DNA of 64,000 nt. It comes from Thermodesulfobacteriota bacterium (lineage in GTDB: Bacteria; Desulfobacterota_D; UBA1144; Nemesobacterales; Nemesobacteraceae). Within the stretch, counting starts at the first letter, position 1, and each line of letters starts with the position of its first letter. The DNA lies in the NCBI GenBank assembly GCA_965249045.1, contig OZ252213.1:201329-265328 (forward strand), given 5' to 3'. A program made the translations under genes and the position numbers. Shown piece after piece: positions 1 through 64,000 of the stretch. The notes beneath the pieces were generated by a model. It saw only the letters and a program-made list of their open reading frames with translations, did not search any database and was not told the DNA's origin.

Positions 1-1510
1 GCGCGCCAAGGCCGGAATTGATATCAAAGACGCGACCATTCTCGCCAACCCGTACCTTCTCTATGAACTGACACGCCTTACCGTCGACCCCGTCAGTGTC
101 TGGACCGTTGACCGTGGTGTCTTTCCGGATGAGGTCGTCCGAGAGAAGCACCCTCTTCCAGAACCGTCGGCTTTGGATGCCGGAACGGATGCCCGCAGGA
201 TTCGTGCGTTTACGGTCAAGGTTCTTGAAGATGAGGCCGCCGCAGGCAATACTCTCCTTCCTCAGGATCAGGTGGTCCTCGGCGTCCGAGCACTCACTCT
301 CCAGCCGCCTTGCAATGTGGATGCTGACCTGATGAATGTCGCTAAGGATGATTTTGGGAATGCTGTCGGCGAACTCTCCATGGCCAACCACGCTCCAGCC
401 CTCCAGCTGGGCAGGCTGACGGAGATGGGAAAGACTATCCGCACGGCGGTAGAAAAGCGCGGCAAGGGCAAACGCCTCACCGTCACGGCCGATTGGCGAG
501 AGATGCTTGACAAACATCTCTCTACCCAGTCGACCGGAAAACCCGATGAACTGGAAGAAAATGCCCGAAAGGAAAAGACAGAGGCACTTACCGAACTCGC
601 AGAGGCGCGACTCTCCGTCCTAATCGGTCCGGCCGGTACTGGCAAGACTACCTTGCTCTCGGTCCTCTGTTCTCACCCGGAAGTCGAAGCGGGTGGAATC
701 CTGCTGCTCGCACCCACCGGAAAAGCCAGAGTGCGCATGGAGCAGTTCACTAAGGGCCTCAATCTCAGGGGCTACACCATCGCCCAGTTTCTAAGCCAGC
801 GACACCGCTATGATAACGCTACCGGCCGCTATCACCTTTCGGACAAACCAACCGAAGCTGGTGCGCGTACGGTTATCATTGACGAGGCTTCAATGCTGAC
901 CGAAGAAATGCTCGCGGCGCTGATCCAAGCGCTCAAGGGCGTGCACAGGCTCGTTCTCATCGGCGACCCACGCCAGCTCCCGCCGATCGGCGCCGGCCGC
1001 CCGTTTGTTGACATCGTTAAACACCTCGCGCCGGAAGGCGTCACCGAGAAATTCCCGCGCGTCGGTCCCGGTTACGCCGAATTGACCATCCGCCGGCGAC
1101 AAAGAAGCGAAGAGCGCGAAGACCTTCAGTTCGCCGAGTGGTTCAGCGGCTCACCAATCGCAGCAGGTGAGGATGACGTTTTTGACAAGGTAGTAGGTAC
1201 CGGCAAAAGCCCTCATATCAGTTTCGTTCAGTGGGAGACCGCCGACGATATGCGCTTGCACCTCATTGACATACTGGTAAGCGAACTGAAACTCCCCGAC
1301 GGTACGTCGGCTCTTAAAGGAGTTGACGACATCGCCGGCTTCGATTCTACGCTCGGAGGCAAGGATTGGAACGGCATGCGCTTCTTTAATCCCCGCAAAG
1401 GCGAAAATGCCGGTGCAGCGGAGATGTCCGAGGGCTGGCAGATACTTTCGCCGGTACGGTCGGCAGCCCTCGGCGTGCCCGATTTGAACCGCTTCATTCA
1501 CCCTAATTCT
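1..1510 (+). pseudogene. RecD-like SF1 helicase, N-terminal part (AAA_30 domain); ORF open to window start; gene interrupted by an IS insertion
   Basis: Walker A LIGPAGTGKTTLLS and Walker B/motif II VIIDEASML. LVLIGDPRQLPPIGAG is the RecD/Dda-type motif III. There is no stop in frame back to position 2. The TAG stop at 1511 is supplied by the IS end. Confidence 0.75.
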
Positions 1511-1539
1511 TAGGATAGTTGTCGCATTTTTTGAATTTT

Positions 1540-1573
1540 CAAGTTTCCAGAAATTTAAATTTCTGGAAACTTG
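1540..1573. promoter_or_regulatory. 34-bp perfect palindrome CAAGTTTCCAGAAATTTAAATTTCTGGAAACTTG upstream of IS orfA
   Basis: Read directly from the sequence. It lies between the left IR and the orfA SD (caggagga). It is a likely transposase/regulator binding site or translation-control hairpin. Confidence 0.5.
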
Positions 1574-1592
1574 AAACAGGAGGACAACTAAA

Positions 1593-2090
1593 ATGAAAAA
1601 GTACAGTTATGAGTTCAAGACCCAGGCCGTTGAGAAAGCTTTGAACCGAGGTGAAGCGCCGCTGCGTTCCGTGGCTCTGCATCTCGGCGTAGATCATTCT
1701 ACTCTGCGAAGGTGGATATCTCAGTTTGAGAATCAATCTTGTCAGGAGCAGATCATGAGCAAAGAAAAAACACCCCAGTCATGGACCCCGGAGCAGAAAC
1801 TGGAGATCGTTATCGCGTGTGAATCCATGGACGAGGGACGGATAAGCGCCCATTGCAGAGAACATGGCGTCTACCCCCATCATGTGAAGCAGTGGAAGAG
1901 GGAGATCCTGAAATTAATGTCGACCTCGCCAGGAACCGCGAATCCTGCTCAGCTAAAGCAGCTCAGAGAGGAGAACAAATCCCTCAGGAAGGAGCTGGGC
2001 AGAAAGGAAAAAGCTCTGGCCGAAACTGCGGCGCTTCTCGTTCTTAAAAAAAAAGCCGGGCAGATATGGGGAACAAGCGAGGACGACTGA
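1593..2090 (+). CDS. IS3-family transposase OrfA (HTH)
   Basis: MKKYSYEFKTQAVE...LGVDHSTLRRWISQF HTH, followed by a leucine-zipper-like C-terminus, which is the typical IS3 OrfA layout. Confidence 0.8.
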   Translation: MKKYSYEFKTQAVEKALNRGEAPLRSVALHLGVDHSTLRRWISQFENQSCQEQIMSKEKTPQSWTPEQKLEIVIACESMDEGRISAHCREHGVYPHHVKQWKREILKLMSTSPGTANPAQLKQLREENKSLRKELGRKEKALAETAALLVLKKKAGQIWGTSEDD

Positions 2091-3124
2091 CCGTGTGTGA
2101 TGAACGTGAACAGATAATCGCTTCGGTAAAAGAAGCTGTCGGTTCGGGAGCCCGTCTGGGCGCCGCGTGCGAAATTGTGGGGATAAACGCAAGGACTTAC
2201 CTGCGATGGAGCAAGCCGGACAATACTCATGACGGGCGTACAGATGCCCGTCATGAACCTCCGAACAAGCTTGGGGAAGAGGAGAGAGAAAAGATCGTAG
2301 AGGTCGTCAACAGCCCGCAGTACGCGGACATGCCTCCCTCGAAGATAGTGCCTCTGCTGGCCGATTCCGGCCAGTACCTGGCCAGTGAGTCCACGTTTTA
2401 CAAAGTGCTGAGGGAGAAGGGACAATTATCCCATCGCCACAAGTCAAAACCCAGTACAGGAGGCAAACCCCGCGGTCTGTGCGCCACCGCTCCCAACCGT
2501 GTCTACAGTTGGGACATAACTTATCTGCCGACTTGCGTTGGGGGCATGTTCTTTTACCTGTACATGGTGATGGACATATACAGCAGGAAGATCGTAGGCT
2601 GGCAGGTGCACAAGCGGGAATCAAGCGAGCTTGCGGCCGATCTGATGACCGATATCTGTTTGAGAGAAGGCGTGGAGCGCGGGGAGGTCACTCTGCACTC
2701 CGACAACGGCGGGGCCATGAAAGGGGCCACGCTGCTTGTGACCTTACAGAAGCTCGGAGTGGTTCGGTCTGCGAGCCGTCCGGGGGTGAGCAGCGACAAC
2801 GCGTATTCGGAATCATTGTTTCGGACTTTGAAATACGTGCCGTATTACCCACAGCGGCCCTTTGAGGATATCGTGGAGGCTCGCCGGTGGGTGGAGGGGT
2901 TTGTCGGCTGGTACAACGAGGCTCATCTGCACAGCGGGATCAAGTTCGTAACCCCTTCGCAGCGTCATGAGGGTCTGGACAAGGAGATATTGTCCAGACG
3001 GGACGAGGTGTACAAGGAGGCGAAGAGGAAGAACCCGATTCGCTGGTCTCGGCAGACGCGAAACTGGTCACAGGTAAAGGAGGTATGGCTTAACCCTGAT
3101 CAGAGAAAGGACAAAGCTGCTTGA
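2066..3124 (+). CDS. IS3-family transposase OrfB (DDE/rve integrase core), expressed by -1 frameshift from OrfA
   Basis: DDE motifs WDITYLP, MDIYSRKIVGW, HSDNGG and YNEAHLHSGIKFVTP. It is in the -1 frame relative to orfA and overlaps the A-run. Confidence 0.8.
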   Translation: MGNKRGRLTVCDEREQIIASVKEAVGSGARLGAACEIVGINARTYLRWSKPDNTHDGRTDARHEPPNKLGEEEREKIVEVVNSPQYADMPPSKIVPLLADSGQYLASESTFYKVLREKGQLSHRHKSKPSTGGKPRGLCATAPNRVYSWDITYLPTCVGGMFFYLYMVMDIYSRKIVGWQVHKRESSELAADLMTDICLREGVERGEVTLHSDNGGAMKGATLLVTLQKLGVVRSASRPGVSSDNAYSESLFRTLKYVPYYPQRPFEDIVEARRWVEGFVGWYNEAHLHSGIKFVTPSQRHEGLDKEILSRRDEVYKEAKRKNPIRWSRQTRNWSQVKEVWLNPDQRKDKAA

Positions 3125-3212
3125 TGAATGACTATGATTATGAGATTGGAGAGAACTTCAGAGGAGGTGCAAACCAGGGCGCGTCATGTTATAATTTGCG
3201 ACAACTATCCTA

Positions 3213-4220
3213 AAAAACACCGTTCACAAGCAGTTCCGCCAAGCGATGATCGACGCCTCACGCAAGGAGGGGTGGCGGCGCAAGCATCCTAAACCCATGG
3301 GGTCCGAGGAGATCGTCTACGGCGACAAGGTCATTAATCTTGTCAACACTGACCCTAAGCTTTCACGAAACAAGCATCGCAAGGTTTACCCGGAGAAGGA
3401 TTCCGCCTATATCGCCAACGGTGAGATCGGTATGGTTGTCGGTTTCTTCAGAAAGAAAGGAGCTCCGGACCTGCGCTGGAAACTTGAGGTCGAGTTTTCT
3501 TCGCAACCCGGCTTCAAGTATGACTTCACCAGTCGCGATTTTGGGGAAGAAGGAAATCCTGTCCTTGAACTTGCCTATGCGCTAACTGTGCACAAATCCC
3601 AAGGCAGCGAGTTCGGCACGGTCATCCTCGTGCTGCCGAACCCGTGCCGCCTGCTCTCGCGCGAACTGCTCTATACTGCTCTCACGCGCCAAAAGGATCG
3701 CATCATCATTCTGCACCAAGGACTGCGCACCGAGTTGCGCAAGTATTCCTCGGACGACCGCTCCGAAACTGCACGGCGCCTGACCAATCTCTTTGTCGCG
3801 CCGTCACCTGTCGAGATCAATGGCCTCTTTTTCGAGAGCTACCTGATCCACCGCACCTCGCGCGGCGAAATGGTACGCTCAAAGTCTGAAGTCATCATCG
3901 CGGACCATCTTGCCAACAATGGCATCGAGTACGGCTACGAGCAGCCGCTCACTATCAAGGGCACCACAAAGTACCCCGACTTCACTATTGAGGACATGGA
4001 AGCGGGGTTAACGTTCTACTGGGAGCACTGCGGGATGCTGCATGTGCAAAGCTACCGTAGCCGATGGGAAGAGAAACTCCAATGGTATAGAACCCACGGC
4101 ATTTTACCGCAGGAAGATGGAGGCGGCGAGAACGGCATATTGATCGTTACGCGCGACGAGGCAAATGGAAGCATAGATTCCTCCAAAATCACCGCGCTCA
4201 TCACAGACTTGTTAACTTGA
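3213..4220 (+). pseudogene. RecD-like helicase C-terminal part (UvrD_C_2-type motif TVHKSQGSE) fused to a C-terminal PD-(D/E)xK/Vsr-like nuclease-like module
   Basis: LAYALTVHKSQGSEFGTVILVLP is helicase motif V/VI. The C-terminus carries YPDFTIED...FYWEHCGM. The frame is continuous with the N-terminal fragment once the IS is removed. Confidence 0.7.
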
Positions 4221-4226
4221 TGTTCT

Positions 4227-5210
4227 CTATGCTTTCTTTTTGTGCTTGAATGGACCATCCCCTATTACAGCCCCGATGCGTTCTTCAAGCTTTTCCCGCA
4301 GTTCCTCTGGATTTTTCCAAACAATATGGTTGTATTGACGCGTGTCAAAATGAATCCTCTTCAATGCATTTTTACGGCATGTGAATATCACCGGGATATT
4401 GAGCCCATGCGCAAAACCCGCTTCATAATAAACCCCACCTCGAGCTCCTCTCCTTCCATGTGTGAAGTCCGCCACAATAAAACGGGAGCGACGGATTTCA
4501 GCTATGATCTTGTCGTCTATTTTGTCCACATGCTCTTCTTTATCAATTCGCATCGGTGTGTATCCGGTGTTCTCAATCGCAGGCTTGATCCCGTCTTCCC
4601 AGACAGGGACCATCGAGTCATCAAACCACATAGCCACAAAAGCCTGTGACGAATCAATAATAGTCTGTTCAAGTTCAGCCAAGTGGACGTAACCACCTAC
4701 AGTTAAGCGATATGTTGGGGGTGATCCTCGGTTTGTTCTTTCAATCCAGCCTTGGTCACAAAGATAATCCACAAAAAAATCTGTTTCTTCTCCTTGAATA
4801 GATTCTGACCATGCCATAATCTGCGACAAGTACTCAGAATTTTCTTCCATATGCACACTGTATTCGAAAAGCTTTCCAGGGTATCGGGTTCTTCTCTGAA
4901 AATATCTAAGAAGTCTGTCTGCCCGCTCAAATACAGATAAAGGTTGCCGTTCTGAAGCTTCTTTAATTTTGATCCCTGTCATCTTCGGACATTCTACGCC
5001 CAGCAACTTCTGTTCAATAAGCCACGAGGTAAGGCGAGCTTTAACTCGATCGTCATAGCGCCCTAATCTAATATCCGTTGCAATCTCTTGGCGAATAAAA
5101 TATTCGCCACCGGCACGTGGCGAATTCACCCAAAGCATCCATTCACTAGAATATTCACAAGTAGCCGGCGTCTTCCAGATAGGACACTTTTCTGTATGAT
5201 TTGAGTTCAT
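4227..5210 (-). CDS. Two-domain protein: N-terminal region with a winged-helix-like segment plus C-terminal nucleoside 2-deoxyribosyltransferase-like / SLOG (TIR-like) domain
   Basis: C-terminus: FVAMWFDDS...FIVADFT...GGVYYEAGFAHGLNIPVIF. This matches the NDT-like pattern with the conserved Glu in a G-x-x-x-E-x-G-x-A context. It is AT-rich and co-directional with herA and sir2. Confidence 0.5.
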   Translation of the reverse strand: MNSNHTEKCPIWKTPATCEYSSEWMLWVNSPRAGGEYFIRQEIATDIRLGRYDDRVKARLTSWLIEQKLLGVECPKMTGIKIKEASERQPLSVFERADRLLRYFQRRTRYPGKLFEYSVHMEENSEYLSQIMAWSESIQGEETDFFVDYLCDQGWIERTNRGSPPTYRLTVGGYVHLAELEQTIIDSSQAFVAMWFDDSMVPVWEDGIKPAIENTGYTPMRIDKEEHVDKIDDKIIAEIRRSRFIVADFTHGRRGARGGVYYEAGFAHGLNIPVIFTCRKNALKRIHFDTRQYNHIVWKNPEELREKLEERIGAVIGDGPFKHKKKA

Positions 5211-5252
5211 AATATTCCCAGCCTCCCAAGCTTATCAAAGTAGTTTAAGGGT

Positions 5253-5338
5253 TTTTCGCAAATTGGATTTTGGCAATCATTCTCAATACTATAATGTGGC
5301 ATTTCTTCCTGAATTTGCGAAAGATTTAAGACATTATC
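5253..5338. promoter_or_regulatory. Putative promoter/operator region: 11-bp inverted repeat TTTCGCAAATT/AATTTGCGAAA (5253-5263 / 5311-5321) plus a 28-bp motif repeated at 14194
   Basis: Read directly from the sequence. It lies 100-130 bp upstream of the 4227-5210 gene start on the minus strand. Confidence 0.35.
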
Positions 5339-5479
5339 GGACTTCCCTCTGATCTAGGACAACTGGCGAAAAAACTGCGCATTCAACATCGAATCGTTTC
5401 ACTGACGTAAAGACGGTTTGATATTAAGTCTCTATACCGGTCCACTTCTGAATTCTGTTTAATCTCCTGGTGAAGCGTT

Positions 5480-7519
5480 TTAAATAGTACTCGTGGAAGG
5501 TTGCTGCCAATCTTTAGCAATCATATCCCAGTCTATTGATCTATCTCGCTCTCGTGACCAAACATCCCAGAAGTCAGGATCATCCGAATGAGGACGCTGG
5601 TGGTCTTCTAGGTCATTCATTCTGATCATAATTGGCAATTCTGAAGCCCACCCAAGCAATATTGCCTGTTGCGTAGGTAAAGAAGGAAGTTCACGGAGCA
5701 ATCCATGCAAGTTGTCTGGAACAAGTCTGTGTATCAACTCCTGATCTCTATCATTACTCACTCTATGCAGCAGAAAACTATTACATTGAGATAGTACTGT
5801 TGGAGAAAGCTCAGAAGGCCGTTGGGACGACAGGACCAAGCCTAACCCGAACTTGCGCCCTTCACGTGAGATTCTTTCAAACATCTGGCAACAGACTGAG
5901 GCAGCACTTGGGTTTTCCAAGTCTTCTTTGTATCGCCTAACAAATATATGCGCTTCCTCCATAACTAAAACGGTTGGTAGCGACTTTTCGTTTAATTTTC
6001 TGTAACGTTGCAACGCTTCAAAGACCATGCGTGCTATAACGGCGGTAACCAAATGAATTATCTCAGTTGGAACCAAAGAGAGGTTTATAACGGTAACACA
6101 ACCATTCTCTGCGTCGTTCTTTCCTATATACTTCTCAAGCCAAGAGTCCAAGGAAGAATTCTCATAATCGCCTATTATGTTCTTCATATTAGTATCCGCT
6201 AACATAGTTCGGATTCGCTCCAAGAGAAACTCGATATATTGTTCATTTCCTGTTTCCTGACCCAAAACTTCAAGGTAATTAACGAAAACCTCTCCTTCAA
6301 ACTCAGTTGGAACATCCTCGCTTTTCGGTAACAATTCTTGCTCTGCCCCACCAAAGGAATTGAAAGCCTCTGTTATTTTGTCAATCATAGCCGTGATCTC
6401 GCCTATATTAGAGGTATAATCAGGGTGCGGTCTCTCGCGGTTAGATTTGTAAATATGCAAGCATGATTCCAGACTATCAAGCCTCCGGTCTTCCGATTCT
6501 AAGCGTGATTTTAAGTCCTCAACACTACTCAACCAGTTGCAGATTTTTTCGTAGAAACCTTTTGGCTTTGGAAAAGACCCCCAAGGAGAGCCGCTGTTTC
6601 TGTCGTGTTTCGCACTGAGCAGGATAGTCTTTAGAAATCTTTTTATCTCAATATCTGTTACCTCCGTTAATTCAAATTTTTCATTGCGCATTGCACGAAG
6701 TGCTTTCCTCAAGAGAGGTGCTTGTGCTCTTGAGCTGGCTTGCGCAAAGGAACGCCACTCAGCACTATTCCAAAACCAAAGCGGAACCTTCAGCGGATTG
6801 TTATTATTCCCCACTTCAAAAACTCTTCCTTTTTCTCCAAATACTTTTGCATGTTCGCCATTTGGGTCGAGAATAATGAATCTTGCATTTGGTTCTTTCT
6901 GTTGATCTTCCATATTTTCCCTGACGGAATTTAACGACCATTGAATCAGCCCCGCTACAGAACATGATTTACCACTTCCCGTATTTCCAAGCACGGCAAG
7001 ATGACGCCCAAACAGGCGATCGGGATCAACACATACATCAGCGTTAGCTGCCATAGGGCTTGTACCGATCTTGACTCTTCTCTTCTCGCCGGATTCAACA
7101 ATTGCTCGAAGTTGATCATCCGTTGGAATCAGTACGGATTCTCCAGCACTAGGAAATGTGTGAACACCGCGCTTAAATGAGAATTCGTCGCCGTTCTTGG
7201 TCAGAATTCCCAAAGGATTCACGCGCATTTTCCTCAAAGGAAATGGCAAGTCTACAAGCCCGTAATCATGAAAACCTTTACGTTTTGGAAACGGGGACCG
7301 CTCAATAGCTATCCATTCTACTTGCGCAACTATGTATCCAGACTCGGTAGCGACTAGAACATAGCTGTTGATGCGAGGGAACGCCCTTGGGATACCGGCA
7401 TTAGCCGCTAGGCCGTCGGGTGCTTCCAAATCAAGACTAACTTTAATCTCATTGGGTGCTACAAATTCAACTGTCCCAATACGAAGGGAGGCGGAATATT
7501 CAACAGGAGATATGCTCAT
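5480..7519 (-). CDS. herA: HerA-like FtsK/HerA-family ATPase (DUF87), partner of SIR2 in the SIR2-HerA antiphage system
   Basis: Walker A AVLGNTGSGKS and Walker B TVLVMEEAH, with an N-terminal HerA barrel-like region. It overlaps sir2 by 4 bp. Confidence 0.8.
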   Translation of the reverse strand: MSISPVEYSASLRIGTVEFVAPNEIKVSLDLEAPDGLAANAGIPRAFPRINSYVLVATESGYIVAQVEWIAIERSPFPKRKGFHDYGLVDLPFPLRKMRVNPLGILTKNGDEFSFKRGVHTFPSAGESVLIPTDDQLRAIVESGEKRRVKIGTSPMAANADVCVDPDRLFGRHLAVLGNTGSGKSCSVAGLIQWSLNSVRENMEDQQKEPNARFIILDPNGEHAKVFGEKGRVFEVGNNNNPLKVPLWFWNSAEWRSFAQASSRAQAPLLRKALRAMRNEKFELTEVTDIEIKRFLKTILLSAKHDRNSGSPWGSFPKPKGFYEKICNWLSSVEDLKSRLESEDRRLDSLESCLHIYKSNRERPHPDYTSNIGEITAMIDKITEAFNSFGGAEQELLPKSEDVPTEFEGEVFVNYLEVLGQETGNEQYIEFLLERIRTMLADTNMKNIIGDYENSSLDSWLEKYIGKNDAENGCVTVINLSLVPTEIIHLVTAVIARMVFEALQRYRKLNEKSLPTVLVMEEAHIFVRRYKEDLENPSAASVCCQMFERISREGRKFGLGLVLSSQRPSELSPTVLSQCNSFLLHRVSNDRDQELIHRLVPDNLHGLLRELPSLPTQQAILLGWASELPIMIRMNDLEDHQRPHSDDPDFWDVWSRERDRSIDWDMIAKDWQQPSTSTI

Positions 7520-8832
7520 GTTTCTTCGTCTTCATTATCTTTTTCATCTTTATCGCTATGTGGAGCAGCGAGGCCGCGAGCTTTGAGCAAGTCGACCATT
7601 TTAATAGTAGTTCTGTCAATGGCAGGTTTTGGTAAGTAGTTGTCTATTAGAGTTTTTAGGTCACCAAAATGATTGCCAATTAATAGCGATATTTGGGCAG
7701 ATCTTTTTACTTTCTCATAAAACCGCTTAATTCGACCACCCCTATCATTAAAGCTAATGATTACTAAATGAGTTGAAGGAATAGTAAGCATATCTGCGAT
7801 GACCCGATTGATATGCTCATCACCAAAACCGTAACCGTAAACAACAACTGTCGAATTTGCGCGGCAAACTGAAGCCGCAAAATCCCTGAAAAGTTCGACA
7901 TACGGGTACTCCGTTGTTTCCCTGTCTTTTGCAGCATTAGGATAAATTAGAAGTCTTGCACACTCATCCATGTAATCGCCGATATTTTCAGCGCCGTATG
8001 GAAGTGCTACCCTGCGAACCACTCCGTCTTGGAACGTCCAATCTAATGAACCATGAAGCTTGGAAAAATGCACTACTCCTTCCAGATATCTAGGTTCGCC
8101 TCGAATTCCCGGGGGATTGTAATGCATGTCCACCTGAACCCTTGAGGATCGGAATACAGGGTTTACGATTCCAACAAATCTATCAATCAAACGAATACCT
8201 GCCAATTCCGACCCATATTCAATAATGCGGTCGTAGTTTGTTGTATAGATATTGAGACGTTCTCTCGTAGCCGAGCGACTAGCGAGGCTAATTAAAAAAC
8301 TCATTAGATATTCCGCTGCTTCTTCCGATTTTGGGGACTTGACTATATTTCTTTCGCATTCAAGAACCGCATTAGCGAATTTCTCCAAGCCATTATCCAG
8401 TTCTTCTTGCAGTTTCTTAAGATCCTTTTGGATTTCTTCGTTTCTGGAACTCTCACCAGAAGTATATATTTCCATCCCTCTTATCAACTCATTGCAGACT
8501 CGAATTTGATCTTCAATGTTCGGTTCACCCCGGCCTGAGTTTTCCGCGCTGCTCCTTGCTGCTTGGCTGATTTGATTTTGAAATACTGAAAACGGTATTT
8601 CATCCATATACTCTGCAGATTCTTCTCGCGCTAATTGGTGCGTCGCGGATGAGATGCCAGCCCCCAAGACTAGAGACAGGTGTTCACTCTGGAAAAGTGC
8701 GGTTAGCCATGGTTCTATTTCTACACGGAGTTTTTTGTTCTCTGGTTCATCAATCACTAATGGATGACGTTGGTCTCGAACTTTGTATAAATTACATTCT
8801 ACCCAGTTGTCAATGTTGCTATCCTTACTCAT
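7516..8832 (-). CDS. SIR2-family (SIR2_2/DSR-like) NADase-type protein of the SIR2-HerA defense system
   Basis: Motifs LVLGAGISSATH, YTTNYDRIIE, KLHGSLDW and GYGFGDEH, typical of the defense-associated SIR2_2 family. It is in an operon with herA. Confidence 0.8.
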   Translation of the reverse strand: MSKDSNIDNWVECNLYKVRDQRHPLVIDEPENKKLRVEIEPWLTALFQSEHLSLVLGAGISSATHQLAREESAEYMDEIPFSVFQNQISQAARSSAENSGRGEPNIEDQIRVCNELIRGMEIYTSGESSRNEEIQKDLKKLQEELDNGLEKFANAVLECERNIVKSPKSEEAAEYLMSFLISLASRSATRERLNIYTTNYDRIIEYGSELAGIRLIDRFVGIVNPVFRSSRVQVDMHYNPPGIRGEPRYLEGVVHFSKLHGSLDWTFQDGVVRRVALPYGAENIGDYMDECARLLIYPNAAKDRETTEYPYVELFRDFAASVCRANSTVVVYGYGFGDEHINRVIADMLTIPSTHLVIISFNDRGGRIKRFYEKVKRSAQISLLIGNHFGDLKTLIDNYLPKPAIDRTTIKMVDLLKARGLAAPHSDKDEKDNEDEET

Positions 8833-8862
8833 TGCTAAGTTCTTATACGCTACTTATCTATT

Positions 8863-9948
8863 ATTCGTGGTTTCAAGTACCAAATGCAACTTTTGAGATA
8901 GATTAAAAGGGTAAGTTGCGATAATCTTCACAACCCTCTTTTAACGACCAGATCAAAAGGAGCATTTGAATGAGAAGACCAAAGCAACTTACCCTGGTAC
9001 AAAGATACCAGATTGCCATTTTGCTGAAAGCAGGCCACAACCAGACCCAGACGGCAAAGCAGCTTGGCGTGCACAAGTCCACCATCAGCAGGGAACTGCG
9101 TCGCAATCGCGGCAAGCGGGGGTACCGTCCCAAGCAGGCCCAGAGATTTGCCGACGCGCGGCGTTTCTGTGTCCAAAGCCGCATCTCACAGCAAACCTGG
9201 CTTCGGGTGGAACAGTTGCTAAGAGAAGACTGGAGCCCTCAACAGATAAGTCACTGGCTTGGGGATAACGAGGGATTGGAGGTAAGCCACGAGAGTATCT
9301 ACCGATATGTAAAAGACGACAAGATGAGTGGAGGAGATCTCTACACGCATCTTCGCTGCCGCAGAAAGCGCAGGAAACGCTACGGGACCCCCTGGCTCAG
9401 GGGACATATCAAAAACCGCGTCCGCATTGATCAGCGTCCCGACGTGGTAGATAAACGCTTACGCATAGGAGACTGGGAAGCTGATACCCTTGTTGGTACA
9501 AGGAACAGAAGCAAGGTGCTTGCAACCCTTGCCGAACGCAAGTCTCGCTATTGCATGATAGTGGTCTGCGAGGACAGAAAGGCCAACTCCATCTCCCGGG
9601 CTATACTTTCAGGGGCAGAACCGATGCGTGAGAGCTTTATGACGGTGACGTGCGATAACGGCAAGGAGTTTGCGTCGCATGAAGAGCTCTCCAGCAAGCT
9701 TGGTGCTGACTGGTACTTTGCCCATCCTTACCACTCGTGGGAGCGGGGTCTTTGTGAGAACACAAACGGACTTATACGCCAGTACTTCCCAAAGGGAATG
9801 GACTTTGCGGCGCTGACGCAGGAAGATGCCAACAGAGTTATGGATAAATTGAACAACAGACCGAGGGAGTGTCTTGGATTCAAAACACCGAATCAGGTAT
9901 TCTTCGGAACCGACCCACCTGTTGCGTTTGGTACTTGAAACCACGAAT
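8863..9948 (+). mobile_element. IS30-family insertion sequence (1086 bp) with 19-bp terminal inverted repeats ATTCGTGGTTTCAAGTACC
   Basis: Inverted repeats at 8863-8881 and 9930-9948. It carries a single transposase ORF. It is inserted 30 bp upstream of the sir2 start codon. Confidence 0.8.
8970..9938 (+). CDS. IS30-family transposase (N-terminal HTH, C-terminal DDE)
   Basis: LTLVQRYQIAILLKAGHNQTQTAKQLGVHKSTISRELRRN HTH. DDE core with DWEADT and CDNGKEF. Confidence 0.8.
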   Translation: MRRPKQLTLVQRYQIAILLKAGHNQTQTAKQLGVHKSTISRELRRNRGKRGYRPKQAQRFADARRFCVQSRISQQTWLRVEQLLREDWSPQQISHWLGDNEGLEVSHESIYRYVKDDKMSGGDLYTHLRCRRKRRKRYGTPWLRGHIKNRVRIDQRPDVVDKRLRIGDWEADTLVGTRNRSKVLATLAERKSRYCMIVVCEDRKANSISRAILSGAEPMRESFMTVTCDNGKEFASHEELSSKLGADWYFAHPYHSWERGLCENTNGLIRQYFPKGMDFAALTQEDANRVMDKLNNRPRECLGFKTPNQVFFGTDPPVAFGT

Positions 9949-10255
9949 CCTTATAATTTTTTTTGGTTACCTTCTAGGAAGATGACTAAGAACTACGATT
10001 ATGAAATTTACGCACTTCTGTGGATCAGTCGCCGAAGTACAAACATTATTAAGAGATCTACTGTCTTGCGAATGCAAAATTCCTGTAAAAGCAATTGAGC
10101 GGAAGCTCCATTTAACTGTCTATCATGGAAGGAGGAGACTTTCTGGCCTTACTTCTTATAAGGGTTTTTTTATGGGAAAAACAACCGCGCATGCTGCAAC
10201 AGGGAAAAACAAGAAAATTCTGGGGAACCATTAACAAAGAGGTCGGCAGGGTCTG

Positions 10256-11398
10256 ATGAAAACAAAGATAATACACACGTCTGACTGGCAGATCGGAAAG
10301 GTTTTCCGGTTTGTAGATAACCAGACGATGGGGCTCCTTCAGGAGGCGCGCCTCGGAGCGATTACCCGCCTGGGGGAGTTCGCCGAACAAAACGACGTCC
10401 ACCATATCCTGGTCGCCGGAGACGTATACGACATGGAGGCGCTCTCGACCCGCTCTCTTAACCAGCCGATTGAGCGCATGAGGAATTTCCCCGGGGTAAA
10501 ATGGCACCTGCTGCCGGGAAACCACGACCCCCATCGTCCAAACGGGCTCTGGGATCAACTCACTCGCAGAGGCATTCCAGACAACATTCATATCCATACC
10601 ATGCCCGAGCCCGCAATCTTTGAGGATGAATCTTTGGTTCTGCTGCCCGCTCCGCTTCTCCATCGAAAGACTCTTGAAGATCCGACCGCGTACATGGACA
10701 ACATCTCTCTTCCCGAAGGATTTGCGCGCATTGGAATCGCCCACGGCACCGTGGTCGGCTTCGGCTCGGACGATGAGAACATCCCGAATCACATAGCCCC
10801 TGACCGCCCCGCCCGCGCCGGGCTCTCTTATCTGGCCCTTGGCGACTGGCACGGACAGAGGAAGATAAACGACCACTGCTGGTACAGCGGCACACCGGAA
10901 ACAGACGCGTTTGACGTTGCGGACGGCGGACAAGCGCTGCTAGTGGAAATTTATGACACCGGAGCCGCTCCAAAGGTAACGCCCTTTGACACGGGACAGT
11001 ACAGATGGATCAGTCTTTCAGAACGGATAAACAACCGCGAGGACATTGATTTTCTTTCGGAAAAGCTCAGAAACGTAGACGAAAACCTGAACCGGGTGCT
11101 GCTGCACCTGAAGGCGGAAGGAGCCCTGTCGCTCGGCGACCGTGAATATTTCCAGCAGCAGATCACAGACGGCGTCTCGGCCGCACTCTGCTTCCTTCGC
11201 GTCGACGACAGCCGGCTTTTCCCCAGTCCCACGGAGGAAGACCTTGACCGGATTGACAGGCGGGGTTTCGTGCGTGCGGCCGCGGAAACCCTGAAGCGCA
11301 TGGCAAGCGAAGGAAACGATTCGGAACGGGAACTTGCAGCCGAGGCCCTCCAGCGACTCTACCTTGAGCATATGAAATCGGAGGCGGAGCGGCGATGA
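10256..11398 (+). CDS. sbcD: SbcD/Mre11-like metallophosphoesterase nuclease subunit
   Basis: Calcineurin-like motifs IIHTSDWQIGK, VAGDVYD and GNHDP. It is translationally coupled to the downstream ATPase by a 4-bp overlap. Confidence 0.7.
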   Translation: MKTKIIHTSDWQIGKVFRFVDNQTMGLLQEARLGAITRLGEFAEQNDVHHILVAGDVYDMEALSTRSLNQPIERMRNFPGVKWHLLPGNHDPHRPNGLWDQLTRRGIPDNIHIHTMPEPAIFEDESLVLLPAPLLHRKTLEDPTAYMDNISLPEGFARIGIAHGTVVGFGSDDENIPNHIAPDRPARAGLSYLALGDWHGQRKINDHCWYSGTPETDAFDVADGGQALLVEIYDTGAAPKVTPFDTGQYRWISLSERINNREDIDFLSEKLRNVDENLNRVLLHLKAEGALSLGDREYFQQQITDGVSAALCFLRVDDSRLFPSPTEEDLDRIDRRGFVRAAAETLKRMASEGNDSERELAAEALQRLYLEHMKSEAERR

Positions 11399-14106
11399 AA
11401 CTGCGATCCCTTGCGGTAAACCAGTTCAAAAAATTCACAAGCCCGATGCGTCTCGGCGAGATCAATGACGGGTTAAACGTCGTCGTCGGCCCGAACGAAA
11501 TGGGCAAGTCAACCCTGCTCGACGCGCTTCGCGCAGTGCTGTTTGAAAAACACGACTCAAGGGCAAGACCCGTAAAAGATCTGCAAAACGACCGGAACAA
11601 TGCAGGGCCGGTCATAGAGCTTGCCTTTGAACTTAATGAGGGTAATTACCGGATCAGAAAACGGTTCATAAAGAAGCCCTACGCGCGTCTTGACTGTCCC
11701 GACGGGCGAACACTTGAAGGAGACGCCGCTGAGGAGGAACTTCGCGAACTTCTGAGCCTGGGTAAACCCGCGAGAAGCGGAGCGCAGCCGGAAACCCTGG
11801 GAATGTGGAACGTGCTCTGGGTAAAGCAGGGCAGGTCTTTCGGAGCACCCGATCTTCCGGAAAGCGCGCGTGGGAATCTCCACGGCGCCCTTGAATCTGA
11901 GGTCGGCACGGTACTCGGGGGAAGACGAGGACGGGCACTGCCGCAGGTAATAGAAAAACAGCTCGGCGAACTGGTCACCTCCAGCACCAACAAGCCCAGA
12001 GGACAATACAGGGATATTCTCGAGCGGGAGACCTCACTTAACGGAGAAATCGAGAGTCTCGAGGAGCGCCGCGCGGAACTCTCTGACACCCTCGCCCGCC
12101 TTGAAGAAGCCCAAGAGACACTGAAGCGCTTGTCATCGGAGAATCGTGACGAAACCGACGGGGAAGAGATTAAAAGAGCGAGGCAACGGCACGGTGAACT
12201 GGCGGAGCTTGAAACCCGGAGAGAAGCCGCAGGGACCGAACTTGAACTCAGGAAGCTCAACCTGGAAAAGGCCGAAGGAGAAGAAAAACAGCGTAGCAAA
12301 CTGAAAGACGATATCAAAGCCGAAGAGGTGTCCTTGGATGCAGCCGGGAAACGGCGGGGAGAGGTGCGGAAAAAGGAAAGGGAATCCCGGGAAAAAATTG
12401 AAAAGCTACGCGAGGCGGTGCGCGAGGCCGAGGCAGGCCTCGGGGCGGCTGAAGATACCGTCCTGCGGGAAAGCCGCATTTTGGAAGCCGTGCGCCTGAA
12501 AAACCGGATCGGGGAGCTTGAGAGGCGTTTTGAAAAAGCTAGGGAAGCGGAAACACGCAGGCGGGAAGCCCAACGGGGAGCCGTAACCATTACGATCACC
12601 GAGGAACTGATCGAACGAATACGCGCGGCGGAGAAAGAACTTGAAAAAGCCACCGACCGCCTAAGCGCCGTCGCGACCACCATAACCCTTGATATGGAAC
12701 CGAACCGCCCCGTCGGTATTGAGATTAACGGTGAACCGTTTACAGACGACCGCTCTTCCATCTGGGCCGTTTCACCGGTAACAATAGCAATTCCCGAATG
12801 CGGACGAATCACGGTTGAACCAGCCGTAAAAAACCGGGATAAACTTCTTGGCCAGCAAAACAATGCCGAAGCCGAACTTAAAAACGCATTGAGGGAGGCT
12901 GGCGCCGAAAGCCCAAGTGAAGCCGAAAACCGTTACGGCGAGAGAGAGAAACTGCTACGGGACGCTGAGCTTGCCCGCCAAGAAGCGGAACTTCACTCTC
13001 CCGCAACCGAAGAGTACGAAGCTGGCGCGCTGGCGCTTGGCGACCACATTAAAAGTCTTTCTCTGGTACTCAAGCGGGAAACCGATGAACTCGCTTTAAG
13101 TGAACTACCCGCACTCAAAGAATCCGAGACGGCTCTTGAGGACGCTAGGGGGCGGGCTGCCGACGCGCGCCACGCTCTTGAGAAAGTACGCGCCGAACTC
13201 AGCGGACCGGACAAGGCGCTCGGCGATCTCCAGACCGAACTCACTACCGCCGACGTGCGTTACGAAGGTGCGGAAGAACATCTCGCCCGTCTTCGCAGTC
13301 AGCTTGAAGATGCGGAAAAGCAGTGCCCAAGCGATGAGCTTCTGAAAAATATCGATACGGCCCAAAAAAGGCTTTCGGAGCAGGAAGAGGTCATAGCTAA
13401 ACTGAGCGGCGGACGCGAGGATGAGACGCTTGAGCAGCTCCAGGCCCGTATGGACCGTCTTGAAAAGGCCATTGAGGAGAGACGTGAGAAACGCGGGAAT
13501 CTCGATGTGGAAATAAGCGGGCTCAGATCGCGCGTGGAGGCTTCCGAGGGCGGCGGGATTGACGAGGTGATTCAGCAGAAAAACCGCGAGCTTGAACTTT
13601 GCCAAGAAGAGATCAGACGCTCCAAGCGCGAGGTGGATGTTCTTACCCTGCTGCTTTCAACGTTACGCGGTGCCGAACGGGAAGCCAAGGAACTCTACAT
13701 GTCACCCGTGGTAAATCGACTCAGGCCCTATCTGCAACTCCTGTTCCCCGGTGCAAACATTGCTATAGATGAAAACCTCAAGATCACAGGCGTGGTACGG
13801 GAGGGCGGGTACGAAGAACCCTTCCATCACCTGAGCATGGGAACTCAGGAGCAGATCGCCGTTCTGGTCCGCCTGGCATTTGCGGAGATGCTCGTTGAGC
13901 AAGGGCAGCCAGCAACGGTAGTGCTTGATGACGCTCTTGTGTTTTCCGACGACCACAGGATGGACCGCATGTTCGACATTCTCAACATATCGGCCAAAAG
14001 CATCCAGGTCCTGATTTTTACCTGCCGAGAACAGCTTTTTGAAGGAATTGGCGGCTGTCACCTGTCATTGGAGACCGGGGACGCAGAGGAACTCATGTCG
14101 GCGTGA
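11395..14106 (+). CDS. sbcC: SbcC/Rad50/YhaN-like AAA_23 ATPase with long coiled coil; no CxxC zinc hook recognisable
   Basis: N-terminal Walker A VVGPNEMGKSTLLDA. Roughly 600 aa of E/R/K/L-rich coiled coil. C-terminal signature LSMGTQEQ and Walker B VVLDDALVFSDD. Confidence 0.65.
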   Translation: MKLRSLAVNQFKKFTSPMRLGEINDGLNVVVGPNEMGKSTLLDALRAVLFEKHDSRARPVKDLQNDRNNAGPVIELAFELNEGNYRIRKRFIKKPYARLDCPDGRTLEGDAAEEELRELLSLGKPARSGAQPETLGMWNVLWVKQGRSFGAPDLPESARGNLHGALESEVGTVLGGRRGRALPQVIEKQLGELVTSSTNKPRGQYRDILERETSLNGEIESLEERRAELSDTLARLEEAQETLKRLSSENRDETDGEEIKRARQRHGELAELETRREAAGTELELRKLNLEKAEGEEKQRSKLKDDIKAEEVSLDAAGKRRGEVRKKERESREKIEKLREAVREAEAGLGAAEDTVLRESRILEAVRLKNRIGELERRFEKAREAETRRREAQRGAVTITITEELIERIRAAEKELEKATDRLSAVATTITLDMEPNRPVGIEINGEPFTDDRSSIWAVSPVTIAIPECGRITVEPAVKNRDKLLGQQNNAEAELKNALREAGAESPSEAENRYGEREKLLRDAELARQEAELHSPATEEYEAGALALGDHIKSLSLVLKRETDELALSELPALKESETALEDARGRAADARHALEKVRAELSGPDKALGDLQTELTTADVRYEGAEEHLARLRSQLEDAEKQCPSDELLKNIDTAQKRLSEQEEVIAKLSGGREDETLEQLQARMDRLEKAIEERREKRGNLDVEISGLRSRVEASEGGGIDEVIQQKNRELELCQEEIRRSKREVDVLTLLLSTLRGAEREAKELYMSPVVNRLRPYLQLLFPGANIAIDENLKITGVVREGGYEEPFHHLSMGTQEQIAVLVRLAFAEMLVEQGQPATVVLDDALVFSDDHRMDRMFDILNISAKSIQVLIFTCREQLFEGIGGCHLSLETGDAEELMSA

Positions 14107-14193
14107 GTAGTGAGTAGACTTAACAGACAAGGAAAAATTCTCATAACCTTACCCAATCGTTGAGGCTTAAATTGAAGAAATACCGAAACTTAA

Positions 14194-14221
14194 ATTTGCG
14201 AAAGATTTAAAACGTTATCCA
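14194..14221. repeat. Second copy of 28-bp motif AATTTGCGAAAGATTTAARACRTTATC (first copy at 5311-5338)
   Basis: 26/28 identity with 5311-5338. It lies in the convergent intergenic region between sbcC and the helicase. Confidence 0.4.
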
Positions 14222-14248
14222 GAAAATTGGCGTGTTCCTCAAAAAATA

Positions 14249-16744
14249 TTATATATTTTCTCCGGTTTTCGTCCTAAATGAAGCATAGTCCTTGCGGTAA
14301 TCGCAACCGGCGCAAAACACCTCGTATTCTTTAGGGCTTTCTTTAGGACGCACGCCTAACCAGGCACTTTCGCCTCTCGTTAAACATGCCGGACAAGGAA
14401 CTTCATTGCTGGTATAGTTGCAAAGCCCTTTCCCGAAGTTCGTACATCCCAGAAATATGGAATACGGAGGAGGATTGCTCCTTACCCTCCTTACGAGAGC
14501 CCCTCTCCACCTTCCTTCGACCAGTCCCTTGCTGAGACATTCCGGACATGGCTTTACAACATCTCCTCTCAAAACAACATCGTTGAATTTAATACCCAAG
14601 CGCGCGCATATTTCTTTTACTTCTCTGGTAAAGGATGACGGCTGAATGGACTGATTGACGAGAAATATCTTCTCCCTAGCTCGAGTCATGGCTACATACA
14701 TCACGCGTCTATCTTCCGAATTTAAATAACTGTCGCTCGGAGGAAGAAAAACGGAGACCAGGGGATCCTCCCCTCCGTGGTTCGGAAAGCCCATCATGCC
14801 TGAATCCATCCCCAGTATAATGACAATATCCTCTTCAAGTCCTTTTGATTTGTGGATTGTTCCCTTGGATATCCTCAGGTCGTCTCTGTAGGACATCAGG
14901 TCTTTGGAATTAACGGCCTCAATTTCCCTGTTTTTTCGCCCCAGTATAAAAACCCCTTTGCTTTTATCCGATCTGGGAATCAGATCCAAAACCTTTTTTA
15001 AATTCTCGTTGTCGTAATAATCAACAGAACATATATTGACAGCAGGGGTGCTGTCATCCGCCGGTCGGGAACGAACGGATTTTCTGATCTGAACGGGGTT
15101 TTTCTGAATAAATTCAGAAGCGAGATCTGAAATTGGCTTGCAGGTTCGAAACGTCTCCTGAATCTTATACCCCCGAGGCTTAAATGAAGAGACCGACCGC
15201 TCCGGCATCTTTTTTTCTGGAGCAAGCGGTTTATCTGAATCAAGAAACTCTTTCATAACCATGCTGTTTGAACCGGTGAATCCATAGATCGACTGCCAGT
15301 CGTCTCCCACTGCGAAAAGACGAGAATCCGGGGCAAGTATCTGGGCAAGGAAATTCTTTCTGGATTCAGATACGTCCTGAAATTCATCCACCAGAGCATA
15401 TTTATACCGCCCCGGCCAGAACCTCTCTCTTTCGGTGCCGCTTAGATGGCGGGTCGGCCTTAAGATCATGTCTTCAAAATCTATGGTGCCGTTTTCGCTC
15501 AAGATCTTCTGGTAACTCTCAAAGATCGGAAGAAAGAACCTTTTAAACAGCCTGCTCCTGAATTTGTCGTGAAGAGAATCAAGGCGCATTGACAACCCTC
15601 CCGGGGAAAGATCGTTCGCCTTGGCCAGTTTTACGCATCTTGCGATCAGGTTGTACGTATCGTCTGTATAAAGTTTTTCAAGCCGTTTATTGATATATTC
15701 TTTAGAGGGAGGGTCATAAGAGATGCCTTTTTCGTCAAGCTTTTTTAAAATTTTCTCAAGCACGGTGCCTTCGTAATACTCATAGCTGTAAGTAAAAAGA
15801 AAGTCCTTGCCTTGTTTTTCGTAGAACTTATTTTTCTGCCGAAACGTTTCAACGTAGCCCTTAAAGGGCGAGCTGCCGTCTCTTCCGATCGCAAAGTGCT
15901 CGTGCCAAATATCTATTTCCGGGTAATAAAAATCCGGGGTTACCTGCCCGTCAGGATAGGGTCTTTCATACTCTACATTCACTCCCTTGATTATCAGACT
16001 GTTTATGATTGCAAGCTCCTGCTGAGATCTCACCCAGTATTTCTCATCTAAGCTTGGAATGCGCTTCGGTTCAAAGTCTCTGCCTGATCTGAATGACTCC
16101 CTTTTGTAGGGGTAGCTCACGACAGCCTCGTTGTATTCCTCCTCATTCCGGGCGAATTCCTCTATCTGATGGTATGGACTCTCGGCCCTGAACTCAGAAA
16201 TCCAGTTCTCAATCTTCGGGTATCTGCCCTTCGCCTTATCGATTATCTTTAGCACGTTGGCCGTGTCTAAAAGACCGTCAGAAGAGGATTCCGAAAGAAT
16301 ATCCACTCTTTTTCTTCCTTCCACCTTGTTCAGTAATTCAAGACCAAACCCGTGAAAGGTGTAAACTTCGGGATTGATGCCATCTGAGACAAGCTTTTTT
16401 ATCTTTTCCTTAAGCTCCTGCTCTATGGCTTTGTTAAAAGCAAGAACCAGAATTTCTTTTGGGCTTGCAAGCCCTTCTTTTAGTAAAAAAACGTATTTTC
16501 CTATAAGCGTCGTAGTTTTCCCCGAACCTGCCGAGGCTATAACCAGCGTTCGATAGGAATCATCAACTATGCAGAGTCTCTGCTCTTGAGTAAGGGGGTT
16601 AGGAAAAAGATGGTCAAAAAGATCTTTGTGTTTTGACAGCAAAGATTTCGTTTTTGCCGCGTCCGGTTCCGAGGTGGATTTTTTCCGAAACCATACAATT
16701 AATATAAGTACAACTATTAGAAACAGTAAAAGGAAAAGTTCCAT
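14249..16744 (-). CDS. UvrD/PcrA-family SF1 helicase with N-terminal transmembrane helix, PD-(D/E)xK (Vsr/NERD-like) module inserted between motifs Ia and II, and C-terminal tandem C4 zinc ribbons
   Basis: N-terminal MELFLLLFLIVVLILIVWF. Helicase motifs ASAGSGKTTTL (motif I), DEFQD (II), VGDDWQSIYGF and YVAMTRAREK. Inserted EYERPYPDGQVTPDFYYPEIDIWHEHF. C-terminal CPEC...C, CPAC, CAGC. AT-rich relative to its neighbours. Confidence 0.7.
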   Translation of the reverse strand: MELFLLLFLIVVLILIVWFRKKSTSEPDAAKTKSLLSKHKDLFDHLFPNPLTQEQRLCIVDDSYRTLVIASAGSGKTTTLIGKYVFLLKEGLASPKEILVLAFNKAIEQELKEKIKKLVSDGINPEVYTFHGFGLELLNKVEGRKRVDILSESSSDGLLDTANVLKIIDKAKGRYPKIENWISEFRAESPYHQIEEFARNEEEYNEAVVSYPYKRESFRSGRDFEPKRIPSLDEKYWVRSQQELAIINSLIIKGVNVEYERPYPDGQVTPDFYYPEIDIWHEHFAIGRDGSSPFKGYVETFRQKNKFYEKQGKDFLFTYSYEYYEGTVLEKILKKLDEKGISYDPPSKEYINKRLEKLYTDDTYNLIARCVKLAKANDLSPGGLSMRLDSLHDKFRSRLFKRFFLPIFESYQKILSENGTIDFEDMILRPTRHLSGTERERFWPGRYKYALVDEFQDVSESRKNFLAQILAPDSRLFAVGDDWQSIYGFTGSNSMVMKEFLDSDKPLAPEKKMPERSVSSFKPRGYKIQETFRTCKPISDLASEFIQKNPVQIRKSVRSRPADDSTPAVNICSVDYYDNENLKKVLDLIPRSDKSKGVFILGRKNREIEAVNSKDLMSYRDDLRISKGTIHKSKGLEEDIVIILGMDSGMMGFPNHGGEDPLVSVFLPPSDSYLNSEDRRVMYVAMTRAREKIFLVNQSIQPSSFTREVKEICARLGIKFNDVVLRGDVVKPCPECLSKGLVEGRWRGALVRRVRSNPPPYSIFLGCTNFGKGLCNYTSNEVPCPACLTRGESAWLGVRPKESPKEYEVFCAGCDYRKDYASFRTKTGENI

Positions 16745-17268
16745 TGGATGATAAAATTAGACTTGAAGAGCAAAAATGGAATGGTATGAAAAAGTACCTG
16801 ACCGATGTATGAGACTCCAGAAGATACCACTTTGCTGAATAATTACCAATTCAAAATCTGTTAGTATTAAGATACCGAGGGTATTAAGATCCGGGAAAAA
16901 GAGCGGACTTTCTGGTCTCCGGAGACTTCCGAGAGCAATCGCTTAATGATCGCCGGGAGGTTTTAAGTCAAAATCGGTTTTAATTATGAAACGGGTTCCC
17001 GGGATGTTCTTCTCTTAATAAAAAACAAAAGGGCGCGTCGCGGTTTTTCGCCATGAACCGCTCATATTCGTTTCAATCTGTTATCAGAAACGCCGTGTCA
17101 GAATAAAAGAGTCCGACACCCCGCTTTTGTTCACGCTTAAAGGGGAGATGACTGTTGAGTCTGGGGGTTGCGGGCGGTCTCGGGCCGGTCGGACAAAGCG
17201 GAATTCCGTGCGAGAAAAACCCCAAGAGCCGCCTGTAAAGGTGAATTGCCCGCTGCGCGGGAGGTCGT

Positions 17269-19035
17269 ATGAACTTACTGCTTGAAACTTTTGTTTTCCT
17301 GCTGGCAACGATAGTCGTTGTCCCGGTGTGCCGCAAGTTCGGATTGAGTACCGTGCTCGGCTACCTGCTTGCGGGGCTGCTCGTAGGTCCAAGCGGCCTT
17401 GGGCTTATAGGCAACTCCGCCGAAGTGCTTCACTTTGCTGAGTTCGGCATAGTTCTGCTGCTGTTTATTATCGGGCTTGAGCTTCGCCCGCGCCGTCTTT
17501 GGACCATGCGCAGGCTTCTCCTCGGGCTTGGCGCCGTGCAGATTCTCCTTACCTCAATCGTCATTGCGGCATTTAGTTTCATGTTGCTCGGCCTTAGTCC
17601 GCCTGCGTCGGTTCTGATCGGGTTCTCCCTCGCGCTTTCAAGCACGGCATTTGTTCTTCAGCTGCTCGGCGAGCAGAAAAAATTAACCAAACCCCATGGG
17701 CGAGCGGCTTTCGGAACGCTCTTAATGCAGGATGTGGCCGTTATACCGGCAATCGCCGTGGTGGCGGTGCTGTCGGCTGAAACCAGTGAATCGACATGGA
17801 TAAATCCGCTGCTCTTAGCTGGCGTAGTGGGCGGACTCGTGGTGGCGCGGTTTACGCTTCGCCCCGCCCTGCATTTCGTGGCGGCGACCGGGATCCATGA
17901 ACTTTTCACCGCGGCCGCGCTTGCTCTTGTGGTGGGCGCCGCGTTAGCGATGCACAGCGTGGGACTGTCGATGGGACTCGGGGCTTTCATAGCCGGAGTG
18001 ATGGTTGCCGATTCGGAGTACCGCCACCAGCTCGAAGCCGACGTGATGCCGTTTAAGGGACTGCTGCTGGGTCTTTTCTTCATCGCCGTCGGCATGTCGA
18101 CCAATCTCGGTCTGCTGATCGAACTGCCGTTTCTGATCGCGGGGCTGACCGCGGCCCTCATGGTCGCAAAATCGCTTGTCATATACCCGCTTGCAAGGGC
18201 TCAGGGGCTTGGGCACGGAGAAGCGGTACAGACGGGACTTGTGCTTGCCCAGGGCGGCGAATTCGCGTTTGTTCTGTTCACAGCCGGCGTCGGCGCGGCG
18301 CTCATTGACCGGGACATCGCCGATATTGCCGTTCTCGTGGTCACGCTGTCGATGGCGGCCACCCCGGTGCTCACCACGCTCGGCGCGCGGTTCGCCCCAA
18401 AGGACCCGGATATTCCCCATGAGGAGACAGACGGCGAACCGCGGGAAAGTCACGTGATAATCGCGGGGTTCGGCCCGTTCGGCCAGACTGTGGCCCGCGT
18501 ATTGGCAACACTCAAAATTCCGTTCACGGCGATTGAGCTTGACCCGGGGCGGGTCAGGTTAGTCCGTCAGTTCGGAAGCAAGATATACTACGGCGATGCG
18601 TCCCGCTTCCAAGTGCTGCTTTCAGCCCGCGCCGACCGGGCGGCGGCGATTGTAATAGCGGTAGAAGACGTTGAGACATCGCTTAAGATTGCGAACCAGG
18701 TGCGCAGATCCTTTCCGAACGTTAAAATCATGGCGCGCGCCGCGGATCCTTTTCACGAGATCAGGCTGCGCGAAGCAGGCGCGGGTTACGTGATCAGAGA
18801 AACGCTGCTCTCAAGTCTTGCTCTCTCGGAAAAACTCCTTGAGCATCTGGGAATGAGCCCGGGCGAAGCCGCGAGGATAACTCGGGAGTTCCGCAAGCAC
18901 GATTCCCAGACTCCTGAAAGCCGGACGGCCGTTTACCAGGACGAAGCCAAGTTTCGCCGAAGCGTGCCCGATGCGGTTGAGGACCTCAAAAATCTGCTGA
19001 AAAAAGATAAGAAAACCGGTCCGCGCACAGAATAA
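17269..19035 (+). CDS. KefB/KefC-type glutathione-regulated K+/H+ antiporter (CPA2) with C-terminal RCK/TrkA-N domain
   Basis: N-terminal ~380 aa is a polytopic membrane domain (LGYLLAGLLVGPSGLG). C-terminal GFGPFGQTVARVL Rossmann fold. Confidence 0.8.
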   Translation: MNLLLETFVFLLATIVVVPVCRKFGLSTVLGYLLAGLLVGPSGLGLIGNSAEVLHFAEFGIVLLLFIIGLELRPRRLWTMRRLLLGLGAVQILLTSIVIAAFSFMLLGLSPPASVLIGFSLALSSTAFVLQLLGEQKKLTKPHGRAAFGTLLMQDVAVIPAIAVVAVLSAETSESTWINPLLLAGVVGGLVVARFTLRPALHFVAATGIHELFTAAALALVVGAALAMHSVGLSMGLGAFIAGVMVADSEYRHQLEADVMPFKGLLLGLFFIAVGMSTNLGLLIELPFLIAGLTAALMVAKSLVIYPLARAQGLGHGEAVQTGLVLAQGGEFAFVLFTAGVGAALIDRDIADIAVLVVTLSMAATPVLTTLGARFAPKDPDIPHEETDGEPRESHVIIAGFGPFGQTVARVLATLKIPFTAIELDPGRVRLVRQFGSKIYYGDASRFQVLLSARADRAAAIVIAVEDVETSLKIANQVRRSFPNVKIMARAADPFHEIRLREAGAGYVIRETLLSSLALSEKLLEHLGMSPGEAARITREFRKHDSQTPESRTAVYQDEAKFRRSVPDAVEDLKNLLKKDKKTGPRTE

Positions 19036-19129
19036 AAAATGCGCTTAATCTTCTTTTCCGCGAAGGCAGCAGTTTTTCAGATAATGTGCCAAAGCTCCTC
19101 GCTTCCCAAAAAACCCGATATGTTATCGG

Positions 19130-19985
19130 CTATTGCCAAAGAGCCGAAAAGGGAACGGCCAGGAACCTGTCGCCGAAAGGAACCACGTCCTCTCCCGCGT
19201 ACAACACGAAGCCGCAGACAAAATCGTCTTTAGTTCAGATCCCGAAGTACTCCCATGCCTTTAAAATCGGCGGAACCGACCCGCTCCGAAGCCTTGACCT
19301 CTATGCCGGCAACCGAGCCGTCCGGACGTTCGAGAACAAAATCAACCTCTTTGTTGTCAGCGGTGCGAAAGTGAAAAAGATCCGCCCGCACGTCGGAGAA
19401 GGAAAGCAGTTTGCGAAGCTAAGAAGCTACAAAGTTCTCAACGGCATGACCGTAGAAATCGGTCCACCTGCCGCGCGGACCCTCAAGCTCGCGGTCAAGC
19501 AGATGACAAAGCAGCAGGGTATCGATAATATAGCCCTTGGCGGACTTCACCAGCCGTTTGCCGATGTTGCGATACCACGGCTGAACGTCAAAGCCGAGAA
19601 ACATCGCCTGCAGAATACCGCGGTAGCTTTTGCTGGTAACGGGGTTAAGTCCCATGTCACGCGCAATCTCGGCGTCGTTTAGAAGTTTGCCTGCGCGTGC
19701 CGCCAGAACCCGAAGCAGTCTTGGCAGAAGGCCGATTTTTTCAAGCTCGGTAACAGTGCGCACGTCGCGCTGCAGTATGGTTGTAAGGTAGCCGTCAAAC
19801 CACTCTGCCCGCTTGCGCGCAGGTTTTCCCGATATTTCGAGAAACGTGGCTGACTGAATGGCTTCACTAAGCGTCGGTCCGTTTCCCATGTCGGCAAAAT
19901 CGGCTGAAAACAGCCTCTCCGGGAAATCGCCTTTCGTAGAGAAAACCTCGCAGGCTGAAAAGGGGTAAAGAGTTCTTATGCTCAT
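19130..19985 (-). pseudogene. Truncated/frameshifted paralog of the AAA_14-DUF4143 ATPase (lacks the N-terminal P-loop part; premature stop at 19419)
   Basis: ~88% nucleotide identity to 25449-26330. The ORF 19419-19985 matches residues ~226-414 of the 25448-26692 protein. The C-terminal remainder sits in another frame, ending at a stop at 19130. Confidence 0.65.
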
Positions 19986-20192
19986 GCGTCCGACAAGGGA
20001 ATCGGATAGATTCGGGGAAACGGAGTGAACGAACCCAGCGGCGACGCGGAAAGAAAAAACGGGAGAGAGAAAATGAAGAAAAAATCGCCGCGAAGCTTCC
20101 GCGCTGCTTGGGCTTTACCGACGCCACGGGACCGCGGAAGGGTACATGGGAGAACTCAAGGACTTGTTCCGCTCGTCTTTGTCTTCAACCTT

Positions 20193-21440
20193 TTATTCCG
20201 TCTCCCAGAGTGACTGCAAAGGCACCGCATAAAGACCTTCACCAAATCGCAAGTTTCTTTCTCCGTTATAAAGCACGACTCCGCAGGAAAAACGATCGCC
20301 TGCAGCGGCCTTGAGTCTGCGCAGCCCCCGAAAATCCGAATCTCTCGCGGTGGCCGATGCCTTGACTTCAACCCCGGCAAGGGCGCTCGCTCCGCGCTCT
20401 ATAACGATATCAACTTCCGTTCCGTCTTTTTCCCGGTAGTGAGAGAAAACATGCGGCTCTCGGTGTCCGCTTAGCTGCCGACGCAGTTCCTGCAACACCC
20501 AGGTTTCAAGAAGATGACCGTAAAAGGGTCTGTTTGCCGAAAGCGCGGCGGCATTCATTCTCATAAGTGCGCAGGCAATACCCGTGTCGGCGATGTGAAG
20601 TTTTGGAGTCTTGACCAGGCGTTTCAGGTGATTGGGGTGCCACGCCGGCAGTTTTTCCAGCAGAAACATTTTTTCCAGCAGAAAAATATAATCATGAACC
20701 GTATTGCGGCTCAGTTTAAAAGACGAGGACAGACCGTTTACACTCAGAAGGCTTGCAGTCTGCGCGGCCGCCAAGGCAAGAAGCCTCGACAGAATTTCAG
20801 GTGAACGGATTGCGGCAATGTCACGTGAATCGCGCTCTACAAGTATCTCGATATATTTCCTGTACCAGTCGGCACGTCTTTCTCCAGAGCGCTGAAGCGC
20901 AACCGGATACCCACCGGCGGCCACTTTGTCCATAATAACCATTTCCGGTGAATCACTCCTGTCTTGCCAGATATTGAATTCCGAGGAAAACAGCGCATCC
21001 GGGAAACCGGGCGTGTTTCCCTCAAGTTCGCTTTGTGAAAAAGGATGCAGCCTGATTATATCCATGCGCCCGGCAAGCGAATCGGTTATCCCGCGGACAT
21101 GCAGCACGCTGACCGAGCCGGTCAGCATAAAACGCCCCGGAGTACGATTGCGGTCAACCACAAGCTTGATGGATGAGAAAATCTCCGGCACTTTCTGGAC
21201 TTCGTCCAGAATGACGCGTTCAGGCAGAGTTTTCACAAATCCCATGAGGTCTGCCTCGGCAGCGGCGCGAGTGTCTTCATCATCAAAACTTATGTAGTGA
21301 TAGCCCTCGGTCTTGCCGACCATACGGGCAAGGGTGGTTTTTCCGCACTGGCGGGGTCCCTGAATCAATACGACAGGGGAATCTTCAAGAGTTTCTCTCA
21401 GACGTGATTCAACGTGCCGCGTGTAACTTTCTTCATACAT
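20193..21440 (-). CDS. AAA_14-family ATPase with C-terminal DUF4143 (predicted restriction-endonuclease-like fold) domain
   Basis: Walker A IQGPRQCGKTTLAR and Walker B VILDEVQ. It is a divergent paralog of 25448-26692. Confidence 0.7.
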   Translation of the reverse strand: MYEESYTRHVESRLRETLEDSPVVLIQGPRQCGKTTLARMVGKTEGYHYISFDDEDTRAAAEADLMGFVKTLPERVILDEVQKVPEIFSSIKLVVDRNRTPGRFMLTGSVSVLHVRGITDSLAGRMDIIRLHPFSQSELEGNTPGFPDALFSSEFNIWQDRSDSPEMVIMDKVAAGGYPVALQRSGERRADWYRKYIEILVERDSRDIAAIRSPEILSRLLALAAAQTASLLSVNGLSSSFKLSRNTVHDYIFLLEKMFLLEKLPAWHPNHLKRLVKTPKLHIADTGIACALMRMNAAALSANRPFYGHLLETWVLQELRRQLSGHREPHVFSHYREKDGTEVDIVIERGASALAGVEVKASATARDSDFRGLRRLKAAAGDRFSCGVVLYNGERNLRFGEGLYAVPLQSLWETE

Positions 21441-21580
21441 GGTTGATTAACTGTAATCATCTCTACAACTAATTGCAACTTTATATTCAGACTAATTACT
21501 AAGTTTAAGCATAGTAAATTATCAGATTAGCGACTTTTATAGAATTTTTAATGTTATAACAGATAGTTACAAGGTACAGG

Positions 21581-21649
21581 TAATTGTCGGGCTTAGGAAT
21601 GACTAATTGTCAGGTTTAAAGATGGCTGATTGTCAGATTGATGTACATC
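21581..21649. repeat. Three tandem ~23-bp direct repeats (TAATTGTCRGGNTTARRRATGRC) in an AT-rich divergent intergenic region
   Basis: Read directly from the sequence: 21581-21603, 21604-21626 and 21627-21649. Confidence 0.5.
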
Positions 21650-22012
21650 CAGTTATCAACCATTGTATATTTACAAACAAATATAAAAATGATTTTCCGA
21701 AATCTCTAAAGCAAAAAATGATCTCTTTATGGTACGAAGAAAAAAATGGGTTTTTCATAAGTTCACCGCGCGGACTCACCGGCTTACTTTGATTTCCTGT
21801 CGCGATACGTCCGGCGGATTGAAACGTTTTCCGGCCGACCCCGAACGGGCAGAGAGATTATTCGCGCTACTATATGATATGCTTTTCAGTTGAGAGCAAC
21901 TTGCCTCTTGTCGGCAAAAGGACCGAAATACAGGATGTGCGAAGTCATAACCGGGTATGTCTTACAAGTGTTTCGGGTACGTTGCCATCGCCCGAAGTGA
22001 AGATCAGACGGG

Positions 22013-23791
22013 ATGAAGAAAAAATCAAGGAAGAAAGCAGGAAAAACCAAGAGGACCAAAAAGAATATCCGGGGAAAATCGCCGGGAACCCGGAAGAAAA
22101 CACCCCTCGGGGATCATGACCGCAAAGTGCTCCCGTTTCCCGCAAGAGGGGACGAGTTCTACTTCCGGGGACTCGAAAAAACCGAGGCCGGCCGTCACCG
22201 GGAAGCTCTTGCCGACCTTGACCGGGCAATCCGTCTCGATCCCCGCGACTCGCACGCCTACCACGCCCGGGGGCTCGCAAAAAGCGGTCTCGGCCGCCAC
22301 GCAGAGGCCCTTGCGGATATTGACCGCGCCATCGGTCTTGATTCAAAGAACCCGGAAGCTTACTTCAACCGCGGACTCGTTAAAATCCTGCTCGGGCTGG
22401 ACCGGGAGGCGATCGCCGATTTTGACCGGGCAATCCGTCTCGATCCGGAGGATCCGGAGTTCTATCTGGTCCGGGGCCAGGAGAAGGAAAAGCTCCTGCG
22501 GCACAGGGAAGCGATAGCCGATTACAGCCGGGCCATAAGCCTCGACCCCGAAAACGCCGACGCGTACTTCGGGCGCGGGTTCATAAACCTGGGACTCGGA
22601 CGGTTCGAACAGGCCGTCTCGGATTTTGACCGCTTGATCCTTCTCAATCCCGAGCGCAAGGAAGCCCATAACGTACGGGGACTCGCAAAAGCCTCCCTGA
22701 AGCGGTACGAGGAAGCCATAGAAGACTATGGCCGCGCAATAAGCCTCGACCCGGAAAACGAAACCGCCTACCACAACCGCGGATTTTCCAAGTTCTCCCT
22801 AGGGCAGTTCAAAGAAGCCGTAGAAGATTTCGACTGTGCCATACGCCTCGGTCCAAAGAACTCCGACAACTATTACTACAGGGGGGTTTCGAAGGACGAA
22901 CTCGGAGAGCCCGAAGAAGCCATCGCGGATTTTGACCGCGCCATACGCCTCGACCCCGAAAACGCGGCTTCCTACCTCGACCGAGGTATCGCCAAGGCGC
23001 ACCTCGACCGCTACGAGGAGGCAATAGAAGACTACGACCGCGCCATACGCCTCGACCCGGGATCCGCCGAAGCTTTCCAGGACCGCGGAATCGCCAATGA
23101 GAAGCTCGGGCGCAGCAAGGAAGCCGTCTCTGACTTTAACCGGGCAATCCGCATTGATCCCGGGAACCCGGAATTCTACTCCGACCGCGCCATCTCCAAG
23201 ATTTCCCTTGATCGCGACCCCGAAGCCATAGAGGACTGCAACCGCGCCATACGCCTCGACCCGGGATACGCCGAAGCTTTCCAGAACCGCGGAATCGCCG
23301 AATCCAAGCTAGGGCGGCTCGAAGAGGCCGTGGAAGATCTTAACCGGGCAATAAGCCTCAACCCGGAGTCCGCCGGCGCCTATCATAACCGGGGATTCGC
23401 CGAGATGGGGCTCGGGCAACTCGAACAGGCCGAGGACGACTTCGGCCGGGCGATTTCGCTTGACCCCGGGCTTGTCGTTGCCTATCGCGGCCGGGGAATG
23501 ACCAGGAGTTTCCTTCTGCGCTTCGAGGAAGCGGAGGACGACTTCGAGCGGGCAATCGAACTCAGCCCGGATTTCGCTCCGGACTATTTTAACCGGGGGC
23601 GCGCAAGGATAGGGCTTGAGCGGATCGAGGAAGGGTTGGAGGATATGGACAGGGCGATCTCCCTCGATCCCGAATTCGCCCCGGCTTATCGTCTGCGGGG
23701 CTCATTGAAGCAGATTCTCGGGCCGGAGAAGGAAGCTGAGGTTGATTTAGCCGAGGCGGCTCGTCTTGATGCCATGTTCGGGGAAGAATAG
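22013..23791 (+). CDS. TPR-repeat protein (about 16 tandem tetratricopeptide repeats), basic N-terminal tail
   Basis: Reiterated 34-aa units ...EAIADFDRAIRLDPENAEAYFNRG..., with a Lys/Arg-rich N-terminus. Confidence 0.75.
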   Translation: MKKKSRKKAGKTKRTKKNIRGKSPGTRKKTPLGDHDRKVLPFPARGDEFYFRGLEKTEAGRHREALADLDRAIRLDPRDSHAYHARGLAKSGLGRHAEALADIDRAIGLDSKNPEAYFNRGLVKILLGLDREAIADFDRAIRLDPEDPEFYLVRGQEKEKLLRHREAIADYSRAISLDPENADAYFGRGFINLGLGRFEQAVSDFDRLILLNPERKEAHNVRGLAKASLKRYEEAIEDYGRAISLDPENETAYHNRGFSKFSLGQFKEAVEDFDCAIRLGPKNSDNYYYRGVSKDELGEPEEAIADFDRAIRLDPENAASYLDRGIAKAHLDRYEEAIEDYDRAIRLDPGSAEAFQDRGIANEKLGRSKEAVSDFNRAIRIDPGNPEFYSDRAISKISLDRDPEAIEDCNRAIRLDPGYAEAFQNRGIAESKLGRLEEAVEDLNRAISLNPESAGAYHNRGFAEMGLGQLEQAEDDFGRAISLDPGLVVAYRGRGMTRSFLLRFEEAEDDFERAIELSPDFAPDYFNRGRARIGLERIEEGLEDMDRAISLDPEFAPAYRLRGSLKQILGPEKEAEVDLAEAARLDAMFGEE

Positions 23792-23880
23792 AAAACCCGG
23801 ATATTAACAATGCAAAGACAGTAAATAAAAGTTCGCAATCCTGAGAGTCTATCTGAAAATCCAAAAAAAGGGGGGAATTA

Positions 23881-24198
23881 ATGGCATTAACGCGTAGTTT
23901 CAGAGAGATCGCAGTGGAGCGCGCGATAAGAGACCCCGGGCTCCTCGTCGGACTTCTGACCGAAGCGATCGAGTGCGTACTCAATGATGAAATCAACGTG
24001 GCGAAAGCATTGCTGTGAAACTACGTTAACTCGACAGTAGGTTTTCGGGAACTTGGAGTTCTTACGCAAAAGGACCCCAAGAGCCTGATCCGCATGCTCA
24101 GTCCGAGAGGAAACCCGGGCCTTAAGAATATTTTCTCTCCGCTCGCATCTTTAAAAGAACATGAAGGCGTCAAGCTTCACGTGCGGGCCGCCAGATAA
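23881..24198 (+). pseudogene. Addiction-module antidote (HigA/TIGR02684-like HTH) gene interrupted by an in-frame TGA at 24016-24018; partner killer gene absent
   Basis: MALTRSFREIAVERAIRDPGLLVGLLTEAIECVLNDEINVAKALL*NYVNSTVGFRELGVLTQKDPKSLIRMLSPRGNPGLKNIFSPLASLKEH... This matches the antidote family across the stop codon. Confidence 0.45.
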
Positions 24199-24237
24199 TC
24201 AACACGGCCACAGATTCACGATCCGGCATGCTGTCTA

Positions 24238-24335
24238 CTACTGCCAGAAAACGGAAAAGCAACGGCCGGAACCCCTCGCCGAAAGGAACCACGTCCGCTC
24301 CGGCGTACGGCACTACACCGCGGACCGCGATCTAT
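24238..24335 (-). pseudogene. ~100-bp remnant of the 3' end of another AAA_14-DUF4143 ATPase gene copy
   Basis: Matches the C-terminal ~30 codons, including stop and ...LWQ, of the copies at 25449 and 19130. Confidence 0.5.
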
Positions 24336-24562
24336 AAAACGAGGTTCAGACTCATGTATTTTTCAAAATTTCCCGACTGAGAAAAATCGCCTTCTCTTCA
24401 GAAAGCTCCCTCTTTCCAAGGACTCAAGTCCATGAGTGACAATAAGATTGCTTCCCCGCGAAATTCTGAAGAGAGAGGCGGGGTTGCCTCTACTTCTTCT
24501 TTTACGTTGCCCCCAAGCCCGTGTTCTTAAATAGAGATGTTACTATCCGAGGATATTTTTCG

Positions 24563-24898
24563 TCAGCTGCCGTAGGCAAACATTTCTCGCAACACATCCG
24601 CCACCTCCCGCGCTCGTGCGTCCGGCAGGACGCCCAGCCGCTTGACCAAGCGAGCCTTGTCCACGGTCCTTATCTGATCGAGAACCACTTGGCCCTTCTT
24701 CCGCTGAAAGGTGACATTTACTCGACTGGGGTGGTCTCGCCGCGTCGATGTCATGGGCGCTATTATGACCGTGCGGATGTATCGGTTCATCTCATCCGGA
24801 GAGACTACTACGCACGGCCGCATCTCCTGGATTTCTGATCCTTGCGCGGGATCCAGGTTGACCAGATGGATATCATATCGCCGGACCCGCTTTACCAT
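24563..24898 (-). CDS. mazF: MazF/PemK-family mRNA interferase toxin
   Basis: RGDIHLVNLDPAQGSEIQEMRPCVVVSPDEMN...VIIAPMTS...DQIRTVDKARL matches the PemK/MazF fold signature. Confidence 0.8.
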   Translation of the reverse strand: MVKRVRRYDIHLVNLDPAQGSEIQEMRPCVVVSPDEMNRYIRTVIIAPMTSTRRDHPSRVNVTFQRKKGQVVLDQIRTVDKARLVKRLGVLPDARAREVADVLREMFAYGS

Positions 24899-25143
24899 GT
24901 CCAGCCCTCTGCATCGAAGTCGTTTTCAAGCGCATCGGGAACCATTGGCGCGTCGTCACCGACGGTCGCCATTTTTTCAAAGGCCGCGCTCCAGCCCTCG
25001 CGCACGCTTCGCACCGGCGCAAGCACAATGACTCCGTTCTCGATACGCATCTCCAACTCGTCGCCGAGACCGCATTGCTTGATAACCGACGAAGGGATAC
25101 GAATTCCCTTCGAGTTGCCAATAGATATCAGATTAACCTTCAT
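24892..25143 (-). CDS. mazE: MazE/AbrB-SpoVT-family antitoxin (start moved to Met23 of the ORF, preceded by AAGGAGG)
   Basis: MKVNLISIGNSKGIRIPSSVIKQCGL is a swapped-hairpin AbrB/MazE motif. It overlaps mazF by 7 bp. An SD sequence lies 7 nt upstream of the ATG at 25143. Confidence 0.7.
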   Translation of the reverse strand: MKVNLISIGNSKGIRIPSSVIKQCGLGDELEMRIENGVIVLAPVRSVREGWSAAFEKMATVGDDAPMVPDALENDFDAEGWTW

Positions 25144-25447
25144 GCGTTCGCCTCCTTGTGTAATTACACTGTAATCACTAGGCAGGAGGATTTCAAGGCC
25201 GGCGGACACGGTGTCTTCTTATTCCAGCAAAAATGAACACCAAACACTTAACCGGTCGGTTTCGCCTTTCGTTAAACATGCAGGGCAAGAATACTCCTTG
25301 AAAATTGGAAGGCCGCCATCCAATTTTCAAGCCAAATTGCGGTTTCCCTCCCATGAGAAAGGCGGCGGAATAAGAACGGACAACCGGCGATTTTCGAGAT
25401 AACGTAGTGAATCTTCCCGCCTCTCGAAAAATCCAACACCCCGCCGG

Positions 25448-26692
25448 CTACTGCCAGAGAGCGGAGAAAGGAACGGCTAGAAACCTGTCGCCGAAAGGAA
25501 CCACGTCCGCTCCCGCGTACAGCACGATCCCGCAGATAAAATCGTCCTTCGCAAGGTCCCGAAGCGCCTCCATGCCTTTAAAATCGGCGGAAACGATCCG
25601 CTGCGAAGCCTTAACCTCGATACCGGCAACCGAACCGTCCGGACGTTCCAGAACGAAATCCACCTCCTTGCCGTCGGCGGTACGAAAGTGAAAAAGATCT
25701 GCCCGCATATCGGAGAAGGAAAGCAGCTTGCGAAGCTCGGAGGCGACGAAGTTCTCAACGGCATGGCCGTAGAAATCGCTCCATCGGCCGCGCGGGCCCT
25801 CAAGCTTGCGGTCAAGCAGATGACAAAGCAGAAGGGTATCCGTAATATAGCCCTTGGAGGATTTCACAAGCCGTTTTCCGACATTCCGGTACCACGGCCA
25901 AACGTCAAAGCTAAGGAACATAGCCTGCAGAATACCGCGATAGCTTTTGCTGGTAACGGGGTTAAGTCCCATGTCACGCGCGATCTCGGCATCGTTCATA
26001 AGCTTGCCGGCGCGTGCCGCCAGAACCCGAAGCAGTCTCGGCAGAAGGCCGATTTTCTCAAGTTCGGCAACGGTGCGCACGTCGCGCTGCAGTATGGTTG
26101 TAAGGTAGCCGTCAAACCACTCCTCCCGCTCGTGCGCGGGTTTTCCCGATATCTCGGGAAACGTGGCCGATTCGATGGCTTCACCGAGCGTCGGTCCGGT
26201 TCCCATGCCGGCAAAATCGGCTGAAAACAGCCTTTCGGGAAAATCGCCCCTAGTAGAGAAAACCTCGCAGGCGGCAAAGGGGTAAAGAGTTTTTATGCTC
26301 ATGCGTCCGACCAGAGAATCCGAGAGTTTCGGTAAAACCATGATATTCGCCGAACCCGTGAGCAGGAACATTCCGTTGCTCCGTTTCCTGTCCCCGAGAC
26401 GCGTTTCGTCAACGACAACCTTAAGGGCACGGAACAGGTCGGGCACCAGCTGAACCTCGTCAATGATCACCGGCCCCCTCCGGCGGCCGAGAAAACCCTC
26501 CGGAGAAGCGTAGGCGGCCTCCATATGAGTCACGTTATCAAAAGATACGTACTCGGCGGGATAATCACTGCGGGAAAGCTCCCGCGCAAGCGTTGTCTTG
26601 CCCGACTGACGCGGTCCGTTGAGAAAGACCACGGGGTTGTTCTTAAGGGAAAAAAGCACTCTCCCGGATAGTTTGCGTGTCTTGTACTTCAT
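25448..26692 (-). CDS. AAA_14-family ATPase with C-terminal DUF4143 domain (full-length copy)
   Basis: Walker A LNGPRQSGKTTLAR and Walker B VIIDEVQ. It is the source-like copy for the fragments at 19130-19985 and 24238-24335. Confidence 0.7.
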   Translation of the reverse strand: MKYKTRKLSGRVLFSLKNNPVVFLNGPRQSGKTTLARELSRSDYPAEYVSFDNVTHMEAAYASPEGFLGRRRGPVIIDEVQLVPDLFRALKVVVDETRLGDRKRSNGMFLLTGSANIMVLPKLSDSLVGRMSIKTLYPFAACEVFSTRGDFPERLFSADFAGMGTGPTLGEAIESATFPEISGKPAHEREEWFDGYLTTILQRDVRTVAELEKIGLLPRLLRVLAARAGKLMNDAEIARDMGLNPVTSKSYRGILQAMFLSFDVWPWYRNVGKRLVKSSKGYITDTLLLCHLLDRKLEGPRGRWSDFYGHAVENFVASELRKLLSFSDMRADLFHFRTADGKEVDFVLERPDGSVAGIEVKASQRIVSADFKGMEALRDLAKDDFICGIVLYAGADVVPFGDRFLAVPFSALWQ

Positions 26693-26919
26693 ACCTTTTC
26701 CTTCCGATATGTAAATCTAGCGTTTATGATTTCTAAAATCAAGATTTATTTTTACAAAAGTTACCCGTCTCATTTGAACAGGTCTTTTCTTTCGGTCTCG
26801 TCCCATAACCGGGATAATCGCACGAAGAATCTTTTGTTTGCCATGGAAGAGAACCAGCTATATTTCTCCCCGTCTGCATCGCCAAGAAAACACGAAAACG
26901 CAAGACTTTAAATCCGGTT

Positions 26920-28026
26920 TCAGACTCGTAGATCGATATTCAGATGGTAGCGCGTGGACTTGCGCTCCCCGGTTCTTGCGAGCGCGCCTTTAGTGACCAG
27001 ATCCGAAAGGTCCCGGGTGGCGGTCGGACGCGTGGCCTTGGTGATGCTTATATAGCTTTCAGCGCTGAGACCACCCGAAAAGCCCTCCGGGCCTTCCTCG
27101 AACATCCGAAGCAGGCATTTTTCCTGCCGCGGATTCATTCTTCCCCGCATACGCTTAAGCAACTTGGCCTTTTCTATAAGAAATTCCACATAGGTCCGCG
27201 TATAGGTAAGCGCCTCAAGCACGGTGCCGGCAAAATAGACAAGCCATCCTGTTATTTCGTTTTTCGTGTTGGCATCCCCCAGAGCCCCGTAATAAGCTTT
27301 CCTGTTCCTGCTGATCACGGTGGCAAGCGCAATCAAAGTCGGCTCACCGAGGGACTGGGCAAGAGCTTTTTCTGACACCGCCCGTCCTATACGACCGTTT
27401 CCGTCCTCAAACGGGTGAATGCTCTCGAAATAAAGATGCGCCGTGCCGGCACGGGTAAGCGCCGGAAGCGGCGACCCGGCTCCCGGAGCGCTGCGGTTAA
27501 ACCAGCGGATAAATCCGTCCATTTCCCGCTTTACCCGCTCTGGCGGAGGCGCTTCGAAATGAATCCTGCGTCTGTGAAGAGGCCCCGAGACCACCGCGAC
27601 CCCGTGCTCACGGTAACGACCCACGCACTCCAGGTCAGTGCGCCCGAGAGTGAGCATCTTGTGCCAGCGATAAAGCGTTTCGTGGGAAAGCGTCTCTTCG
27701 TAAGTGTTGTGGAGATCGACCATGAGATCGGTGATCCCGGCTTCGGCGGGACTTGCTCTGAGTTCGCCGGTCTGCAGGCCGAAATGTCGGCGAAGAGACG
27801 ACTGAAGGCTCTTGCGGTCAAGATACTCCCCCTCGATTTCAGAAGTCTTGAGGGCTTCATCGCCTATAATCTCCACTTTGAGCCGATCCCGCTCCGCTTC
27901 GTCAAGATGCCTGTAAGCCCCGAAAAGCAGACCCGTCCCGTGCAGAAAATCATTTTCCGAGTCCTCAAGAAGTTTCGGTTCATAAGTAAAATCGGGCCAT
28001 TCGGGTTGTTGCCAGTTCCACCGCAT
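26920..28026 (-). CDS. Fic-family protein (AMPylation/Fido domain) with intramolecular inhibitory motif and C-terminal wHTH
   Basis: Fic motif HPFEDGNGRIGR. An N-terminal (S/T)xxxE(G/N) motif TSEIEG is present. The C-terminus is winged-helix-like. Confidence 0.8.
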   Translation of the reverse strand: MRWNWQQPEWPDFTYEPKLLEDSENDFLHGTGLLFGAYRHLDEAERDRLKVEIIGDEALKTSEIEGEYLDRKSLQSSLRRHFGLQTGELRASPAEAGITDLMVDLHNTYEETLSHETLYRWHKMLTLGRTDLECVGRYREHGVAVVSGPLHRRRIHFEAPPPERVKREMDGFIRWFNRSAPGAGSPLPALTRAGTAHLYFESIHPFEDGNGRIGRAVSEKALAQSLGEPTLIALATVISRNRKAYYGALGDANTKNEITGWLVYFAGTVLEALTYTRTYVEFLIEKAKLLKRMRGRMNPRQEKCLLRMFEEGPEGFSGGLSAESYISITKATRPTATRDLSDLVTKGALARTGERKSTRYHLNIDLRV

Positions 28027-28251
28027 GATTTATAAGTATACCATTTATAAATCATTTTGCAGCTATTTTGTGATTAATAAGTGGCCGTAAAAGGGCAAAA
28101 TCTCACGTGAACAGTCATAGAAGAAAATATTTGCCGATTCCGGGTATAAGGAGAGTTCTCTTGGAATCAGGTTTCCCGGCGCTTATAAATCAGGAAACGG
28201 ACGATGCCGTTAGCTTGCAATTTTGAGGACACGGCGCGAGGCCGCGTGAAA

Positions 28252-30357
28252 TCACGGCAAAAAGCCCCCGTGCGGCTGGTGGTGGTAAAAATGCAAAACA
28301 ACAAAAGCCACGGTGCAGGCGGCCAGAATAATGCTGGTTAGAAGAACCGCCCGCCCCATCTTTGGCGGCGGGGCAGGACTGAAGGAATCAGAAGCCTTTC
28401 TGACTGCCCACCTGTACGCATCGACCTCGGATTCCGTGTACTCCCTTGAGATATCCGCCATAACCGATGCCAGGTATTCATCGCTCCCGCGGCGTACTCC
28501 CGTGAGGCCCGCGGCTATGGCTCCCTCGGTATTCTGCCAGAAATCGTTAATCGTCCTCTCACACTCGGCCCGGACGTTTTTCTCGTGCACCCGCCGCACG
28601 ACCTCGGCCGCAAGGTTCTCCTGCCAGGAACCGCCGCCGGCGTTCTGATCAGGACAGCCGATCGCCGCGGTCAATTCAAGACCCAGGGTCACGGGCCTGC
28701 CGAGGGCGGCTACATAGGAGGCGGCCTTTGTGGCGTGGTTCGCGAGGCCAAGAGAAAGCAGATATCCACTGGCGCTTCCGGTAAGCACGGTCCGCCCCAT
28801 GTTGGCGGTTACAAAAGATCTCACGTAAAGCGACATCGCTCCCAAGGTCTCGGGGCCCCTAAGTCCCTCCATGAATTTCGCCCAGGGGTCAAAAGCGGAC
28901 ATCTCGTAATCGGGGTCTTCGGTGCCGGGCAAGGCATGGAGATTCCGCATCGACGGCTGAATTCTCTGCCACTCAGAAAGCAGCTCTTCAACCTCGGCGG
29001 ATATCGATTTGCCGCTTTTCTTCAAAACGCCCTCGAGCCTTAACCCGAGCAGCTGTCCGACGTAGCTGCCGATTTCCTCCCGCGCCGCTTTTTCATCATT
29101 GAAGCTCTCCTCGATCAGGGCCGCCAGGAATTTCTCGGAAACTATAGCCTCGAAATAATTGCTCATCGACTCAAGGTCAGAAGACTTCTTCGCCTCGCAG
29201 GATTTCGTAATCTCAGCAAGGCGGTTTACGACCCTCCCCGATCCGCTGCTCCGGAACTGGTCGATATGCTCCTTAGCTTCCTTCGATCTCTGCGGCGCCT
29301 TCTTCATCGTGTACTGAAGGGCTTCGGATATGTCAATTGCGTTATGAAAGACCCTGTTTATGCGGTTAAGCGCCCGCTTTATATCATCCTCGACAGTTCG
29401 CTCGTTATTCAGGACGAGATACGCGGCCATGTCGTTAATCCTTCTAAGCGTTCGACTTGCAAGACGCTCGTTCTCGCGCCAAAACGGCTGGACCCTCGCT
29501 GCAAGCTCCTCTTCGCCCGGAAGCGCGTTTATAAAACCGCCCTCCTCAAGGAACTCAAAGGCCGTATCGTAAAGCCGCCTCTTGGTTCTTTCAATCGCAT
29601 CCTCGAAAACCGCCCGAATCTCCCCGAACTCTATATCGCCGCAGCGGGACTGCACGAAAAGCATGTGGTTTGTCACCTGGTACGCCTTAACCGGCGGACA
29701 CCGGCGGATAATGTTCGCAAGAAGCCCGAGATCGTTTTGCCGCAAGAAACCCGAGTGGGGGGAAAGCAGAACAAAGCCGTCTGCAAGCTCCACGCTTCCA
29801 AGGGTTTTTCCCCTGCCTGCGCCGTCGGGGCCGTACAGATCTCCCGGGGTATCCATAAGCCACACGTGGCGGCAGACGTCGGCTGTGCAGAAGACCACGG
29901 CGAAATACGCGTCGCCCGTGCGGGAGAGCAGCTCCGCGCCGCCCTGCTCGAGCAGGTGCCCTGCCACGTGATCTGGATTGTGAATCATGTGGGGACTGAA
30001 TCCCTTTTTGAAAAGCGCGACCTTGGCTGAGAGGGGAGGCGGCCTGTATTCTGAGTGTCCAACCAGAGTGATCAGGCACGTTGTGGGACTATCCCCAGTC
30101 GGCAGGACATCCTCACCTATAATGGTATTAACAAGAGTCGATTTGCCCGAGCCTGAATTGCCGAAAAAACCTATAACCGATTTTTTCTTAAGGTTTGCGA
30201 ACAGCCTTTCGGTTTCATCAAACGCATCAAGCAGTCTGAGTGACGGCAGAAAGTCAGGCTTTACGGCCGCTACCTTTGATTTAAGATCGGCAACTTTGCT
30301 AAGCCCGTCGGAGAGCCGCTCGGAAACTTTATTCTTTTTTCCAAGGGGGCTAGGATT
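28252..30357 (-). CDS. Dynamin-family large GTPase with C-terminal membrane anchor; 5' end uncertain because the P-loop-encoding region lies upstream of the first canonical start codon (29988)
   Basis: G3 LMDTPG is downstream of 29988. The open frame with no start codon continues upstream to 30357 and encodes G1 GFFGNSGSGKSTLVN. The C-terminal hydrophobic segment is AVLLTSIILAACTVAFVVL. Confidence 0.55.
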   Translation of the reverse strand, partial: NPSPLGKKNKVSERLSDGLSKVADLKSKVAAVKPDFLPSLRLLDAFDETERLFANLKKKSVIGFFGNSGSGKSTLVNTIIGEDVLPTGDSPTTCLITLVGHSEYRPPPLSAKVALFKKGFSPHMIHNPDHVAGHLLEQGGAELLSRTGDAYFAVVFCTADVCRHVWLMDTPGDLYGPDGAGRGKTLGSVELADGFVLLSPHSGFLRQNDLGLLANIIRRCPPVKAYQVTNHMLFVQSRCGDIEFGEIRAVFEDAIERTKRRLYDTAFEFLEEGGFINALPGEEELAARVQPFWRENERLASRTLRRINDMAAYLVLNNERTVEDDIKRALNRINRVFHNAIDISEALQYTMKKAPQRSKEAKEHIDQFRSSGSGRVVNRLAEITKSCEAKKSSDLESMSNYFEAIVSEKFLAALIEESFNDEKAAREEIGSYVGQLLGLRLEGVLKKSGKSISAEVEELLSEWQRIQPSMRNLHALPGTEDPDYEMSAFDPWAKFMEGLRGPETLGAMSLYVRSFVTANMGRTVLTGSASGYLLSLGLANHATKAASYVAALGRPVTLGLELTAAIGCPDQNAGGGSWQENLAAEVVRRVHEKNVRAECERTINDFWQNTEGAIAAGLTGVRRGSDEYLASVMADISREYTESEVDAYRWAVRKASDSFSPAPPPKMGRAVLLTSIILAACTVAFVVLHFYHHQPHGGFLP

Positions 30358-30524
30358 TCACCATCCTTGTTCGCGAGTAAGTTTAAGTGAAGGTTTTTAC
30401 CGTTATCGGGGAGAAAAACAACTCTTGCGCGTTTTGTTAAAAGGCCGGACGGTCTTATTCGCCGTTAACAATAACTCCCTTGTCCCTTGTCCAAAGCGAA
30501 TCAGAGTATATATTTGAAGAGTAG

Positions 30525-31400
30525 ATGAACGAACTGCTCGAAAGCTTCATAAAACACATCTCGGACGAAAGAAACTACTCGGAACACACGGTAAAGGCCT
30601 ACAGGGGCGATCTTGAGAATTTCCGTGATTTTCTCTTAAAAAAGGCAAAAAAAATCGAGAACACGGACATCGCGACCATAAACGCGTACATCTCCACCCT
30701 CTACGGAAAAAACTCCCCCGCTTCGGTCGAGAGAAAGGTATCGGCGATAAGATCCTTTTTCTCGTTTCTGGTAAGAAAAGACCTGGTTTCGCAGAATCCC
30801 GCGAAACTGGTTCGCACCCCTAAAAAGGAAAGGCACCTCCCGGTGTTTCTGAGCGTGGATGAGGTGTTCAATCTCGTTGACGTAAAGGATCCGGGGAAAA
30901 ACCCGCTTTGCGTGCGCGACAGGGCGATTCTCGAGCTTCTTTACTCAAGCGGTCTTCGGGTAAGCGAGCTCGCGGGAGCCACCCTCGCCGACATAAGCAT
31001 CGGAGAGGCGATAATAAGGGTGCGCGGAAAGGGAAACAAGGAGAGAATCGTTCCCGTGGGCTCAAAGGCGCTTTCTGCCCTCGGGCAATATCTTGACATA
31101 AGGGCGAAGTTAAAACCCGTATCCGACCATATATTCCTTAACTCAAGGGGAGGCGGGATAACCACGAGAAGCCTCGCGCGGATAATAAAAAAATACGGGC
31201 TTCTCTCCGGGATATCGAAGAACGTAAGCCCCCACGTGCTCCGGCACTCGTTTGCGACCCATCTGCTCGCGGGCGGCGCGGACCTCCGCGCGATCCAGGA
31301 GATGCTCGGCCACGCAAGTCTCTCGACGACCCAGAGATACACCCATCTATCGGTTGAGCGTATAATGGAAGTGTACGACAAGACCCACCCGAACGCTTAG
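30525..31400 (+). CDS. xerC: Tyrosine site-specific recombinase XerC/XerD (CodV-like), upstream of hslVU
   Basis: N-terminal SAM-like domain with the C-terminal catalytic region RHSFATHLL...LGHASLSTTQRYTH. The xerC-hslV-hslU synteny is conserved. Confidence 0.75.
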   Translation: MNELLESFIKHISDERNYSEHTVKAYRGDLENFRDFLLKKAKKIENTDIATINAYISTLYGKNSPASVERKVSAIRSFFSFLVRKDLVSQNPAKLVRTPKKERHLPVFLSVDEVFNLVDVKDPGKNPLCVRDRAILELLYSSGLRVSELAGATLADISIGEAIIRVRGKGNKERIVPVGSKALSALGQYLDIRAKLKPVSDHIFLNSRGGGITTRSLARIIKKYGLLSGISKNVSPHVLRHSFATHLLAGGADLRAIQEMLGHASLSTTQRYTHLSVERIMEVYDKTHPNA

Positions 31401-31424
31401 GCGCCGGGAGGAGAAGGAAAAACC

Positions 31425-31961
31425 ATGAGCAAGTTTCACGGAACCACGATACTCTGCGTTAAAAAAGACGACCGGGTGGCGCTCGGGGGCGACGGCCAGG
31501 TGACCATGGGGTCAACCGCGGTAAAACATAACGCGAACAAGATAAGGAAGATGTACGGCGGGAAGATCTGCGCCGGCTTTGCGGGCTCAACGGCAGACGC
31601 CATAACGCTTTTTGACAAGTTCGAGGGGAAGCTTGAGGAATTCCCGAGCAACCTGCAGCGCGCCGCGGTCGAGCTTGCAAAGGAATGGAGAACAGACAGG
31701 ATCCTAAGAAGACTCGAGGCCCTGCTTATAGTCGCAAACTCTGAAACCATGCTGATAATCTCGGGAAGCGGAGACATAATAGAGCCTGACGACAACGTGA
31801 TAGCCATAGGATCGGGAGGTCCTTTCGCACAGGCGGCCGCACTTGCGCTTGCGAAGCACTCCCCGCTTTCCGCTCGGGAAATAGTCGAGCGCTCCCTTGA
31901 GATCGCAGCCGGCATCTGCATTTACACAAACAGCCACATATCCATAGAGGAAATAAAATAA
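31425..31961 (+). CDS. hslV: ATP-dependent protease subunit HslV
   Basis: N-terminal TTIL (Thr nucleophile after Met removal), followed by GGDGQVT and GSGG motifs. Confidence 0.9.
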
Positions 31962-33290
31962 ATGTTCAGAGAATCCTATCTCACCCCAAGGGAAATAGTC
32001 TCGGAACTCGACAAGTACATAGTCGGACAAAACATGGCTAAAAGGGCCGTCGGCGTGGCCCTTAGAAACAGGTGGAGAAGACAGAAAGTCTCCCCTGAGC
32101 TAAGAGACGAAATCTCACCCAAAAACATCCTGATGATGGGGCCCACGGGGGTGGGTAAAACCGAAATAGCCCGCAGGCTGGCAAAACTCGCCCAGGCGCC
32201 CTTCGTAAAGGTCGAGGCATCGAAATTCACCGAGGTCGGCTACGTGGGGCGGGACGTTGAGTCGATGATAAGGGACTTAACGGAGATAGCCGTCAACATG
32301 GTCACCGAGGAGGAGACCATTTTCGTTACCACGAGGGCAAAAGAGCTTGCAGAGGACAAGCTGATTGACCTGCTCGTTCCGACGCGCCAGGATGACGAGG
32401 CGGAAACGGACATGAGCGAGACCAAAAAGAAGATGAGAAAGCTTCTTTGGGACGGAAAGCTTGACAAAAGGGAGGTAGAGATAGAGATAACGGCAAGGTC
32501 CCTTCCGATACAGGTGTTCAGCCAGGCGGGAGTGGAAGAGATGGACCCCGGCATCTCCGAGATGATCGGAAGCCTCATGCCCAAAAAATCCAAGGTAAGA
32601 AAAGTAAAGGTGCCCGAAGCCCTGGATATTCTCACAGAAGAAGAAGCCCGCAGGCTAATAGACATGGACAAGGTAACCCAGCTTGCCTTAGAGAGAACGG
32701 AGAACTCGGGGATAATCTTTATAGACGAGATAGACAAGGTCGCCGGGAAAAACGGTGTTTCAGGCCCGGATGTTTCAAGGGAGGGGGTGCAGAGGGATCT
32801 TCTCCCGATAATCGAGGGAAGCAACGTCACCACGAAGCACGGGATGGTTAGAACCGATCACATACTTTTCATAGGAGCCGGGGCGTTTCACGTCTCAAAG
32901 CCGTCTGATCTCATACCTGAGCTCCAGGGACGTTTCCCCATAAGGGTTGAGCTCGAGGCGCTCACAAAAGACGATTTCGTACGTATTCTCACCGAGCCCA
33001 AAAATGCCCTTATAAAACAGTACACAGAACTTATGAGAACCGAGGACATAAACCTCGTGTTCAGCCCCGAAGCGGTAGAAAAAATAGCTGAGACCGCGGC
33101 CGAGGTTAACAGTTCCACAGAGAACATCGGGGCCAGAAGGCTTCACACCGTTCTTGAGAAACTACTTGACGAGATTTCCTTTAACGCTCCGGACATGAAG
33201 GAGAAAAAAATCGTTATAGACGAGGGTTACGTCGAGGAGAAAATAGCCGACATCGTCAAGGATAGGGACCTCAGCAGGTACATACTCTGA
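31962..33290 (+). CDS. hslU: ATP-dependent protease ATPase subunit HslU
   Basis: [19 protein letters not shown], Walker [16 protein letters not shown], and an intermediate I-domain. Confidence 0.9.
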
Positions 33291-33296
33291 ACTGCG

Positions 33297-33794
33297 TTAC
33301 TTATTTGGGAAAGACATTTTAGGATCAACATAAACGTAGTTGATCCACTCATCATGCAGGTGAGCGAAATCTTTATCCGTGGATAACAACACGGAATTGC
33401 TCGCGTAAGCAGTAGCCGCAATCCAAAGGTCGTTCTTACCCATTGGGACAGCAGGCTTGGGAGGCGGAAAAATGTGTTCGGGAGAATTCAGATGTTTCCC
33501 GTGAGTCCAAGCATCAATAAGCGCGTAAGCGTTCAGAATGCTTTTTTGATTAATATCAAGGGTAGGAAATTCGTCCAGAACTTCTTCAAGACGTCCCCGT
33601 TTTTTCTCCCCCCAACCTCTCTTTTCCGCAAGTGCGAGCAGTTCAGCCTGGCAGATGATCGACGTAAAAACCATCGTTTCCTGATCTCCGAGACTGAACT
33701 TCGAACGAGCCCATAAAGCCCATGGGGCCTCCCGGACAAACCCAAGCAACATTCCTGTATCCAGAAGAAAGCGTTTCATAGTTAAAGAAGTCAA
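33297..33794 (-). CDS. PIN-domain protein (VapC-like putative toxin/RNase)
   Basis: FLLDTGML (first acidic residue), ...E..., DLWIAATA and LLSTDKDF, in the PIN acidic-residue arrangement. Confidence 0.65.
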   Translation of the reverse strand: MTSLTMKRFLLDTGMLLGFVREAPWALWARSKFSLGDQETMVFTSIICQAELLALAEKRGWGEKKRGRLEEVLDEFPTLDINQKSILNAYALIDAWTHGKHLNSPEHIFPPPKPAVPMGKNDLWIAATAYASNSVLLSTDKDFAHLHDEWINYVYVDPKMSFPNK

Positions 33795-34738
33795 TCAAGC
33801 TCAGCCAAAAGTTCCTCAATGGGCTCATCGCCAGGCCACGCGCCCGCAAGGTCCTTGGGATCGGCTACCTGTGCCGAAGCTCTTAGAACCCTCTCCATAT
33901 CTTGTTTCCTCGTAGGCATTTCTTCAAAAACCTCGTCACCCTCAACACGAGCGCTTATTTTGCGGGCTTCAATCAATCGAGGTTGTCCGTTGACTTTAAA
34001 GTGAACTGTGCCCTCTACAGTTGTCGGTTTACCCCAGAGAAAACGCAAGGCTTCAACATCTAAAAAATCGGCGTTAAGCCGTCCAAGAATGTACGAATTC
34101 CTTCCAAGCAGAAGACGAAAACGCCCTCCGCCGTGTTTGATTTCATCAAGCATGCCGGTCACTATGAATGCTTTGGGAAGCGGGATGTTTTTAACCTGTT
34201 CTCTAACCCGTGCACATATACGCTCATCCAGAGTAAACCGCCCTTGTGCCGGACCTTGAGGAACCAATTCATAACTAATGCCGGAGATTCCCCCCGATTT
34301 GCTGAACTTGAGAATTGCGTCAAGAACGGAATTGTCAAACCGATCCCCCTCGGGGGAATCTGCTCCCGCTTCTTCAATTGCAAGTGCCGCAAGATCAAGC
34401 GCCGTATCATCAAGGCTTGGCTGTTCACGCCAAAAATCATGTTGAGTGAACACATCATAGGCTGTATCACGAAGACTCGGAGCCTCAAGGTCGATAACCG
34501 TAGAACCCTTTTTTAACCCCGTTATCGTAAAATCGACGCTGGCGTTCAGCCATCCGGGTTTTGATCCTCTGCCTTTGCCCTCACCGGTAGCTGATAACCG
34601 GGTAGCTCTCTCCGCCGTCTCAATAAGGGCTTCCACAACACGCAAAAGCCTCTTAGCCTTAATCTGCCCCTCGTTTTCCGGCAGACCGCTGAGTTGTAAC
34701 TGATAGCGTTTCATGCTCATTGCAAACACCCCTCTCAC
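33791..34738 (-). CDS. Hypothetical 315-aa protein translationally coupled (4-bp overlap) upstream of the PIN gene; no recognisable domain
   Basis: Long ORF with codon usage like its neighbours. It occupies the position usually held by a short VapB-type antitoxin. Confidence 0.45.
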   Translation of the reverse strand: MRGVFAMSMKRYQLQLSGLPENEGQIKAKRLLRVVEALIETAERATRLSATGEGKGRGSKPGWLNASVDFTITGLKKGSTVIDLEAPSLRDTAYDVFTQHDFWREQPSLDDTALDLAALAIEEAGADSPEGDRFDNSVLDAILKFSKSGGISGISYELVPQGPAQGRFTLDERICARVREQVKNIPLPKAFIVTGMLDEIKHGGGRFRLLLGRNSYILGRLNADFLDVEALRFLWGKPTTVEGTVHFKVNGQPRLIEARKISARVEGDEVFEEMPTRKQDMERVLRASAQVADPKDLAGAWPGDEPIEELLAELD

Positions 34739-34967
34739 AAGGTTTCAGATGATAACAGATTCTGAACAATACGGGTTGTTTTGGCAAATCACAAAACTAG
34801 TTTTAAAATTCAACTTGTTTGTTGAAGAATCTTTCGATTTTTTGCTGATGAGTGTATTCTGAACTGCGGAACAGAATAAAAAACATCTCAAGTAATACCG
34901 CTTCCCGGAGATTGTCATAACCTTCGCTTTTGGTTAGATTTTTCACGAAAAAGTCCTTGGAGCCCAA

Positions 34968-36443
34968 ATGGATTTCAAAAACTACGATACGGAAGGCTTT
35001 TACGACGAGGTCTTCGAGGACGGCGCCGTCCCGCACGAGTGGACCCGTTTTCTCACCGACAAGATAGAAAGCCTCTCCGGCGGAGAGCTTATCGAAAGGC
35101 AGAAAGCCGCCGAGATGAACCTGTTCGAGATGGGGGTCACCTTCACCCTCTACTCGGAAAAAAAGAAAGGTTCAGAGGAAAACATCTTCCCATTCGATAT
35201 AATCCCGAGAATAGTGTCGGCCGAGGACTGGGAGCTGCTAGAAAGGGGCCTCAAGCAGAGAATCCACGCGCTTAACCTCTTCATAGACGACATATACAAC
35301 GACCGGAAGATCCTGAGGGACAAGGTGGTCCCGAAGGAACTCATCCTCTCAAGCAGGGAGTTTCGCCTCGACTGCGTGGGTTTTTCTCCGCCGAAAAAGA
35401 TCTGGTGCCATATCACGGGAACGGACCTCATAAGACACTCAGACGGAAACTTCTACATCCTCGAAGACAACCTCCGTTCCCCCTCCGGCGTCTCCTACGT
35501 GCTTGAGAACCGGGAGCTTCTGAAACGAACCTTCCCAAAGGTGTTCGACGCGGTTGAGATAATGCCCATAAGTGATTACGGGCTCCACCTCCTAGACACG
35601 CTCCAGTACCTGCTCTCCGACAGAACCGTAAACCCCAAGGTAGTGCTGCTCACCCCGGGTATCTACAACTCGGCCTACTTCGAGCACTCGTTTCTCGCAA
35701 AGGAGATGGGAATAGAGCTTGTCGAGGGAAGGGATCTCGTTGTAGTCGATAATTTCGTTCACCTGAAAACCACCAAGGGACTTGAAAAAGTGGACGTCAT
35801 CTACAGACGGATAAACGACAATTTCCTCGACCCGCAGGTGTTCCGCCCGGATTCGGTGCTTGGAGTTCCGGGGCTTTTCAGCGCCTACAAGGCAGGAAAC
35901 GTCGCCATAGCGAACGCCCCAGGAGGAGGAGTGGCCGACGACAAGATAATATACGCCTACGTTGAGAAGATAATAAAGTACTACCTCGGGGAAGACCCCG
36001 TGATCCCGAACGTGCCGACGTACATCTGCGAGGAGGATGAAGCCAGGAAATACGTGCTTGACAATATCGAGAAGCTGGTCGTAAAGCCCGCAAACGAATC
36101 GGGAGGATACGGAATAGTGTTCGGGCCCAAGGCAACGAAGGAAGAACTTGCCCAGGCGAAAAGAAACATAAAAGCCGATCCAAGAAACTACATAGCCCAG
36201 AAGACAATGTCTCTTTCCCGGGCTCCCGTAATAGCCGACGATCACTTCGAGGGACGCCACGTCGATTTAAGACCCTTTATTCTCTACGGAGAAGACATAT
36301 TCGTTCTGCCTGGAGGCCTCACCAGGGTGGCTCTCCGCAAAGGTTCAATGATAGTTAATTCGTCCCAGGGCGGGGGAAGCAAGGACACATGGGTTCTTGC
36401 TCCCGGAAAGAACAACAGGGGACGGGGAGATAAAAAATCCTAA
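34968..36443 (+). CDS. Circularly permuted ATP-grasp type 2 protein (COG2308) of the Anbu operon
   Basis: Characteristic family architecture. It is the first gene of the conserved ATP-grasp / alpha-E / Anbu / transglutaminase cluster. Confidence 0.7.
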   Translation: MDFKNYDTEGFYDEVFEDGAVPHEWTRFLTDKIESLSGGELIERQKAAEMNLFEMGVTFTLYSEKKKGSEENIFPFDIIPRIVSAEDWELLERGLKQRIHALNLFIDDIYNDRKILRDKVVPKELILSSREFRLDCVGFSPPKKIWCHITGTDLIRHSDGNFYILEDNLRSPSGVSYVLENRELLKRTFPKVFDAVEIMPISDYGLHLLDTLQYLLSDRTVNPKVVLLTPGIYNSAYFEHSFLAKEMGIELVEGRDLVVVDNFVHLKTTKGLEKVDVIYRRINDNFLDPQVFRPDSVLGVPGLFSAYKAGNVAIANAPGGGVADDKIIYAYVEKIIKYYLGEDPVIPNVPTYICEEDEARKYVLDNIEKLVVKPANESGGYGIVFGPKATKEELAQAKRNIKADPRNYIAQKTMSLSRAPVIADDHFEGRHVDLRPFILYGEDIFVLPGGLTRVALRKGSMIVNSSQGGGSKDTWVLAPGKNNRGRGDKKS

Positions 36444-36469
36444 GCCGCGTCGCAGAATCGATATACTGG

Positions 36470-37417
36470 ATGAGCCGCTACGCCGAGCGCGCGGGAAACA
36501 CCGCGAGGCTTATAAGCGTTAACCTCGGCCTTGCGATCGACATCCACGACTCGGTGGAGCAGGAGTGGGATCCCATAGTAAGGGTTACGGGGGACATGGA
36601 GCTTTTCAGAAGCCTCTACGGCAGCGCAACCCGGGAGAACGTAATAAACTTCATGGTTCTTGACGAAAACAACCCGAACTCCATCATCTCCTGCGTTAAC
36701 CACGCCAGGGAGAACGCAAGCTCGGTAAGGGAGATAATTTCCTCTGAGATGTGGCTTCTCATAAACCGCTTCTACCACAGGCTAAACGGCGATGAGGCCA
36801 AGGAGAAACTGCTCGACAATCCCGGCAGGTTCTGCGAAGTGTCGAAAGTGCAGAGCCTTCTTTTTCACGGGTCGGGGTACATAAGCATATCCCATGGGGA
36901 GGCTTGGCATTTCTCGGAACTTGGAAAACAGATGGAGCGGGCAGATAACACCTCTAGAATCCTTGACGTCAAGTACTACACCCTGCTTCCCAAGGCGGAA
37001 CTCATAGGAACGTCGATAGACAACATGCAGTGGATAGCGCTCCTGAAATCAACAAGCGCCCTTGAGACCTATAAGGCGAAGCACCAGCAGATATCGATAG
37101 AGAACGTGCTTAACTTTCTCATCCTTGAGAACCAGTTTCCCCGCTCGATAATCTACTGCGTCGCGCGGGCCGATGAGTCTCTTCACTGCATATCGAACAG
37201 CCCGGCGGGCTCCTACAACAACGAAACCGAAAAGCAGATGGGAAGACTTCTCTCAGATCTTCGGTTCATAAGCGTCGAGGAGATAATAGACCACGGCATG
37301 CATCAGTACCTAAAGAGCTTCCAGTCTCATATAAACGACGTCGGAAACTGCATATACGACGATTACTTCAGCTATTCGGTAAAAGACAGCAGCCTGCCGG
37401 GCTTTGACGATATCTGA
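36470..37417 (+). CDS. Alpha-E domain protein (COG2307/DUF403)
   Basis: It takes the position and size expected of the alpha-E protein that always accompanies the permuted ATP-grasp gene. Confidence 0.65.
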   Translation: MSRYAERAGNTARLISVNLGLAIDIHDSVEQEWDPIVRVTGDMELFRSLYGSATRENVINFMVLDENNPNSIISCVNHARENASSVREIISSEMWLLINRFYHRLNGDEAKEKLLDNPGRFCEVSKVQSLLFHGSGYISISHGEAWHFSELGKQMERADNTSRILDVKYYTLLPKAELIGTSIDNMQWIALLKSTSALETYKAKHQQISIENVLNFLILENQFPRSIIYCVARADESLHCISNSPAGSYNNETEKQMGRLLSDLRFISVEEIIDHGMHQYLKSFQSHINDVGNCIYDDYFSYSVKDSSLPGFDDI

Positions 37418-37431
37418 GAGGGAGAAACAAA

Positions 37432-38169
37432 ATGACTTTCTGCGTGGGAATGAGACTAAAAGAAGGGATAATCGGACTTGCCGATAACCTCATAATAACG
37501 GGAAACGAAGCCATACGGGCAAAGAAGGTCACTACTCACAGGTCCGGGGAAAACTCCTTTTTCCTTATGACATCGGGACTTCGCTCCGCGAGGGACAAGA
37601 CGATCACCTACCTCGATGAGGCCCTCGAGCACTCAGATGAACCCCTTGACCGCCTCTACAAGGCCGTGAACCTGTTCTCAAGGGAGCTTCGGAGGGTAAA
37701 GGAGGAAGACGGAGAGGCGCTTTCCGAATCCGGGCTTTCCTTCAACATGTACTCCATAATAGGAGGACAGTTCGAAAAAGACCCGGAGCCCCAGCTTTTC
37801 CTGGTCTACCCCCAGGGCAACTGGATCAACGTGGGGACCACCTCTCCCTACGTTATAATAGACGAGTCGAAATACGGAAAACCGATCATAAAAAGGACCC
37901 TTACCTACGACACAAGTCTCGACACCGCGCTTCGCATCGCGTACCTGGCGTTTGATTCAAGTCGCATAAACGCCATAGACGTCGATTTTCCCATAGACAT
38001 TATGGTCTACAGAACCAATTCTTTCTGCCTCGAGCAGTACAGCTTCACCGAAAACGAACTGGCGGACATATCCGAGTGGTGGCAGGAGAGACTTAGAAAA
38101 TCGGCCGAAGAAATGCCCGCCGAATGGGTAAAAAAGGTTCTTAACGGAAACCCGCAAAGTGCTTCTTAG
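37432..38169 (+). CDS. Anbu (ancestral beta-subunit) proteasome-homolog peptidase
   Basis: ~245 aa. N-terminal MTFCVGMRLKEGIIGLADN (Thr at position 2) in a proteasome beta-like fold. Operon context supports the call. Confidence 0.65.
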   Translation: MTFCVGMRLKEGIIGLADNLIITGNEAIRAKKVTTHRSGENSFFLMTSGLRSARDKTITYLDEALEHSDEPLDRLYKAVNLFSRELRRVKEEDGEALSESGLSFNMYSIIGGQFEKDPEPQLFLVYPQGNWINVGTTSPYVIIDESKYGKPIIKRTLTYDTSLDTALRIAYLAFDSSRINAIDVDFPIDIMVYRTNSFCLEQYSFTENELADISEWWQERLRKSAEEMPAEWVKKVLNGNPQSAS

Positions 38170-39040
38170 CATAGACCACAACACGACCTACTCCTACGGA
38201 AAAAAAGTCGTTCTGGCCCCACACACCGTGAGACTTCATCCAAGAGATGACGCCTCGCAGAGGACCCGTTTTTTCTCCCTTAAAACCGATCCTTCCGAAG
38301 CGGGAAGAAGCGTAAACTCAGACCTTGACGGGAACACCACTGTGACCCTATGGTTTGCGGGGGAATCCGAGCGCCTGGTAATCGATACCCACTGTATCGT
38401 TGAAACGCTCAGGGGAAACCCATTTGATTTCGTAGCCTCAGACGCAAGTTTCCTTGATCTGCCGATGCAATATCCACGGGAGCAGAAGGCCTCTCTTCGC
38501 CCGTACACAGCAGTGAGCAAAAAAACCGCCCTGGCGGTCTCAGAACTTCGCGAAACGATTCTTTCGCAGACCCGGGGGAGGACCACGGATTTTATTCTCA
38601 CCCTCTGCGGGTACATACACAAGAACTTTCCCCATGTGGTGAGGGACTACGGCGCCCCTTGGCCCCCCGAGAGGACTCTCATGGAAAAAAGGGGGTCTTG
38701 CAGGGATCTCGTGGAGCTTTTCGCAAGCGTCTGCCGCTCGGCGGGGCTCGCGTGCAGACACGTAAGCGGCTACGCGCTTAGCAAGAGGAGAAAAAGAGGT
38801 GACGAGCTTCACGCCTGGGCAGAAGTCTACATCCCGGGCGGAGGATGGAGGGGATATGATCCTTCGTCGGGTCTTGCGGTCTCTGACCGCCACGTCGCGG
38901 TCGCAAGCGGGGCTAACCACGAACTTATCTCCCCCGTTTCGGGAAGTTTCTACGGGGATGGCGCACGAACCGAGCTTCAGTTCAAAATCAGGGTAAAGGA
39001 AACGGGGAAGCGGGAAAAAAAAGCGCTGGGACTCCTTTAA
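38159..39040 (+). CDS. Transglutaminase-like cysteine protease (Bact_transglu_N + transglutaminase core)
   Basis: Catalytic Cys context GSCRDLVELFASVCR. Followed by HAWAEVYIPGGGWRGYDPS (His/Asp). Confidence 0.75.
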   Translation: MLLSIDHNTTYSYGKKVVLAPHTVRLHPRDDASQRTRFFSLKTDPSEAGRSVNSDLDGNTTVTLWFAGESERLVIDTHCIVETLRGNPFDFVASDASFLDLPMQYPREQKASLRPYTAVSKKTALAVSELRETILSQTRGRTTDFILTLCGYIHKNFPHVVRDYGAPWPPERTLMEKRGSCRDLVELFASVCRSAGLACRHVSGYALSKRRKRGDELHAWAEVYIPGGGWRGYDPSSGLAVSDRHVAVASGANHELISPVSGSFYGDGARTELQFKIRVKETGKREKKALGLL

Positions 39041-39131
39041 ATACCCAAGCATTTACTTCTGCCAAGTCCGCCCTAAAAAGCCCTGCACCCAGAACCTGAT
39101 TCATGCTATAATGGAAATTTGATGGAATAAG

Positions 39132-40182
39132 ATTCGTGGTTTCAAGTTTGAAACGCAACTTTTGAGATTGATTAAAAGGGCAAGTTGCGATAGTTTTCGT
39201 AATTCTCTTTTAACCACCAGATCAAAAGGAGCGTTTGAATGAGAAACCCAGAGCAACTTACCCTGGTAAAAAGATATCAGATTGCCATTTTACGGAAAGC
39301 AGGTCACAACCAGACCCAGGTTGCAAGGCACTTGGGCGTACACAAATCCACCATAAGCAGGGAACTTAGCTGCAATCTCGGCAAACGCGGTTACCGTCCC
39401 AAGCAGGCCCAGAGGCTTGCGGATGCCAGGCGCAACTGTTCCCGAAACCGTATCCCGCAACAAACCTGGATTCGTGTGGAGCTGCTGCTAAGAGAAGACT
39501 GGAGCCCCCAGCAGATAACCAGCTGGCTTGCCCAGAACGAGGGGCTTGCGGTAAGTCACGAGAGTATCTACAAGCACTAAAGGACGACAAGATGAGTGGA
39601 GGGGGTCTCCACACCCACCTTCGCTGCCGGAGGAAGCGCAGAAAACGCTACGGAGCGCCCGCGCACAGGGGACATATCAAAAACCGCGTCTGCATAGATC
39701 AGCGCCCCGAAGTGGTGGATAGGCGCTCGCGCATAGGGGACTGGGAAGCCGATACCCTCCTTGGCTCAAGAAAAAAAAGCAAGGTGCTCGTAACCCTCGC
39801 GGAGCGCAAGTCCCGCTATTGCCTTATTCTCGTCTCAGAGGACAAAAAAGCCAGTTCCGTCTCCCGGGCCATACTCGAGGCGACTGTGCCCATGCACAAC
39901 AACTTCGAGACGGTGACGTGCGATAACGGCAAGGAATTCGCGTCGCATGAAAAGATCTCCAGTGAGCTTCGTGCGGACTGGTACTTCGCCCGTCCTTACC
40001 ACTCATGGGAGCGTGGGCTTAGTGAAAACACAAACGGACTTATACGCCAGTATTTCCCGAAGGGAATGGACTTCGCGGAGCTGACGCAGGAAGATGCGAA
40101 CAGAGCTATGGACAAACTTAACAACAGACCGAGGGAGTGTCTTGGATTCAAGACGCCCAATCAGGTGTTCTTCTGTCCCTGA
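39132..40182 (+). mobile_element. Decayed second IS30-family copy: intact left IR, frameshifted transposase (39239-40182), 3' end truncated/degenerate
   Basis: The same left end ATTCGTGGTTTCAAG lies at 39132. Compared with copy 1 there is a 1-nt deletion at ~39575, giving ...SIYKH*. The right IR is missing, with only a weak CTTGAAATCACGG at ~40314. Confidence 0.7.
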
Positions 40183-40404
40183 CTTCAGCGGTTTTTTGCG
40201 AAGAATTCCCATGCCTTTCTTAGGACTGACTGTTCGGTATAGTCCTGAAATCACTTTACAATACCTTGACAATCGTCAGGATTTATTATCGAATATAGAA
40301 GTTGCATTTGATGCTTGAAATCACGGTTTTAAAAGACCTCAGGCGGAAATCCCGAAACTGCGCTCTATACTACGACAAGGATACAAGGAGGAGGGGATAT
40401 TAAC

Positions 40405-42708
40405 ATGATTCGCGGGAAACTTAAATCTCGGTTAAAGGCACTTTTAGGCACCTTTGCCGCGGGCGTGCTTCTGACGCTTATCGGCGGTGGCGCTGCCCGG
40501 GCTCAGGATGCGTTCGGTGTAAGCAGCGTGCTTCTTGAAAAGATCACGGTCACGGCGCGAAAGCGCGAGGAGCCGATTCAGAACGTTCCGCTCTCGGTAA
40601 CGCATTTCAGCTCAGAACAGATAGACACCCTTAAGGTAAGAGACCTAGAAGACCTCTCGGTGTCGATGCCGAACGTGGCACTTGATGATATCGGCACGGT
40701 GGGAGGAATCGCCAACTTTTCGATTCGTGGCCTCGGCATAAACAGCTCCATACCGTCTGTCGACCCGACCGTGGGAGTATTTGTCGACGGCGTGTACGTA
40801 GGGGCTACCAACGGTGCTCTGTTTGATACATTCGATATCGAGAGTATTGAAGTGCTCAGAGGTCCCCAGGGAACCCTTTTTGGCCGAAACGTTACCGGGG
40901 GCGCCATACTGGTGAATACAAAAAAACCCGGCGATAAGCTTGAGATGTCTTTTCGCACCTCGTTTGAAGGGGGCGGGGAGAGCCTTAACAGCTACTACAT
41001 GGGTACCGTGGGGGGACCTCTCGGCGAAACCGTCAGCGCCAGGATAACCGCGTACACCAACCAGGATAACGGATGGTTCAAGAACCTTAACACCGGCGAA
41101 GCTTTCGGCGAGCTCGATGTCCGGATGGTGCGACCGGTGCTTACCTGGGATCCCACAGACGACCTGAGCTTGGTACTCCGATATCAATACGAAAGTGTCG
41201 ACGGCGACGGCCCCGCGGCGCAGAGCCACACAAACGGGTTCGGGGTCACAAACGCGCTGGCGGACTTTGACCGTGACAGCCATGACTTCAGTGTCGATGA
41301 AGAAGGTAAAAGAGAAAACGACACCCACTTTTTCACCGCACATATGGACTGGGACGTAGACTTCGGCGGCGGCACGATAACCAACATCTTCGGCTGGCGC
41401 GATTCTGAAACGTTCTCTTCAGCTGACCTCGACTCTTCGCCGCTTAATCTCCTCCACGCGAAGGGATGGAGCAATTACAGTCAGTGGAGCAACGAACTGC
41501 GCTACGCCGGCAGGTTTTTCGAGAAACTCCACGCGACTACGGGAGTCTACTTCTTTACAAACGAAATTAACTATCACGAACGCCGCTCTCTGTTTACCTA
41601 TGTCCTTGCGGCGTCGGGTCAGCTGCCGCCGGGAGCGGACGTATCCCAGTCCGGAGGCGGAAACTACGACATTGAGACTCTGGGACTGTTCCTGTCCCTG
41701 GATTATGACCTCACAAGCAAGTTGACGCTCACCGCGGGCACACGATACACGCGCGAGAAAAGAGAGGCCGAAATAGCCTTGATCGCTACCACCCCTCCCC
41801 CAGCGTCACTAGCACCGTCCTGCAACGTCGTTGAAGGCCCCGCCTGCGAGTTTGACTTTACAGGCGAAGAAACCTGGCACAGCTGGTCGCCGAAACTCGG
41901 TGCCGCCTACTACATAAGCGGCGAGGCAAACGTTTACGGACACTGGACCAGGGGATTTCGCTCAGGAGGCTATAATCTCCGCAACCTCTCGCCCAACCAC
42001 TCCCCGGGACCGTATGATGAAGAGACAGTCGACAGCTTCGAGGCCGGATTCAAGATTTCAAAAGACCGCGGCCATCTCTACGGGGCGGTTTTCTACAACA
42101 TGATCGACGACTTGCAGAGGGAGGTTAACTTCCCGGATGAAAGACTCGGCCCGGTTCAATTGATCGACAACACCGCCGACGTTGAGATCTACGGCTTTGA
42201 GCTTGACGGATTGTTCGCCATCGCGGAGAACCTGCTTCTGGTCGGTTCGGTAGGGTACGTCAACCCTGAGTACACGAAAGTGAAATATGATCTTAACCTC
42301 GATCGCAGCATTGACGAAAACGATGAAGCTCTTGAGCTTCCCCGCGCCGCGAAGTGGACTTACAGCGTGGGACTTACTCACGACACGGGAGCGGCCAGCT
42401 GGGGCAGGATGACCTCCCGCATAAACTACGCTTACCGCGACAAATCATACTTCACCGACGACAACAGGGGGTACATCCTAGAGCAGAACATCCTTGACGC
42501 GGGAGTTGACATCATCCCCGCAAACGGGCGGTTTTCCATCGGGCTTTACGGAAAGAACCTGCTTAACGAAGTCAAGCACGGAGGTGACAGCCAATTGCCC
42601 CCTACGCTGCTGCTGGGTACACAGCCGATACCTCTTGGCGGCACGTTCTCGCCGCTTGCCAAGGGCAGAACCTTCGGCGTGCAGTTAACCTACCGGCATA
42701 AAAGCTGA
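40405..42708 (+). CDS. TonB-dependent outer-membrane receptor
   Basis: Signal peptide, TonB-box-like EKITVTARKREE and plug motif NFSIRGLG, followed by a large beta-barrel with alternating amphipathic strands. Confidence 0.75.
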   Translation: MIRGKLKSRLKALLGTFAAGVLLTLIGGGAARAQDAFGVSSVLLEKITVTARKREEPIQNVPLSVTHFSSEQIDTLKVRDLEDLSVSMPNVALDDIGTVGGIANFSIRGLGINSSIPSVDPTVGVFVDGVYVGATNGALFDTFDIESIEVLRGPQGTLFGRNVTGGAILVNTKKPGDKLEMSFRTSFEGGGESLNSYYMGTVGGPLGETVSARITAYTNQDNGWFKNLNTGEAFGELDVRMVRPVLTWDPTDDLSLVLRYQYESVDGDGPAAQSHTNGFGVTNALADFDRDSHDFSVDEEGKRENDTHFFTAHMDWDVDFGGGTITNIFGWRDSETFSSADLDSSPLNLLHAKGWSNYSQWSNELRYAGRFFEKLHATTGVYFFTNEINYHERRSLFTYVLAASGQLPPGADVSQSGGGNYDIETLGLFLSLDYDLTSKLTLTAGTRYTREKREAEIALIATTPPPASLAPSCNVVEGPACEFDFTGEETWHSWSPKLGAAYYISGEANVYGHWTRGFRSGGYNLRNLSPNHSPGPYDEETVDSFEAGFKISKDRGHLYGAVFYNMIDDLQREVNFPDERLGPVQLIDNTADVEIYGFELDGLFAIAENLLLVGSVGYVNPEYTKVKYDLNLDRSIDENDEALELPRAAKWTYSVGLTHDTGAASWGRMTSRINYAYRDKSYFTDDNRGYILEQNILDAGVDIIPANGRFSIGLYGKNLLNEVKHGGDSQLPPTLLLGTQPIPLGGTFSPLAKGRTFGVQLTYRHKS

Positions 42709-42987
42709 CGGAACCGGAAACATCGCTCGGGCGTTCGCAAATCACGGAACCGGGCGGTGTTTTCGCACTAAGATTCCACCGGGAAAGAAAATTAGTGAGC
42801 GGATTCAGCTTCCGAAAGCGCGCAAGGAAATTCTAAAAACCCGGTTCCCACGCCAACGCGGAGACTTCCTCAAGGACGCAAGCGCTGTGTATGCGTAATT
42901 CTGAATTGCCGTATATGATTATCCCCAGGTGTTGTAATAAAAACCCCGGTTGCTATATAATGTTTTTTTCGCAGAAAGGAGTTTCTC

Positions 42988-43869
42988 ATGAAAAGTTCGG
43001 CAGAAAGGGCGGAGATACTGGTTGAAGCTCTTCCGTACATAGAGGCCTTTCACGGCAGAACCATCGTGGTCAAATACGGCGGGAGCGTCGCCAGGGAAGA
43101 TCTCACGAATTTCGTGCGCGACCTCGTACTGATGAAATACGTCGGAATAAAGCCGGTAGTTGTGCACGGAGGCGGCCCCCAGATCCAGGAGCATCTTGAC
43201 ATGCTGGGAATAAAATCCGACTTCATAGCCGGGCTTCGCGTTACCAACAGGCAGGTAATGGAAGTAGTCGAGATGGTGCTTGTCGGAAAAATAAACCAGC
43301 AGATCGTAACGTCGATAAACCGCCACCAGATGGAAACGGTCGGACTTTCGGGCAAGGAAGGAAAACTTATAAAGGCAAAAAAATTCGACCTGCACAAATT
43401 CGCCGCCGATCACAGCATAGACATCCCCCAGGACGCAGACCTCGGCTACGTTGGTGAGGTTCTCGAAATAAACCCTGAGATAATCAAGGTTCTTGAGGGC
43501 AGGGATGTCATTCCGATCATAGCTCCCATAGGATGGGGGGAGGACGGGACCACTTACAACATAAACGCGGACCACGTGGCGGGAAAAATAGCGGGAGCGC
43601 TTCACGCGGTAAAGCTCATCCTGTTAACCAACGTGGACGGTATCCTTGATAAAAAAGGGAAGCTCATATCTTCGGTAACGAAAAGGCAGGCTCGGAAATT
43701 CATCAGGAACGGAACTATAAACAGCGGAATGATCCCTAAGGTAATGTGCGCGCTTGAGGCCCTGGAAGAAGGGGTCAACAAGGTGCACATAATAAACGGG
43801 ACGACAAAAAGAGCTCTCATACTCGAGCTTCTTACCGATTTAGGAATAGGAACGGAGATAACCCTTTGA
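42988..43869 (+). CDS. argB: Acetylglutamate kinase
   Basis: IVVKYGGS, VVVHGGGPQI and GWGEDGTTYNINAD motifs. A TATAAT -10 box lies at 42954-42959 upstream. Confidence 0.9.
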   Translation: MKSSAERAEILVEALPYIEAFHGRTIVVKYGGSVAREDLTNFVRDLVLMKYVGIKPVVVHGGGPQIQEHLDMLGIKSDFIAGLRVTNRQVMEVVEMVLVGKINQQIVTSINRHQMETVGLSGKEGKLIKAKKFDLHKFAADHSIDIPQDADLGYVGEVLEINPEIIKVLEGRDVIPIIAPIGWGEDGTTYNINADHVAGKIAGALHAVKLILLTNVDGILDKKGKLISSVTKRQARKFIRNGTINSGMIPKVMCALEALEEGVNKVHIINGTTKRALILELLTDLGIGTEITL

Positions 43870-45074
43870 GGCCGGGGAAAATGGAAGATCCGCGGGAAAA
43901 ATACCTGATGAAGACCTACGGCCGTCTTCCCTTGACTATGCAGAGGGGAAGCGGTTCTTGGCTCTGGGACACCGAGGGCAAAAAATATCTTGACTACACG
44001 ACGGGGATAGCCGTTAACAACCTCGGGCACTGCCACCCCAAAATCACCGACGCCATAATCTCCCAGGCCTCTACCCTAGTTCACACATCGAACCTCTTTA
44101 ACATAGAAAACCAGTGCGCCCTCTCCGAGCTGCTTGTTTCAAACTCCTTTGCCGACAGGGTGTTTTTCTGCAACAGCGGGACCGAGGCCGTCGAAGGCTC
44201 AATAAAACTTGCCAGAAGATGGGGAGCGCAAAACGGCGGAAGACACGCGATCATTTCAACCGAAGGAGCTTTTCACGGAAGAACTTTCGGGGCGCTAAGC
44301 GCCACCGGGTCAGAAAAATACAGGGAGGGGTTTTCTCCTTTTCTTGAAGGATTTCACTTCGCCCCTTACGCCGATCCCGACGCGATCGCCCGCCTGGCCG
44401 CCGAAACAAGCCCCTGCGCGGTGATTCTTGAGCCGGTGCAGGGAGAAAACGGGGTCATCGTTCCGCCCACGGGATACCTAAGGCGGGTAAGGGATATCTG
44501 CGGGGAAAACAATATGCTGCTCATACTCGATGAAATTCAGGTCGGAATGGGAAGGACTGGAAAACTGTTTGCCTACGAGCACGAGGACATAAGGCCGGAC
44601 ATAGTTGCCCTCGCAAAGGCCCTTGGCGGTGGAATGCCATGCGGGGCGGTTCTGGCCACAGACGAAGTAGCAAAACACTTTACCCCAGGGGCCCACGGAA
44701 GTACTTTCGGCGGAAATCCGCTGGCCGCGGGAGCTGCCTGCGCCGCGGTTCAGACGATACTTGAAGAAAATCTGGCCGAAGAAGCGGGCAGACTCGGAAA
44801 CTATTTTCTCGCCAAACTTGAAGATATCTGGGGAAAATATCCTGAGCACATAAGTGAGGTAAGGGGAAAGGGACTTATAATCGGAGTGGAATTTTCGGAT
44901 AAGGATTTCGCGCGGAACTGTTTTTCGGTCTCGGTTAAAAACGGACTTCTAGTTATTCTTACGGTCGAGCGGGTGTTTCGGATTCTTCCTCCGCTCAATA
45001 CGAACGAGGAAGAGATTGATTTTGCCATTGCTGTCATAACAAAATCCATCGAGGAGGTAATTTCAAGTGGGTAG
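43866..45074 (+). CDS. argD: Acetylornithine aminotransferase (class III PLP aminotransferase)
   Basis: GSGSWLWDTEGKKYLD, LILDEIQVGMGRTGKLFA and TFGGNPLA. Translationally coupled to argB. Confidence 0.9.
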   Translation: MRPGKMEDPREKYLMKTYGRLPLTMQRGSGSWLWDTEGKKYLDYTTGIAVNNLGHCHPKITDAIISQASTLVHTSNLFNIENQCALSELLVSNSFADRVFFCNSGTEAVEGSIKLARRWGAQNGGRHAIISTEGAFHGRTFGALSATGSEKYREGFSPFLEGFHFAPYADPDAIARLAAETSPCAVILEPVQGENGVIVPPTGYLRRVRDICGENNMLLILDEIQVGMGRTGKLFAYEHEDIRPDIVALAKALGGGMPCGAVLATDEVAKHFTPGAHGSTFGGNPLAAGAACAAVQTILEENLAEEAGRLGNYFLAKLEDIWGKYPEHISEVRGKGLIIGVEFSDKDFARNCFSVSVKNGLLVILTVERVFRILPPLNTNEEEIDFAIAVITKSIEEVISSG

Positions 45075-45972
45075 GAATCTTCTCGCTATCTCAGACCTTA
45101 AAAAAAACGACATCAAGGGGATAATCCACCGCGCGGGCGAACTTAAGGAACTGAAAAAACAAGGCGAAAACCCCAAAAGCCTCAAGGGCATGTCTGTAGG
45201 TCTTCTGTTTGAAAAACAGTCGACCAGAACTAGGCTTTCCTTTGAAGCGGGCCTTTTTGACCTAGGCGCCCAGGCGGTTTACATGAATCCGGGGGATACC
45301 CAGCTCGGAAGGGGGGAAACCATAGCCGACACGGCGAAAGTCGTCTCCTCTTATCTCGATGGGGTAATAATAAGAACCTACGGACAGAAAAAGCTCCAAG
45401 AATTCGTGTATAACTCGGCCGTTCCCGTGATAAACGCCCTTACCGATCTTGAACATCCCACGCAGATAATCTCCGATCTTTTCTCGATTTCGGAGCAGGG
45501 AATAGATCTTGGGAAATTCAAGCTCGCTTTTCTCGGCGACGGAAACAATATCGCCAACTCCTTCGTTGCCGCATCCGCAATAATGGGCTTTAACCTGTCG
45601 GTTTCAGTTCCGCCTGGACATGAGCCCGACGCCACTATAATGGGTGAGGCCATGGAACTCGGAAACTCCGAAATTGAGGTTACCTATAACCCAGCCTCCG
45701 CGGTTAGAGACGCCGACGTAATCTACACTGACGTCTGGGTAAGCATGGGGGAGCAAAGAAAGGGAACCGACGCCTTCAGGCCTCTTCAGGTAAACACGAG
45801 GCTCCTTTCCTACTGCCGCAAAAACCCATTTATAATGCACTGTCTTCCGGCGCACAGGGGAGAAGAGATAACCGCGGAAGTCATGGACGGTCTCCGTTGC
45901 ATCGCCTTCACGCAGGCCGAGAACAAGCTTCACGCTGGAAAGGCCATACTTGAATTCTGTCTTCAGGATTAG
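45067..45972 (+). CDS. argF: Ornithine carbamoyltransferase
   Basis: STRTR carbamoyl-phosphate motif and HCLPAHRGEE. Confidence 0.9.
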   Translation: MGRNLLAISDLKKNDIKGIIHRAGELKELKKQGENPKSLKGMSVGLLFEKQSTRTRLSFEAGLFDLGAQAVYMNPGDTQLGRGETIADTAKVVSSYLDGVIIRTYGQKKLQEFVYNSAVPVINALTDLEHPTQIISDLFSISEQGIDLGKFKLAFLGDGNNIANSFVAASAIMGFNLSVSVPPGHEPDATIMGEAMELGNSEIEVTYNPASAVRDADVIYTDVWVSMGEQRKGTDAFRPLQVNTRLLSYCRKNPFIMHCLPAHRGEEITAEVMDGLRCIAFTQAENKLHAGKAILEFCLQD

Positions 45973-46156
45973 CCGGATACAGACTCGGTTCCAAGTCCTG
46001 ACCGGAAAATCCGAGAGTCATGATCCGATCCAGCGTTTAACCGGCTGTGACAAAAACTCTTCAGACGCGATTCCATCTCCTCCCACAAGCAGCTTGCGTA
46101 CCGACGGGAAGTTTTTTTCAAAAGCCGCCATTCCGGGCAACGAATCAGCCGACCGG

Positions 46157-47977
46157 CTAGCGCAGAAACTCCTTTACGTTCCGCGCGGCCTGTTTCGTCA
46201 TGCCCTTGACGGAGGCTAGTTCCTCGGCGGTGGCCCCTTTTATTTTCTCCACGCTTCCAAAGTGGTTAAGGAGCAGAAATTTCCTTTTCTTTCCTATGCC
46301 CGGAACGCCGTCCATCCGCGAAGTCAGGGCTTTGTCTTTCCTTAATTCCCTGTGATAGGTAATCGCGAAGCGGTGAGCCTCGTCCCTTACCCTCATCAAG
46401 AAATAAACGCCTTTCTTGTTAGACGAAAAATCGCAGGGTTCCCCGTTTCCGTGCACGTAAATCCTGTCGATCCCCGCTCGTCCTTCCGTCTTCGCTATAG
46501 AGGCAAGGTCTACCTCATTTTCCACCCCGGTGTCCCGAAGCGCCGCATAAGCGGCGTTTAGCTGTCCCTTCCCCCCGTCTATAAGTATCAGATCCGGAAG
46601 ATCCCAGTTCTCCTCCGCCGCCCGAAGAGCCCTCCTGTAGACAACCTCGTACATCGACCGGAAATCATCCTGGCCCGAGGTGGACGTGATCCTGTACCTT
46701 CTGTACCTGTCCCTCTCCGGCCTCGCGTTTCTAAACCTGACAAGCGAAGCAACCGTCTGGTTCCCCTGAATATTCGATATGTCAAAACACTCTATCGCGT
46801 AGGGAATCCGTTTTATCCCGGCCGATTTTCTTATGCTTCGAAGAAGAGTGCCCTGCTTGGCTTTTTCCTCAGCTTTTCTCGAACAACTCTCCCGGGCGTT
46901 TTTCATCGCGAATTTTACAAGCTCGCTTTTAGGCCCTCTACCGGGGGTCTCCACGTAAACCCTCTTCCCTCTTTTCTCGGTAAGCCACTCTGAGTACCCA
47001 TCGCGGTCCCTTATGGAGAGAGGCAGAAGGATTCTCTTGGGAACATAATGATCTGAGAAATAAAACCTGCCGAGAAACTCTCTCAGGCACTCGGCCTCAT
47101 CGCCGTGGGGACTCTTTACGGAAAAATCAAGCTTGTCGACCACGGAACCTCCCCTTGAGAGCAGAACCGTAAACTCATACTGCTGGGAATCCCGATAAAA
47201 ACCCACTATGTCCATGTCTTCGAATCTCGAGGAAGTAACCTTTTCGATCTCGGCGTTTTCTCTCAGGCTCGAAAGCTGATCGCGGTAGTAGGCCGCGTTT
47301 TCATACCTTCCCTCCTCCGAGGCTTTCTCCATCATCTCCCTGATCATTCTCACGAGTTTTTTTCTCTCCCCGCGAAGAAACGACGTTGCCTGGCGCACGA
47401 GTTCTCCGTAGTCCTGCTCCGAGATCCTGCCCGCGCACGGCCCCGAGCAAAGCTTCATGAAATAGTTAAGACAGGGACGGGCCCTGTGCCTCTCGAACTT
47501 GCCCCTGGTGCAGTCCCTCAGAGGAAAAAGTCTGTGGACAAGGTTTACCGTGCTCTTCAGAAACTTCCCAGAGGCGAACGGACCGAAATAAAGCGCTCCG
47601 TCATCCCGCACCCTCCTCGTGCGCGAAAGCCTGGGGAACTTCTCTCCCGCGGAGAGGCGAAGGGAAGAGAAAGTTTTGTCGTCCTTAAGCCGTATGTTGT
47701 ACTTCGGCTTGTGGCGCTTTATAAGGGAATTCTCGATGAAAAGGGCTTCGCTTTCTCCCTCCGTCACCACGTAGTCGATCGAGTCGACCTCCCTTACCAG
47801 ATAGGGAATCTGTCCTCTGTCCCTTCCCCCCTGGAAATAGGACATTACGCGGGAACGAAGGTTCTTGGCCTTGCCTATGTAAACAGGGGTGCCGTCCGCC
47901 CCTTTCATTATGTAAACCCCGGTTGTGGAGGGAAAAGATTCGGAAAGCTCAAGAATTTTTTCGCGCATAAGATACAA
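46157..47977 (-). CDS. uvrC: Excinuclease ABC subunit C
   Basis: N-terminal GIY-YIG (GVYIMKGADGTPVYIGKAKNLRSRV), a UvrB-interaction region, and a C-terminal RNaseH-like domain plus HhH. Confidence 0.9.
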   Translation of the reverse strand: MYLMREKILELSESFPSTTGVYIMKGADGTPVYIGKAKNLRSRVMSYFQGGRDRGQIPYLVREVDSIDYVVTEGESEALFIENSLIKRHKPKYNIRLKDDKTFSSLRLSAGEKFPRLSRTRRVRDDGALYFGPFASGKFLKSTVNLVHRLFPLRDCTRGKFERHRARPCLNYFMKLCSGPCAGRISEQDYGELVRQATSFLRGERKKLVRMIREMMEKASEEGRYENAAYYRDQLSSLRENAEIEKVTSSRFEDMDIVGFYRDSQQYEFTVLLSRGGSVVDKLDFSVKSPHGDEAECLREFLGRFYFSDHYVPKRILLPLSIRDRDGYSEWLTEKRGKRVYVETPGRGPKSELVKFAMKNARESCSRKAEEKAKQGTLLRSIRKSAGIKRIPYAIECFDISNIQGNQTVASLVRFRNARPERDRYRRYRITSTSGQDDFRSMYEVVYRRALRAAEENWDLPDLILIDGGKGQLNAAYAALRDTGVENEVDLASIAKTEGRAGIDRIYVHGNGEPCDFSSNKKGVYFLMRVRDEAHRFAITYHRELRKDKALTSRMDGVPGIGKKRKFLLLNHFGSVEKIKGATAEELASVKGMTKQAARNVKEFLR

Positions 47978-48007
47978 AAAATCAGAAGCCGCTATATGTC
48001 AAGGTCC

Positions 48008-48175
48008 TTACCACTGGTCTTCTAATTCCTTAATTAAACAATTTATTTGAGGCCTGTTGTTACCACTGACATTAAAATAAGAGCTGACCCTGCTTCTCAA
48101 ATTCTTGGCTTTTCCTATATAAATAGGCCTGCCGGATGCATTTTTCATCAGGTATCCGCCGGTTTTCTTTCGGAA
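48008..48175 (-). pseudogene. Diverged duplicate fragment of a GIY-YIG domain (UvrC N-terminus-like), ~50 codons
   Basis: The minus-strand translation GGYLMKNASGRPIYIGKAKNLRSRVSSYF parallels the uvrC N-terminus. There is a nucleotide similarity to 47860-47930, no upstream start codon, and a stop after 47 codons. Confidence 0.4.
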
Positions 48176-48338
48176 TGTCCTTAAACAGCAATCTTTTCAA
48201 TTCAATCATCTAAATATATTTTAAATGATTGAAAATACTTTTCAGATTATAAAGCTATAAAAACAGTACTAAGCCAGCGTGAAAATTGTTGGAGATATGC
48301 ATTGAAAGGAATTTAGGCGGGACAGCCTTTTAATAATT

Positions 48339-49778
48339 TCAAGACAGCTGCTGGAATGTTTTATTTGTTTTTTTCAGTTCGATTAAAACCACTGAAACCG
48401 TAATCAGTGTAGTGACGGCAAGTAGTATCAAATCCGTGCGTAAACCCATTATCATTTTCGGTACGAGTCCAAAAAGCGACATTAAAAACACAACTAGGCT
48501 GATAGCTGTAGCAACTGGAATTACGGCATTGAAGCTTCTTCCTTTGCATAGAATTGAGGTAAGAACCATAGGTGCCATGAGAGCAGTCCCCATGAATCCC
48601 GATATAGCAAGAGATATAAGTCCCTGAGAACTCTTCATAGCAACAACGAAAGAGGCTATGCAAAATACCAGTATAACTATTTTCACAAAAACAATAGGAG
48701 ATATTTTAAGCTTCCTGCTAAACCTGCCAAGAGCATTGTTAATTTCAGAGCCAAGAGCAAAAAACTGAGAGTCAGATGTGGACATAGCTGCCGCCAGAAT
48801 GCCTATCAAGGCAATGGCACCTATAACAGGATTCTGTTCAAGTATCAGTTTACCAATGAACTCTGGACCCGTTTCAGCCGGTATTGCAACTGCACCGTAT
48901 AAACCAATTATAAGCCCTGCTATCAGAAGCAGAAAGGTGAAAGACGCATGCAAAACCGGAATTTTGCGTCTTTCGTTCAAACCCTTCAGAATGCTGAGCC
49001 TCGCAGTCAACTGAGGTTGCGACACAGGTAGTAGCACAATTGATATAAATCCCGCAATAAGCCACTGAACCGAGAACAGCCCCTTGGGACCGGGAGTAGA
49101 TAACAGTGCAGGTTTCTCCTCCGCTACGGCCTGGACTAACTTTCCAATACCTCCAAAGTTTTCCAAAACAATAAATGCCATTATCCATATAACGGTAAAC
49201 AGCACAATTCCCTGAAGTGAATCACAGTACATAATACCCCTGAGTCCTCCTATGGAAGAGTACAGATACATAAGAAACAGTATGATTACAGCCCAACTCC
49301 ACTGGGGAACTGGATAGGGAACAACGTTGACTAGAATGCCCGACGCTCCTTTTAGTTGAATTGCTATGTAGGGAACGAGGAATATGACAAGGCCCAGAAC
49401 ATACACGAAAATTCCGTAGGAACGAAAAGTTTCACGTAGCAGGCCCGACATGCTGCGAAAATCTGTTGAAGAGATCCTTTTCCTTAATTTGAGTGAGAGC
49501 CAAAGCGTGAAAACAGCTAAAGCCATATCGGTAACGCCAAGGAATATCCACGTTCCCACGCCGTGTACACGGAAGAAATTGGGCATCCCTATCAATATGA
49601 ATGTACTGTAGAGAGTAGCAAAAAAGGTTAAGAAGCCAATTATAGTTCCAAGATTGCCACCCGCAAGAAAGAATTGGTGCTCATCCCCTTTGTTTTTCCT
49701 GTTTCCTATGACAGCAAGGGTTATCAGCACTGCAAGATATACTAGTGCAACTACAACAAATGCTATTCCCCTGTTCAT
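48339..49778 (-). CDS. Sodium:solute symporter (SSS) family transporter
   Basis: ~13 TM helices with an SSS-type N-terminus FFLAGGNLG. AT-rich block. Confidence 0.7.
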   Translation of the reverse strand: MNRGIAFVVVALVYLAVLITLAVIGNRKNKGDEHQFFLAGGNLGTIIGFLTFFATLYSTFILIGMPNFFRVHGVGTWIFLGVTDMALAVFTLWLSLKLRKRISSTDFRSMSGLLRETFRSYGIFVYVLGLVIFLVPYIAIQLKGASGILVNVVPYPVPQWSWAVIILFLMYLYSSIGGLRGIMYCDSLQGIVLFTVIWIMAFIVLENFGGIGKLVQAVAEEKPALLSTPGPKGLFSVQWLIAGFISIVLLPVSQPQLTARLSILKGLNERRKIPVLHASFTFLLLIAGLIIGLYGAVAIPAETGPEFIGKLILEQNPVIGAIALIGILAAAMSTSDSQFFALGSEINNALGRFSRKLKISPIVFVKIVILVFCIASFVVAMKSSQGLISLAISGFMGTALMAPMVLTSILCKGRSFNAVIPVATAISLVVFLMSLFGLVPKMIMGLRTDLILLAVTTLITVSVVLIELKKTNKTFQQLS

Positions 49779-49806
49779 GTCTATTTCTTCCTCTTATATA
49801 AGTAGA

Positions 49807-50088
49807 CTATCTTTGGTTACCAGATGTCAGCATTGCCAAAACAAGCAGCACATATATGGAGAGTGATATTCCCAACCCAGCCCAGAGAGTCCTGGGAAGT
49901 CCTAGAAAATATGGCTCCGTCACTCCATAAGGGATTACCAGAGGAGTGAAAGACACCGCTGCCAGAATAGATACCGCCACCGCAAAGAATATCCATCGAC
50001 TCTTATTATTCATGTCTAAAACACAACTGCCTATTAACGTTAGAATTTCTGAAGAAACCAACTTACTAAATCTACAAGAAAGTGTCAA
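49807..50088 (-). CDS. Small two-TM membrane protein typically encoded upstream of SSS transporters (DUF4212-like)
   Basis: 93 aa with two hydrophobic helices, located immediately 5' of the SSS gene. Confidence 0.45.
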   Translation of the reverse strand: MTLSCRFSKLVSSEILTLIGSCVLDMNNKSRWIFFAVAVSILAAVSFTPLVIPYGVTEPYFLGLPRTLWAGLGISLSIYVLLVLAMLTSGNQR

Positions 50089-50346
50089 ATAGATTAAAAC
50101 TAACTATAAATTTCTTTATAATTATAGACAAGTTAAATATGCCGATAACCCTTTCATATGTAAGTACCGTTTTCCTAATATTGATGTAACTGAAAAAATG
50201 GTTTTGCCATTTGATTTCTTCCGTTATACCCGCGACAGGCAGGGTTAAAAACAATCGAGGCCGACGCTGCTGGAATTTTCTTTCAGAAAAGCTCATCTCA
50301 CCTTTCTTGATACTTATATTCCCATGCGTTAGGATTTCCCTTAACC

Positions 50347-51657
50347 ATGAAGACCAATACCCTTTACCTTGAAACCTACGGCTGCCAGATGAATGAGTAC
50401 GACTCGGACAGGATACAGAACGCCCTCGGCGCCAGTATCACCAGCAACCCCAAGGAAGCCGACATAGTCATCGTAAACACCTGTGCCATAAGGGAAAAGG
50501 CCGACCAGAAGGCGCTCAGCAGCCTGGGACGGTTCAAGCACCTGAAGGCGAAAAACCCGGAGCTCATAGTCGGGGTGTCGGGATGCGTGGCGCAGCTCTA
50601 CGGGGAGGAACTCATCCGCAGGATGCCCCATCTTGATTTCGTGCTCGGGCCCCGCGCGATCCCGGGACTCCCGCGGCTCATAGAAGAGATAAGGGAGAAA
50701 AAATCAAGGCCCGTCGAAACGTCCTTCGATGTGGAAGAGCCCTTTGACATCCTTCCCTACCACCAGGAGGGAAAGCCCACCGCGTTTCTGTCCATACAGC
50801 AGGGATGCAACAAAAAATGCGCTTACTGCATAGTGCCCACGGTAAGGGGCTCTGAGGTGAACAGGCCGGTTGAGGACATAACCGCCGAAGCGCGTTACCT
50901 TATCGCAAAAGGAGTAAAAGAGATAACGCTCATAGGGCAGACGGTTAATTCCTGGAAACTGGGCCGGCTTAAGTTCGGGGACCTGCTTCGGGCCCTGGGG
51001 GAACTTGACGGTCTCCAGAGAATAAGGTTCACGACCTCTTATCCAAGAGACATAACGAAAAAGATGGTGGAAGCAATGGCCGAGGTGCCCAAGGTATGCC
51101 GTCACATCCACCTGCCCGTGCAGTCGGGTTCCGACAAGGTGCTGAGACTCATGAACAGGACCTACACCAGAAGCTGGTACACAGATTCGGTTAATAGGCT
51201 CCGCGACGCCATGCCGGACATAGCCGTATCTTCTGATATAATAGTAGGGTTCCCGGGGGAAACGGAAGACGACTTCGAGCAGACGATGAGCCTTATCGGG
51301 GAAGTGGGGTTTAACAGTTCCTTCTCGTTTAAGTACTCGCCGCGCCCCGGAACAGTTGGTGAGGAGCTTTGGAGATCAGACGAAAGGGTAGAAGACCAGA
51401 CGGCAGGCGAGAGGCTCGCGCGTCTTCAGGAATACCAGCGGGAAATTACTCTTTCCAAAAACATGGAGAGAGTCGGGAAATCAGAACGGGTACTGGTTGA
51501 GGACGTGAGCAGAAACGACTCCTCGTGGCTTTCGGGCAGAACGGAGCATAACAGGATAGTCAATTTCCCAGGAGAAAAAAAACTTATCGGAGAAATGGTG
51601 GACGTAGAGGTAACCGAAGGACTTGCGAATTCGCTTAGAGGACAATATTTGAATTAA
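50347..51657 (+). CDS. miaB: tRNA-i6A37 methylthiotransferase MiaB (radical SAM)
   Basis: N-terminal MTTase domain (YLETYGCQMNEYDS), radical-SAM CNKKCAYC, and a TRAM domain. Confidence 0.9.
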   Translation: MKTNTLYLETYGCQMNEYDSDRIQNALGASITSNPKEADIVIVNTCAIREKADQKALSSLGRFKHLKAKNPELIVGVSGCVAQLYGEELIRRMPHLDFVLGPRAIPGLPRLIEEIREKKSRPVETSFDVEEPFDILPYHQEGKPTAFLSIQQGCNKKCAYCIVPTVRGSEVNRPVEDITAEARYLIAKGVKEITLIGQTVNSWKLGRLKFGDLLRALGELDGLQRIRFTTSYPRDITKKMVEAMAEVPKVCRHIHLPVQSGSDKVLRLMNRTYTRSWYTDSVNRLRDAMPDIAVSSDIIVGFPGETEDDFEQTMSLIGEVGFNSSFSFKYSPRPGTVGEELWRSDERVEDQTAGERLARLQEYQREITLSKNMERVGKSERVLVEDVSRNDSSWLSGRTEHNRIVNFPGEKKLIGEMVDVEVTEGLANSLRGQYLN

Positions 51658-51677
51658 GCAGAAAGGGAGGACAGACA

Positions 51678-52154
51678 ATGTTTCTTGAGATGAAGGTTTC
51701 CTGTATAGTTGCCGACCCGTTTACCGACATGCCTGTCGTTATTCTAAACGACGAGGACGGAGAAAAAAGTCTTCCGCTTTGGATAGGATTTGAGGAGGCA
51801 AGCGCAATAGCCATGGAGATCAAAAAAGCTCCGAGACCGAGACCTCTTACCCACGATCTTCTTAAAAACGTAATCGCCGCCACGGGCTATGAGGTCTGTG
51901 AAATAGAGATCACGGAGCTTCGGGAAAACACCTTTTACGCGCGTCTTCGCATCAAAAAAGACGGAGAGGAGCTCCTGGTGGATTCCCGCCCGAGCGACGC
52001 CATAGCCATAGCGCTTAGGACCGGGTGCCGCATCATGGTTGACGAAGAGGTTATAAAAGCCTCCCTGAGCGTAAAAGTCGGGGATAAAGACCAAAGCGCG
52101 GGCGATATACTCGAAGACATACCGGCTGAGGATTTCGGCAAGTACAAGATGTGA
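51678..52154 (+). CDS. Bifunctional nuclease family protein (DUF151)
   Basis: PVVILNDEDGEKSLPLWIGFEEASAIAM matches the DUF151 consensus. Confidence 0.7.
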   Translation: MFLEMKVSCIVADPFTDMPVVILNDEDGEKSLPLWIGFEEASAIAMEIKKAPRPRPLTHDLLKNVIAATGYEVCEIEITELRENTFYARLRIKKDGEELLVDSRPSDAIAIALRTGCRIMVDEEVIKASLSVKVGDKDQSAGDILEDIPAEDFGKYKM

Positions 52155-52385
52155 TCAGCGGTTGCGGAGCATATATTCCTCAAGGAATTTCCTGTCTCCC
52201 TCAATCACGTCGAAAACCTCCCCGCAACGGTCACACTCTATGCTGATCCGCTTCGGCGGGTAGCTAATTCCGCAGCTCATCACGAACCAGCCGAAAAGAG
52301 AGTACCTCTGTTTCGGAACCACCCACGGGTCCTGGACGGAGTACCCACAGGCACAGACCATAGTTTCCCGTGCAGGAAGGCTCAT
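52155..52385 (-). CDS. Small zinc-ribbon protein (CxC...CxxC)
   Basis: 76 aa carrying CAC...CDRC cysteine pairs. The call is weak. Confidence 0.3.
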   Translation of the reverse strand: MSLPARETMVCACGYSVQDPWVVPKQRYSLFGWFVMSCGISYPPKRISIECDRCGEVFDVIEGDRKFLEEYMLRNR

Positions 52386-52421
52386 ACATAAACCATGCGG
52401 GCGCAGATCTCCGCTCCCACT

Positions 52422-53747
52422 CTAGATGCCGTAATAACCCGACTCTCCGTGATCCGTTATATCAAGACCTTCTGTCTCTTCCTCCTCGTTGACCCTGAGC
52501 CCGACGAGGGATGCAACGACCTTGAGCACTATAAAGGTTACGATAGCGGTATAGACGACGACGAATATCCCCCCGTACACCTGCACGCCTAGCTGCGCGG
52601 GTATGTCGAGGTCCACGATCGACCCGCCGTAAGACGTCGACGCGAAAATCCCGACCAGTATGATTCCGACCATACCTCCGACTCCGTGGACTCCCACGAC
52701 GTCAAGCGCGTCGTCATAACTGAAACGGGACTTGATATAGGTGGCTGCTATGTAGGCAAGCACGGAAGCTACGGCTCCTATGACTATTGCTCCGAGAGGT
52801 CCCACGGTGCCCGAGGCGGGCGTTATCGCTGCAAGACCCGTGATAGCTCCTGTCGCGAAGCCGAGTGCGCTTGGCTTGCCCGACCTTACGTTTTCCAGGA
52901 ATATCCAGGTAAGAGCGGCGACGCACGGAGAGATCTGGGTCACGACGACCGCCATGGCCGCCTGTCCCCCCGCCGCAAGGGCGCTCCCTCCATTGAACCC
53001 GAACCATCCGACCCAGAGCATTGCGGTGCCTATCATGGTAAGAGTAAGGTTGTGCGGAAGCGAAAGCTGATTGGGATAACCCTTTCTCTTGCCGACCAGT
53101 ATCGCCGCCACCAGAGCAGCGGTACCCGCCGTGATATGGACAACTGTCCCGCCTGCAAAATCGATTACTCCCATATCTCCGAGATAGGAGCCCTCTCCTC
53201 CCCAGACCATGTGTGCGATCGGGAAGTAGCAGAATATCACCCACAGGGCACTAAACAGAAGCATAGCCGAGAACTTCATTCTCTCCGCGAACGCCCCGAT
53301 TATAAGCCCCGGAGTGATGATCGCGAAGGTAAGCTGAAATGCAAAGAACAGAACTTCGGGAATCGTTCCCGAAAGAGTATCAACGCCAACTCCGTTTAGA
53401 AACGCTTTTGAGAAACCTCCCACAAAGGCGTTCACTCCAACCTCTCCCGCTACCATGCCCGTGGTGTCAAAAGCCATGCTGTAACCGAAAATCGTCCATA
53501 TGACCGTTACGACAGCGGTAATCGAGAAGCACTGCATAAGCACCGAAAGAACGTTCTTCTTGCCGACAAGCCCCCCGTAGAAAAGCGCAAGCCCGGGAAT
53601 CATCATGAAAAGAACAAGTCCGGTTGAAATCAGTATCCAGGCGGTATCGCCCGTATCAAGCTCACTTGCCGAAGCTGGATCTGTGAAAGAAAAAAAAGCA
53701 AAGACAAAAAAGAAAACCAAAAGTGAAACCGTTTTTTTGAAACCCAT
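52422..53747 (-). CDS. amt: Ammonium transporter (Amt family) with signal peptide
   Basis: Motifs DTAWILISTGLVLFMMIPGLALFYGG and DFAGGTVVHI across 11 TM helices. Confidence 0.9.
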   Translation of the reverse strand: MGFKKTVSLLVFFFVFAFFSFTDPASASELDTGDTAWILISTGLVLFMMIPGLALFYGGLVGKKNVLSVLMQCFSITAVVTVIWTIFGYSMAFDTTGMVAGEVGVNAFVGGFSKAFLNGVGVDTLSGTIPEVLFFAFQLTFAIITPGLIIGAFAERMKFSAMLLFSALWVIFCYFPIAHMVWGGEGSYLGDMGVIDFAGGTVVHITAGTAALVAAILVGKRKGYPNQLSLPHNLTLTMIGTAMLWVGWFGFNGGSALAAGGQAAMAVVVTQISPCVAALTWIFLENVRSGKPSALGFATGAITGLAAITPASGTVGPLGAIVIGAVASVLAYIAATYIKSRFSYDDALDVVGVHGVGGMVGIILVGIFASTSYGGSIVDLDIPAQLGVQVYGGIFVVVYTAIVTFIVLKVVASLVGLRVNEEEETEGLDITDHGESGYYGI

Positions 53748-53818
53748 TGCACACTCTCCTCCTCTTATTCCGTGTTCCCGGTAAGTATATCACATAATGG
53801 AGCCACAAAAATGAAGCT

Positions 53819-54601
53819 TCAGAAAGCCTCATCCAGTCTGCGAAGCTGCTCCGGTGAAAGTCTCCACCCCGAAGCCCCGCAGTTCTCAACAGTTTTTGCG
53901 ACCGAATCCGCCTTCGGGATAGCGATGACGTTCTCCTGGCAAACGCACCAGTTAAGGGCGACCTGCACTTCCGTTTTGCCCGTCTCATCCGCTATCTGGG
54001 ATAAAATCCCGCCGCGGCGGGATCGGCAGAGCCTTCCGGCATCAAGCGGAGTGTAGGCCATCACGGTGATGCCGTTATCGCAGCAGTAGGGAAGCAGCTC
54101 TTTTTCTATGTCTCTTGATCTGAGGTTGTAGAGCACCTGGTTTGAGACTATGGGATAGTTAGGGAAATAGTGCTGTGCCTCGCGCATCTGCCTTACGGAA
54201 AAATTGCTCACCCCCACGTAACTCACGCACCCGCGGTCAACCAGCTTCTCAAGCGCGCTCATCGTCTCGTCTATAGGATAAACGGGGTTCGGCCAGTGTA
54301 TCTGGTAAAGATCTATGCAGTCCGTGCGAAGCTTCTCGAGGCTTGCCTCACAGGACCTTAGCACGTTGTCGTGAGCGAGGTTCCTTCCCGAAACCTTGGT
54401 AGCTATGATGACCTCATCCCGAAAAGGCAGGACGGCCTCGCCGACTATGTCCTCGGTATAGTATCCTTCCGCGGTGTCTATGAGCGAGGCCCCAAGCTCT
54501 ATTCCGGCCCTCAGGGGTTCGACTCCTCCCTTGTAGTTCCACGTGCCGAGCCCGATCTCGGGAACGAAAACTTCCGTGTTTCCAAGCCTCTTAAGGTTCA
54601 T
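53819..54601 (-). CDS. Aldo/keto reductase
   Basis: N-terminal LGLGTW and IDTAEGY motifs in a TIM-barrel AKR fold. Confidence 0.8.
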   Translation of the reverse strand: MNLKRLGNTEVFVPEIGLGTWNYKGGVEPLRAGIELGASLIDTAEGYYTEDIVGEAVLPFRDEVIIATKVSGRNLAHDNVLRSCEASLEKLRTDCIDLYQIHWPNPVYPIDETMSALEKLVDRGCVSYVGVSNFSVRQMREAQHYFPNYPIVSNQVLYNLRSRDIEKELLPYCCDNGITVMAYTPLDAGRLCRSRRGGILSQIADETGKTEVQVALNWCVCQENVIAIPKADSVAKTVENCGASGWRLSPEQLRRLDEAF

Positions 54602-54639
54602 CTCGCGAAGTCCTTACGCTTTCCTGGAGCGCCGCCAAG

Positions 54640-55263
54640 TCACTCGTCCGAGTGGATGAGTTTGTAAATTGCCGCCGCTAAAAAACCCCCGATAGAATTC
54701 GCGCACAGGTAAATCCATATGGAGGAGGGCGCTGAGACTCCCATTACGATTATCCCAACCGCTACCGCGGGATTGAAAACGCCTCCCGAGACTCCCCCGA
54801 CAGCGTACGTCCCTGCCATGACCGTAAACCCTATGGCTATACCGTAATAGGAATTGCCCTCAGTCGCTTTCGAGGTCGCGACTTCGAGTATCACGAGGCA
54901 GAGCGCGAAGGTGAAAAGGATTTCCGCGATGAGAGCCGGGAGGACGGATATCTCCATGGGCGGGGTCTCGGGGATTCCCTTTACGAGCAGCACGGCCAGG
55001 GCGGCCACAACACCCGCGATCACCTGAGTGACCATGTAGGGAAAAACGTCCCTCGAATCCATCTTTCCCCTGAACCAAACCGCGAACGTGACGGCGGGGT
55101 TATAGTGCGCTCCCGAGATGTGGCCCCCGGCATAGACCATCGCGGTTAGCACGGCTCCTATGGCCAGAGGCGCGAAAAGCTCGGCACCGGGGGTGGCCAC
55201 GACATTTCCTATCGTGAAGACAAGAAAAAAAGTGCCTATGAATTCGACAAAATATTTTTTTAT
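54640..55263 (-). CDS. Aquaporin/MIP-family channel; both NPA motifs present; true start probably upstream of the GTG at 55200 (candidate ATA at 55263 preceded by GGAGG)
   Basis: SGAHYNPAVTFA and SGGVFNPAVAVG are the two NPA motifs. The frame stays open upstream of 55200 and encodes the conserved TM1 KKYFVEFIGTFFLVF. Confidence 0.65.
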   Translation of the reverse strand: MKKYFVEFIGTFFLVFTIGNVVATPGAELFAPLAIGAVLTAMVYAGGHISGAHYNPAVTFAVWFRGKMDSRDVFPYMVTQVIAGVVAALAVLLVKGIPETPPMEISVLPALIAEILFTFALCLVILEVATSKATEGNSYYGIAIGFTVMAGTYAVGGVSGGVFNPAVAVGIIVMGVSAPSSIWIYLCANSIGGFLAAAIYKLIHSDE

Positions 55264-55320
55264 TGAAAATCCTCCGTCAATACGCTTTTTTGTCCGCCGC
55301 GCGAAAGCTTCGCCGATGTG

Positions 55321-55926
55321 TTACCGCGGAATTGTTTTTCCGTAACCGTTTAGATGAAAGACCTCGTCGGGACTTTTCCTCGATTTCCCGGAAGCGACCC
55401 GCCCCTTGTCGAAGTAACCGAACGGAAGCACCGTAAGAATATCAAACTCCTGCGGCACCCCGAGATACTTTTTAAGCTCCTCCTTCTCTATCCTTCCTAT
55501 CCAGCAGGATCCGAGTCCGTGGCTCCATGCCGTCAGAACCATGTTCTGCGCCGCTCTAGTGCCGTCGATCTGGTGCCATTTGCTTTTGGGATCCACCAGA
55601 AGCACCACAGCGAAAGCCACCTGCACTATGAAGCTGCCGCTGGTGCAGTACTTCCCCATTTCCCGGAGCATCGCGCGATCCTTTATGAGCACAAATTCCC
55701 ATGGCTGGCTGTTGTGCGCGCTCGGCGAGAACCTGCCCGATTCCATGACTTCCATAATGATTTCGTCCGGTACTTCCCTGTCTATGTAGCTTCTTACGGA
55801 GCTAAGGGATCTTACGCACTCGTAAACGTTCATAACGGCCTCCAGCCTGGAAATTGATTGGAAGTTAGTATACCGGCTTTGACCACGCGGAAGAACAGGC
55901 AAGCAGCTGAAAAACCCCTTACACAC
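55321..55926 (-). CDS. Nitroreductase-family protein (probable start at internal Met, ~55833)
   Basis: RRSVRSY-like SSVRSYIDREVPDEII with PSAHNSQPWEFVLI. Confidence 0.75.
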   Translation of the reverse strand: MCKGFFSCLPVLPRGQSRYTNFQSISRLEAVMNVYECVRSLSSVRSYIDREVPDEIIMEVMESGRFSPSAHNSQPWEFVLIKDRAMLREMGKYCTSGSFIVQVAFAVVLLVDPKSKWHQIDGTRAAQNMVLTAWSHGLGSCWIGRIEKEELKKYLGVPQEFDILTVLPFGYFDKGRVASGKSRKSPDEVFHLNGYGKTIPR

Positions 55927-55932
55927 CCGCCT

Positions 55933-56586
55933 CTACGTCCAGACAAGCTTGGATTTTCCTCTGGTCAAAGAGGCGACCCTCTCTTCAAGACTCCCGGCGA
56001 CGTTAACCGGCGCCGCGAAGTCGAAGCGGACATCCTCCCCGCGCCTGACGCCCGTTATGGTAACTCCCGATCTTTCAAACAGAACCCGTATGGAATTTTC
56101 ATGAGCGTAGGAAAAAACCAGGTATCCAGTCCGCACCGGGACATGCTTTTTAACCGCAAGTTCCCCGAGAGCCGCCCGCAGGGAATCCGTGTACGCTCTT
56201 AGAAGCCCGCCCGGGCCAAGCTTTATTCCCCCGAAATACCGGCTTACGACAGCCACTATTTCCCCTATGCCGCTGTGTTCCAAAAGAGTCAGCATGGGAC
56301 GCCCGGCGGTTCCCGACACTTCTCCGTCATCCCCGAAACCGATATCCGTCCCGCCCGGAGCACAGGCCAGAAACGCGTAGCAGTTATGGCTCGCCGCGGG
56401 GTGAAGAACTCTTACGCTCTCTATGAAGTCTTCGGCGTCCTGTCTTGCTCCCGCTCTGCCCACGGCAGCTACAAACCTGCTTTTCTTTATAACCAGCCGC
56501 GCGGTCGAAACTCCCGCGGGAACCTGGTAGGAAAGATCTTCCACGCTCTGTCCCTCCGCACAAAAAAATACCCTATTCCCTGCCAC
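55933..56586 (-). CDS. YigZ/IMPACT-family protein (UPF0029)
   Basis: N-terminal IKKSRFVA with HNCYAF and GGIKLG motifs. Confidence 0.7.
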   Translation of the reverse strand: MAGNRVFFCAEGQSVEDLSYQVPAGVSTARLVIKKSRFVAAVGRAGARQDAEDFIESVRVLHPAASHNCYAFLACAPGGTDIGFGDDGEVSGTAGRPMLTLLEHSGIGEIVAVVSRYFGGIKLGPGGLLRAYTDSLRAALGELAVKKHVPVRTGYLVFSYAHENSIRVLFERSGVTITGVRRGEDVRFDFAAPVNVAGSLEERVASLTRGKSKLVWT

Positions 56587-56768
56587 GCGGGCAAAAACCG
56601 CCCCCGAGGGCCGCGGATTACCCTCCCCCGGTTTTTCACTGTATAATGATTCGCGGCGGGTTCTGGCGCGCGTCGCCCAGATATTAAAATTCGCTTTTTA
56701 TCCGACAGGACAGAGGCCGGGCAGCCACCGGGTTTTTCGGTCCGGCAAAAATATTTACACGTATACCG

Positions 56769-58484
56769 TTGCTAAAAAAAACAAGCATCCCCTCCCTCAT
56801 CTTGCGCTACAGATACTCATTTCTAACGGGTGTCGCGTCCCTTACATTGGTGGATATGGCCCAGCTCTCAGTCCCGATAGTAATCAAGTGGATAATAGAC
56901 GAGCTTACTTTGCGGACCGTGAATTTTTCTCTCATAACCAGGTACTCGCTCTACATACTCGGCCTCGGGCTGCTCATGGCGTTTTTCCGCCTCGGCTGGC
57001 GATACTTCATAATGGGCGGGGCGAGGAAAATAGAGAATTCACTCAGAAACGATTTCTTCGAACACCTGCAGAAGCTTAACTTCGATTTTTTTTCGGGAAG
57101 AAAAGTGGGCGACCTGATGGCGCACACGGTAAACGACATAGAGACTCTCAAGTTCTCATGCGGCCTCGGGCTGCTAATAGCGTATGACGGGATCTTTCTG
57201 TTTTTCTTTATCTTCGCCGCGATGTTCTATATTTCTCCGCAGCTCGCTTTCTATGCGTTTTTGCCGTTTCCCCTGCTCGCCGTTTTCGTATACACGTTCG
57301 GAAACATGATAGAGAGAAGGTTCCAGCGCTCCCAGGATTCCTTTTCCGAACTCACCGAGAGCGCAAGGCAGGCAGTCTCGGGAATCAAGGTCGTAAAGGC
57401 CTTCGGACTTGAGCGGGTCGAGGAGCGGGACTTTGACCGCGCAAGCGCGGATTATCTTGAAAAAAACGTTCACCTCGTGAAAATCTGGGGAGTTTTTCAG
57501 CCGTTTATATATTTCGTGCCATCAGTCGCGATGGCCCTGTTTCTTTTCTTCGGCGGAGCCGGCGCGATCGGCGCTGAAATAACCCTCGGGGAATTCTCCG
57601 CCATACTCGTCTACCTTATAATGCTCGCCTGGCCCATGATGGCCATGGGATGGGCGATTGATCTGCTGAAAAGGGGAAACGCGTCTATAAACCGGCTGAA
57701 TAAGATCTTCGCGATTGAGACAAAAGAGACTGCCCGGGCGGAAGAGAAGGATTACGAACTCAGGGGAGATATAAGATTCTCCGGAGTTTCCTTTTCCTAC
57801 GGCACGTCCCCTGCTCTGAGTGGCGTTAACCTCCACATCCCGCATGGGACAACTCTGGGAATAACGGGTCTTGTGGGCTCTGGGAAAACCACCCTGATGA
57901 AACTGCTCATGAAAATACACGAGCCCGGGACGGGAGGAATAACGGTCGACGGGATCGACATAAACAAGATATCGAGAAAAAGCCTCCAGGAAACCATAGT
58001 GTACGTGCCGCAGGAAATAACCGTGTTCAGCGGAACCGTCTCTGACAACATCACCTTCATAAACCCGGACATAACCCGCGAGCAGGTAGAGTGGGCGGCC
58101 AAAACGGCGGGGATTTACGAACAGATAATGGAGTTTCGGGAAGGATTCGAGACCGTGGTGGGAGAAAGGGGACTGAGCCTCTCGGGAGGGCAGAGACAGC
58201 GCCTGGCGATAGCAAGGGCGCTTGTTCTTAAACCCGAGGTTCTGATACTTGACGACGTGCTCTCGTCCCTTGATCCGCAGACCGAAAGCACAGTGATAGC
58301 AAACGTGATCAAGGCGATGCGGGGCAAGACGGTGGTAATAATCTCAAACAAGATATCTTCTGTGAACGGGCTCTCACAGATCGCGGTCATGAAAGACGGG
58401 CAGATAATCGAGAGCGGGGGGCGCGGGGAACTTATGGAGAAACGGGGAGTCTATCACGCGCTTTATAAACTGCAGTCGGCTTAG
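56769..58484 (+). CDS. ABC exporter, fused permease/ATPase (MsbA-like), subunit 1
   Basis: Six TM helices. Walker A GLVGSGKTTL, signature LSGGQRQR, Walker B ILILDD. Confidence 0.85.
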   Translation: MLKKTSIPSLILRYRYSFLTGVASLTLVDMAQLSVPIVIKWIIDELTLRTVNFSLITRYSLYILGLGLLMAFFRLGWRYFIMGGARKIENSLRNDFFEHLQKLNFDFFSGRKVGDLMAHTVNDIETLKFSCGLGLLIAYDGIFLFFFIFAAMFYISPQLAFYAFLPFPLLAVFVYTFGNMIERRFQRSQDSFSELTESARQAVSGIKVVKAFGLERVEERDFDRASADYLEKNVHLVKIWGVFQPFIYFVPSVAMALFLFFGGAGAIGAEITLGEFSAILVYLIMLAWPMMAMGWAIDLLKRGNASINRLNKIFAIETKETARAEEKDYELRGDIRFSGVSFSYGTSPALSGVNLHIPHGTTLGITGLVGSGKTTLMKLLMKIHEPGTGGITVDGIDINKISRKSLQETIVYVPQEITVFSGTVSDNITFINPDITREQVEWAAKTAGIYEQIMEFREGFETVVGERGLSLSGGQRQRLAIARALVLKPEVLILDDVLSSLDPQTESTVIANVIKAMRGKTVVIISNKISSVNGLSQIAVMKDGQIIESGGRGELMEKRGVYHALYKLQSA

Positions 58485-58493
58485 GGTTAAAAA

Positions 58494-60521
58494 ATGAGCG
58501 ATTTGGAAAAAAAGAGGAAATCAACCTACGACATCAAGATCCTTGGGTGGATACTGGGGTTTGTCGGAAAGTACCGGATTTATTTCGCCCTCTCGTTTCT
58601 GCTGATGACCGCTACCGCCGCGCTTGAGATCACGGTCCCGTACCTTATTAAAACGGCGGTCGACAATCAGATCTATCCCACCTGGAGCAAAACGGAGAGC
58701 GGGCAGCAAACAGATCAGACGCTCCTGGGGCTCGGAGAAGAAGCCACGCTTGCTCTTCCCGACGGAGGGCTTCTGGTCGATTTCTCAAAACTCTCCTCTT
58801 CAGAAAAAGACAGAATCGAACGCTCGGGCGTTTCGTTCTCGCGGATAAAATACATCGTGATTGACCCCGGGGAATTCGAGGGAGAGGAAAAACAGAGGGT
58901 TCTGGGGATAATCGCCCAGAACCCCTCTTTATTCGAGAAAACGGAGGGGGTCGCGTTTGTGGCCCACTCGGAGCTTTCGGGTCTTGGGAAAAAGGAAGTA
59001 TCGCTTCTTCGCTCAAAACAGACAAAAAGACTAAGGACCCTGGCCTTCTACGTATTTCTCTGCGTAGCCGGAATTTTCATCTTCACCTCCTCCTTTACCT
59101 ACCTTCTTTACTACTCGGGACACCGCATAATGCACGACATACGAAACCACACCCTCTCCCACATACTCTCCCTCCCCCAAGAGTACTTTGACCGAAACCC
59201 CGTGGGCAGGATAACCACCCGCGTCACAAACGATGTAAACGCCATAAACGAAATGTACACCTCCGTTCTCATACATTTTATAAAGGACATCATAATCATA
59301 ATCGGCACGCTGGTGATCATGTTCACGATGAATGTCGGGCTCACGCTTATAATCGTCGCGCTTACCGTGTTTCTGGGTTTCGTGGTATCAATTTTCCGGA
59401 TGAAGCTTCGGCTGGTATACAGGGAAATCCGCATGACCATCGCCAGGTTAAACACCTTCGTCGCGGAAAGCATGAGGGGTATAGTGCTTCTTAAGCTTTA
59501 CGGAAAGGAAGAGAGGAACTTCGAGAAATTCTGGGAGGTTAACAGGGAGAACTACAGGGCAAATATTCAGCAGCTCTGGGTCTACGTCTTCTTCCGTCCC
59601 TCCGTAGAGTACGTAGGTATAGCCGCAACGGGGATAATTCTTTGGTACGGGGCGATCAGAGTTATGGATCTTGATCTCTCCCTGGGGGCCCTGCTAGCGT
59701 TTCTTTATTACGTAAGGATGATTTTCAAGCCCATACAGGATCTCTCGGAAAAATTCAACGTCTTCCAATCAGCCGTGGCCGCCTCGGAGAACCTCTACGA
59801 CACCCTAGCGGAAGAACCGGAAGCAACGGGGTCTTCCGTACCCGAGAGGACCGAAGGCATCCTCGAGTTTCGAGATGTGTGGTTTTCGTACAACGATCGT
59901 GAATGGGTGCTTAAGAACGCGTCTTTCATAATAAGACCGGGGCAAAGCGCCGCTTTGGTGGGAATCACGGGAGCGGGAAAAACGACCATCGTGAACCTGG
60001 TTTTAAAATTCTACAAGCCCCAGAGAGGAGAAATTCTCTTTAACGGCGTAAACGTCGAGCAGCTCTCAAACCGCTACCTGCGCTCGAACATAACCGCTAT
60101 TTTTCAGGACCTGTTTTTGTTCGAAAAAGACATATCCGACGAAAGAGACGAATTAGGTGGTTCGGTGTTTGAGACCGAAAAACTTTCTTCTGGAGAAACC
60201 CAGGCCCGCTCGATTGAAAAGGCGGTCAGGAAGAATTCAAAGCTCCTGATAATGGACGAAGCCACTTCCCACATGGACGCGGAAACGGAGAAAAGAATAC
60301 AGGAGGTAATAAGGAAAAATGCGGGCTCTCAGACAAGGCTCGTGATAACCCACAAGCTTGTGACCCTGAAAAACGTGGATAACGTGATAGTCATTCACAA
60401 AGGAGAAGTGGTGGAGCAGGGAACTCACGAGAAACTCCTTCAAAACAAAAATATCTATTACACTCTCTATGAGTTTCTGAGGAAAACTTCCGCGGATCCT
60501 CTCCCAAGCGGCGGCGCGTGA
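58494..60521 (+). CDS. ABC exporter, fused permease/ATPase, subunit 2 (likely heterodimer partner); degenerate signature region
   Basis: Walker A GITGAGKTTIVN. In place of the signature is LSSGETQAR, and the Walker B region reads LLIMDEATS. Confidence 0.8.
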   Translation: MSDLEKKRKSTYDIKILGWILGFVGKYRIYFALSFLLMTATAALEITVPYLIKTAVDNQIYPTWSKTESGQQTDQTLLGLGEEATLALPDGGLLVDFSKLSSSEKDRIERSGVSFSRIKYIVIDPGEFEGEEKQRVLGIIAQNPSLFEKTEGVAFVAHSELSGLGKKEVSLLRSKQTKRLRTLAFYVFLCVAGIFIFTSSFTYLLYYSGHRIMHDIRNHTLSHILSLPQEYFDRNPVGRITTRVTNDVNAINEMYTSVLIHFIKDIIIIIGTLVIMFTMNVGLTLIIVALTVFLGFVVSIFRMKLRLVYREIRMTIARLNTFVAESMRGIVLLKLYGKEERNFEKFWEVNRENYRANIQQLWVYVFFRPSVEYVGIAATGIILWYGAIRVMDLDLSLGALLAFLYYVRMIFKPIQDLSEKFNVFQSAVAASENLYDTLAEEPEATGSSVPERTEGILEFRDVWFSYNDREWVLKNASFIIRPGQSAALVGITGAGKTTIVNLVLKFYKPQRGEILFNGVNVEQLSNRYLRSNITAIFQDLFLFEKDISDERDELGGSVFETEKLSSGETQARSIEKAVRKNSKLLIMDEATSHMDAETEKRIQEVIRKNAGSQTRLVITHKLVTLKNVDNVIVIHKGEVVEQGTHEKLLQNKNIYYTLYEFLRKTSADPLPSGGA

Positions 60522-60542
60522 GAGCAAGCGCCCGCCCTGGGC

Positions 60543-61304
60543 CTAAAACACCCTGAGAAGCTTAAGAGCCATAAGCCCGACGGCAATGACAAGCGCCACC
60601 CTTATGTACTTCTCACCGCCCCTTGCGGAAAACGTGGCGCCGAACCACCCGCCAACAGAATTTCCCGCGGCAAGACAGATACCTATAAACCAGCTTATGT
60701 TTCCGCTTAGAAAGAATATGAGGATTGCGGGAACCGTGTAGAGAAGCACAATGATCACCTTGTGCGCGTTCACCCTGGCGAGAGATGCTCCCATAAGATG
60801 GTAAAGAACCGCCATTATGAAAAGCCCCACGCCGACCTGAATGAATCCACCGTAAAACCCTATCAAAACAAGGGCAGGGTAAAGAACCCACCCCCGTCTC
60901 TCCCCGTCGGGTCCGCCGAGGAGTTTCCCAAAAGAATCGACTTTAAGGAAAAAGGATGCGCAGACGAAAATAAGCACGACGGCCAGGATCTTCTCGAAAA
61001 GCTCATCTCCTACCCGAACCGCCGCAAAAGCTCCCACCAGAACGCCCGGGAGGGTAAAAGCCGCGAGCTTGACGCCGGTTTTTATGTCGGCAACACCTTC
61101 TTTTCTGAAAGAAAGAGTCGCGAAAAAATTCTGAAACAGAATCGCCACCCTGTTTGTTCCGTTTGCGACTGTGGGGTCGATTCCAAGGAATATGAGCACG
61201 GGAAGAACGATACTGCTTCCTCCACCCGCCATCACGTTTATCACTCCCGCCAGAACGCCCGTGAAAAAAAGCAGGGCTAAAGAAAGAAGATCGTATTCGT
61301 ACAT
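60543..61304 (-). CDS. TauE/SafE (TSUP) family anion exporter-like membrane protein
   Basis: Internal duplication of 4-TM units. GGGSS motif AGGGSSIVLP. Confidence 0.7.
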   Translation of the reverse strand: MYEYDLLSLALLFFTGVLAGVINVMAGGGSSIVLPVLIFLGIDPTVANGTNRVAILFQNFFATLSFRKEGVADIKTGVKLAAFTLPGVLVGAFAAVRVGDELFEKILAVVLIFVCASFFLKVDSFGKLLGGPDGERRGWVLYPALVLIGFYGGFIQVGVGLFIMAVLYHLMGASLARVNAHKVIIVLLYTVPAILIFFLSGNISWFIGICLAAGNSVGGWFGATFSARGGEKYIRVALVIAVGLMALKLLRVF

Positions 61305-61606
61305 GTTATTCGGATTCGGTCACGACAGAGGTTAGGAGAAGATTTTGGGCCGTCGCCAACCTGCCCCGAGCCCCTTTCTGCAAACTGAACTCAGAGTTAA
61401 AAAGAATCTGCATCCGCCGCGACCATGTCTCGTGGATTTTCCCGGTTCTCTTGGGTGCTTCTTAAATGATACCCGAAACCCCGCAAATGACATTGGCTGC
61501 GGAAATGGCGAAAGTACAGTTTAAAAAATATTCTTGCTTATAAAAATTAGGTTTACAAATTTATATTTAATGTTATATTTGTAACCAAGAAAGCAGGAGG
61601 CTTATA

Positions 61607-61831
61607 ATGGCAAAAAGAAATCAGCATGTTGTTCCGCATAAGGATGGATGGGCTGTTCGTGGTGCGGGAAGCCAGAGAGCAAGCTCAGTTCACAGAACTC
61701 AAAAAGATGCGATTCGTTCCGCAAGAAATACCGCTCTTAGGCAACGCACGGAAGTGGTTATCCACCGGCCTAACGGTCAGATCAGAGACCGTAATTCGTA
61801 CGGGAACGATCCCTATCCACCGAAGGGATAA
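61607..61831 (+). CDS. DUF2188 domain small protein
   Basis: HVVPHKDGWAVRGAG...IHRPNGQIRDRNSYGNDPYPP matches the DUF2188 consensus. A strong SD (GGAGG) precedes it. Confidence 0.6.
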   Translation: MAKRNQHVVPHKDGWAVRGAGSQRASSVHRTQKDAIRSARNTALRQRTEVVIHRPNGQIRDRNSYGNDPYPPKG

Positions 61832-62097
61832 CGGAACACCTGAATAAAAAGAACATAATTAGTAAACAGAGAGTAGGCTAATAATAGCATTTATATATCC
61901 CCGTGGATTTTACTATCGCTCAGTATCTTGTTTAGGTATTTGTAGCGTTACTAATCGGAACTTCCAACAAACTGTCCAGAGATATCCAATTTTATCTTAT
62001 GCGTTTGTTAAACCCGGCAGATCAGTAGCAACCTTATTTCCTTGACCATCTTCGGTTCGCTCTACCAACAGGATTTGCCATCAAAAGGAGAAGAACA

Positions 62098-63165
62098 ATG
62101 TTTAGTGAACGTTTGAAACTAGCCCGTAAGAAGGCCGGTTTTTCGCTGCGCAAACTGTCTGAGGCACTTAATAGAAATGTAAGTGCTCAGTCAATAGGAA
62201 AATATGAACGCGGCGAGATGATGCCGAGTTCCGCAATATTGATACAGTTAACCAACGTACTTGGCGTGTCGCTTGAGTACCTGCTAAGCGAACAGGTCAT
62301 GGAACTAAAGGAAATTGAGTTCCGCAAGCTATCGGGTGTCAACGCAAGCAAGAGGGCACAAGTTGAAGCCGTGGTTATAGAAAAACTTGAGCGTTACCTG
62401 GCAATTGAAGAAATTCTGGATATTGACAGTTTCTACTGGCACCAACAGAACCTTGGCAATATATTTCTCGGGAAGGAAAATGAGGGAGAAGTGATGGCCA
62501 ACGACCTGCGAGCAAAATGGGGACTTGGAATCAATCCGATTCCGAACATGACCGCCCTGCTTGAAAATCGCGGCATCAAGGTTGTCTTTATCGATCTGCC
62601 CAAAAACGTGTCGGGGCTTACCTGTCTTGCGCGCAAATCGAACAGAAAGCTGACCGTGCCGGTAATCGTAGTTAATCAAAATATGACTCTTGAACGCCGA
62701 CGCTTTACTCTCGCACACGAATTGGGACACAGACTTATCAATACCGAGTCCCCTGTTAATCACGAGAAGGCATCAAATGTTTTCGCGGGTGCTTTTCTAG
62801 TCCCGAAGAATCATCTCGTCCGTGAAGTCGGCATACGCCGCAACGCTCTTGCCTTCAAAGAATTCATGCAACTAAAACGCAGGTGTCGTGTCAGTGCTGC
62901 CACCTTACTCCTGCGCCTCAAACAGGTTGGAATCATAAACCAGTCTACTCTTTCGTATGCATTTCAAACTTACGCCAAAGGATGGCGTTCATCCGAACCG
63001 TCTCCATTGGAATCCGGCGAGGATAAGTATGAGGTCCCGCACCGATTTGAGTTGCTCTGCTATAGGGCTCTAGCGGAAAAACTGATCGCGCCAAGTAAAG
63101 CCTGCGAACTTTTGCAACGCCCTCTGGATGAAATCGCGCGAGCTATGAAGGGACCAAGCTATTAA
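62098..63165 (+). CDS. XRE-family HTH fused to ImmA/IrrE-family (DUF955) zinc metallopeptidase domain
   Basis: N-terminal HTH LKLARKKAGFSLRKLSEAL...IGKYERGE. HExxH motif LAHELGHRL. Confidence 0.75.
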   Translation: MFSERLKLARKKAGFSLRKLSEALNRNVSAQSIGKYERGEMMPSSAILIQLTNVLGVSLEYLLSEQVMELKEIEFRKLSGVNASKRAQVEAVVIEKLERYLAIEEILDIDSFYWHQQNLGNIFLGKENEGEVMANDLRAKWGLGINPIPNMTALLENRGIKVVFIDLPKNVSGLTCLARKSNRKLTVPVIVVNQNMTLERRRFTLAHELGHRLINTESPVNHEKASNVFAGAFLVPKNHLVREVGIRRNALAFKEFMQLKRRCRVSAATLLLRLKQVGIINQSTLSYAFQTYAKGWRSSEPSPLESGEDKYEVPHRFELLCYRALAEKLIAPSKACELLQRPLDEIARAMKGPSY

Positions 63166-63674
63166 TGCGTACGATAGTCTTTGATTCCTCCTGCCTTATC
63201 GACATGCACAAAGGCAGATTACTCATCTCAATGCTTAATCTGCCCTATAACTTTCAAATACCTGAAGTCATGTTCAAGGACGAACTTCTCAGCATCGCTT
63301 CTGCTGAGAAAAATAATCTTAGAAAACATGGCTTGAAAGTTGTTGATCTGTCTGAAGAATCTATCGTACAAGTTCGCAAGTACTTCAAGCAAAATCCCAG
63401 ACTTTCCTTAAAAGACTGCTTCGCGCTTGTTCTCGCGGAACAAATCTCCGACTCTATCCTGTTAACAGGTGACGCAAACCTCCGAGATACCGCATCAGAT
63501 GTCAGAACTGAAGTGCATGGGGTTTTATGGATAATTGACCAGATGCGCGATCACAAAATTGTCAACGCATCAGTTCTCTATAGGGCATTGTCTATTTTTA
63601 AAAACGACGAGATGGTCTTTCTACCGGAAAACGAAATTGAAATGCGTCTAAGAAGTCTGAAGCGAGAACTATAA
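63165..63674 (+). CDS. PIN-domain protein, start overlapping stop of the HTH-ImmA gene (ATGA-type coupling)
   Basis: IVFDSSCLID and LLTGDANL acidic residues in a PIN arrangement. Confidence 0.6.
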   Translation: MRTIVFDSSCLIDMHKGRLLISMLNLPYNFQIPEVMFKDELLSIASAEKNNLRKHGLKVVDLSEESIVQVRKYFKQNPRLSLKDCFALVLAEQISDSILLTGDANLRDTASDVRTEVHGVLWIIDQMRDHKIVNASVLYRALSIFKNDEMVFLPENEIEMRLRSLKREL

Positions 63675-63800
63675 ATATTTCACGGTCACAGATTACAGGA
63701 CCATAATCAAAAAAATCCCAAACAATAGCCTAAATATCTTAAAGACTTTGTGGGCATTTAAATTCTAAGCATTTTCTAGAAAAACCATTACGAAGCCAAA

Positions 63801-63905
63801 AAAACAATTACAAAATGCTATTTCTCCGGTAAAACAGTTACAAAACACCTTTTCTTTCAAAAAACAGTTACAAAACCTTCTTTTTCGAACAAAACAGTTA
63901 CAAAA
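63801..63905. repeat. Array of four 15-bp direct repeats AAAACARTTACAAAA with exact 30-bp phasing (iteron/operator-like)
   Basis: Copies at 63801, 63831, 63861 and 63891. The intervening 15-mers are all different. Confidence 0.7.
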
Positions 63906-64000
63906 TCCGGTTTGCCTCATTGAAAAGTCTCAGGTAGAAGCCGCTTCATCTTCTTTTATTGTCTGCCTTCGGGAGTTATCGTATTCGCATGGACAGTTTT

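Follow-up and report, generated by a model that had tools for sequence, protein, structure and literature searches.

A SIR2-HerA cassette adjoining a widespread, uncharacterised candidate anti-phage gene in a mobile-element-rich island

A 64,000-nucleotide stretch of DNA from a Thermodesulfobacteriota bacterium (GCA_965249045.1, OZ252213.1:201329-265328; hereafter the window) carries a sir2-herA pair and, downstream of it on the same strand, a third gene that we call geneC. The question raised by this locus is whether geneC belongs to the SIR2-HerA system or stands on its own. A sequence-only reading had taken the locus for a possible SIR2-HerA variant of three genes, with the third protein serving as an accessory sensor, effector, or signal processor coupled to the NAD+/ADPR chemistry of SIR2, and had named as an alternative an independent single-gene defence module stacked in the island.

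The SIR2-HerA pair and its surroundings

ORF calling placed all three genes and the 4-bp overlap of sir2 and herA (7516-7519) exactly where the sequence-only reading had them, with geneC co-directional downstream of herA after a gap of 269 bp (5211-5479). All three are real genes rather than chance ORFs, because each has thousands of homologues. The block had also been described as AT-richer than its surroundings, in agreement with the GC content that we measured, 0.42-0.46 over about 4000-9000 and 0.52-0.59 on either side. The features of the locus are as follows:

1502-3222 (+), IS3-like element interrupting the PDC-S68 helicase gene; inverted repeats 1507-1526 and 3197-3216, transposase ORFs 1593-2090 and 2066-3124
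3223-4220 (+), C-terminal part of a PDC-S68-type RecD-like helicase (PADLOC PDC-S68 PDLC05065, E=7e-139, profile positions 913-1218 of 1221)
4227-5210 (-), geneC, 327 aa, candidate stand-alone defence protein with a putative sensor head and an NDT/TIR-like effector (ORF, homologues, AlphaFold)
4656-5210 (-), geneC N-terminal module, aa 1-185: small beta head (CPIW...SPRAGG) and helical/MarR-like winged helix
4227-4655 (-), geneC C-terminal NDT/TIR-like domain, aa 186-327, with invariant Glu263 in GGVYYEAGFA
5211-5326 (-), geneC's own upstream region, 116 bp, with RBS-like GGGAGG and promoter-like hexamers; conserved with contig L124
5327-5449 (no strand), junction of the two modules, 123 bp, without homology to geneC-bearing relatives or to other SIR2-HerA cassettes
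5450-8857 (-), self-contained two-gene SIR2-HerA cassette; blastn 88% nucleotide identity to contig L085 over exactly this interval
5480-7519 (-), herA, 679 aa (PADLOC HerA PDLC04098, E=4e-252, full-length; Pfam DUF87, E=6e-24)
7516-8832 (-), sir2, 438 aa, SIR2_2 (PADLOC SIR2 PDLC04079, E=3e-162; Pfam SIR2_2, E=3e-8)
8863-9948 (+), IS30-like insertion sequence adjoining the sir2 upstream region; 28-nt terminal inverted repeats 8863-8890 and 9921-9948

The PADLOC matches bear out the identification of the pair as SIR2 (SIR2_2)-HerA: a SIR2_2 protein adjoins a HerA (DUF87) ATPase encoded by a co-directional, overlapping gene. The sir2 protein also matches the NCBIfam model SIR2_antiphage, at an E-value of 1e-40 that lies under the curated cut-off. 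Judged by these profile matches, the pair in the window is best classed as a canonical two-gene SIR2-HerA system.

Mobile elements flank the block on both sides. The IS30-like element, whose transposase ORF (8970-9938) has HTH_38 and rve domains, stands 31 bp from sir2 on its upstream side, where it may alter expression of the gene. On the other side, the helicase fragment is convergent with geneC across a 6-bp gap, and this neighbour is conserved in close relatives: an intact 1253-aa PDC-S68 helicase orthologue is convergent with geneC in L083 and L084, and a fragment is convergent with it in L124. Window positions 1-1501 and 3223-5232 are collinear with L083.

Linkage between geneC and SIR2-HerA

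Comparison with related DNA divides the block in two. On the SIR2-HerA side, homology to L085 and to L086/L087 (79-80% nucleotide identity by blastn across 5505-8833) is confined to 5450-8857, and each of the three relatives has a different downstream gene. In these closest cassettes (79-91% amino acid identity), that gene encodes a methyltransferase, a protein of unknown function, or HipA, and never geneC; the pair thus travels as a two-gene unit. On the geneC side, a gene-sized block (4217-5217) matches L081/L082, and positions 3588-5326 match L124, which lacks SIR2-HerA, at 81% identity by blastn. Homology stops at 5326 and restarts at 5450, leaving separate blocks for geneC with its upstream DNA (4217-5326) and for SIR2-HerA (5450-8857). 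A promoter-like site was found upstream of geneC (5238-5209). Prediction gave no intrinsic terminator in the gap behind herA, which leaves read-through co-transcription of herA and geneC possible in this genome. The closest geneC homologues (69-78% amino acid identity) have no SIR2-HerA in the available DNA, with the L083 contig stopping 285 bp upstream of geneC. In L083, too, geneC is low in GC, beside a higher-GC helicase and with no SIR2-HerA seen there.

The sequence-only reading had called for a check of whether homologues of geneC recur beside SIR2-HerA or beside other defence genes. Our census covered about 10 kb on each side of geneC homologues, or less on short contigs, in 179 other loci. 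Among 80 genome loci, SIR2 was near none and HerA near a single one, as a weak match; neither was present in 99 viral and metagenome loci. Recurrent adjacency to SIR2-HerA was thus not seen, while proximity to other defence genes was, as the homologues often sit in type I/III RM and DUF1156/DUF499 operons.

A three-gene variant would fit the co-directional position of geneC close behind herA, its similarly low GC, the gap without a predicted terminator, and the fact that NDT/TIR-like folds bind NAD/ADPR-like ligands. However, SIR2 is absent beside geneC throughout the 179 loci, neither module's nearest relatives have the other module, the two lie in separate homology blocks on either side of an unrelated junction, geneC has a conserved upstream region of its own and is low in GC even where SIR2-HerA is not seen, and the Sir2-HerA types described so far are all two-gene (PMC13434337, PMC11472057). 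We regard the variant, and with it the coupling of the third protein to SIR2 chemistry, as very unlikely and, on the comparative genomic evidence, as already largely refuted. The census and the homology blocks favour the independent module instead, and on this evidence geneC is independent of SIR2-HerA.

A putative sensor and putative NDT/TIR-like effector in geneC

Over 7300 homologues of geneC exist, with full-length matches at 50-78% identity, and nearly all are unnamed or labelled “hypothetical protein”. Its AlphaFold model (pLDDT 81) gives the C-terminal domain an NDT/Rcl Rossmann-like fold with a catalytic-type Glu in the helix that follows the central strand. The motif quoted earlier for this domain (VADFT...GGVYYEAGFAHG) is present in the protein, and Glu263, Asp248, and other residues are invariant among 32 homologues. 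In profile searches, PF05014 stayed under the Pfam gathering threshold of 28.8 bits (22.2 bits with the whole protein as query and 24.2 bits with the domain by itself; E=1.6e-4 and 3.8e-5), with precomputed matches in 3 of 120 listed homologues, and there was no match to PF15891, a SLOG Pfam family, PF10137, or a TIR Pfam family. Of the domain call made earlier, the winged helix, the NDT-like fold, and the catalytic-type Glu hold, while the SLOG assignment does not. The PADLOC CBASS “Effector TIR” model PDLC00733 matches the C-terminal domain of geneC and all 32 family members. Aligned by hhalign, the geneC segment GGVYYE263AGF falls opposite RQNVIFELGYF in paralogue P0248, a CAP12/Pycsar TIR (PF10137, E=3e-39), which puts Glu263 at the TIR position of the conserved catalytic-type Glu; it is mainly the common N-terminal module that anchors this alignment. 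Fold comparison gave nucleotide hydrolases and transferases, not NADases, as the best matches; the second Foldseek match was a viral “CMP/hydroxymethyl CMP hydrolase”. The modelled domain is assigned to the NDT/MilB/TIR fold, and NDT and MilB resemble it more closely in fold than canonical TIRs do.

Other proteins carry the N-terminal module fused to TIR_2, CAP12/Pycsar TIR (PADLOC PDC-S35-like), bSEFIR, 2TM, and PDC-S05-like PLD-type domains, a pattern that we read as a sensor with swappable effectors. GeneC and the N-terminal module alone match none of the PDC-S35, PDC-S66, and PDC-S05 HMMs, whereas the effector-swapped paralogues do. Homologues are wedged with gaps of 2-16 bp into type III Res-Mod-geneC-UvrD, DUF1156 methyltransferase-geneC-DUF499, and HsdS-geneC(-HsdR) operons, and many lie in housekeeping-looking surroundings, for example beside ABC transporters and TPP enzymes. 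No neighbour family occurs in more than 10 of the 80 loci, and no cyclase or other signal generator is among the 25 commonest Pfam families of the neighbours. A shared sensor, exchangeable toxic effectors, and variable, defence-rich neighbourhoods, which together characterise single-protein sensor-effector systems, are all seen in this family. The family is not included as a system in PADLOC v2, and we found no experimental report of phage protection by it in the literature.

The explanation that we find reasonably probable is that two independent defence modules adjoin each other in an island rich in mobile elements, one a canonical SIR2-HerA pair and the other geneC, a single protein combining a sensor with a nucleotide-cleaving effector. 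GeneC would then represent a widespread and uncharacterised candidate anti-phage gene, whose product probably works as an N-glycosidase on NAD+ or nucleotides once a trigger activates it. The N-terminal module, probably dimeric, would be the sensor or regulatory part, recognising a phage-derived nucleic acid or protein cue; the effector would then use Glu263 to cleave the N-glycosidic bond of an abundant nucleotide, most likely NAD+ or alternatively, given the fold's proximity to MilB, DNPH1, and NDT, a (d)NMP/(d)NTP, and growth arrest or abortive infection would follow.

Other roles for geneC have to be weighed against this one. It might act on phage-specific modified bases, in the manner of Type IV restriction rather than NAD+-depleting abortive defence, either by sanitising the hm-dCMP/hm-dUMP pool (as with MilB and DNPH1) or by wHTH-guided base excision on modified phage DNA. 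The viral hydrolase found by Foldseek, the embedding of homologues in RM operons, and the sensing of DNA modification by winged-helix domains in some Type IV enzymes (PMC11037411) agree with such a role, but in paralogues that share the sensor the effectors are of the TIR, SEFIR, or 2TM kinds usual in abortive systems, and geneC has no sequence-level match to MilB or DNPH1, so we give it a low but appreciable likelihood. It is unlikely that geneC is a transcriptional regulator of neighbouring defence genes, comparable to the wHTH regulators CapW and BrxR, with a non-catalytic, nucleotide-sensing TIR/NDT-like domain. Although its middle domain is MarR-like, its homologues are often tightly operonic inside RM-type operons, and the closest of them share a 4-bp overlap with an HTH gene upstream, the catalytic-type Glu263 and the residues around it are invariant, the N-terminal module is joined elsewhere to effectors (2TM, PLD-like, TIR_2, and SEFIR domains) and not to ligand sensors, there is no single conserved regulated partner, and the usual place of the gene is mid-operon or last in the operon rather than upstream and divergent. 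A housekeeping 2-deoxyribosyltransferase of nucleoside salvage, which the sub-threshold PF05014 match and the RefSeq name “nucleoside 2-deoxyribosyltransferase” on related Bacillus mycoides plasmid proteins would suggest, is extremely improbable: no housekeeping synteny is conserved, the immediate neighbours belonging to 103 Pfam families, the gene is patchily distributed across phyla, is low in GC, and occurs on plasmids and mobile elements, and the extra 185-aa sensor module is common to TIR and 2TM proteins.

Comparison with known defence systems

The pair in the window shows no difference from the known two-gene, NAD+-depleting SIR2-HerA system (Gao “Her”/Nezha), sharing its 4-bp overlap and full-length PADLOC SIR2 and HerA matches, and geneC falls outside that system. 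Paralogues with the N-terminal module of geneC carry, at the same position, the effector domains of CAP12/Pycsar-type TIR, PDC-S35, PDC-S66, and bSEFIR systems, and Glu263 aligns to the FELGYF Glu of the CAP12/Pycsar-type TIR in P0248, but geneC reaches no PDC-S35, PDC-S66, or PF10137 model. Retron type II effectors (Retron-Eco1/Ec86, Retron-Sen2 RcaT) pair a winged helix with an NDT-like domain and work through nucleotide depletion (PMC7736814; bioRxiv 10.1101/2023.08.16.553469). GeneC shares this domain pair, an N-glycosidase-type NDT-like domain with catalytic-type Glu and a wHTH, as well as a similar size of about 310-330 aa and, by prediction, a role in defence by depleting nucleotides. 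However, its wHTH is N-terminal, whereas the retron effectors have the NDT domain first and the wHTH last, it has an extra beta head, and it has no detectable sequence match to the solved retron effectors. No reverse transcriptase or msr-msd ncRNA lies near geneC, which is flanked by HerA and the RecD-like helicase, and Rfam was empty across the window; the missing RT/msr-msd and the reversed domain order set geneC apart from retron type II systems.

DNPH1/Rcl, MilB/BcmB, and classical nucleoside 2-deoxyribosyltransferases (Nribosyltransf clan) are single-domain metabolic proteins with no significant sequence similarity to geneC beyond the sub-threshold PF05014 match (hhalign against DNPH1 gave no match), in contrast to its 185-aa sensor module and defence-island context. 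PrrC and RloC-type effectors sit within type I RM loci, and geneC homologues are likewise wedged between RM subunits (Mod-geneC-helicase, HsdS-geneC-HsdR). Their chemistry is that of an anticodon nuclease, whereas geneC is a predicted N-glycosidase, and the geneC of the window, unlike them, is not within an RM operon. Because its homologues are found repeatedly between RM subunits, the family may serve in a back-up or guard role.

Genomic setting of the SIR2-HerA cassette

The three minus-strand open reading frames that the sequence-only reading had described as one cluster were recovered as described, with sir2 and herA overlapping by 4 bp and the third gene, here called geneC, starting 269 bp downstream of the herA stop. 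Profile matches identify SIR2 and HerA unambiguously, and the pair is of the ordinary kind. The AT-richness claimed for the block was also borne out, as its GC content is 0.42-0.46 across approximately 4000-9000 versus 0.52-0.59 on both flanks.

Features around the SIR2-HerA cassette (window positions, strand, description)
1-1501 and 3223-4220, plus: PDC-S68-type RecD-like helicase gene, in two parts
1502-3222: IS3-like element of 1.72 kb, splitting the helicase gene
4227-5210, minus: geneC, 327-aa ORF
5480-7519, minus: herA, 679 aa; PADLOC HerA PDLC04098 (E=4e-252); Pfam DUF87
7516-8832, minus: sir2, 438 aa; PADLOC SIR2 PDLC04079 (E=3e-162); Pfam SIR2_2
8863-9948: IS30-like element, 31 bp upstream of the sir2 start codon; terminal inverted repeats of 28 nt
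10256-14106, plus: SbcCD-like pair, Metallophos (380 aa) and SMC/AAA (903 aa), of host-like GC
14249-16744, minus: UvrD-family helicase of low GC (0.43-0.46); best PADLOC match GajB (E=4.5e-40)

This area is a mobile-element-rich defence island with stacked modules. The left edge of the window lies inside the helicase gene, which belongs to the PADLOC single-gene defence candidates (PDC-S) and is interrupted by an IS3-like element that carries orfA (1593-2090) and orfB (2066-3124); its inverted repeats lie at 1507-1526 and 3197-3216, and 5 bp (TTCAC) appear to be duplicated. An uninterrupted helicase orthologue of 1253 aa, convergent with geneC, is present on contig L083, and the helicase-geneC stretch of the window is ~80% identical at the nucleotide level to a Candidatus Dadabacteria MAG. 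On the other side of the cassette, the IS30-like element begins exactly where homology to other SIR2-HerA cassettes stops, possibly displacing or replacing the sir2 promoter. Another IS30-like copy, with an apparent frameshift, is found at ~39239-40173. The GajB-like UvrD helicase, for which no GajA partner was identified, is possibly a further acquired defence gene. More mobile or accessory content downstream of the island is indicated by genes at 20193-21440, 25448-26692, 26920-28026, and 30525-31400, which encode a pair of AAA_14/DUF4143 ATPase paralogues, a DUF4172-Fic/DOC protein, and a tyrosine recombinase. Rfam and tRNA scans of the window returned nothing.

Relationship between geneC and SIR2-HerA

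It had been proposed from the sequence that geneC could be an accessory component of a three-gene SIR2-HerA variant or, as a fallback, an independent module stacked in the island. Four concordant lines of evidence from sequence comparison place geneC outside the SIR2-HerA system. Using tblastn, we found the SIR2 of the window at none of 80 geneC loci, covered over up to ±10 kb and drawn from species-representative genomes across many phyla, and its HerA gave one weak HerA-like match in the same set. Neither was found at 99 further geneC loci on 19 viral and 80 metagenome contigs (0.9 Mb), many of the latter being only 1-5 kb long and therefore offering little flank around geneC. Recurrent co-localisation was thus not borne out, with SIR2 at 0 of 179 loci.

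The nearest relatives of each module also occur without the other. No SIR2-HerA was found in the DNA at hand around the closest geneC homologues (L081, L082, L083, L084, and L124). Those of L081 and L082 are 75-78% identical in amino acids and are flanked by TIR_2, HicA, HEPN, and PIN genes, while those of L083 and L084 (69%; Candidatus Dadabacteria MAG) and L124 (77%) have only the convergent PDC-S68-type helicase in common with the window, the L083 contig stopping 285 bp upstream of geneC so that this side is not visible there. Conversely, the closest SIR2-HerA cassettes (L085, L086, and L087; SIR2 79-88% and HerA 84-91% identical) are followed by genes for a DNA methyltransferase, an unassigned 301-aa protein, and HipA, respectively, and geneC is encoded at none of these loci. 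L085 and L081, which are different contigs, derive from one metagenome sample.

At the nucleotide level, the homology falls into separate blocks. The cassette (5450-8857) is 88% identical to L085, and geneC alone (4217-5217) is 80% identical to L081 and L082. The match to L124 spans 3588-5326, which takes in the end of the helicase gene, geneC, and the 116 bp preceding geneC, and the 123 bp at 5327-5449 match neither the geneC relatives nor the SIR2-HerA cassettes. Because geneC in L083 has a GC content of 0.41-0.45 beside a helicase at 0.52-0.54, the common AT-richness is no sign of co-acquisition with SIR2-HerA. When the herA-geneC gap was scanned for promoters and terminators, the matches were promoter-like only and their number was near the shuffled expectation; as no terminator-like site was detected there, read-through transcription from herA into geneC is possible in this genome. 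Published Sir2-HerA classes are two-gene systems throughout (PMC13434337; PMC11472057). We therefore consider a three-gene system essentially refuted, and the fallback is supported by the separate homology blocks and the lack of co-localisation elsewhere. The three-gene architecture is unfit for catalogues, and what the window contains is two modules juxtaposed in a defence island.

Two details of the related loci deserve mention. A small AF_1680/Bac_DnaA_C HTH gene precedes geneC in L081 (9213-10004, 4-bp overlap) and L082 (9381-9983, 17 bp upstream); it is missing from the window and may be a lineage-specific regulator or partner of geneC. In L124 (1-2951), geneC is apparently frameshifted, with a 170-aa ORF, and no ORF longer than 93 aa occurs in the 1.85 kb upstream, which points to decay of the locus or to an error of assembly.

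Domains, effectors, and spread of the geneC family

The AlphaFold model of geneC (32 homologues; pLDDT 81) comprises a small four-stranded beta head (aa 5-40), in which C9, W12, S30, R32, and G35 are invariant among homologues, a helical stretch (aa ~54-183) ending in a winged helix, and a Rossmann-like domain (aa 189-316). Glu263, Asp248, Asp289, and Gln292 are invariant in the homologue alignment, and the motif RFxVADFT...RGGVYYEAGFAHGL is almost so. The initial description of a winged helix joined to a domain resembling nucleoside 2-deoxyribosyltransferase (NDT), with a catalytic-type Glu, was therefore right. In fold space, the modelled effector lies between NDT and TIR, with matches to the CMP/hmCMP hydrolase MilB (13.2), nucleoside 2-deoxyribosyltransferases (13.1-12.7), plant TIR domains (about 12), DNPH1/Rcl (11), and ThsA SLOG (9.9). 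Support at the sequence level is weaker. Among the profiles originally suggested, PF05014 matches below threshold (22-24 bits; cut-off 28.8) and PF15891 and SLOG do not match, so the SLOG label was not upheld; TIR and PF10137 profiles likewise gave no match, NCBIfam gave no meaningful one, and sequence searches of solved structures with geneC or its family profile gave chance matches only (E>0.2). The PADLOC CBASS "Effector TIR" model PDLC00733 matches all 32 family members examined (best E=1e-11). A DNPH1-type site has no sequence-level support, because aligning the family profile by hhalign with human DNPH1, whose sequence was checked against the PDB, returned a spurious 24-column alignment (probability 3%).

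To the N-terminal 185 aa, 826 clusters (50% identity) among 1.84 billion cluster representatives were matched at E<=1e-3. Among the best 150 clusters, 65 have an NDT-like domain, and many of the remainder are fragments. In a distinct subset, other C-terminal domains occupy the same position. These include TIR_2 (P0262, P0317, P0321, P0343, and P0257; all three tested against PADLOC match PDC-S66, and the ThsB match is strong for P0262 and P0317 and weak for P0257), a CAP12/Pycsar TIR (P0248; PF10137 E=3e-39, PDC-S35 E=8e-76), SEFIR (P0333; PADLOC bSEFIR E=2e-66), and, by sequence inspection, two transmembrane helices (2TM; P0282) and a PLD-like domain (P0281; PADLOC PDC-S05 match). PADLOC has no model for the module itself, and its best Pfam match is not significant (E=0.08). 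When the geneC family profile is aligned with P0248, the alignment spans both domains and sets Glu263 opposite the Glu of a FELGYF motif. Many single-protein abortive-infection systems are built on this plan, a fixed sensor with exchangeable toxic effectors, and the arrangement argues that the NDT-like domain is the effector of geneC, a putative functional equivalent of a TIR NADase or N-glycosidase.

A 333-aa relative on L096 (9458-10459), with counterparts on L095 and L097-L103, all IMG/VR contigs, shares the NDT-like C-terminal domain (44% identity), but where geneC has the CPIW head it has a zinc-ribbon-like one of the form CxxC...CxxC, suggesting that the beta head of geneC is a degenerate zinc ribbon. 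The L096 gene adjoins a 168-aa ORF, TIR-like by eye, and a 551-aa ORF.

More than 7300 database proteins match geneC, its full-length relatives being 50-78% identical, and species-representative genomes from many phyla contribute at least 547 hits. The 80 genome loci, nearly all from metagenome-assembled genomes, include Dadabacteria, Latescibacterota, Binatia, Poribacteria, Dehalococcoidia, Vicinamibacterales, and Alphaproteobacteria, and several bear sponge-derived lineage names (e.g., Poribacteria, Poriferihabitaceae). The family is almost entirely without names: a Bradyrhizobium plasmid homologue (43% identical) is a "hypothetical protein" in RefSeq, related Bacillus mycoides plasmid proteins are called "nucleoside 2-deoxyribosyltransferase", and PADLOC v2 does not represent the family as a system.

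Direct neighbours of geneC homologues fall into 103 Pfam families, most commonly UvrD helicase, DNA methylase, HsdS, and ResIII, and no neighbour family occurs at more than 10 of the 80 loci, so we rejected a fixed partner gene. A general linkage to the PDC-S68 helicase was likewise rejected, as it is confined to the close relatives L083, L084, and L124, being absent from the 80 genome loci, with one weak match among the 99 others. Certain contexts do recur: type III Res, an unassigned gene, N6_N4 methyltransferase, geneC, and UvrD-like helicase (five loci); SNF2-NOV_C helicase, DUF1156 methyltransferase, geneC, and HEPN-DUF499 (two loci); and NTase-substrate-binding protein, NTase-HsdS, and geneC (four loci, HsdR following in at least one). 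Gaps around geneC in the restriction-modification (RM) and DUF1156/DUF499 contexts are 2-16 bp. Together with the occurrence of homologues on conjugative or mobilisable plasmids and IMG/VR contigs, these contexts point to a mobile, self-sufficient defence cassette rather than a fixed subunit, and they refute a housekeeping role in nucleoside salvage.

Proposed function and comparison with known systems

We consider geneC an uncharacterised candidate single-gene defence protein of the known kind in which a sensor is joined to a TIR-like effector. We infer that its N-terminal head and MarR-like wHTH, probably as a dimer, would sense a phage nucleic acid or protein, upon which the C-terminal domains would oligomerise into the active form; composite or oligomeric sites are required by NDTs and TIRs alike. 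Glu263 would then break the N-glycosidic bond in NAD+, or in adenine or other nucleotides, and the infected cell would be arrested. The MilB and DNPH1 fold matches and the embedding of homologues in RM operons suggest a less probable alternative, in which geneC would hydrolyse modified nucleotides specific to phages or act as a base-excising enzyme. That geneC is instead a wHTH regulator with a nucleotide-sensing domain is less likely, since its catalytic residues are invariant and paralogues carry 2TM or PLD-like domains.

More broadly, we tentatively propose, while judging the whole somewhat improbable, an uncatalogued and widespread family of single-protein abortive-infection systems in which interchangeable effectors are governed by an undescribed sensor made of the beta head and the MarR-like wHTH; where the effector is NDT-like, it would be a retron-independent nucleotide N-glycosidase. 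Because geneC is so often wedged in type I/III RM and DUF1156/DUF499 operons, it may guard or back up these systems when they are inhibited. The family is large, is nearly devoid of annotation, and bears the typical traits of single-gene defence systems; testing it would carry NDT-type effectors beyond retrons, would define a new sensor module common to effectors of the TIR, SEFIR, 2TM, and PLD-like kinds, and might reveal a new depleted metabolite. A precedent is offered by retron type II effectors, which combine an NDT-like domain with a wHTH as geneC does, but in the opposite order (PMC7736814). The Ec86 effector has been reported to deplete adenine derivatives (bioRxiv 10.1101/2023.08.16.553469), and TIR-like NADases such as DUF4062/Swarozyc offer a further precedent (bioRxiv 10.64898/2026.05.01.722283).

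What the first reader, a model, noticed from the sequence alone, without database searches (positions are those of the whole stretch)
14249..16744. AT-rich, membrane-anchored UvrD-like helicase with an inserted PD-(D/E)xK-like module and C-terminal zinc ribbons
The N-terminal 19 residues are a strongly hydrophobic TM-like helix (MELFLLLFLIVVLILIVWF), which is unusual for a helicase. The segment between motif Ia and motif II, where UvrD has domain 1B, contains EYERPYPDGQVTPDFYYPEIDIWHEHF. This resembles the Vsr/DUF559-type endonuclease core, and also resembles the C-terminus of the IS-disrupted helicase at 3213-4220. The C-terminus has CPEC/C...C/CPAC/CAGC pairs, i.e. two C4 ribbons. Its composition is clearly lower in GC than the flanking sbcCD and kefC. 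A remnant of a second copy's zinc-ribbon region (CPACLTKGETDRLSVW) lies at 25220-25300 next to mazE. Inference: this is a horizontally acquired single-gene nuclease-helicase immunity-type module (NERD/UvrD/zf-C4-like architecture) that has been duplicated and decayed elsewhere in the region.
Basis: partly seen in the sequence, partly recalled or inferred. Interest (0 to 1): 0.6.

Follow-up and report, generated by a model that had tools for sequence, protein, structure and literature searches.

The report
Membrane-tethered helicase with built-in nuclease
This horizontally acquired gene encodes a DNA-unwinding motor that carries a DNA-cutting domain inside it, two zinc DNA-binding fingers at its tail and a membrane anchor at its head; it is most likely an uncharacterised single-gene weapon against invading DNA, but that role is untested.

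Summary
ORF 14249-16744 (-) encodes an 831-aa SF1A UvrD/helicase-IV-like helicase with all motor motifs. An N-terminal hydrophobic helix (res 2-20) is conserved across its clade. A ~180-aa insert in domain 1B folds confidently (pLDDT 91) as a PD-(D/E)xK nuclease. It resembles Vsr/DUF559/homing endonucleases by structure and T7 endonuclease I by sequence profile. Its putative catalytic residues (E243, D271, E282-H283, K304) are >=99% conserved in 206 distant relatives. The tail holds two C4 zinc ribbons, aligned with topoisomerase-I-type ribbons in distant relatives. The gene is a compositional outlier (GC3 0.49 vs 0.62). It has no conserved partner gene, occupies different sites in syntenic relatives, occurs on >100 plasmids, and here lies among SIR2-HerA, PDC-S68, PDC-S01 and mazEF. 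The relic at 25144-25368 is real. Two corrections: there is no NERD domain, and the IS-split helicase is a different family (PDC-S68) sharing only the nuclease module. Best reading: a stand-alone, mobile, membrane-tethered nuclease-helicase acting on foreign DNA. Defence is inferred from context only. The family is large (>=814 clusters) and I found no description of it.

The parts
14249..16744 (-). Complete ORF: 831-aa membrane-anchored helicase-nuclease
   Evidence: the ORF listing. Pfam UvrD-helicase 8.4e-44, UvrD_C 8.2e-13. Full-length AF2 model pLDDT 84.3, pTM 0.79. Foldseek top hits are UvrD/PcrA/Rep/AddA/RecB.
16685..16741 (-). N-terminal hydrophobic helix (res 2-20), predicted single-pass membrane anchor with N-out/C-in topology
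   Evidence: KD mean 3.54 over 17 residues. Hydrophobicity is conserved despite sequence change through the 35-94% identity clade. AF2 helix at 2-20, then a <50 pLDDT linker at 19-26. Net charge +1.1 after the helix against ~0 before it, in 79 TM-type members.
16328..16597 (-). Helicase domain 1A, first half (res 50-139): Q motif (Q55), Walker A AGSGKT (72-77), motif Ia
   Evidence: Invariant columns L51, Q55, A70, A72, G73, G75, K76, T129, F130, H131. Aligns to PcrA 12-101.
15560..16102 (-). Insert within domain 1B (res 215-395): PD-(D/E)xK endonuclease core (res ~230-345, window 15710-16057) plus a helical bundle
   Evidence: AF2 model of res 200-400: pLDDT 91.3, alpha-beta-beta-beta-alpha-beta order. 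Pfam Phage_endo_I in 9 of 34 family segments, best 9.8e-5. PDB profile top hits are T7 endonuclease I; hhalign against T7 gp3 gives 77%, E 2e-5. BFVD Foldseek hits to Vsr, DUF559, DUF2726, homing endonucleases and TnsA-N at E 6e-5 to 1e-3. PADLOC HEAT_CxxC_PD-DEXK 9.5e-6, PDC-S68 1.7e-5. S240, E243, E260, D271, E282, H283, Y297 and K304 are >=99% conserved in 206 distant relatives.
15245..15559 (-). Return helix of 1B and second half of 1A (res 396-500): motif II DEFQD (453-457), motif III GDDWQSIY (480-487)
   Evidence: Invariant D453, E454, Q456, D457, G480-S485. Aligns to PcrA 165-270.
14645..15244 (-). Helicase domain 2A (res 501-700): motif IV (R533), V (H631/K634/G635), VI (Y683-V-A-M-T-R-A-R). 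No sizeable 2B domain (only ~95 aa between motifs IV and V).
   Evidence: Invariant columns. Pfam UvrD_C and UvrD_C_2. NCBIfam helicase IV best stretch 390-711.
14411..14560 (-). Zinc ribbon 1 (res 729-778): C733-x2-C736 ... C767-x7-C775
   Evidence: All four Cys invariant. Same alignment columns as Pfam Zn_ribbon_Top1 (PF01396) in distant homologs, 7 of 18 members, best 7.5e-28. Beta-rich in the AF2 model.
14285..14404 (-). Zinc ribbon 2 (res 781-820): C784-x2-C787 ... C811-x2-C814
   Evidence: All four Cys invariant. PF01396 in aligned distant homologs. Profile weakly finds E. coli Topo I 4rul and TFIIS/RPA12 ribbons.
16745..17100 (.). AT-rich upstream tract belonging to the acquired segment (presumed promoter region, not defined)
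   Evidence: GC 0.40 at 16500-16999 against 0.54-0.63 beyond. No clear Shine-Dalgarno or sigma-70 match upstream of the start.
25144..25368 (-). Decayed relic of the 3' end (zinc-ribbon region) of a second helicase copy, abutting the mazE start codon
   Evidence: tblastn with homolog P0032: 78-aa alignment with in-frame stops, E 5e-4 / 1.5e-5. DNA match to 14357-14397 (E 2.6e-6) and to helicase 3' ends in L086 and L083 (E 3e-8, 2.6e-9). The relic-plus-mazE block is 91% conserved in the P0013 genome.
3855..4103 (+). Homologous nuclease module at the C-terminus of a different protein (IS3-split RecD-like PDC-S68). Related domain, not a copy of this gene.
   Evidence: hhalign of the insert profile against window 3750-4217: probability 91%, E 1e-6, with shared S..E / PDF / WEH motifs. 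PADLOC PDC-S68 6.6e-139 for ORF 3246-4220.

Best explanation
The gene encodes a stand-alone, horizontally mobile nuclease-helicase.

Shown:
- It has an intact SF1A (UvrD/helicase-IV-like) ATP-driven motor.
- A PD-(D/E)xK endonuclease domain with strictly conserved catalytic-type residues is inserted into accessory domain 1B.
- Two C4 zinc ribbons sit at the C-terminus. In distant relatives the same alignment columns are recognisable topoisomerase-I-type ribbons.
- A single N-terminal hydrophobic helix is present, and its charge pattern places the enzyme body in the cytoplasm.

Inferred:
- The protein sits on the inner face of the membrane.
- The zinc ribbons and motor engage single-stranded or forked DNA, and the motor translocates 3'->5' as its relatives do.
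- The nuclease, placed in 1B where UvrD-type helicases contact the duplex/junction, cuts the DNA being unwound, giving ATP-coupled degradation in the manner of RecB/AddA.
- Its biological role is most likely defence against incoming foreign DNA (phage, plasmid). Membrane tethering would bias its action towards DNA that enters at the envelope rather than the nucleoid.
For: Architecture:
- Pfam UvrD-helicase 8.4e-44.
- All helicase motifs invariant in 20 homologs.
- UvrD/PcrA/AddA/RecB are the top fold matches.
- The insert maps inside 1B by PcrA alignment.

Nuclease:
- Confident model.
- T7 endonuclease I by profile.
- Vsr/DUF559/DUF2726/homing-endonuclease/TnsA folds.
- PD-DEXK defence-candidate models.
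- >=99% conservation of E243, D271, E282, H283 and K304 in 206 distant representatives.

Zinc ribbons.

TM helix: conserved hydrophobicity and positive-inside charge.

Mobility and solo status:
- GC3 0.49 against 0.62.
- No neighbour family in more than 6 of 85 loci, and the commonest are an integrase and a serine recombinase.
- Different contexts at 64-82% identity.
- Syntenic hslVU/CP_ATPgrasp frame with the helicase in a different slot.
- 113 plasmid records.

Defence context:
- SIR2 2.9e-162, HerA 3.9e-252, a TIR-like effector, PDC-S68, PDC-S01 and mazEF within 12 kb.
- Homolog loci carry Eco57I/MmeI RM, GmrSD_C, SocA, MqsA, DUF262 and a Gabija-like pair.

Precedent: membrane localisation as a nuclease specificity strategy in Zorya, Kiwa and SNIPE (PMC12904381).
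Against: - No functional test. The defence role rests on guilt by association.
- The canonical PD-(D/E)xK lysine position is a phenylalanine (F284). Catalysis would need H283 and/or K304, as in Vsr-type variants, and I could not inspect the model's coordinates to confirm that they converge on one site.
- The TM call rests on hydropathy, conservation and an AF2 helix, not on a dedicated topology predictor. No clear RBS precedes the start codon.
- Most of the wider family (97 of 104 census representatives) lacks the TM helix and has a helicase-IV-type N-terminus instead. Membrane tethering therefore cannot be essential to the family's core activity.
- The best curated family match is helicase IV, a protein tied to recombination/repair.
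- One homolog (P0099) sits among housekeeping genes.
Confidence: 0.55

Rival explanations
1. It is a DNA repair/recombination helicase of the helicase IV lineage. The embedded T7-endonuclease-I-like domain would cleave branched intermediates (forks, junctions) that the motor remodels, serving the host's own genome maintenance rather than immunity.
For: Best NCBIfam hit is DNA helicase IV (2e-79). Distant relatives carry the Helicase_IV_N domain. The closest sequence family of the nuclease is a Holliday-junction resolvase. P0099 lies among housekeeping genes. Here it is adjacent to an SbcCD-like pair and 30 kb from uvrC.
Against: Score 268 bits is far below the 543-bit equivalog cutoff, and the Helicase_IV_N domain is absent here. 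Sporadic, non-syntenic distribution, low GC3, plasmid carriage and defence-island contexts are not what a core repair gene shows. A membrane anchor is hard to reconcile with nucleoid-wide repair. The convergent orientation and the GC difference argue against co-function with SbcCD.
Confidence: 0.18
2. It serves a mobile element rather than the host: a plasmid/ICE/island-encoded enzyme that excludes or degrades competing incoming elements at the membrane (entry-exclusion-like), or that helps the island's own DNA processing.
For: 113 plasmid records, 56 of them mobilizable or conjugative. Integrase and serine recombinase are the commonest neighbours. It sits next to a relaxase on a Vibrio plasmid. 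The membrane anchor suits action on transferred ssDNA, and Topo-type ribbons bind ssDNA (established for E. coli Topo I).
Against: No conserved linkage to relaxase, T4SS or replication genes. Many copies are chromosomal with no evident element borders, and no flanking repeats were found here. This largely overlaps with the defence reading and differs mainly in who benefits.
Confidence: 0.15
3. The insert is a catalytically dead PD-(D/E)xK fold used only for DNA binding or as a wedge, so the protein is simply a helicase or translocase.
For: The canonical lysine of the (D/E)xK motif is replaced by Phe284. The query's own insert hits no Pfam nuclease family.
Against: Three acidic residues plus His283 and Lys304 are >=99% conserved across 206 representatives from clusters below 50% identity, which is unusual for a dead domain. 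Vsr-type relatives found by fold search also lack the canonical lysine and use histidine (established knowledge of E. coli Vsr; for the fold match).
Confidence: 0.07
4. The N-terminal hydrophobic stretch is not a membrane anchor. It could be an annotation artefact of the start codon or a cleaved signal-like peptide.
For: No Shine-Dalgarno sequence upstream. A few database homologs are called from internal starts and lack it (P0009, P0025, P0033).
Against: Hydrophobic helix followed by basic residues is preserved in dozens of homologs whose sequence there has diverged completely, which implies translation and selection. An 18-residue uninterrupted hydrophobic core with no preceding basic n-region and no AxA-type site is anchor-like, not signal-peptide-like. 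An ATP-dependent helicase must stay cytoplasmic.
Confidence: 0.05

Closest known systems
E. coli DNA helicase IV (HelD; NCBIfam NF008276, Pfam Helicase_IV_N + UvrD-helicase)
   Same: Closest curated helicase family (2e-79). Same SF1A core with a small or absent 2B domain. Distant members of this family carry Helicase_IV_N.
   Different: Score is half the equivalog cutoff. The query has a TM helix in place of the ~220-aa N-domain. The profile-to-query coordinates imply that the helicase IV model lacks the ~150-180-aa nuclease insert, and it has no zinc ribbons. My recollection of the E. coli sequence agrees, but I did not check it here.
RecB / AddA (UvrD-type helicase fused to a PD-(D/E)xK nuclease)
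   Same: SF1A motor plus PD-(D/E)xK nuclease in one polypeptide. Among the top fold matches. The likely logic is the same: unwinding coupled to cleavage.
   Different: In RecB/AddA the nuclease is a C-terminal RecB-family domain and the enzymes work in multi-subunit complexes. Here a Vsr/T7-endo-I-like domain is inserted in 1B, the protein is solo and membrane-anchored, and it has zinc ribbons.
Phage T7 endonuclease I (Pfam PF05367) and the Vsr/DUF559/DUF2726 branch of PD-(D/E)xK nucleases
   Same: E243 and D271 align with T7 E20 and D55. The PDFxxP...hhhE pattern parallels T7 PDFLLPNGIFVE. Fold matches to Vsr-like and homing endonucleases.
   Different: The T7 K67 position is Phe284, and an invariant His283 and Lys304 appear instead. 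The query itself does not reach any Pfam threshold. The domain is embedded in a helicase rather than free-standing.
PADLOC defence candidates PDC-S68 / PDC-S69 / HEAT_CxxC_PD-DEXK
   Same: They share the same nuclease module type (E 1.7e-5, 1.3e-4, 9.5e-6). A PDC-S68 copy lies in the same island, with hhalign 91%.
   Different: PDC-S68 is a ~1200-aa RecD-like SF1B helicase with the nuclease at the C-terminus. The whole-protein match of the query to PADLOC is only to generic UvrD (GajB) models.
Single-gene nuclease-helicase defences (Nhi, Hna) and two-gene Gabija / Hachiman
   Same: The concept: a helicase motor combined with a nuclease that attacks foreign DNA. GajB models give the best PADLOC scores.
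   Different: No GajA partner and no conserved neighbour of any kind. Different helicase subfamily and nuclease placement from Nhi and Hna (from my knowledge of those proteins; their models were not among the 25 PADLOC hits shown). None of these is known to carry a TM anchor on the helicase.
Membrane-localised DNA-targeting defences (SNIPE, Zorya, Kiwa)
   Same: Membrane placement of a DNA-acting effector as a possible route to self/non-self discrimination (PMC12904381).
   Different: No sequence or domain relationship. Those systems use dedicated membrane sensors or partner proteins, whereas here a single TM helix is fused directly to a helicase-nuclease.

Membership tests
SF1A UvrD/Rep/PcrA-like helicases | Conserved motifs Q, I, Ia, II, III, IV, V, VI and the two-RecA-domain fold | tested here: met
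   Pfam PF00580 8.4e-44 and PF13361 8.2e-13, both above cutoff. Invariant Q55, GSGKT, DEFQD, GDDWQS, R533, H631/K634/G635, Y683..R688. Foldseek E 1e-17 to 1e-19 to UvrD/PcrA/Rep.
DNA helicase IV (NF008276 equivalog) | Whole-protein score at or above the curated cutoff (543 bits) | tested here: not met
   267.8 bits.
DNA helicase IV (NF008276 equivalog) | N-terminal Helicase_IV_N domain (PF12462) | tested here: not met
   No Pfam hit. Only 49 residues precede the Q motif, 20 of them a hydrophobic helix. PF12462 is present only in distant relatives P0110, P0111 and P0117.
PD-(D/E)xK nuclease superfamily | alpha-beta-beta-beta-alpha-beta core fold | tested here: met
   AF2 secondary-structure order H241-252, E257-259, E272-274, E279-284, H297-311, E315-319 at pLDDT >90. 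Foldseek hits are restricted to PD-(D/E)xK proteins.
PD-(D/E)xK nuclease superfamily | Catalytic signature E ... PD ... (D/E)xK | tested here: inconclusive
   E243, P270-D271 and E282 are present and >=99% conserved. The K position is F284, with invariant H283 and K304 as candidate substitutes.
Phage_endo_I (PF05367, T7 endonuclease I) | Significant match to the family profile | tested here: inconclusive
   The query segment has no hit. 9 of 34 homolog segments hit, best 9.8e-5. hhalign 77%, E 2e-5 over 42 columns. PDB profile E ~0.04.
Vsr / DUF559-type endonucleases | Sequence or fold match to Vsr-like domains | tested here: inconclusive
   Fold: BFVD hits to a Vsr endonuclease (9.7e-5), DUF559 (3e-3) and DUF2726 (1.4e-3), and PDB I-Bth0305I at TM 0.67. 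Sequence: no Pfam hit to the Vsr or DUF559 families.
Topoisomerase-type C4 zinc ribbon (PF01396 Zn_ribbon_Top1) | Four Cys per ribbon with the family's spacing, and a profile match | tested here: inconclusive
   Eight invariant Cys form two C4 units. PF01396 matches 7 of 18 aligned homologs (7.5e-28) in the same columns, but not the query itself. Metal binding is not testable here.
NERD-UvrD-zf architecture (PADLOC C3a187) | N-terminal NERD nuclease domain | tested here: not met
   No NERD hit in Pfam. The C3a187 match (2.7e-14) covers only helicase residues 51-145.
Gabija (GajA + GajB) | Adjacent GajA (ATPase-TOPRIM/OLD) partner gene | tested here: not met
   No conserved neighbour in 85 loci. 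The adjacent SbcC-like gene matches GajA models only over its first ~60 residues (P-loop) and is convergently oriented.
PDC-S68 (PADLOC candidate) | Full-length match to the ~1200-aa RecD-like model | tested here: not met
   Only the insert matches, to model positions 1093-1183.
Anti-phage defence system (functional class) | Experimentally shown protection against phage or plasmid | not testable with these tools
   Only context: neighbours are SIR2-HerA, a TIR-like effector, PDC-S01, PDC-S68, mazEF and Fic, with similar contexts in homolog loci.
Integral membrane protein (single-pass anchor) | Hydrophobic helix of >=18 residues with flanking charge asymmetry | tested here: met
   KD 3.54, conserved, positive-inside pattern, AF2 helix at 2-20. 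Actual membrane insertion is not testable here.

The most novel reading that the evidence does not exclude
A single polypeptide combines membrane anchor, ssDNA-binding zinc ribbons, translocase and nuclease. It would intercept DNA at its point of entry into the cell (phage injection, conjugation or transformation) and shred it processively. Self/non-self discrimination would then be achieved purely by location, with no sensor partner or DNA modification. The non-anchored majority of the family, with a helicase-IV-type N-domain, would represent a second targeting solution for the same 1B-embedded nuclease motor.
Probability: 0.25. Interest if true: 0.75.

Novelty: new variant of a known kind. 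Interest (0 to 1): 0.55.

Why it matters
Helicase-nuclease fusions are a recurring solution in bacterial immunity and repair. This one differs in three ways. The nuclease is built into the helicase's 1B accessory domain rather than appended. It is paired with topoisomerase-type zinc ribbons. In one clade, a transmembrane anchor replaces the N-terminal domain. The family is large: at least 814 clusters at 50% identity with E <= 1e-30. It spans many phyla and more than 100 plasmids, yet it is annotated only as 'UvrD-helicase domain-containing protein', and I found no paper on it. If it is a defence gene, it adds a compact, single-gene, motor-driven effector. It would also give a simple model for testing whether membrane placement alone can spare the chromosome. 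If it is a repair enzyme, it redefines what 'helicase IV-like' proteins do in most bacteria.

Tried and rejected
- Foldseek of the insert against PDB gave nothing below E 1e-3. I used it only as a qualitative pointer and relied on the viral library, where hits were significant.
- Pfam on the query's insert, tail and N-terminus alone gave no usable hit. Scanning each family member separately was needed.
- Direct tblastn of the query against the window gave only chance-level echoes. Using homologs and profiles rescued both.
- Promoter/terminator scans found no more sites than shuffled controls and nothing at the gene ends. No flanking direct or inverted repeats mark an insertion. There are no tRNA genes in the window.
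- I considered co-function with the adjacent SbcCD-like pair and rejected it: convergent orientation, different GC, and not conserved elsewhere.
- I considered a link to the DUF4143/AAA_14 ATPase (PDC-S01), which recurs nearby in close relatives. It appears in only 4 of 85 loci overall, so I treat it as shared island content.
- I rejected Gabija, NERD-UvrD and PDC-S68 membership (see the membership table).
- I rejected the idea that the IS-split helicase is a decayed duplicate of this gene.
- Six literature searches and a term search inside the DefensePredictor paper found no description of this architecture. The library lacks most subscription-journal papers, so absence is not proof.


Full report
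**Observation**

The ORF exists exactly as reported: 14249-16744 on the minus strand, ATG start, 831 aa. It is compositionally distinct. GC is 0.447 against 0.56-0.59 for the genes on either side, and GC3 is 0.488 against a median of 0.616 for the window's long ORFs. The low-GC tract covers just the gene and about 350 nt upstream. The quoted N-terminal peptide, the EYERPYPDGQVTPDFYYPEIDIWHEHF segment and the four cysteine pairs are all present.

**Helicase core**

- Pfam places the protein in UvrD-helicase (8.4e-44, split into two stretches) and UvrD_C.
- The best curated family is DNA helicase IV, but at 268 bits against a 543-bit cutoff.
- PADLOC gives only generic UvrD (GajB) models.
- In a 20-sequence alignment reaching 32% identity, every SF1 motif is invariant: Q55, AGSGKT, DEFQD, GDDWQS, R533, H631/K634/G635 and YVAMTRAR.
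- The full-length AlphaFold2 model (pLDDT 84, pTM 0.79) matches UvrD, PcrA, Rep, AddA and RecB at E 1e-15 to 1e-19. No solved structure shares the whole architecture.
- Only ~95 residues separate motifs IV and V, so the large 2B domain of UvrD/PcrA is missing.

**The insert**

PcrA aligns to query 51-214 and 396-500. The insert is present in all homologs examined, including the most distant ones. Its invariant residues form a nuclease-like pattern: S240, E243, E260, P270-D271-F272, E282-H283, Y297 and K304.

Alone, the query segment hits nothing in Pfam. Wider evidence identifies it:

- 9 of 34 family segments hit Phage_endo_I (best 9.8e-5).
- The insert profile's top four PDB hits are all T7 endonuclease I. 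Family E243 aligns to T7 E20, and D271 to T7 D55. hhalign against authentic T7 gp3 gives 77% probability, E 2e-5.
- A model of residues 200-400 is confident (pLDDT 91.3, pTM 0.87) and has the alpha-beta-beta-beta-alpha-beta order of the restriction-endonuclease fold.
- Foldseek against PDB gives no significant hit, but the list consists almost entirely of PD-(D/E)xK nucleases: PA-N, RecE, the Vsr-like I-Bth0305I at TM 0.67, TnsA and Cas4.
- Against viral predicted structures the hits are significant, E 6e-5 to 1e-3 at probability 1.0. They include a Vsr endonuclease, homing endonucleases, DUF2726, DUF559, TnsA-N and a junction resolvase.
- PADLOC models HEAT_CxxC_PD-DEXK, PDC-S68 and PDC-S69 also hit the insert.

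The canonical lysine position is Phe284. By analogy with Vsr, which uses histidine next to the third-motif residue (from my knowledge of Vsr), His283 and/or Lys304 may substitute. I could not check this in coordinates.

Across 206 representatives from distinct sub-50%-identity clusters, E243, E260, D271, E282, H283, Y297 and K304 are each conserved in 204-206 sequences. That argues strongly for an active enzyme.

**C-terminus**

Eight cysteines are invariant. In distant members the same columns read CPxC...G.F.GCSNYPxC and match Pfam Zn_ribbon_Top1 at 7.5e-28. The profile weakly retrieves E. coli topoisomerase I and TFIIS/RPA12 ribbons. Two C4 zinc ribbons of the topoisomerase type is a fair description. 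In Topo I these bind ssDNA (established knowledge).

**N-terminus**

- The hydrophobic helix has a KD mean of 3.54. It is followed by RKK and by a low-confidence linker.
- Its hydrophobicity persists through homologs whose sequence there is unrelated.
- The charge bias is positive-inside: +1.1 after the helix against ~0 before it.
- It is clade-specific. 79 of 216 complete sequences have it, but only 7 of 104 unbiased census representatives do. The rest carry a ~220-aa helicase-IV-type N-domain in the same position.

**Surroundings and mobility**

The window's first 30 kb is a defence island. It contains:

- a RecD-like PDC-S68 helicase-nuclease split by an IS3 element
- a TIR-like effector
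- SIR2-HerA (E 1e-162 and 1e-252)
- an IS30 element
- an SbcCD-like pair
- this helicase
- kefC
- PDC-S01 ATPase paralogs
- a TPR protein
- mazEF
- a Fic protein

. Housekeeping genes follow from about 30.7 kb.

The evidence for mobility is as follows:

- The source is a ~1.76-Mb metagenomic contig. A sister strain is 99.8% identical across 10280-26744 and diverges to the left. One close homolog is labelled Candidatus Dadabacteria.
- Across 85 loci, no flanking gene family recurs in more than six. The top ones are an integrase and a serine recombinase.
- Homologs at 64-82% identity sit in different contexts, often with RM, GmrSD, TA or ATPase genes.
- In the P0043 genome the helicase lies between hslVU and a CP_ATPgrasp operon. 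Those two blocks are collinear with window 30714-33290 and 34947-38977. Here that slot holds a different 1.7-kb cargo, and the helicase is 18 kb away.
- The family is on 113 plasmid records and essentially absent from bona fide phage genomes.

**The 'second copies'**

The IS-split helicase is not a copy of this gene. It is a PDC-S68 protein (6.6e-139) whose C-terminal module is homologous to the insert (hhalign 91%, E 1e-6, shared S..E/PDF/WEH motifs).

The relic near mazE is genuine. Window 25144-25368 (minus strand) aligns to the last ~75 residues of homologs, from PPPYS to the terminal GGER, with in-frame stops. It ends at the mazE start codon. It matches helicase 3' ends at the DNA level in three genomes. 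The relic-mazE block is 91% conserved in the P0013 genome, so it is an old relic.

**Size and prior knowledge**

The insert profile finds 5,060 representative clusters at E <= 1e-3 and 814 at E <= 1e-30. The top hits are nearly all 800-1,000-aa proteins with the domain embedded at ~200-410 or ~350-560. Public annotations are generic. Six literature searches and a term search inside the DefensePredictor paper found no description of the architecture. A 2026 review lists membrane localisation (Zorya, Kiwa, SNIPE) as a recognised way for DNA-targeting defences to gain specificity (PMC12904381).

**Interpretation**

Shown: the domain architecture, conservation of catalytic-type residues, solo status, mobility and defence-island context.

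Inferred: membrane insertion, nuclease activity, coupling of unwinding to cleavage, and a defence role. I put the composite at 0.55.

The main rival is a repair/recombination role in the helicase IV tradition (0.18). After that come a mobile-element-serving role (0.15), a dead nuclease domain (0.07) and a non-anchor N-terminus (0.05).

The protein works like RecB/AddA or the single-gene nuclease-helicase defences. It is not a member of helicase IV, Gabija, NERD-UvrD or PDC-S68 by their defining features.

Noticed in passing
window 173-4220 (+), IS at 1593-3124: A RecD-like SF1 helicase-nuclease matching PADLOC candidate PDC-S68 (C-part E 6.6e-139) is split by an IS3-family element (orfA 1593-2090, orfB 2066-3124). 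The end of the same IS (window 3173-3241) is found fused to a truncated copy of the UvrD-type helicase in another metagenome (P0044), so this IS is active across the population.
   Followed up: partly
window 4227-8832 (-): A low-GC (GC3 0.37-0.41) SIR2-HerA defence pair (PADLOC SIR2 2.9e-162, HerA 3.9e-252) is followed by a 327-aa protein with a TIR-effector / nucleoside 2-deoxyribosyltransferase-like C-terminus. The sister strain L001 carries a different SIR2_2-HerA allele at this position, and the two strains diverge left of 10280.
   Followed up: partly
window 8970-9938 (+): An IS30-family transposase (HTH_38 + rve) sits at the point where the window and the sister strain stop being collinear. 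A related IS30 lies next to the helicase in the P0013 genome (L086 5588-6598).
   Followed up: no
window 19127-20015 and 25445-26332: An 889-nt repeat at 87.6% identity covers DUF4143/AAA_14 ATPase genes (PADLOC PDC-S01, 7.5e-131 for 25448-26692). Paralogs of this ATPase recur within a few kb of the helicase in several close relatives but not in the wider family.
   Followed up: partly
window 24566-25143 (-), palindrome 25297-25331: An intact mazE (24895-25143) and mazF/pemK (24566-24898) pair lies immediately downstream of the helicase relic. The gene caller for the sister locus listed only mazE. A 35-nt near-perfect palindrome lies inside the relic, upstream of mazE, and could be an operator.
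   Followed up: partly
window 33291-34946: The slot between hslU and the CP_ATPgrasp operon is a variable-cargo hotspot. Here it holds one 315-aa ORF (33791-34738, minus strand, GC3 0.45, no Pfam hit). In the P0043 genome it holds a subtilase, an AAA_16 ATPase, a small ORF and the helicase.
   Followed up: partly
window 10256-14106 (+): The SbcD-like (Metallophos) and 903-aa SbcC-like (SMC_N/AAA_27) pair gives only weak, partial matches to Lamassu LmuB (1.4e-14) and to the P-loop end of GajA models. It is unclear whether it is housekeeping SbcCD or a defence-type SMC nuclease.
   Followed up: no
window 26920-28026 (-) and 28252-29988 (-): A DUF4172+Fic/DOC protein and a 578-aa ORF with no Pfam hit close the defence-rich stretch, just before the housekeeping xerC-hslVU block.
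   Followed up: no
L088 (Vibrio parahaemolyticus plasmid NZ_CP010886) 1-8406: On this mobilizable plasmid, a family member with a longer N-terminus lies beside an AAA ATPase plus a second UvrD-helicase gene (a Gabija-like pair) and a DUF262 protein. This is another defence-type cluster.
   Followed up: no
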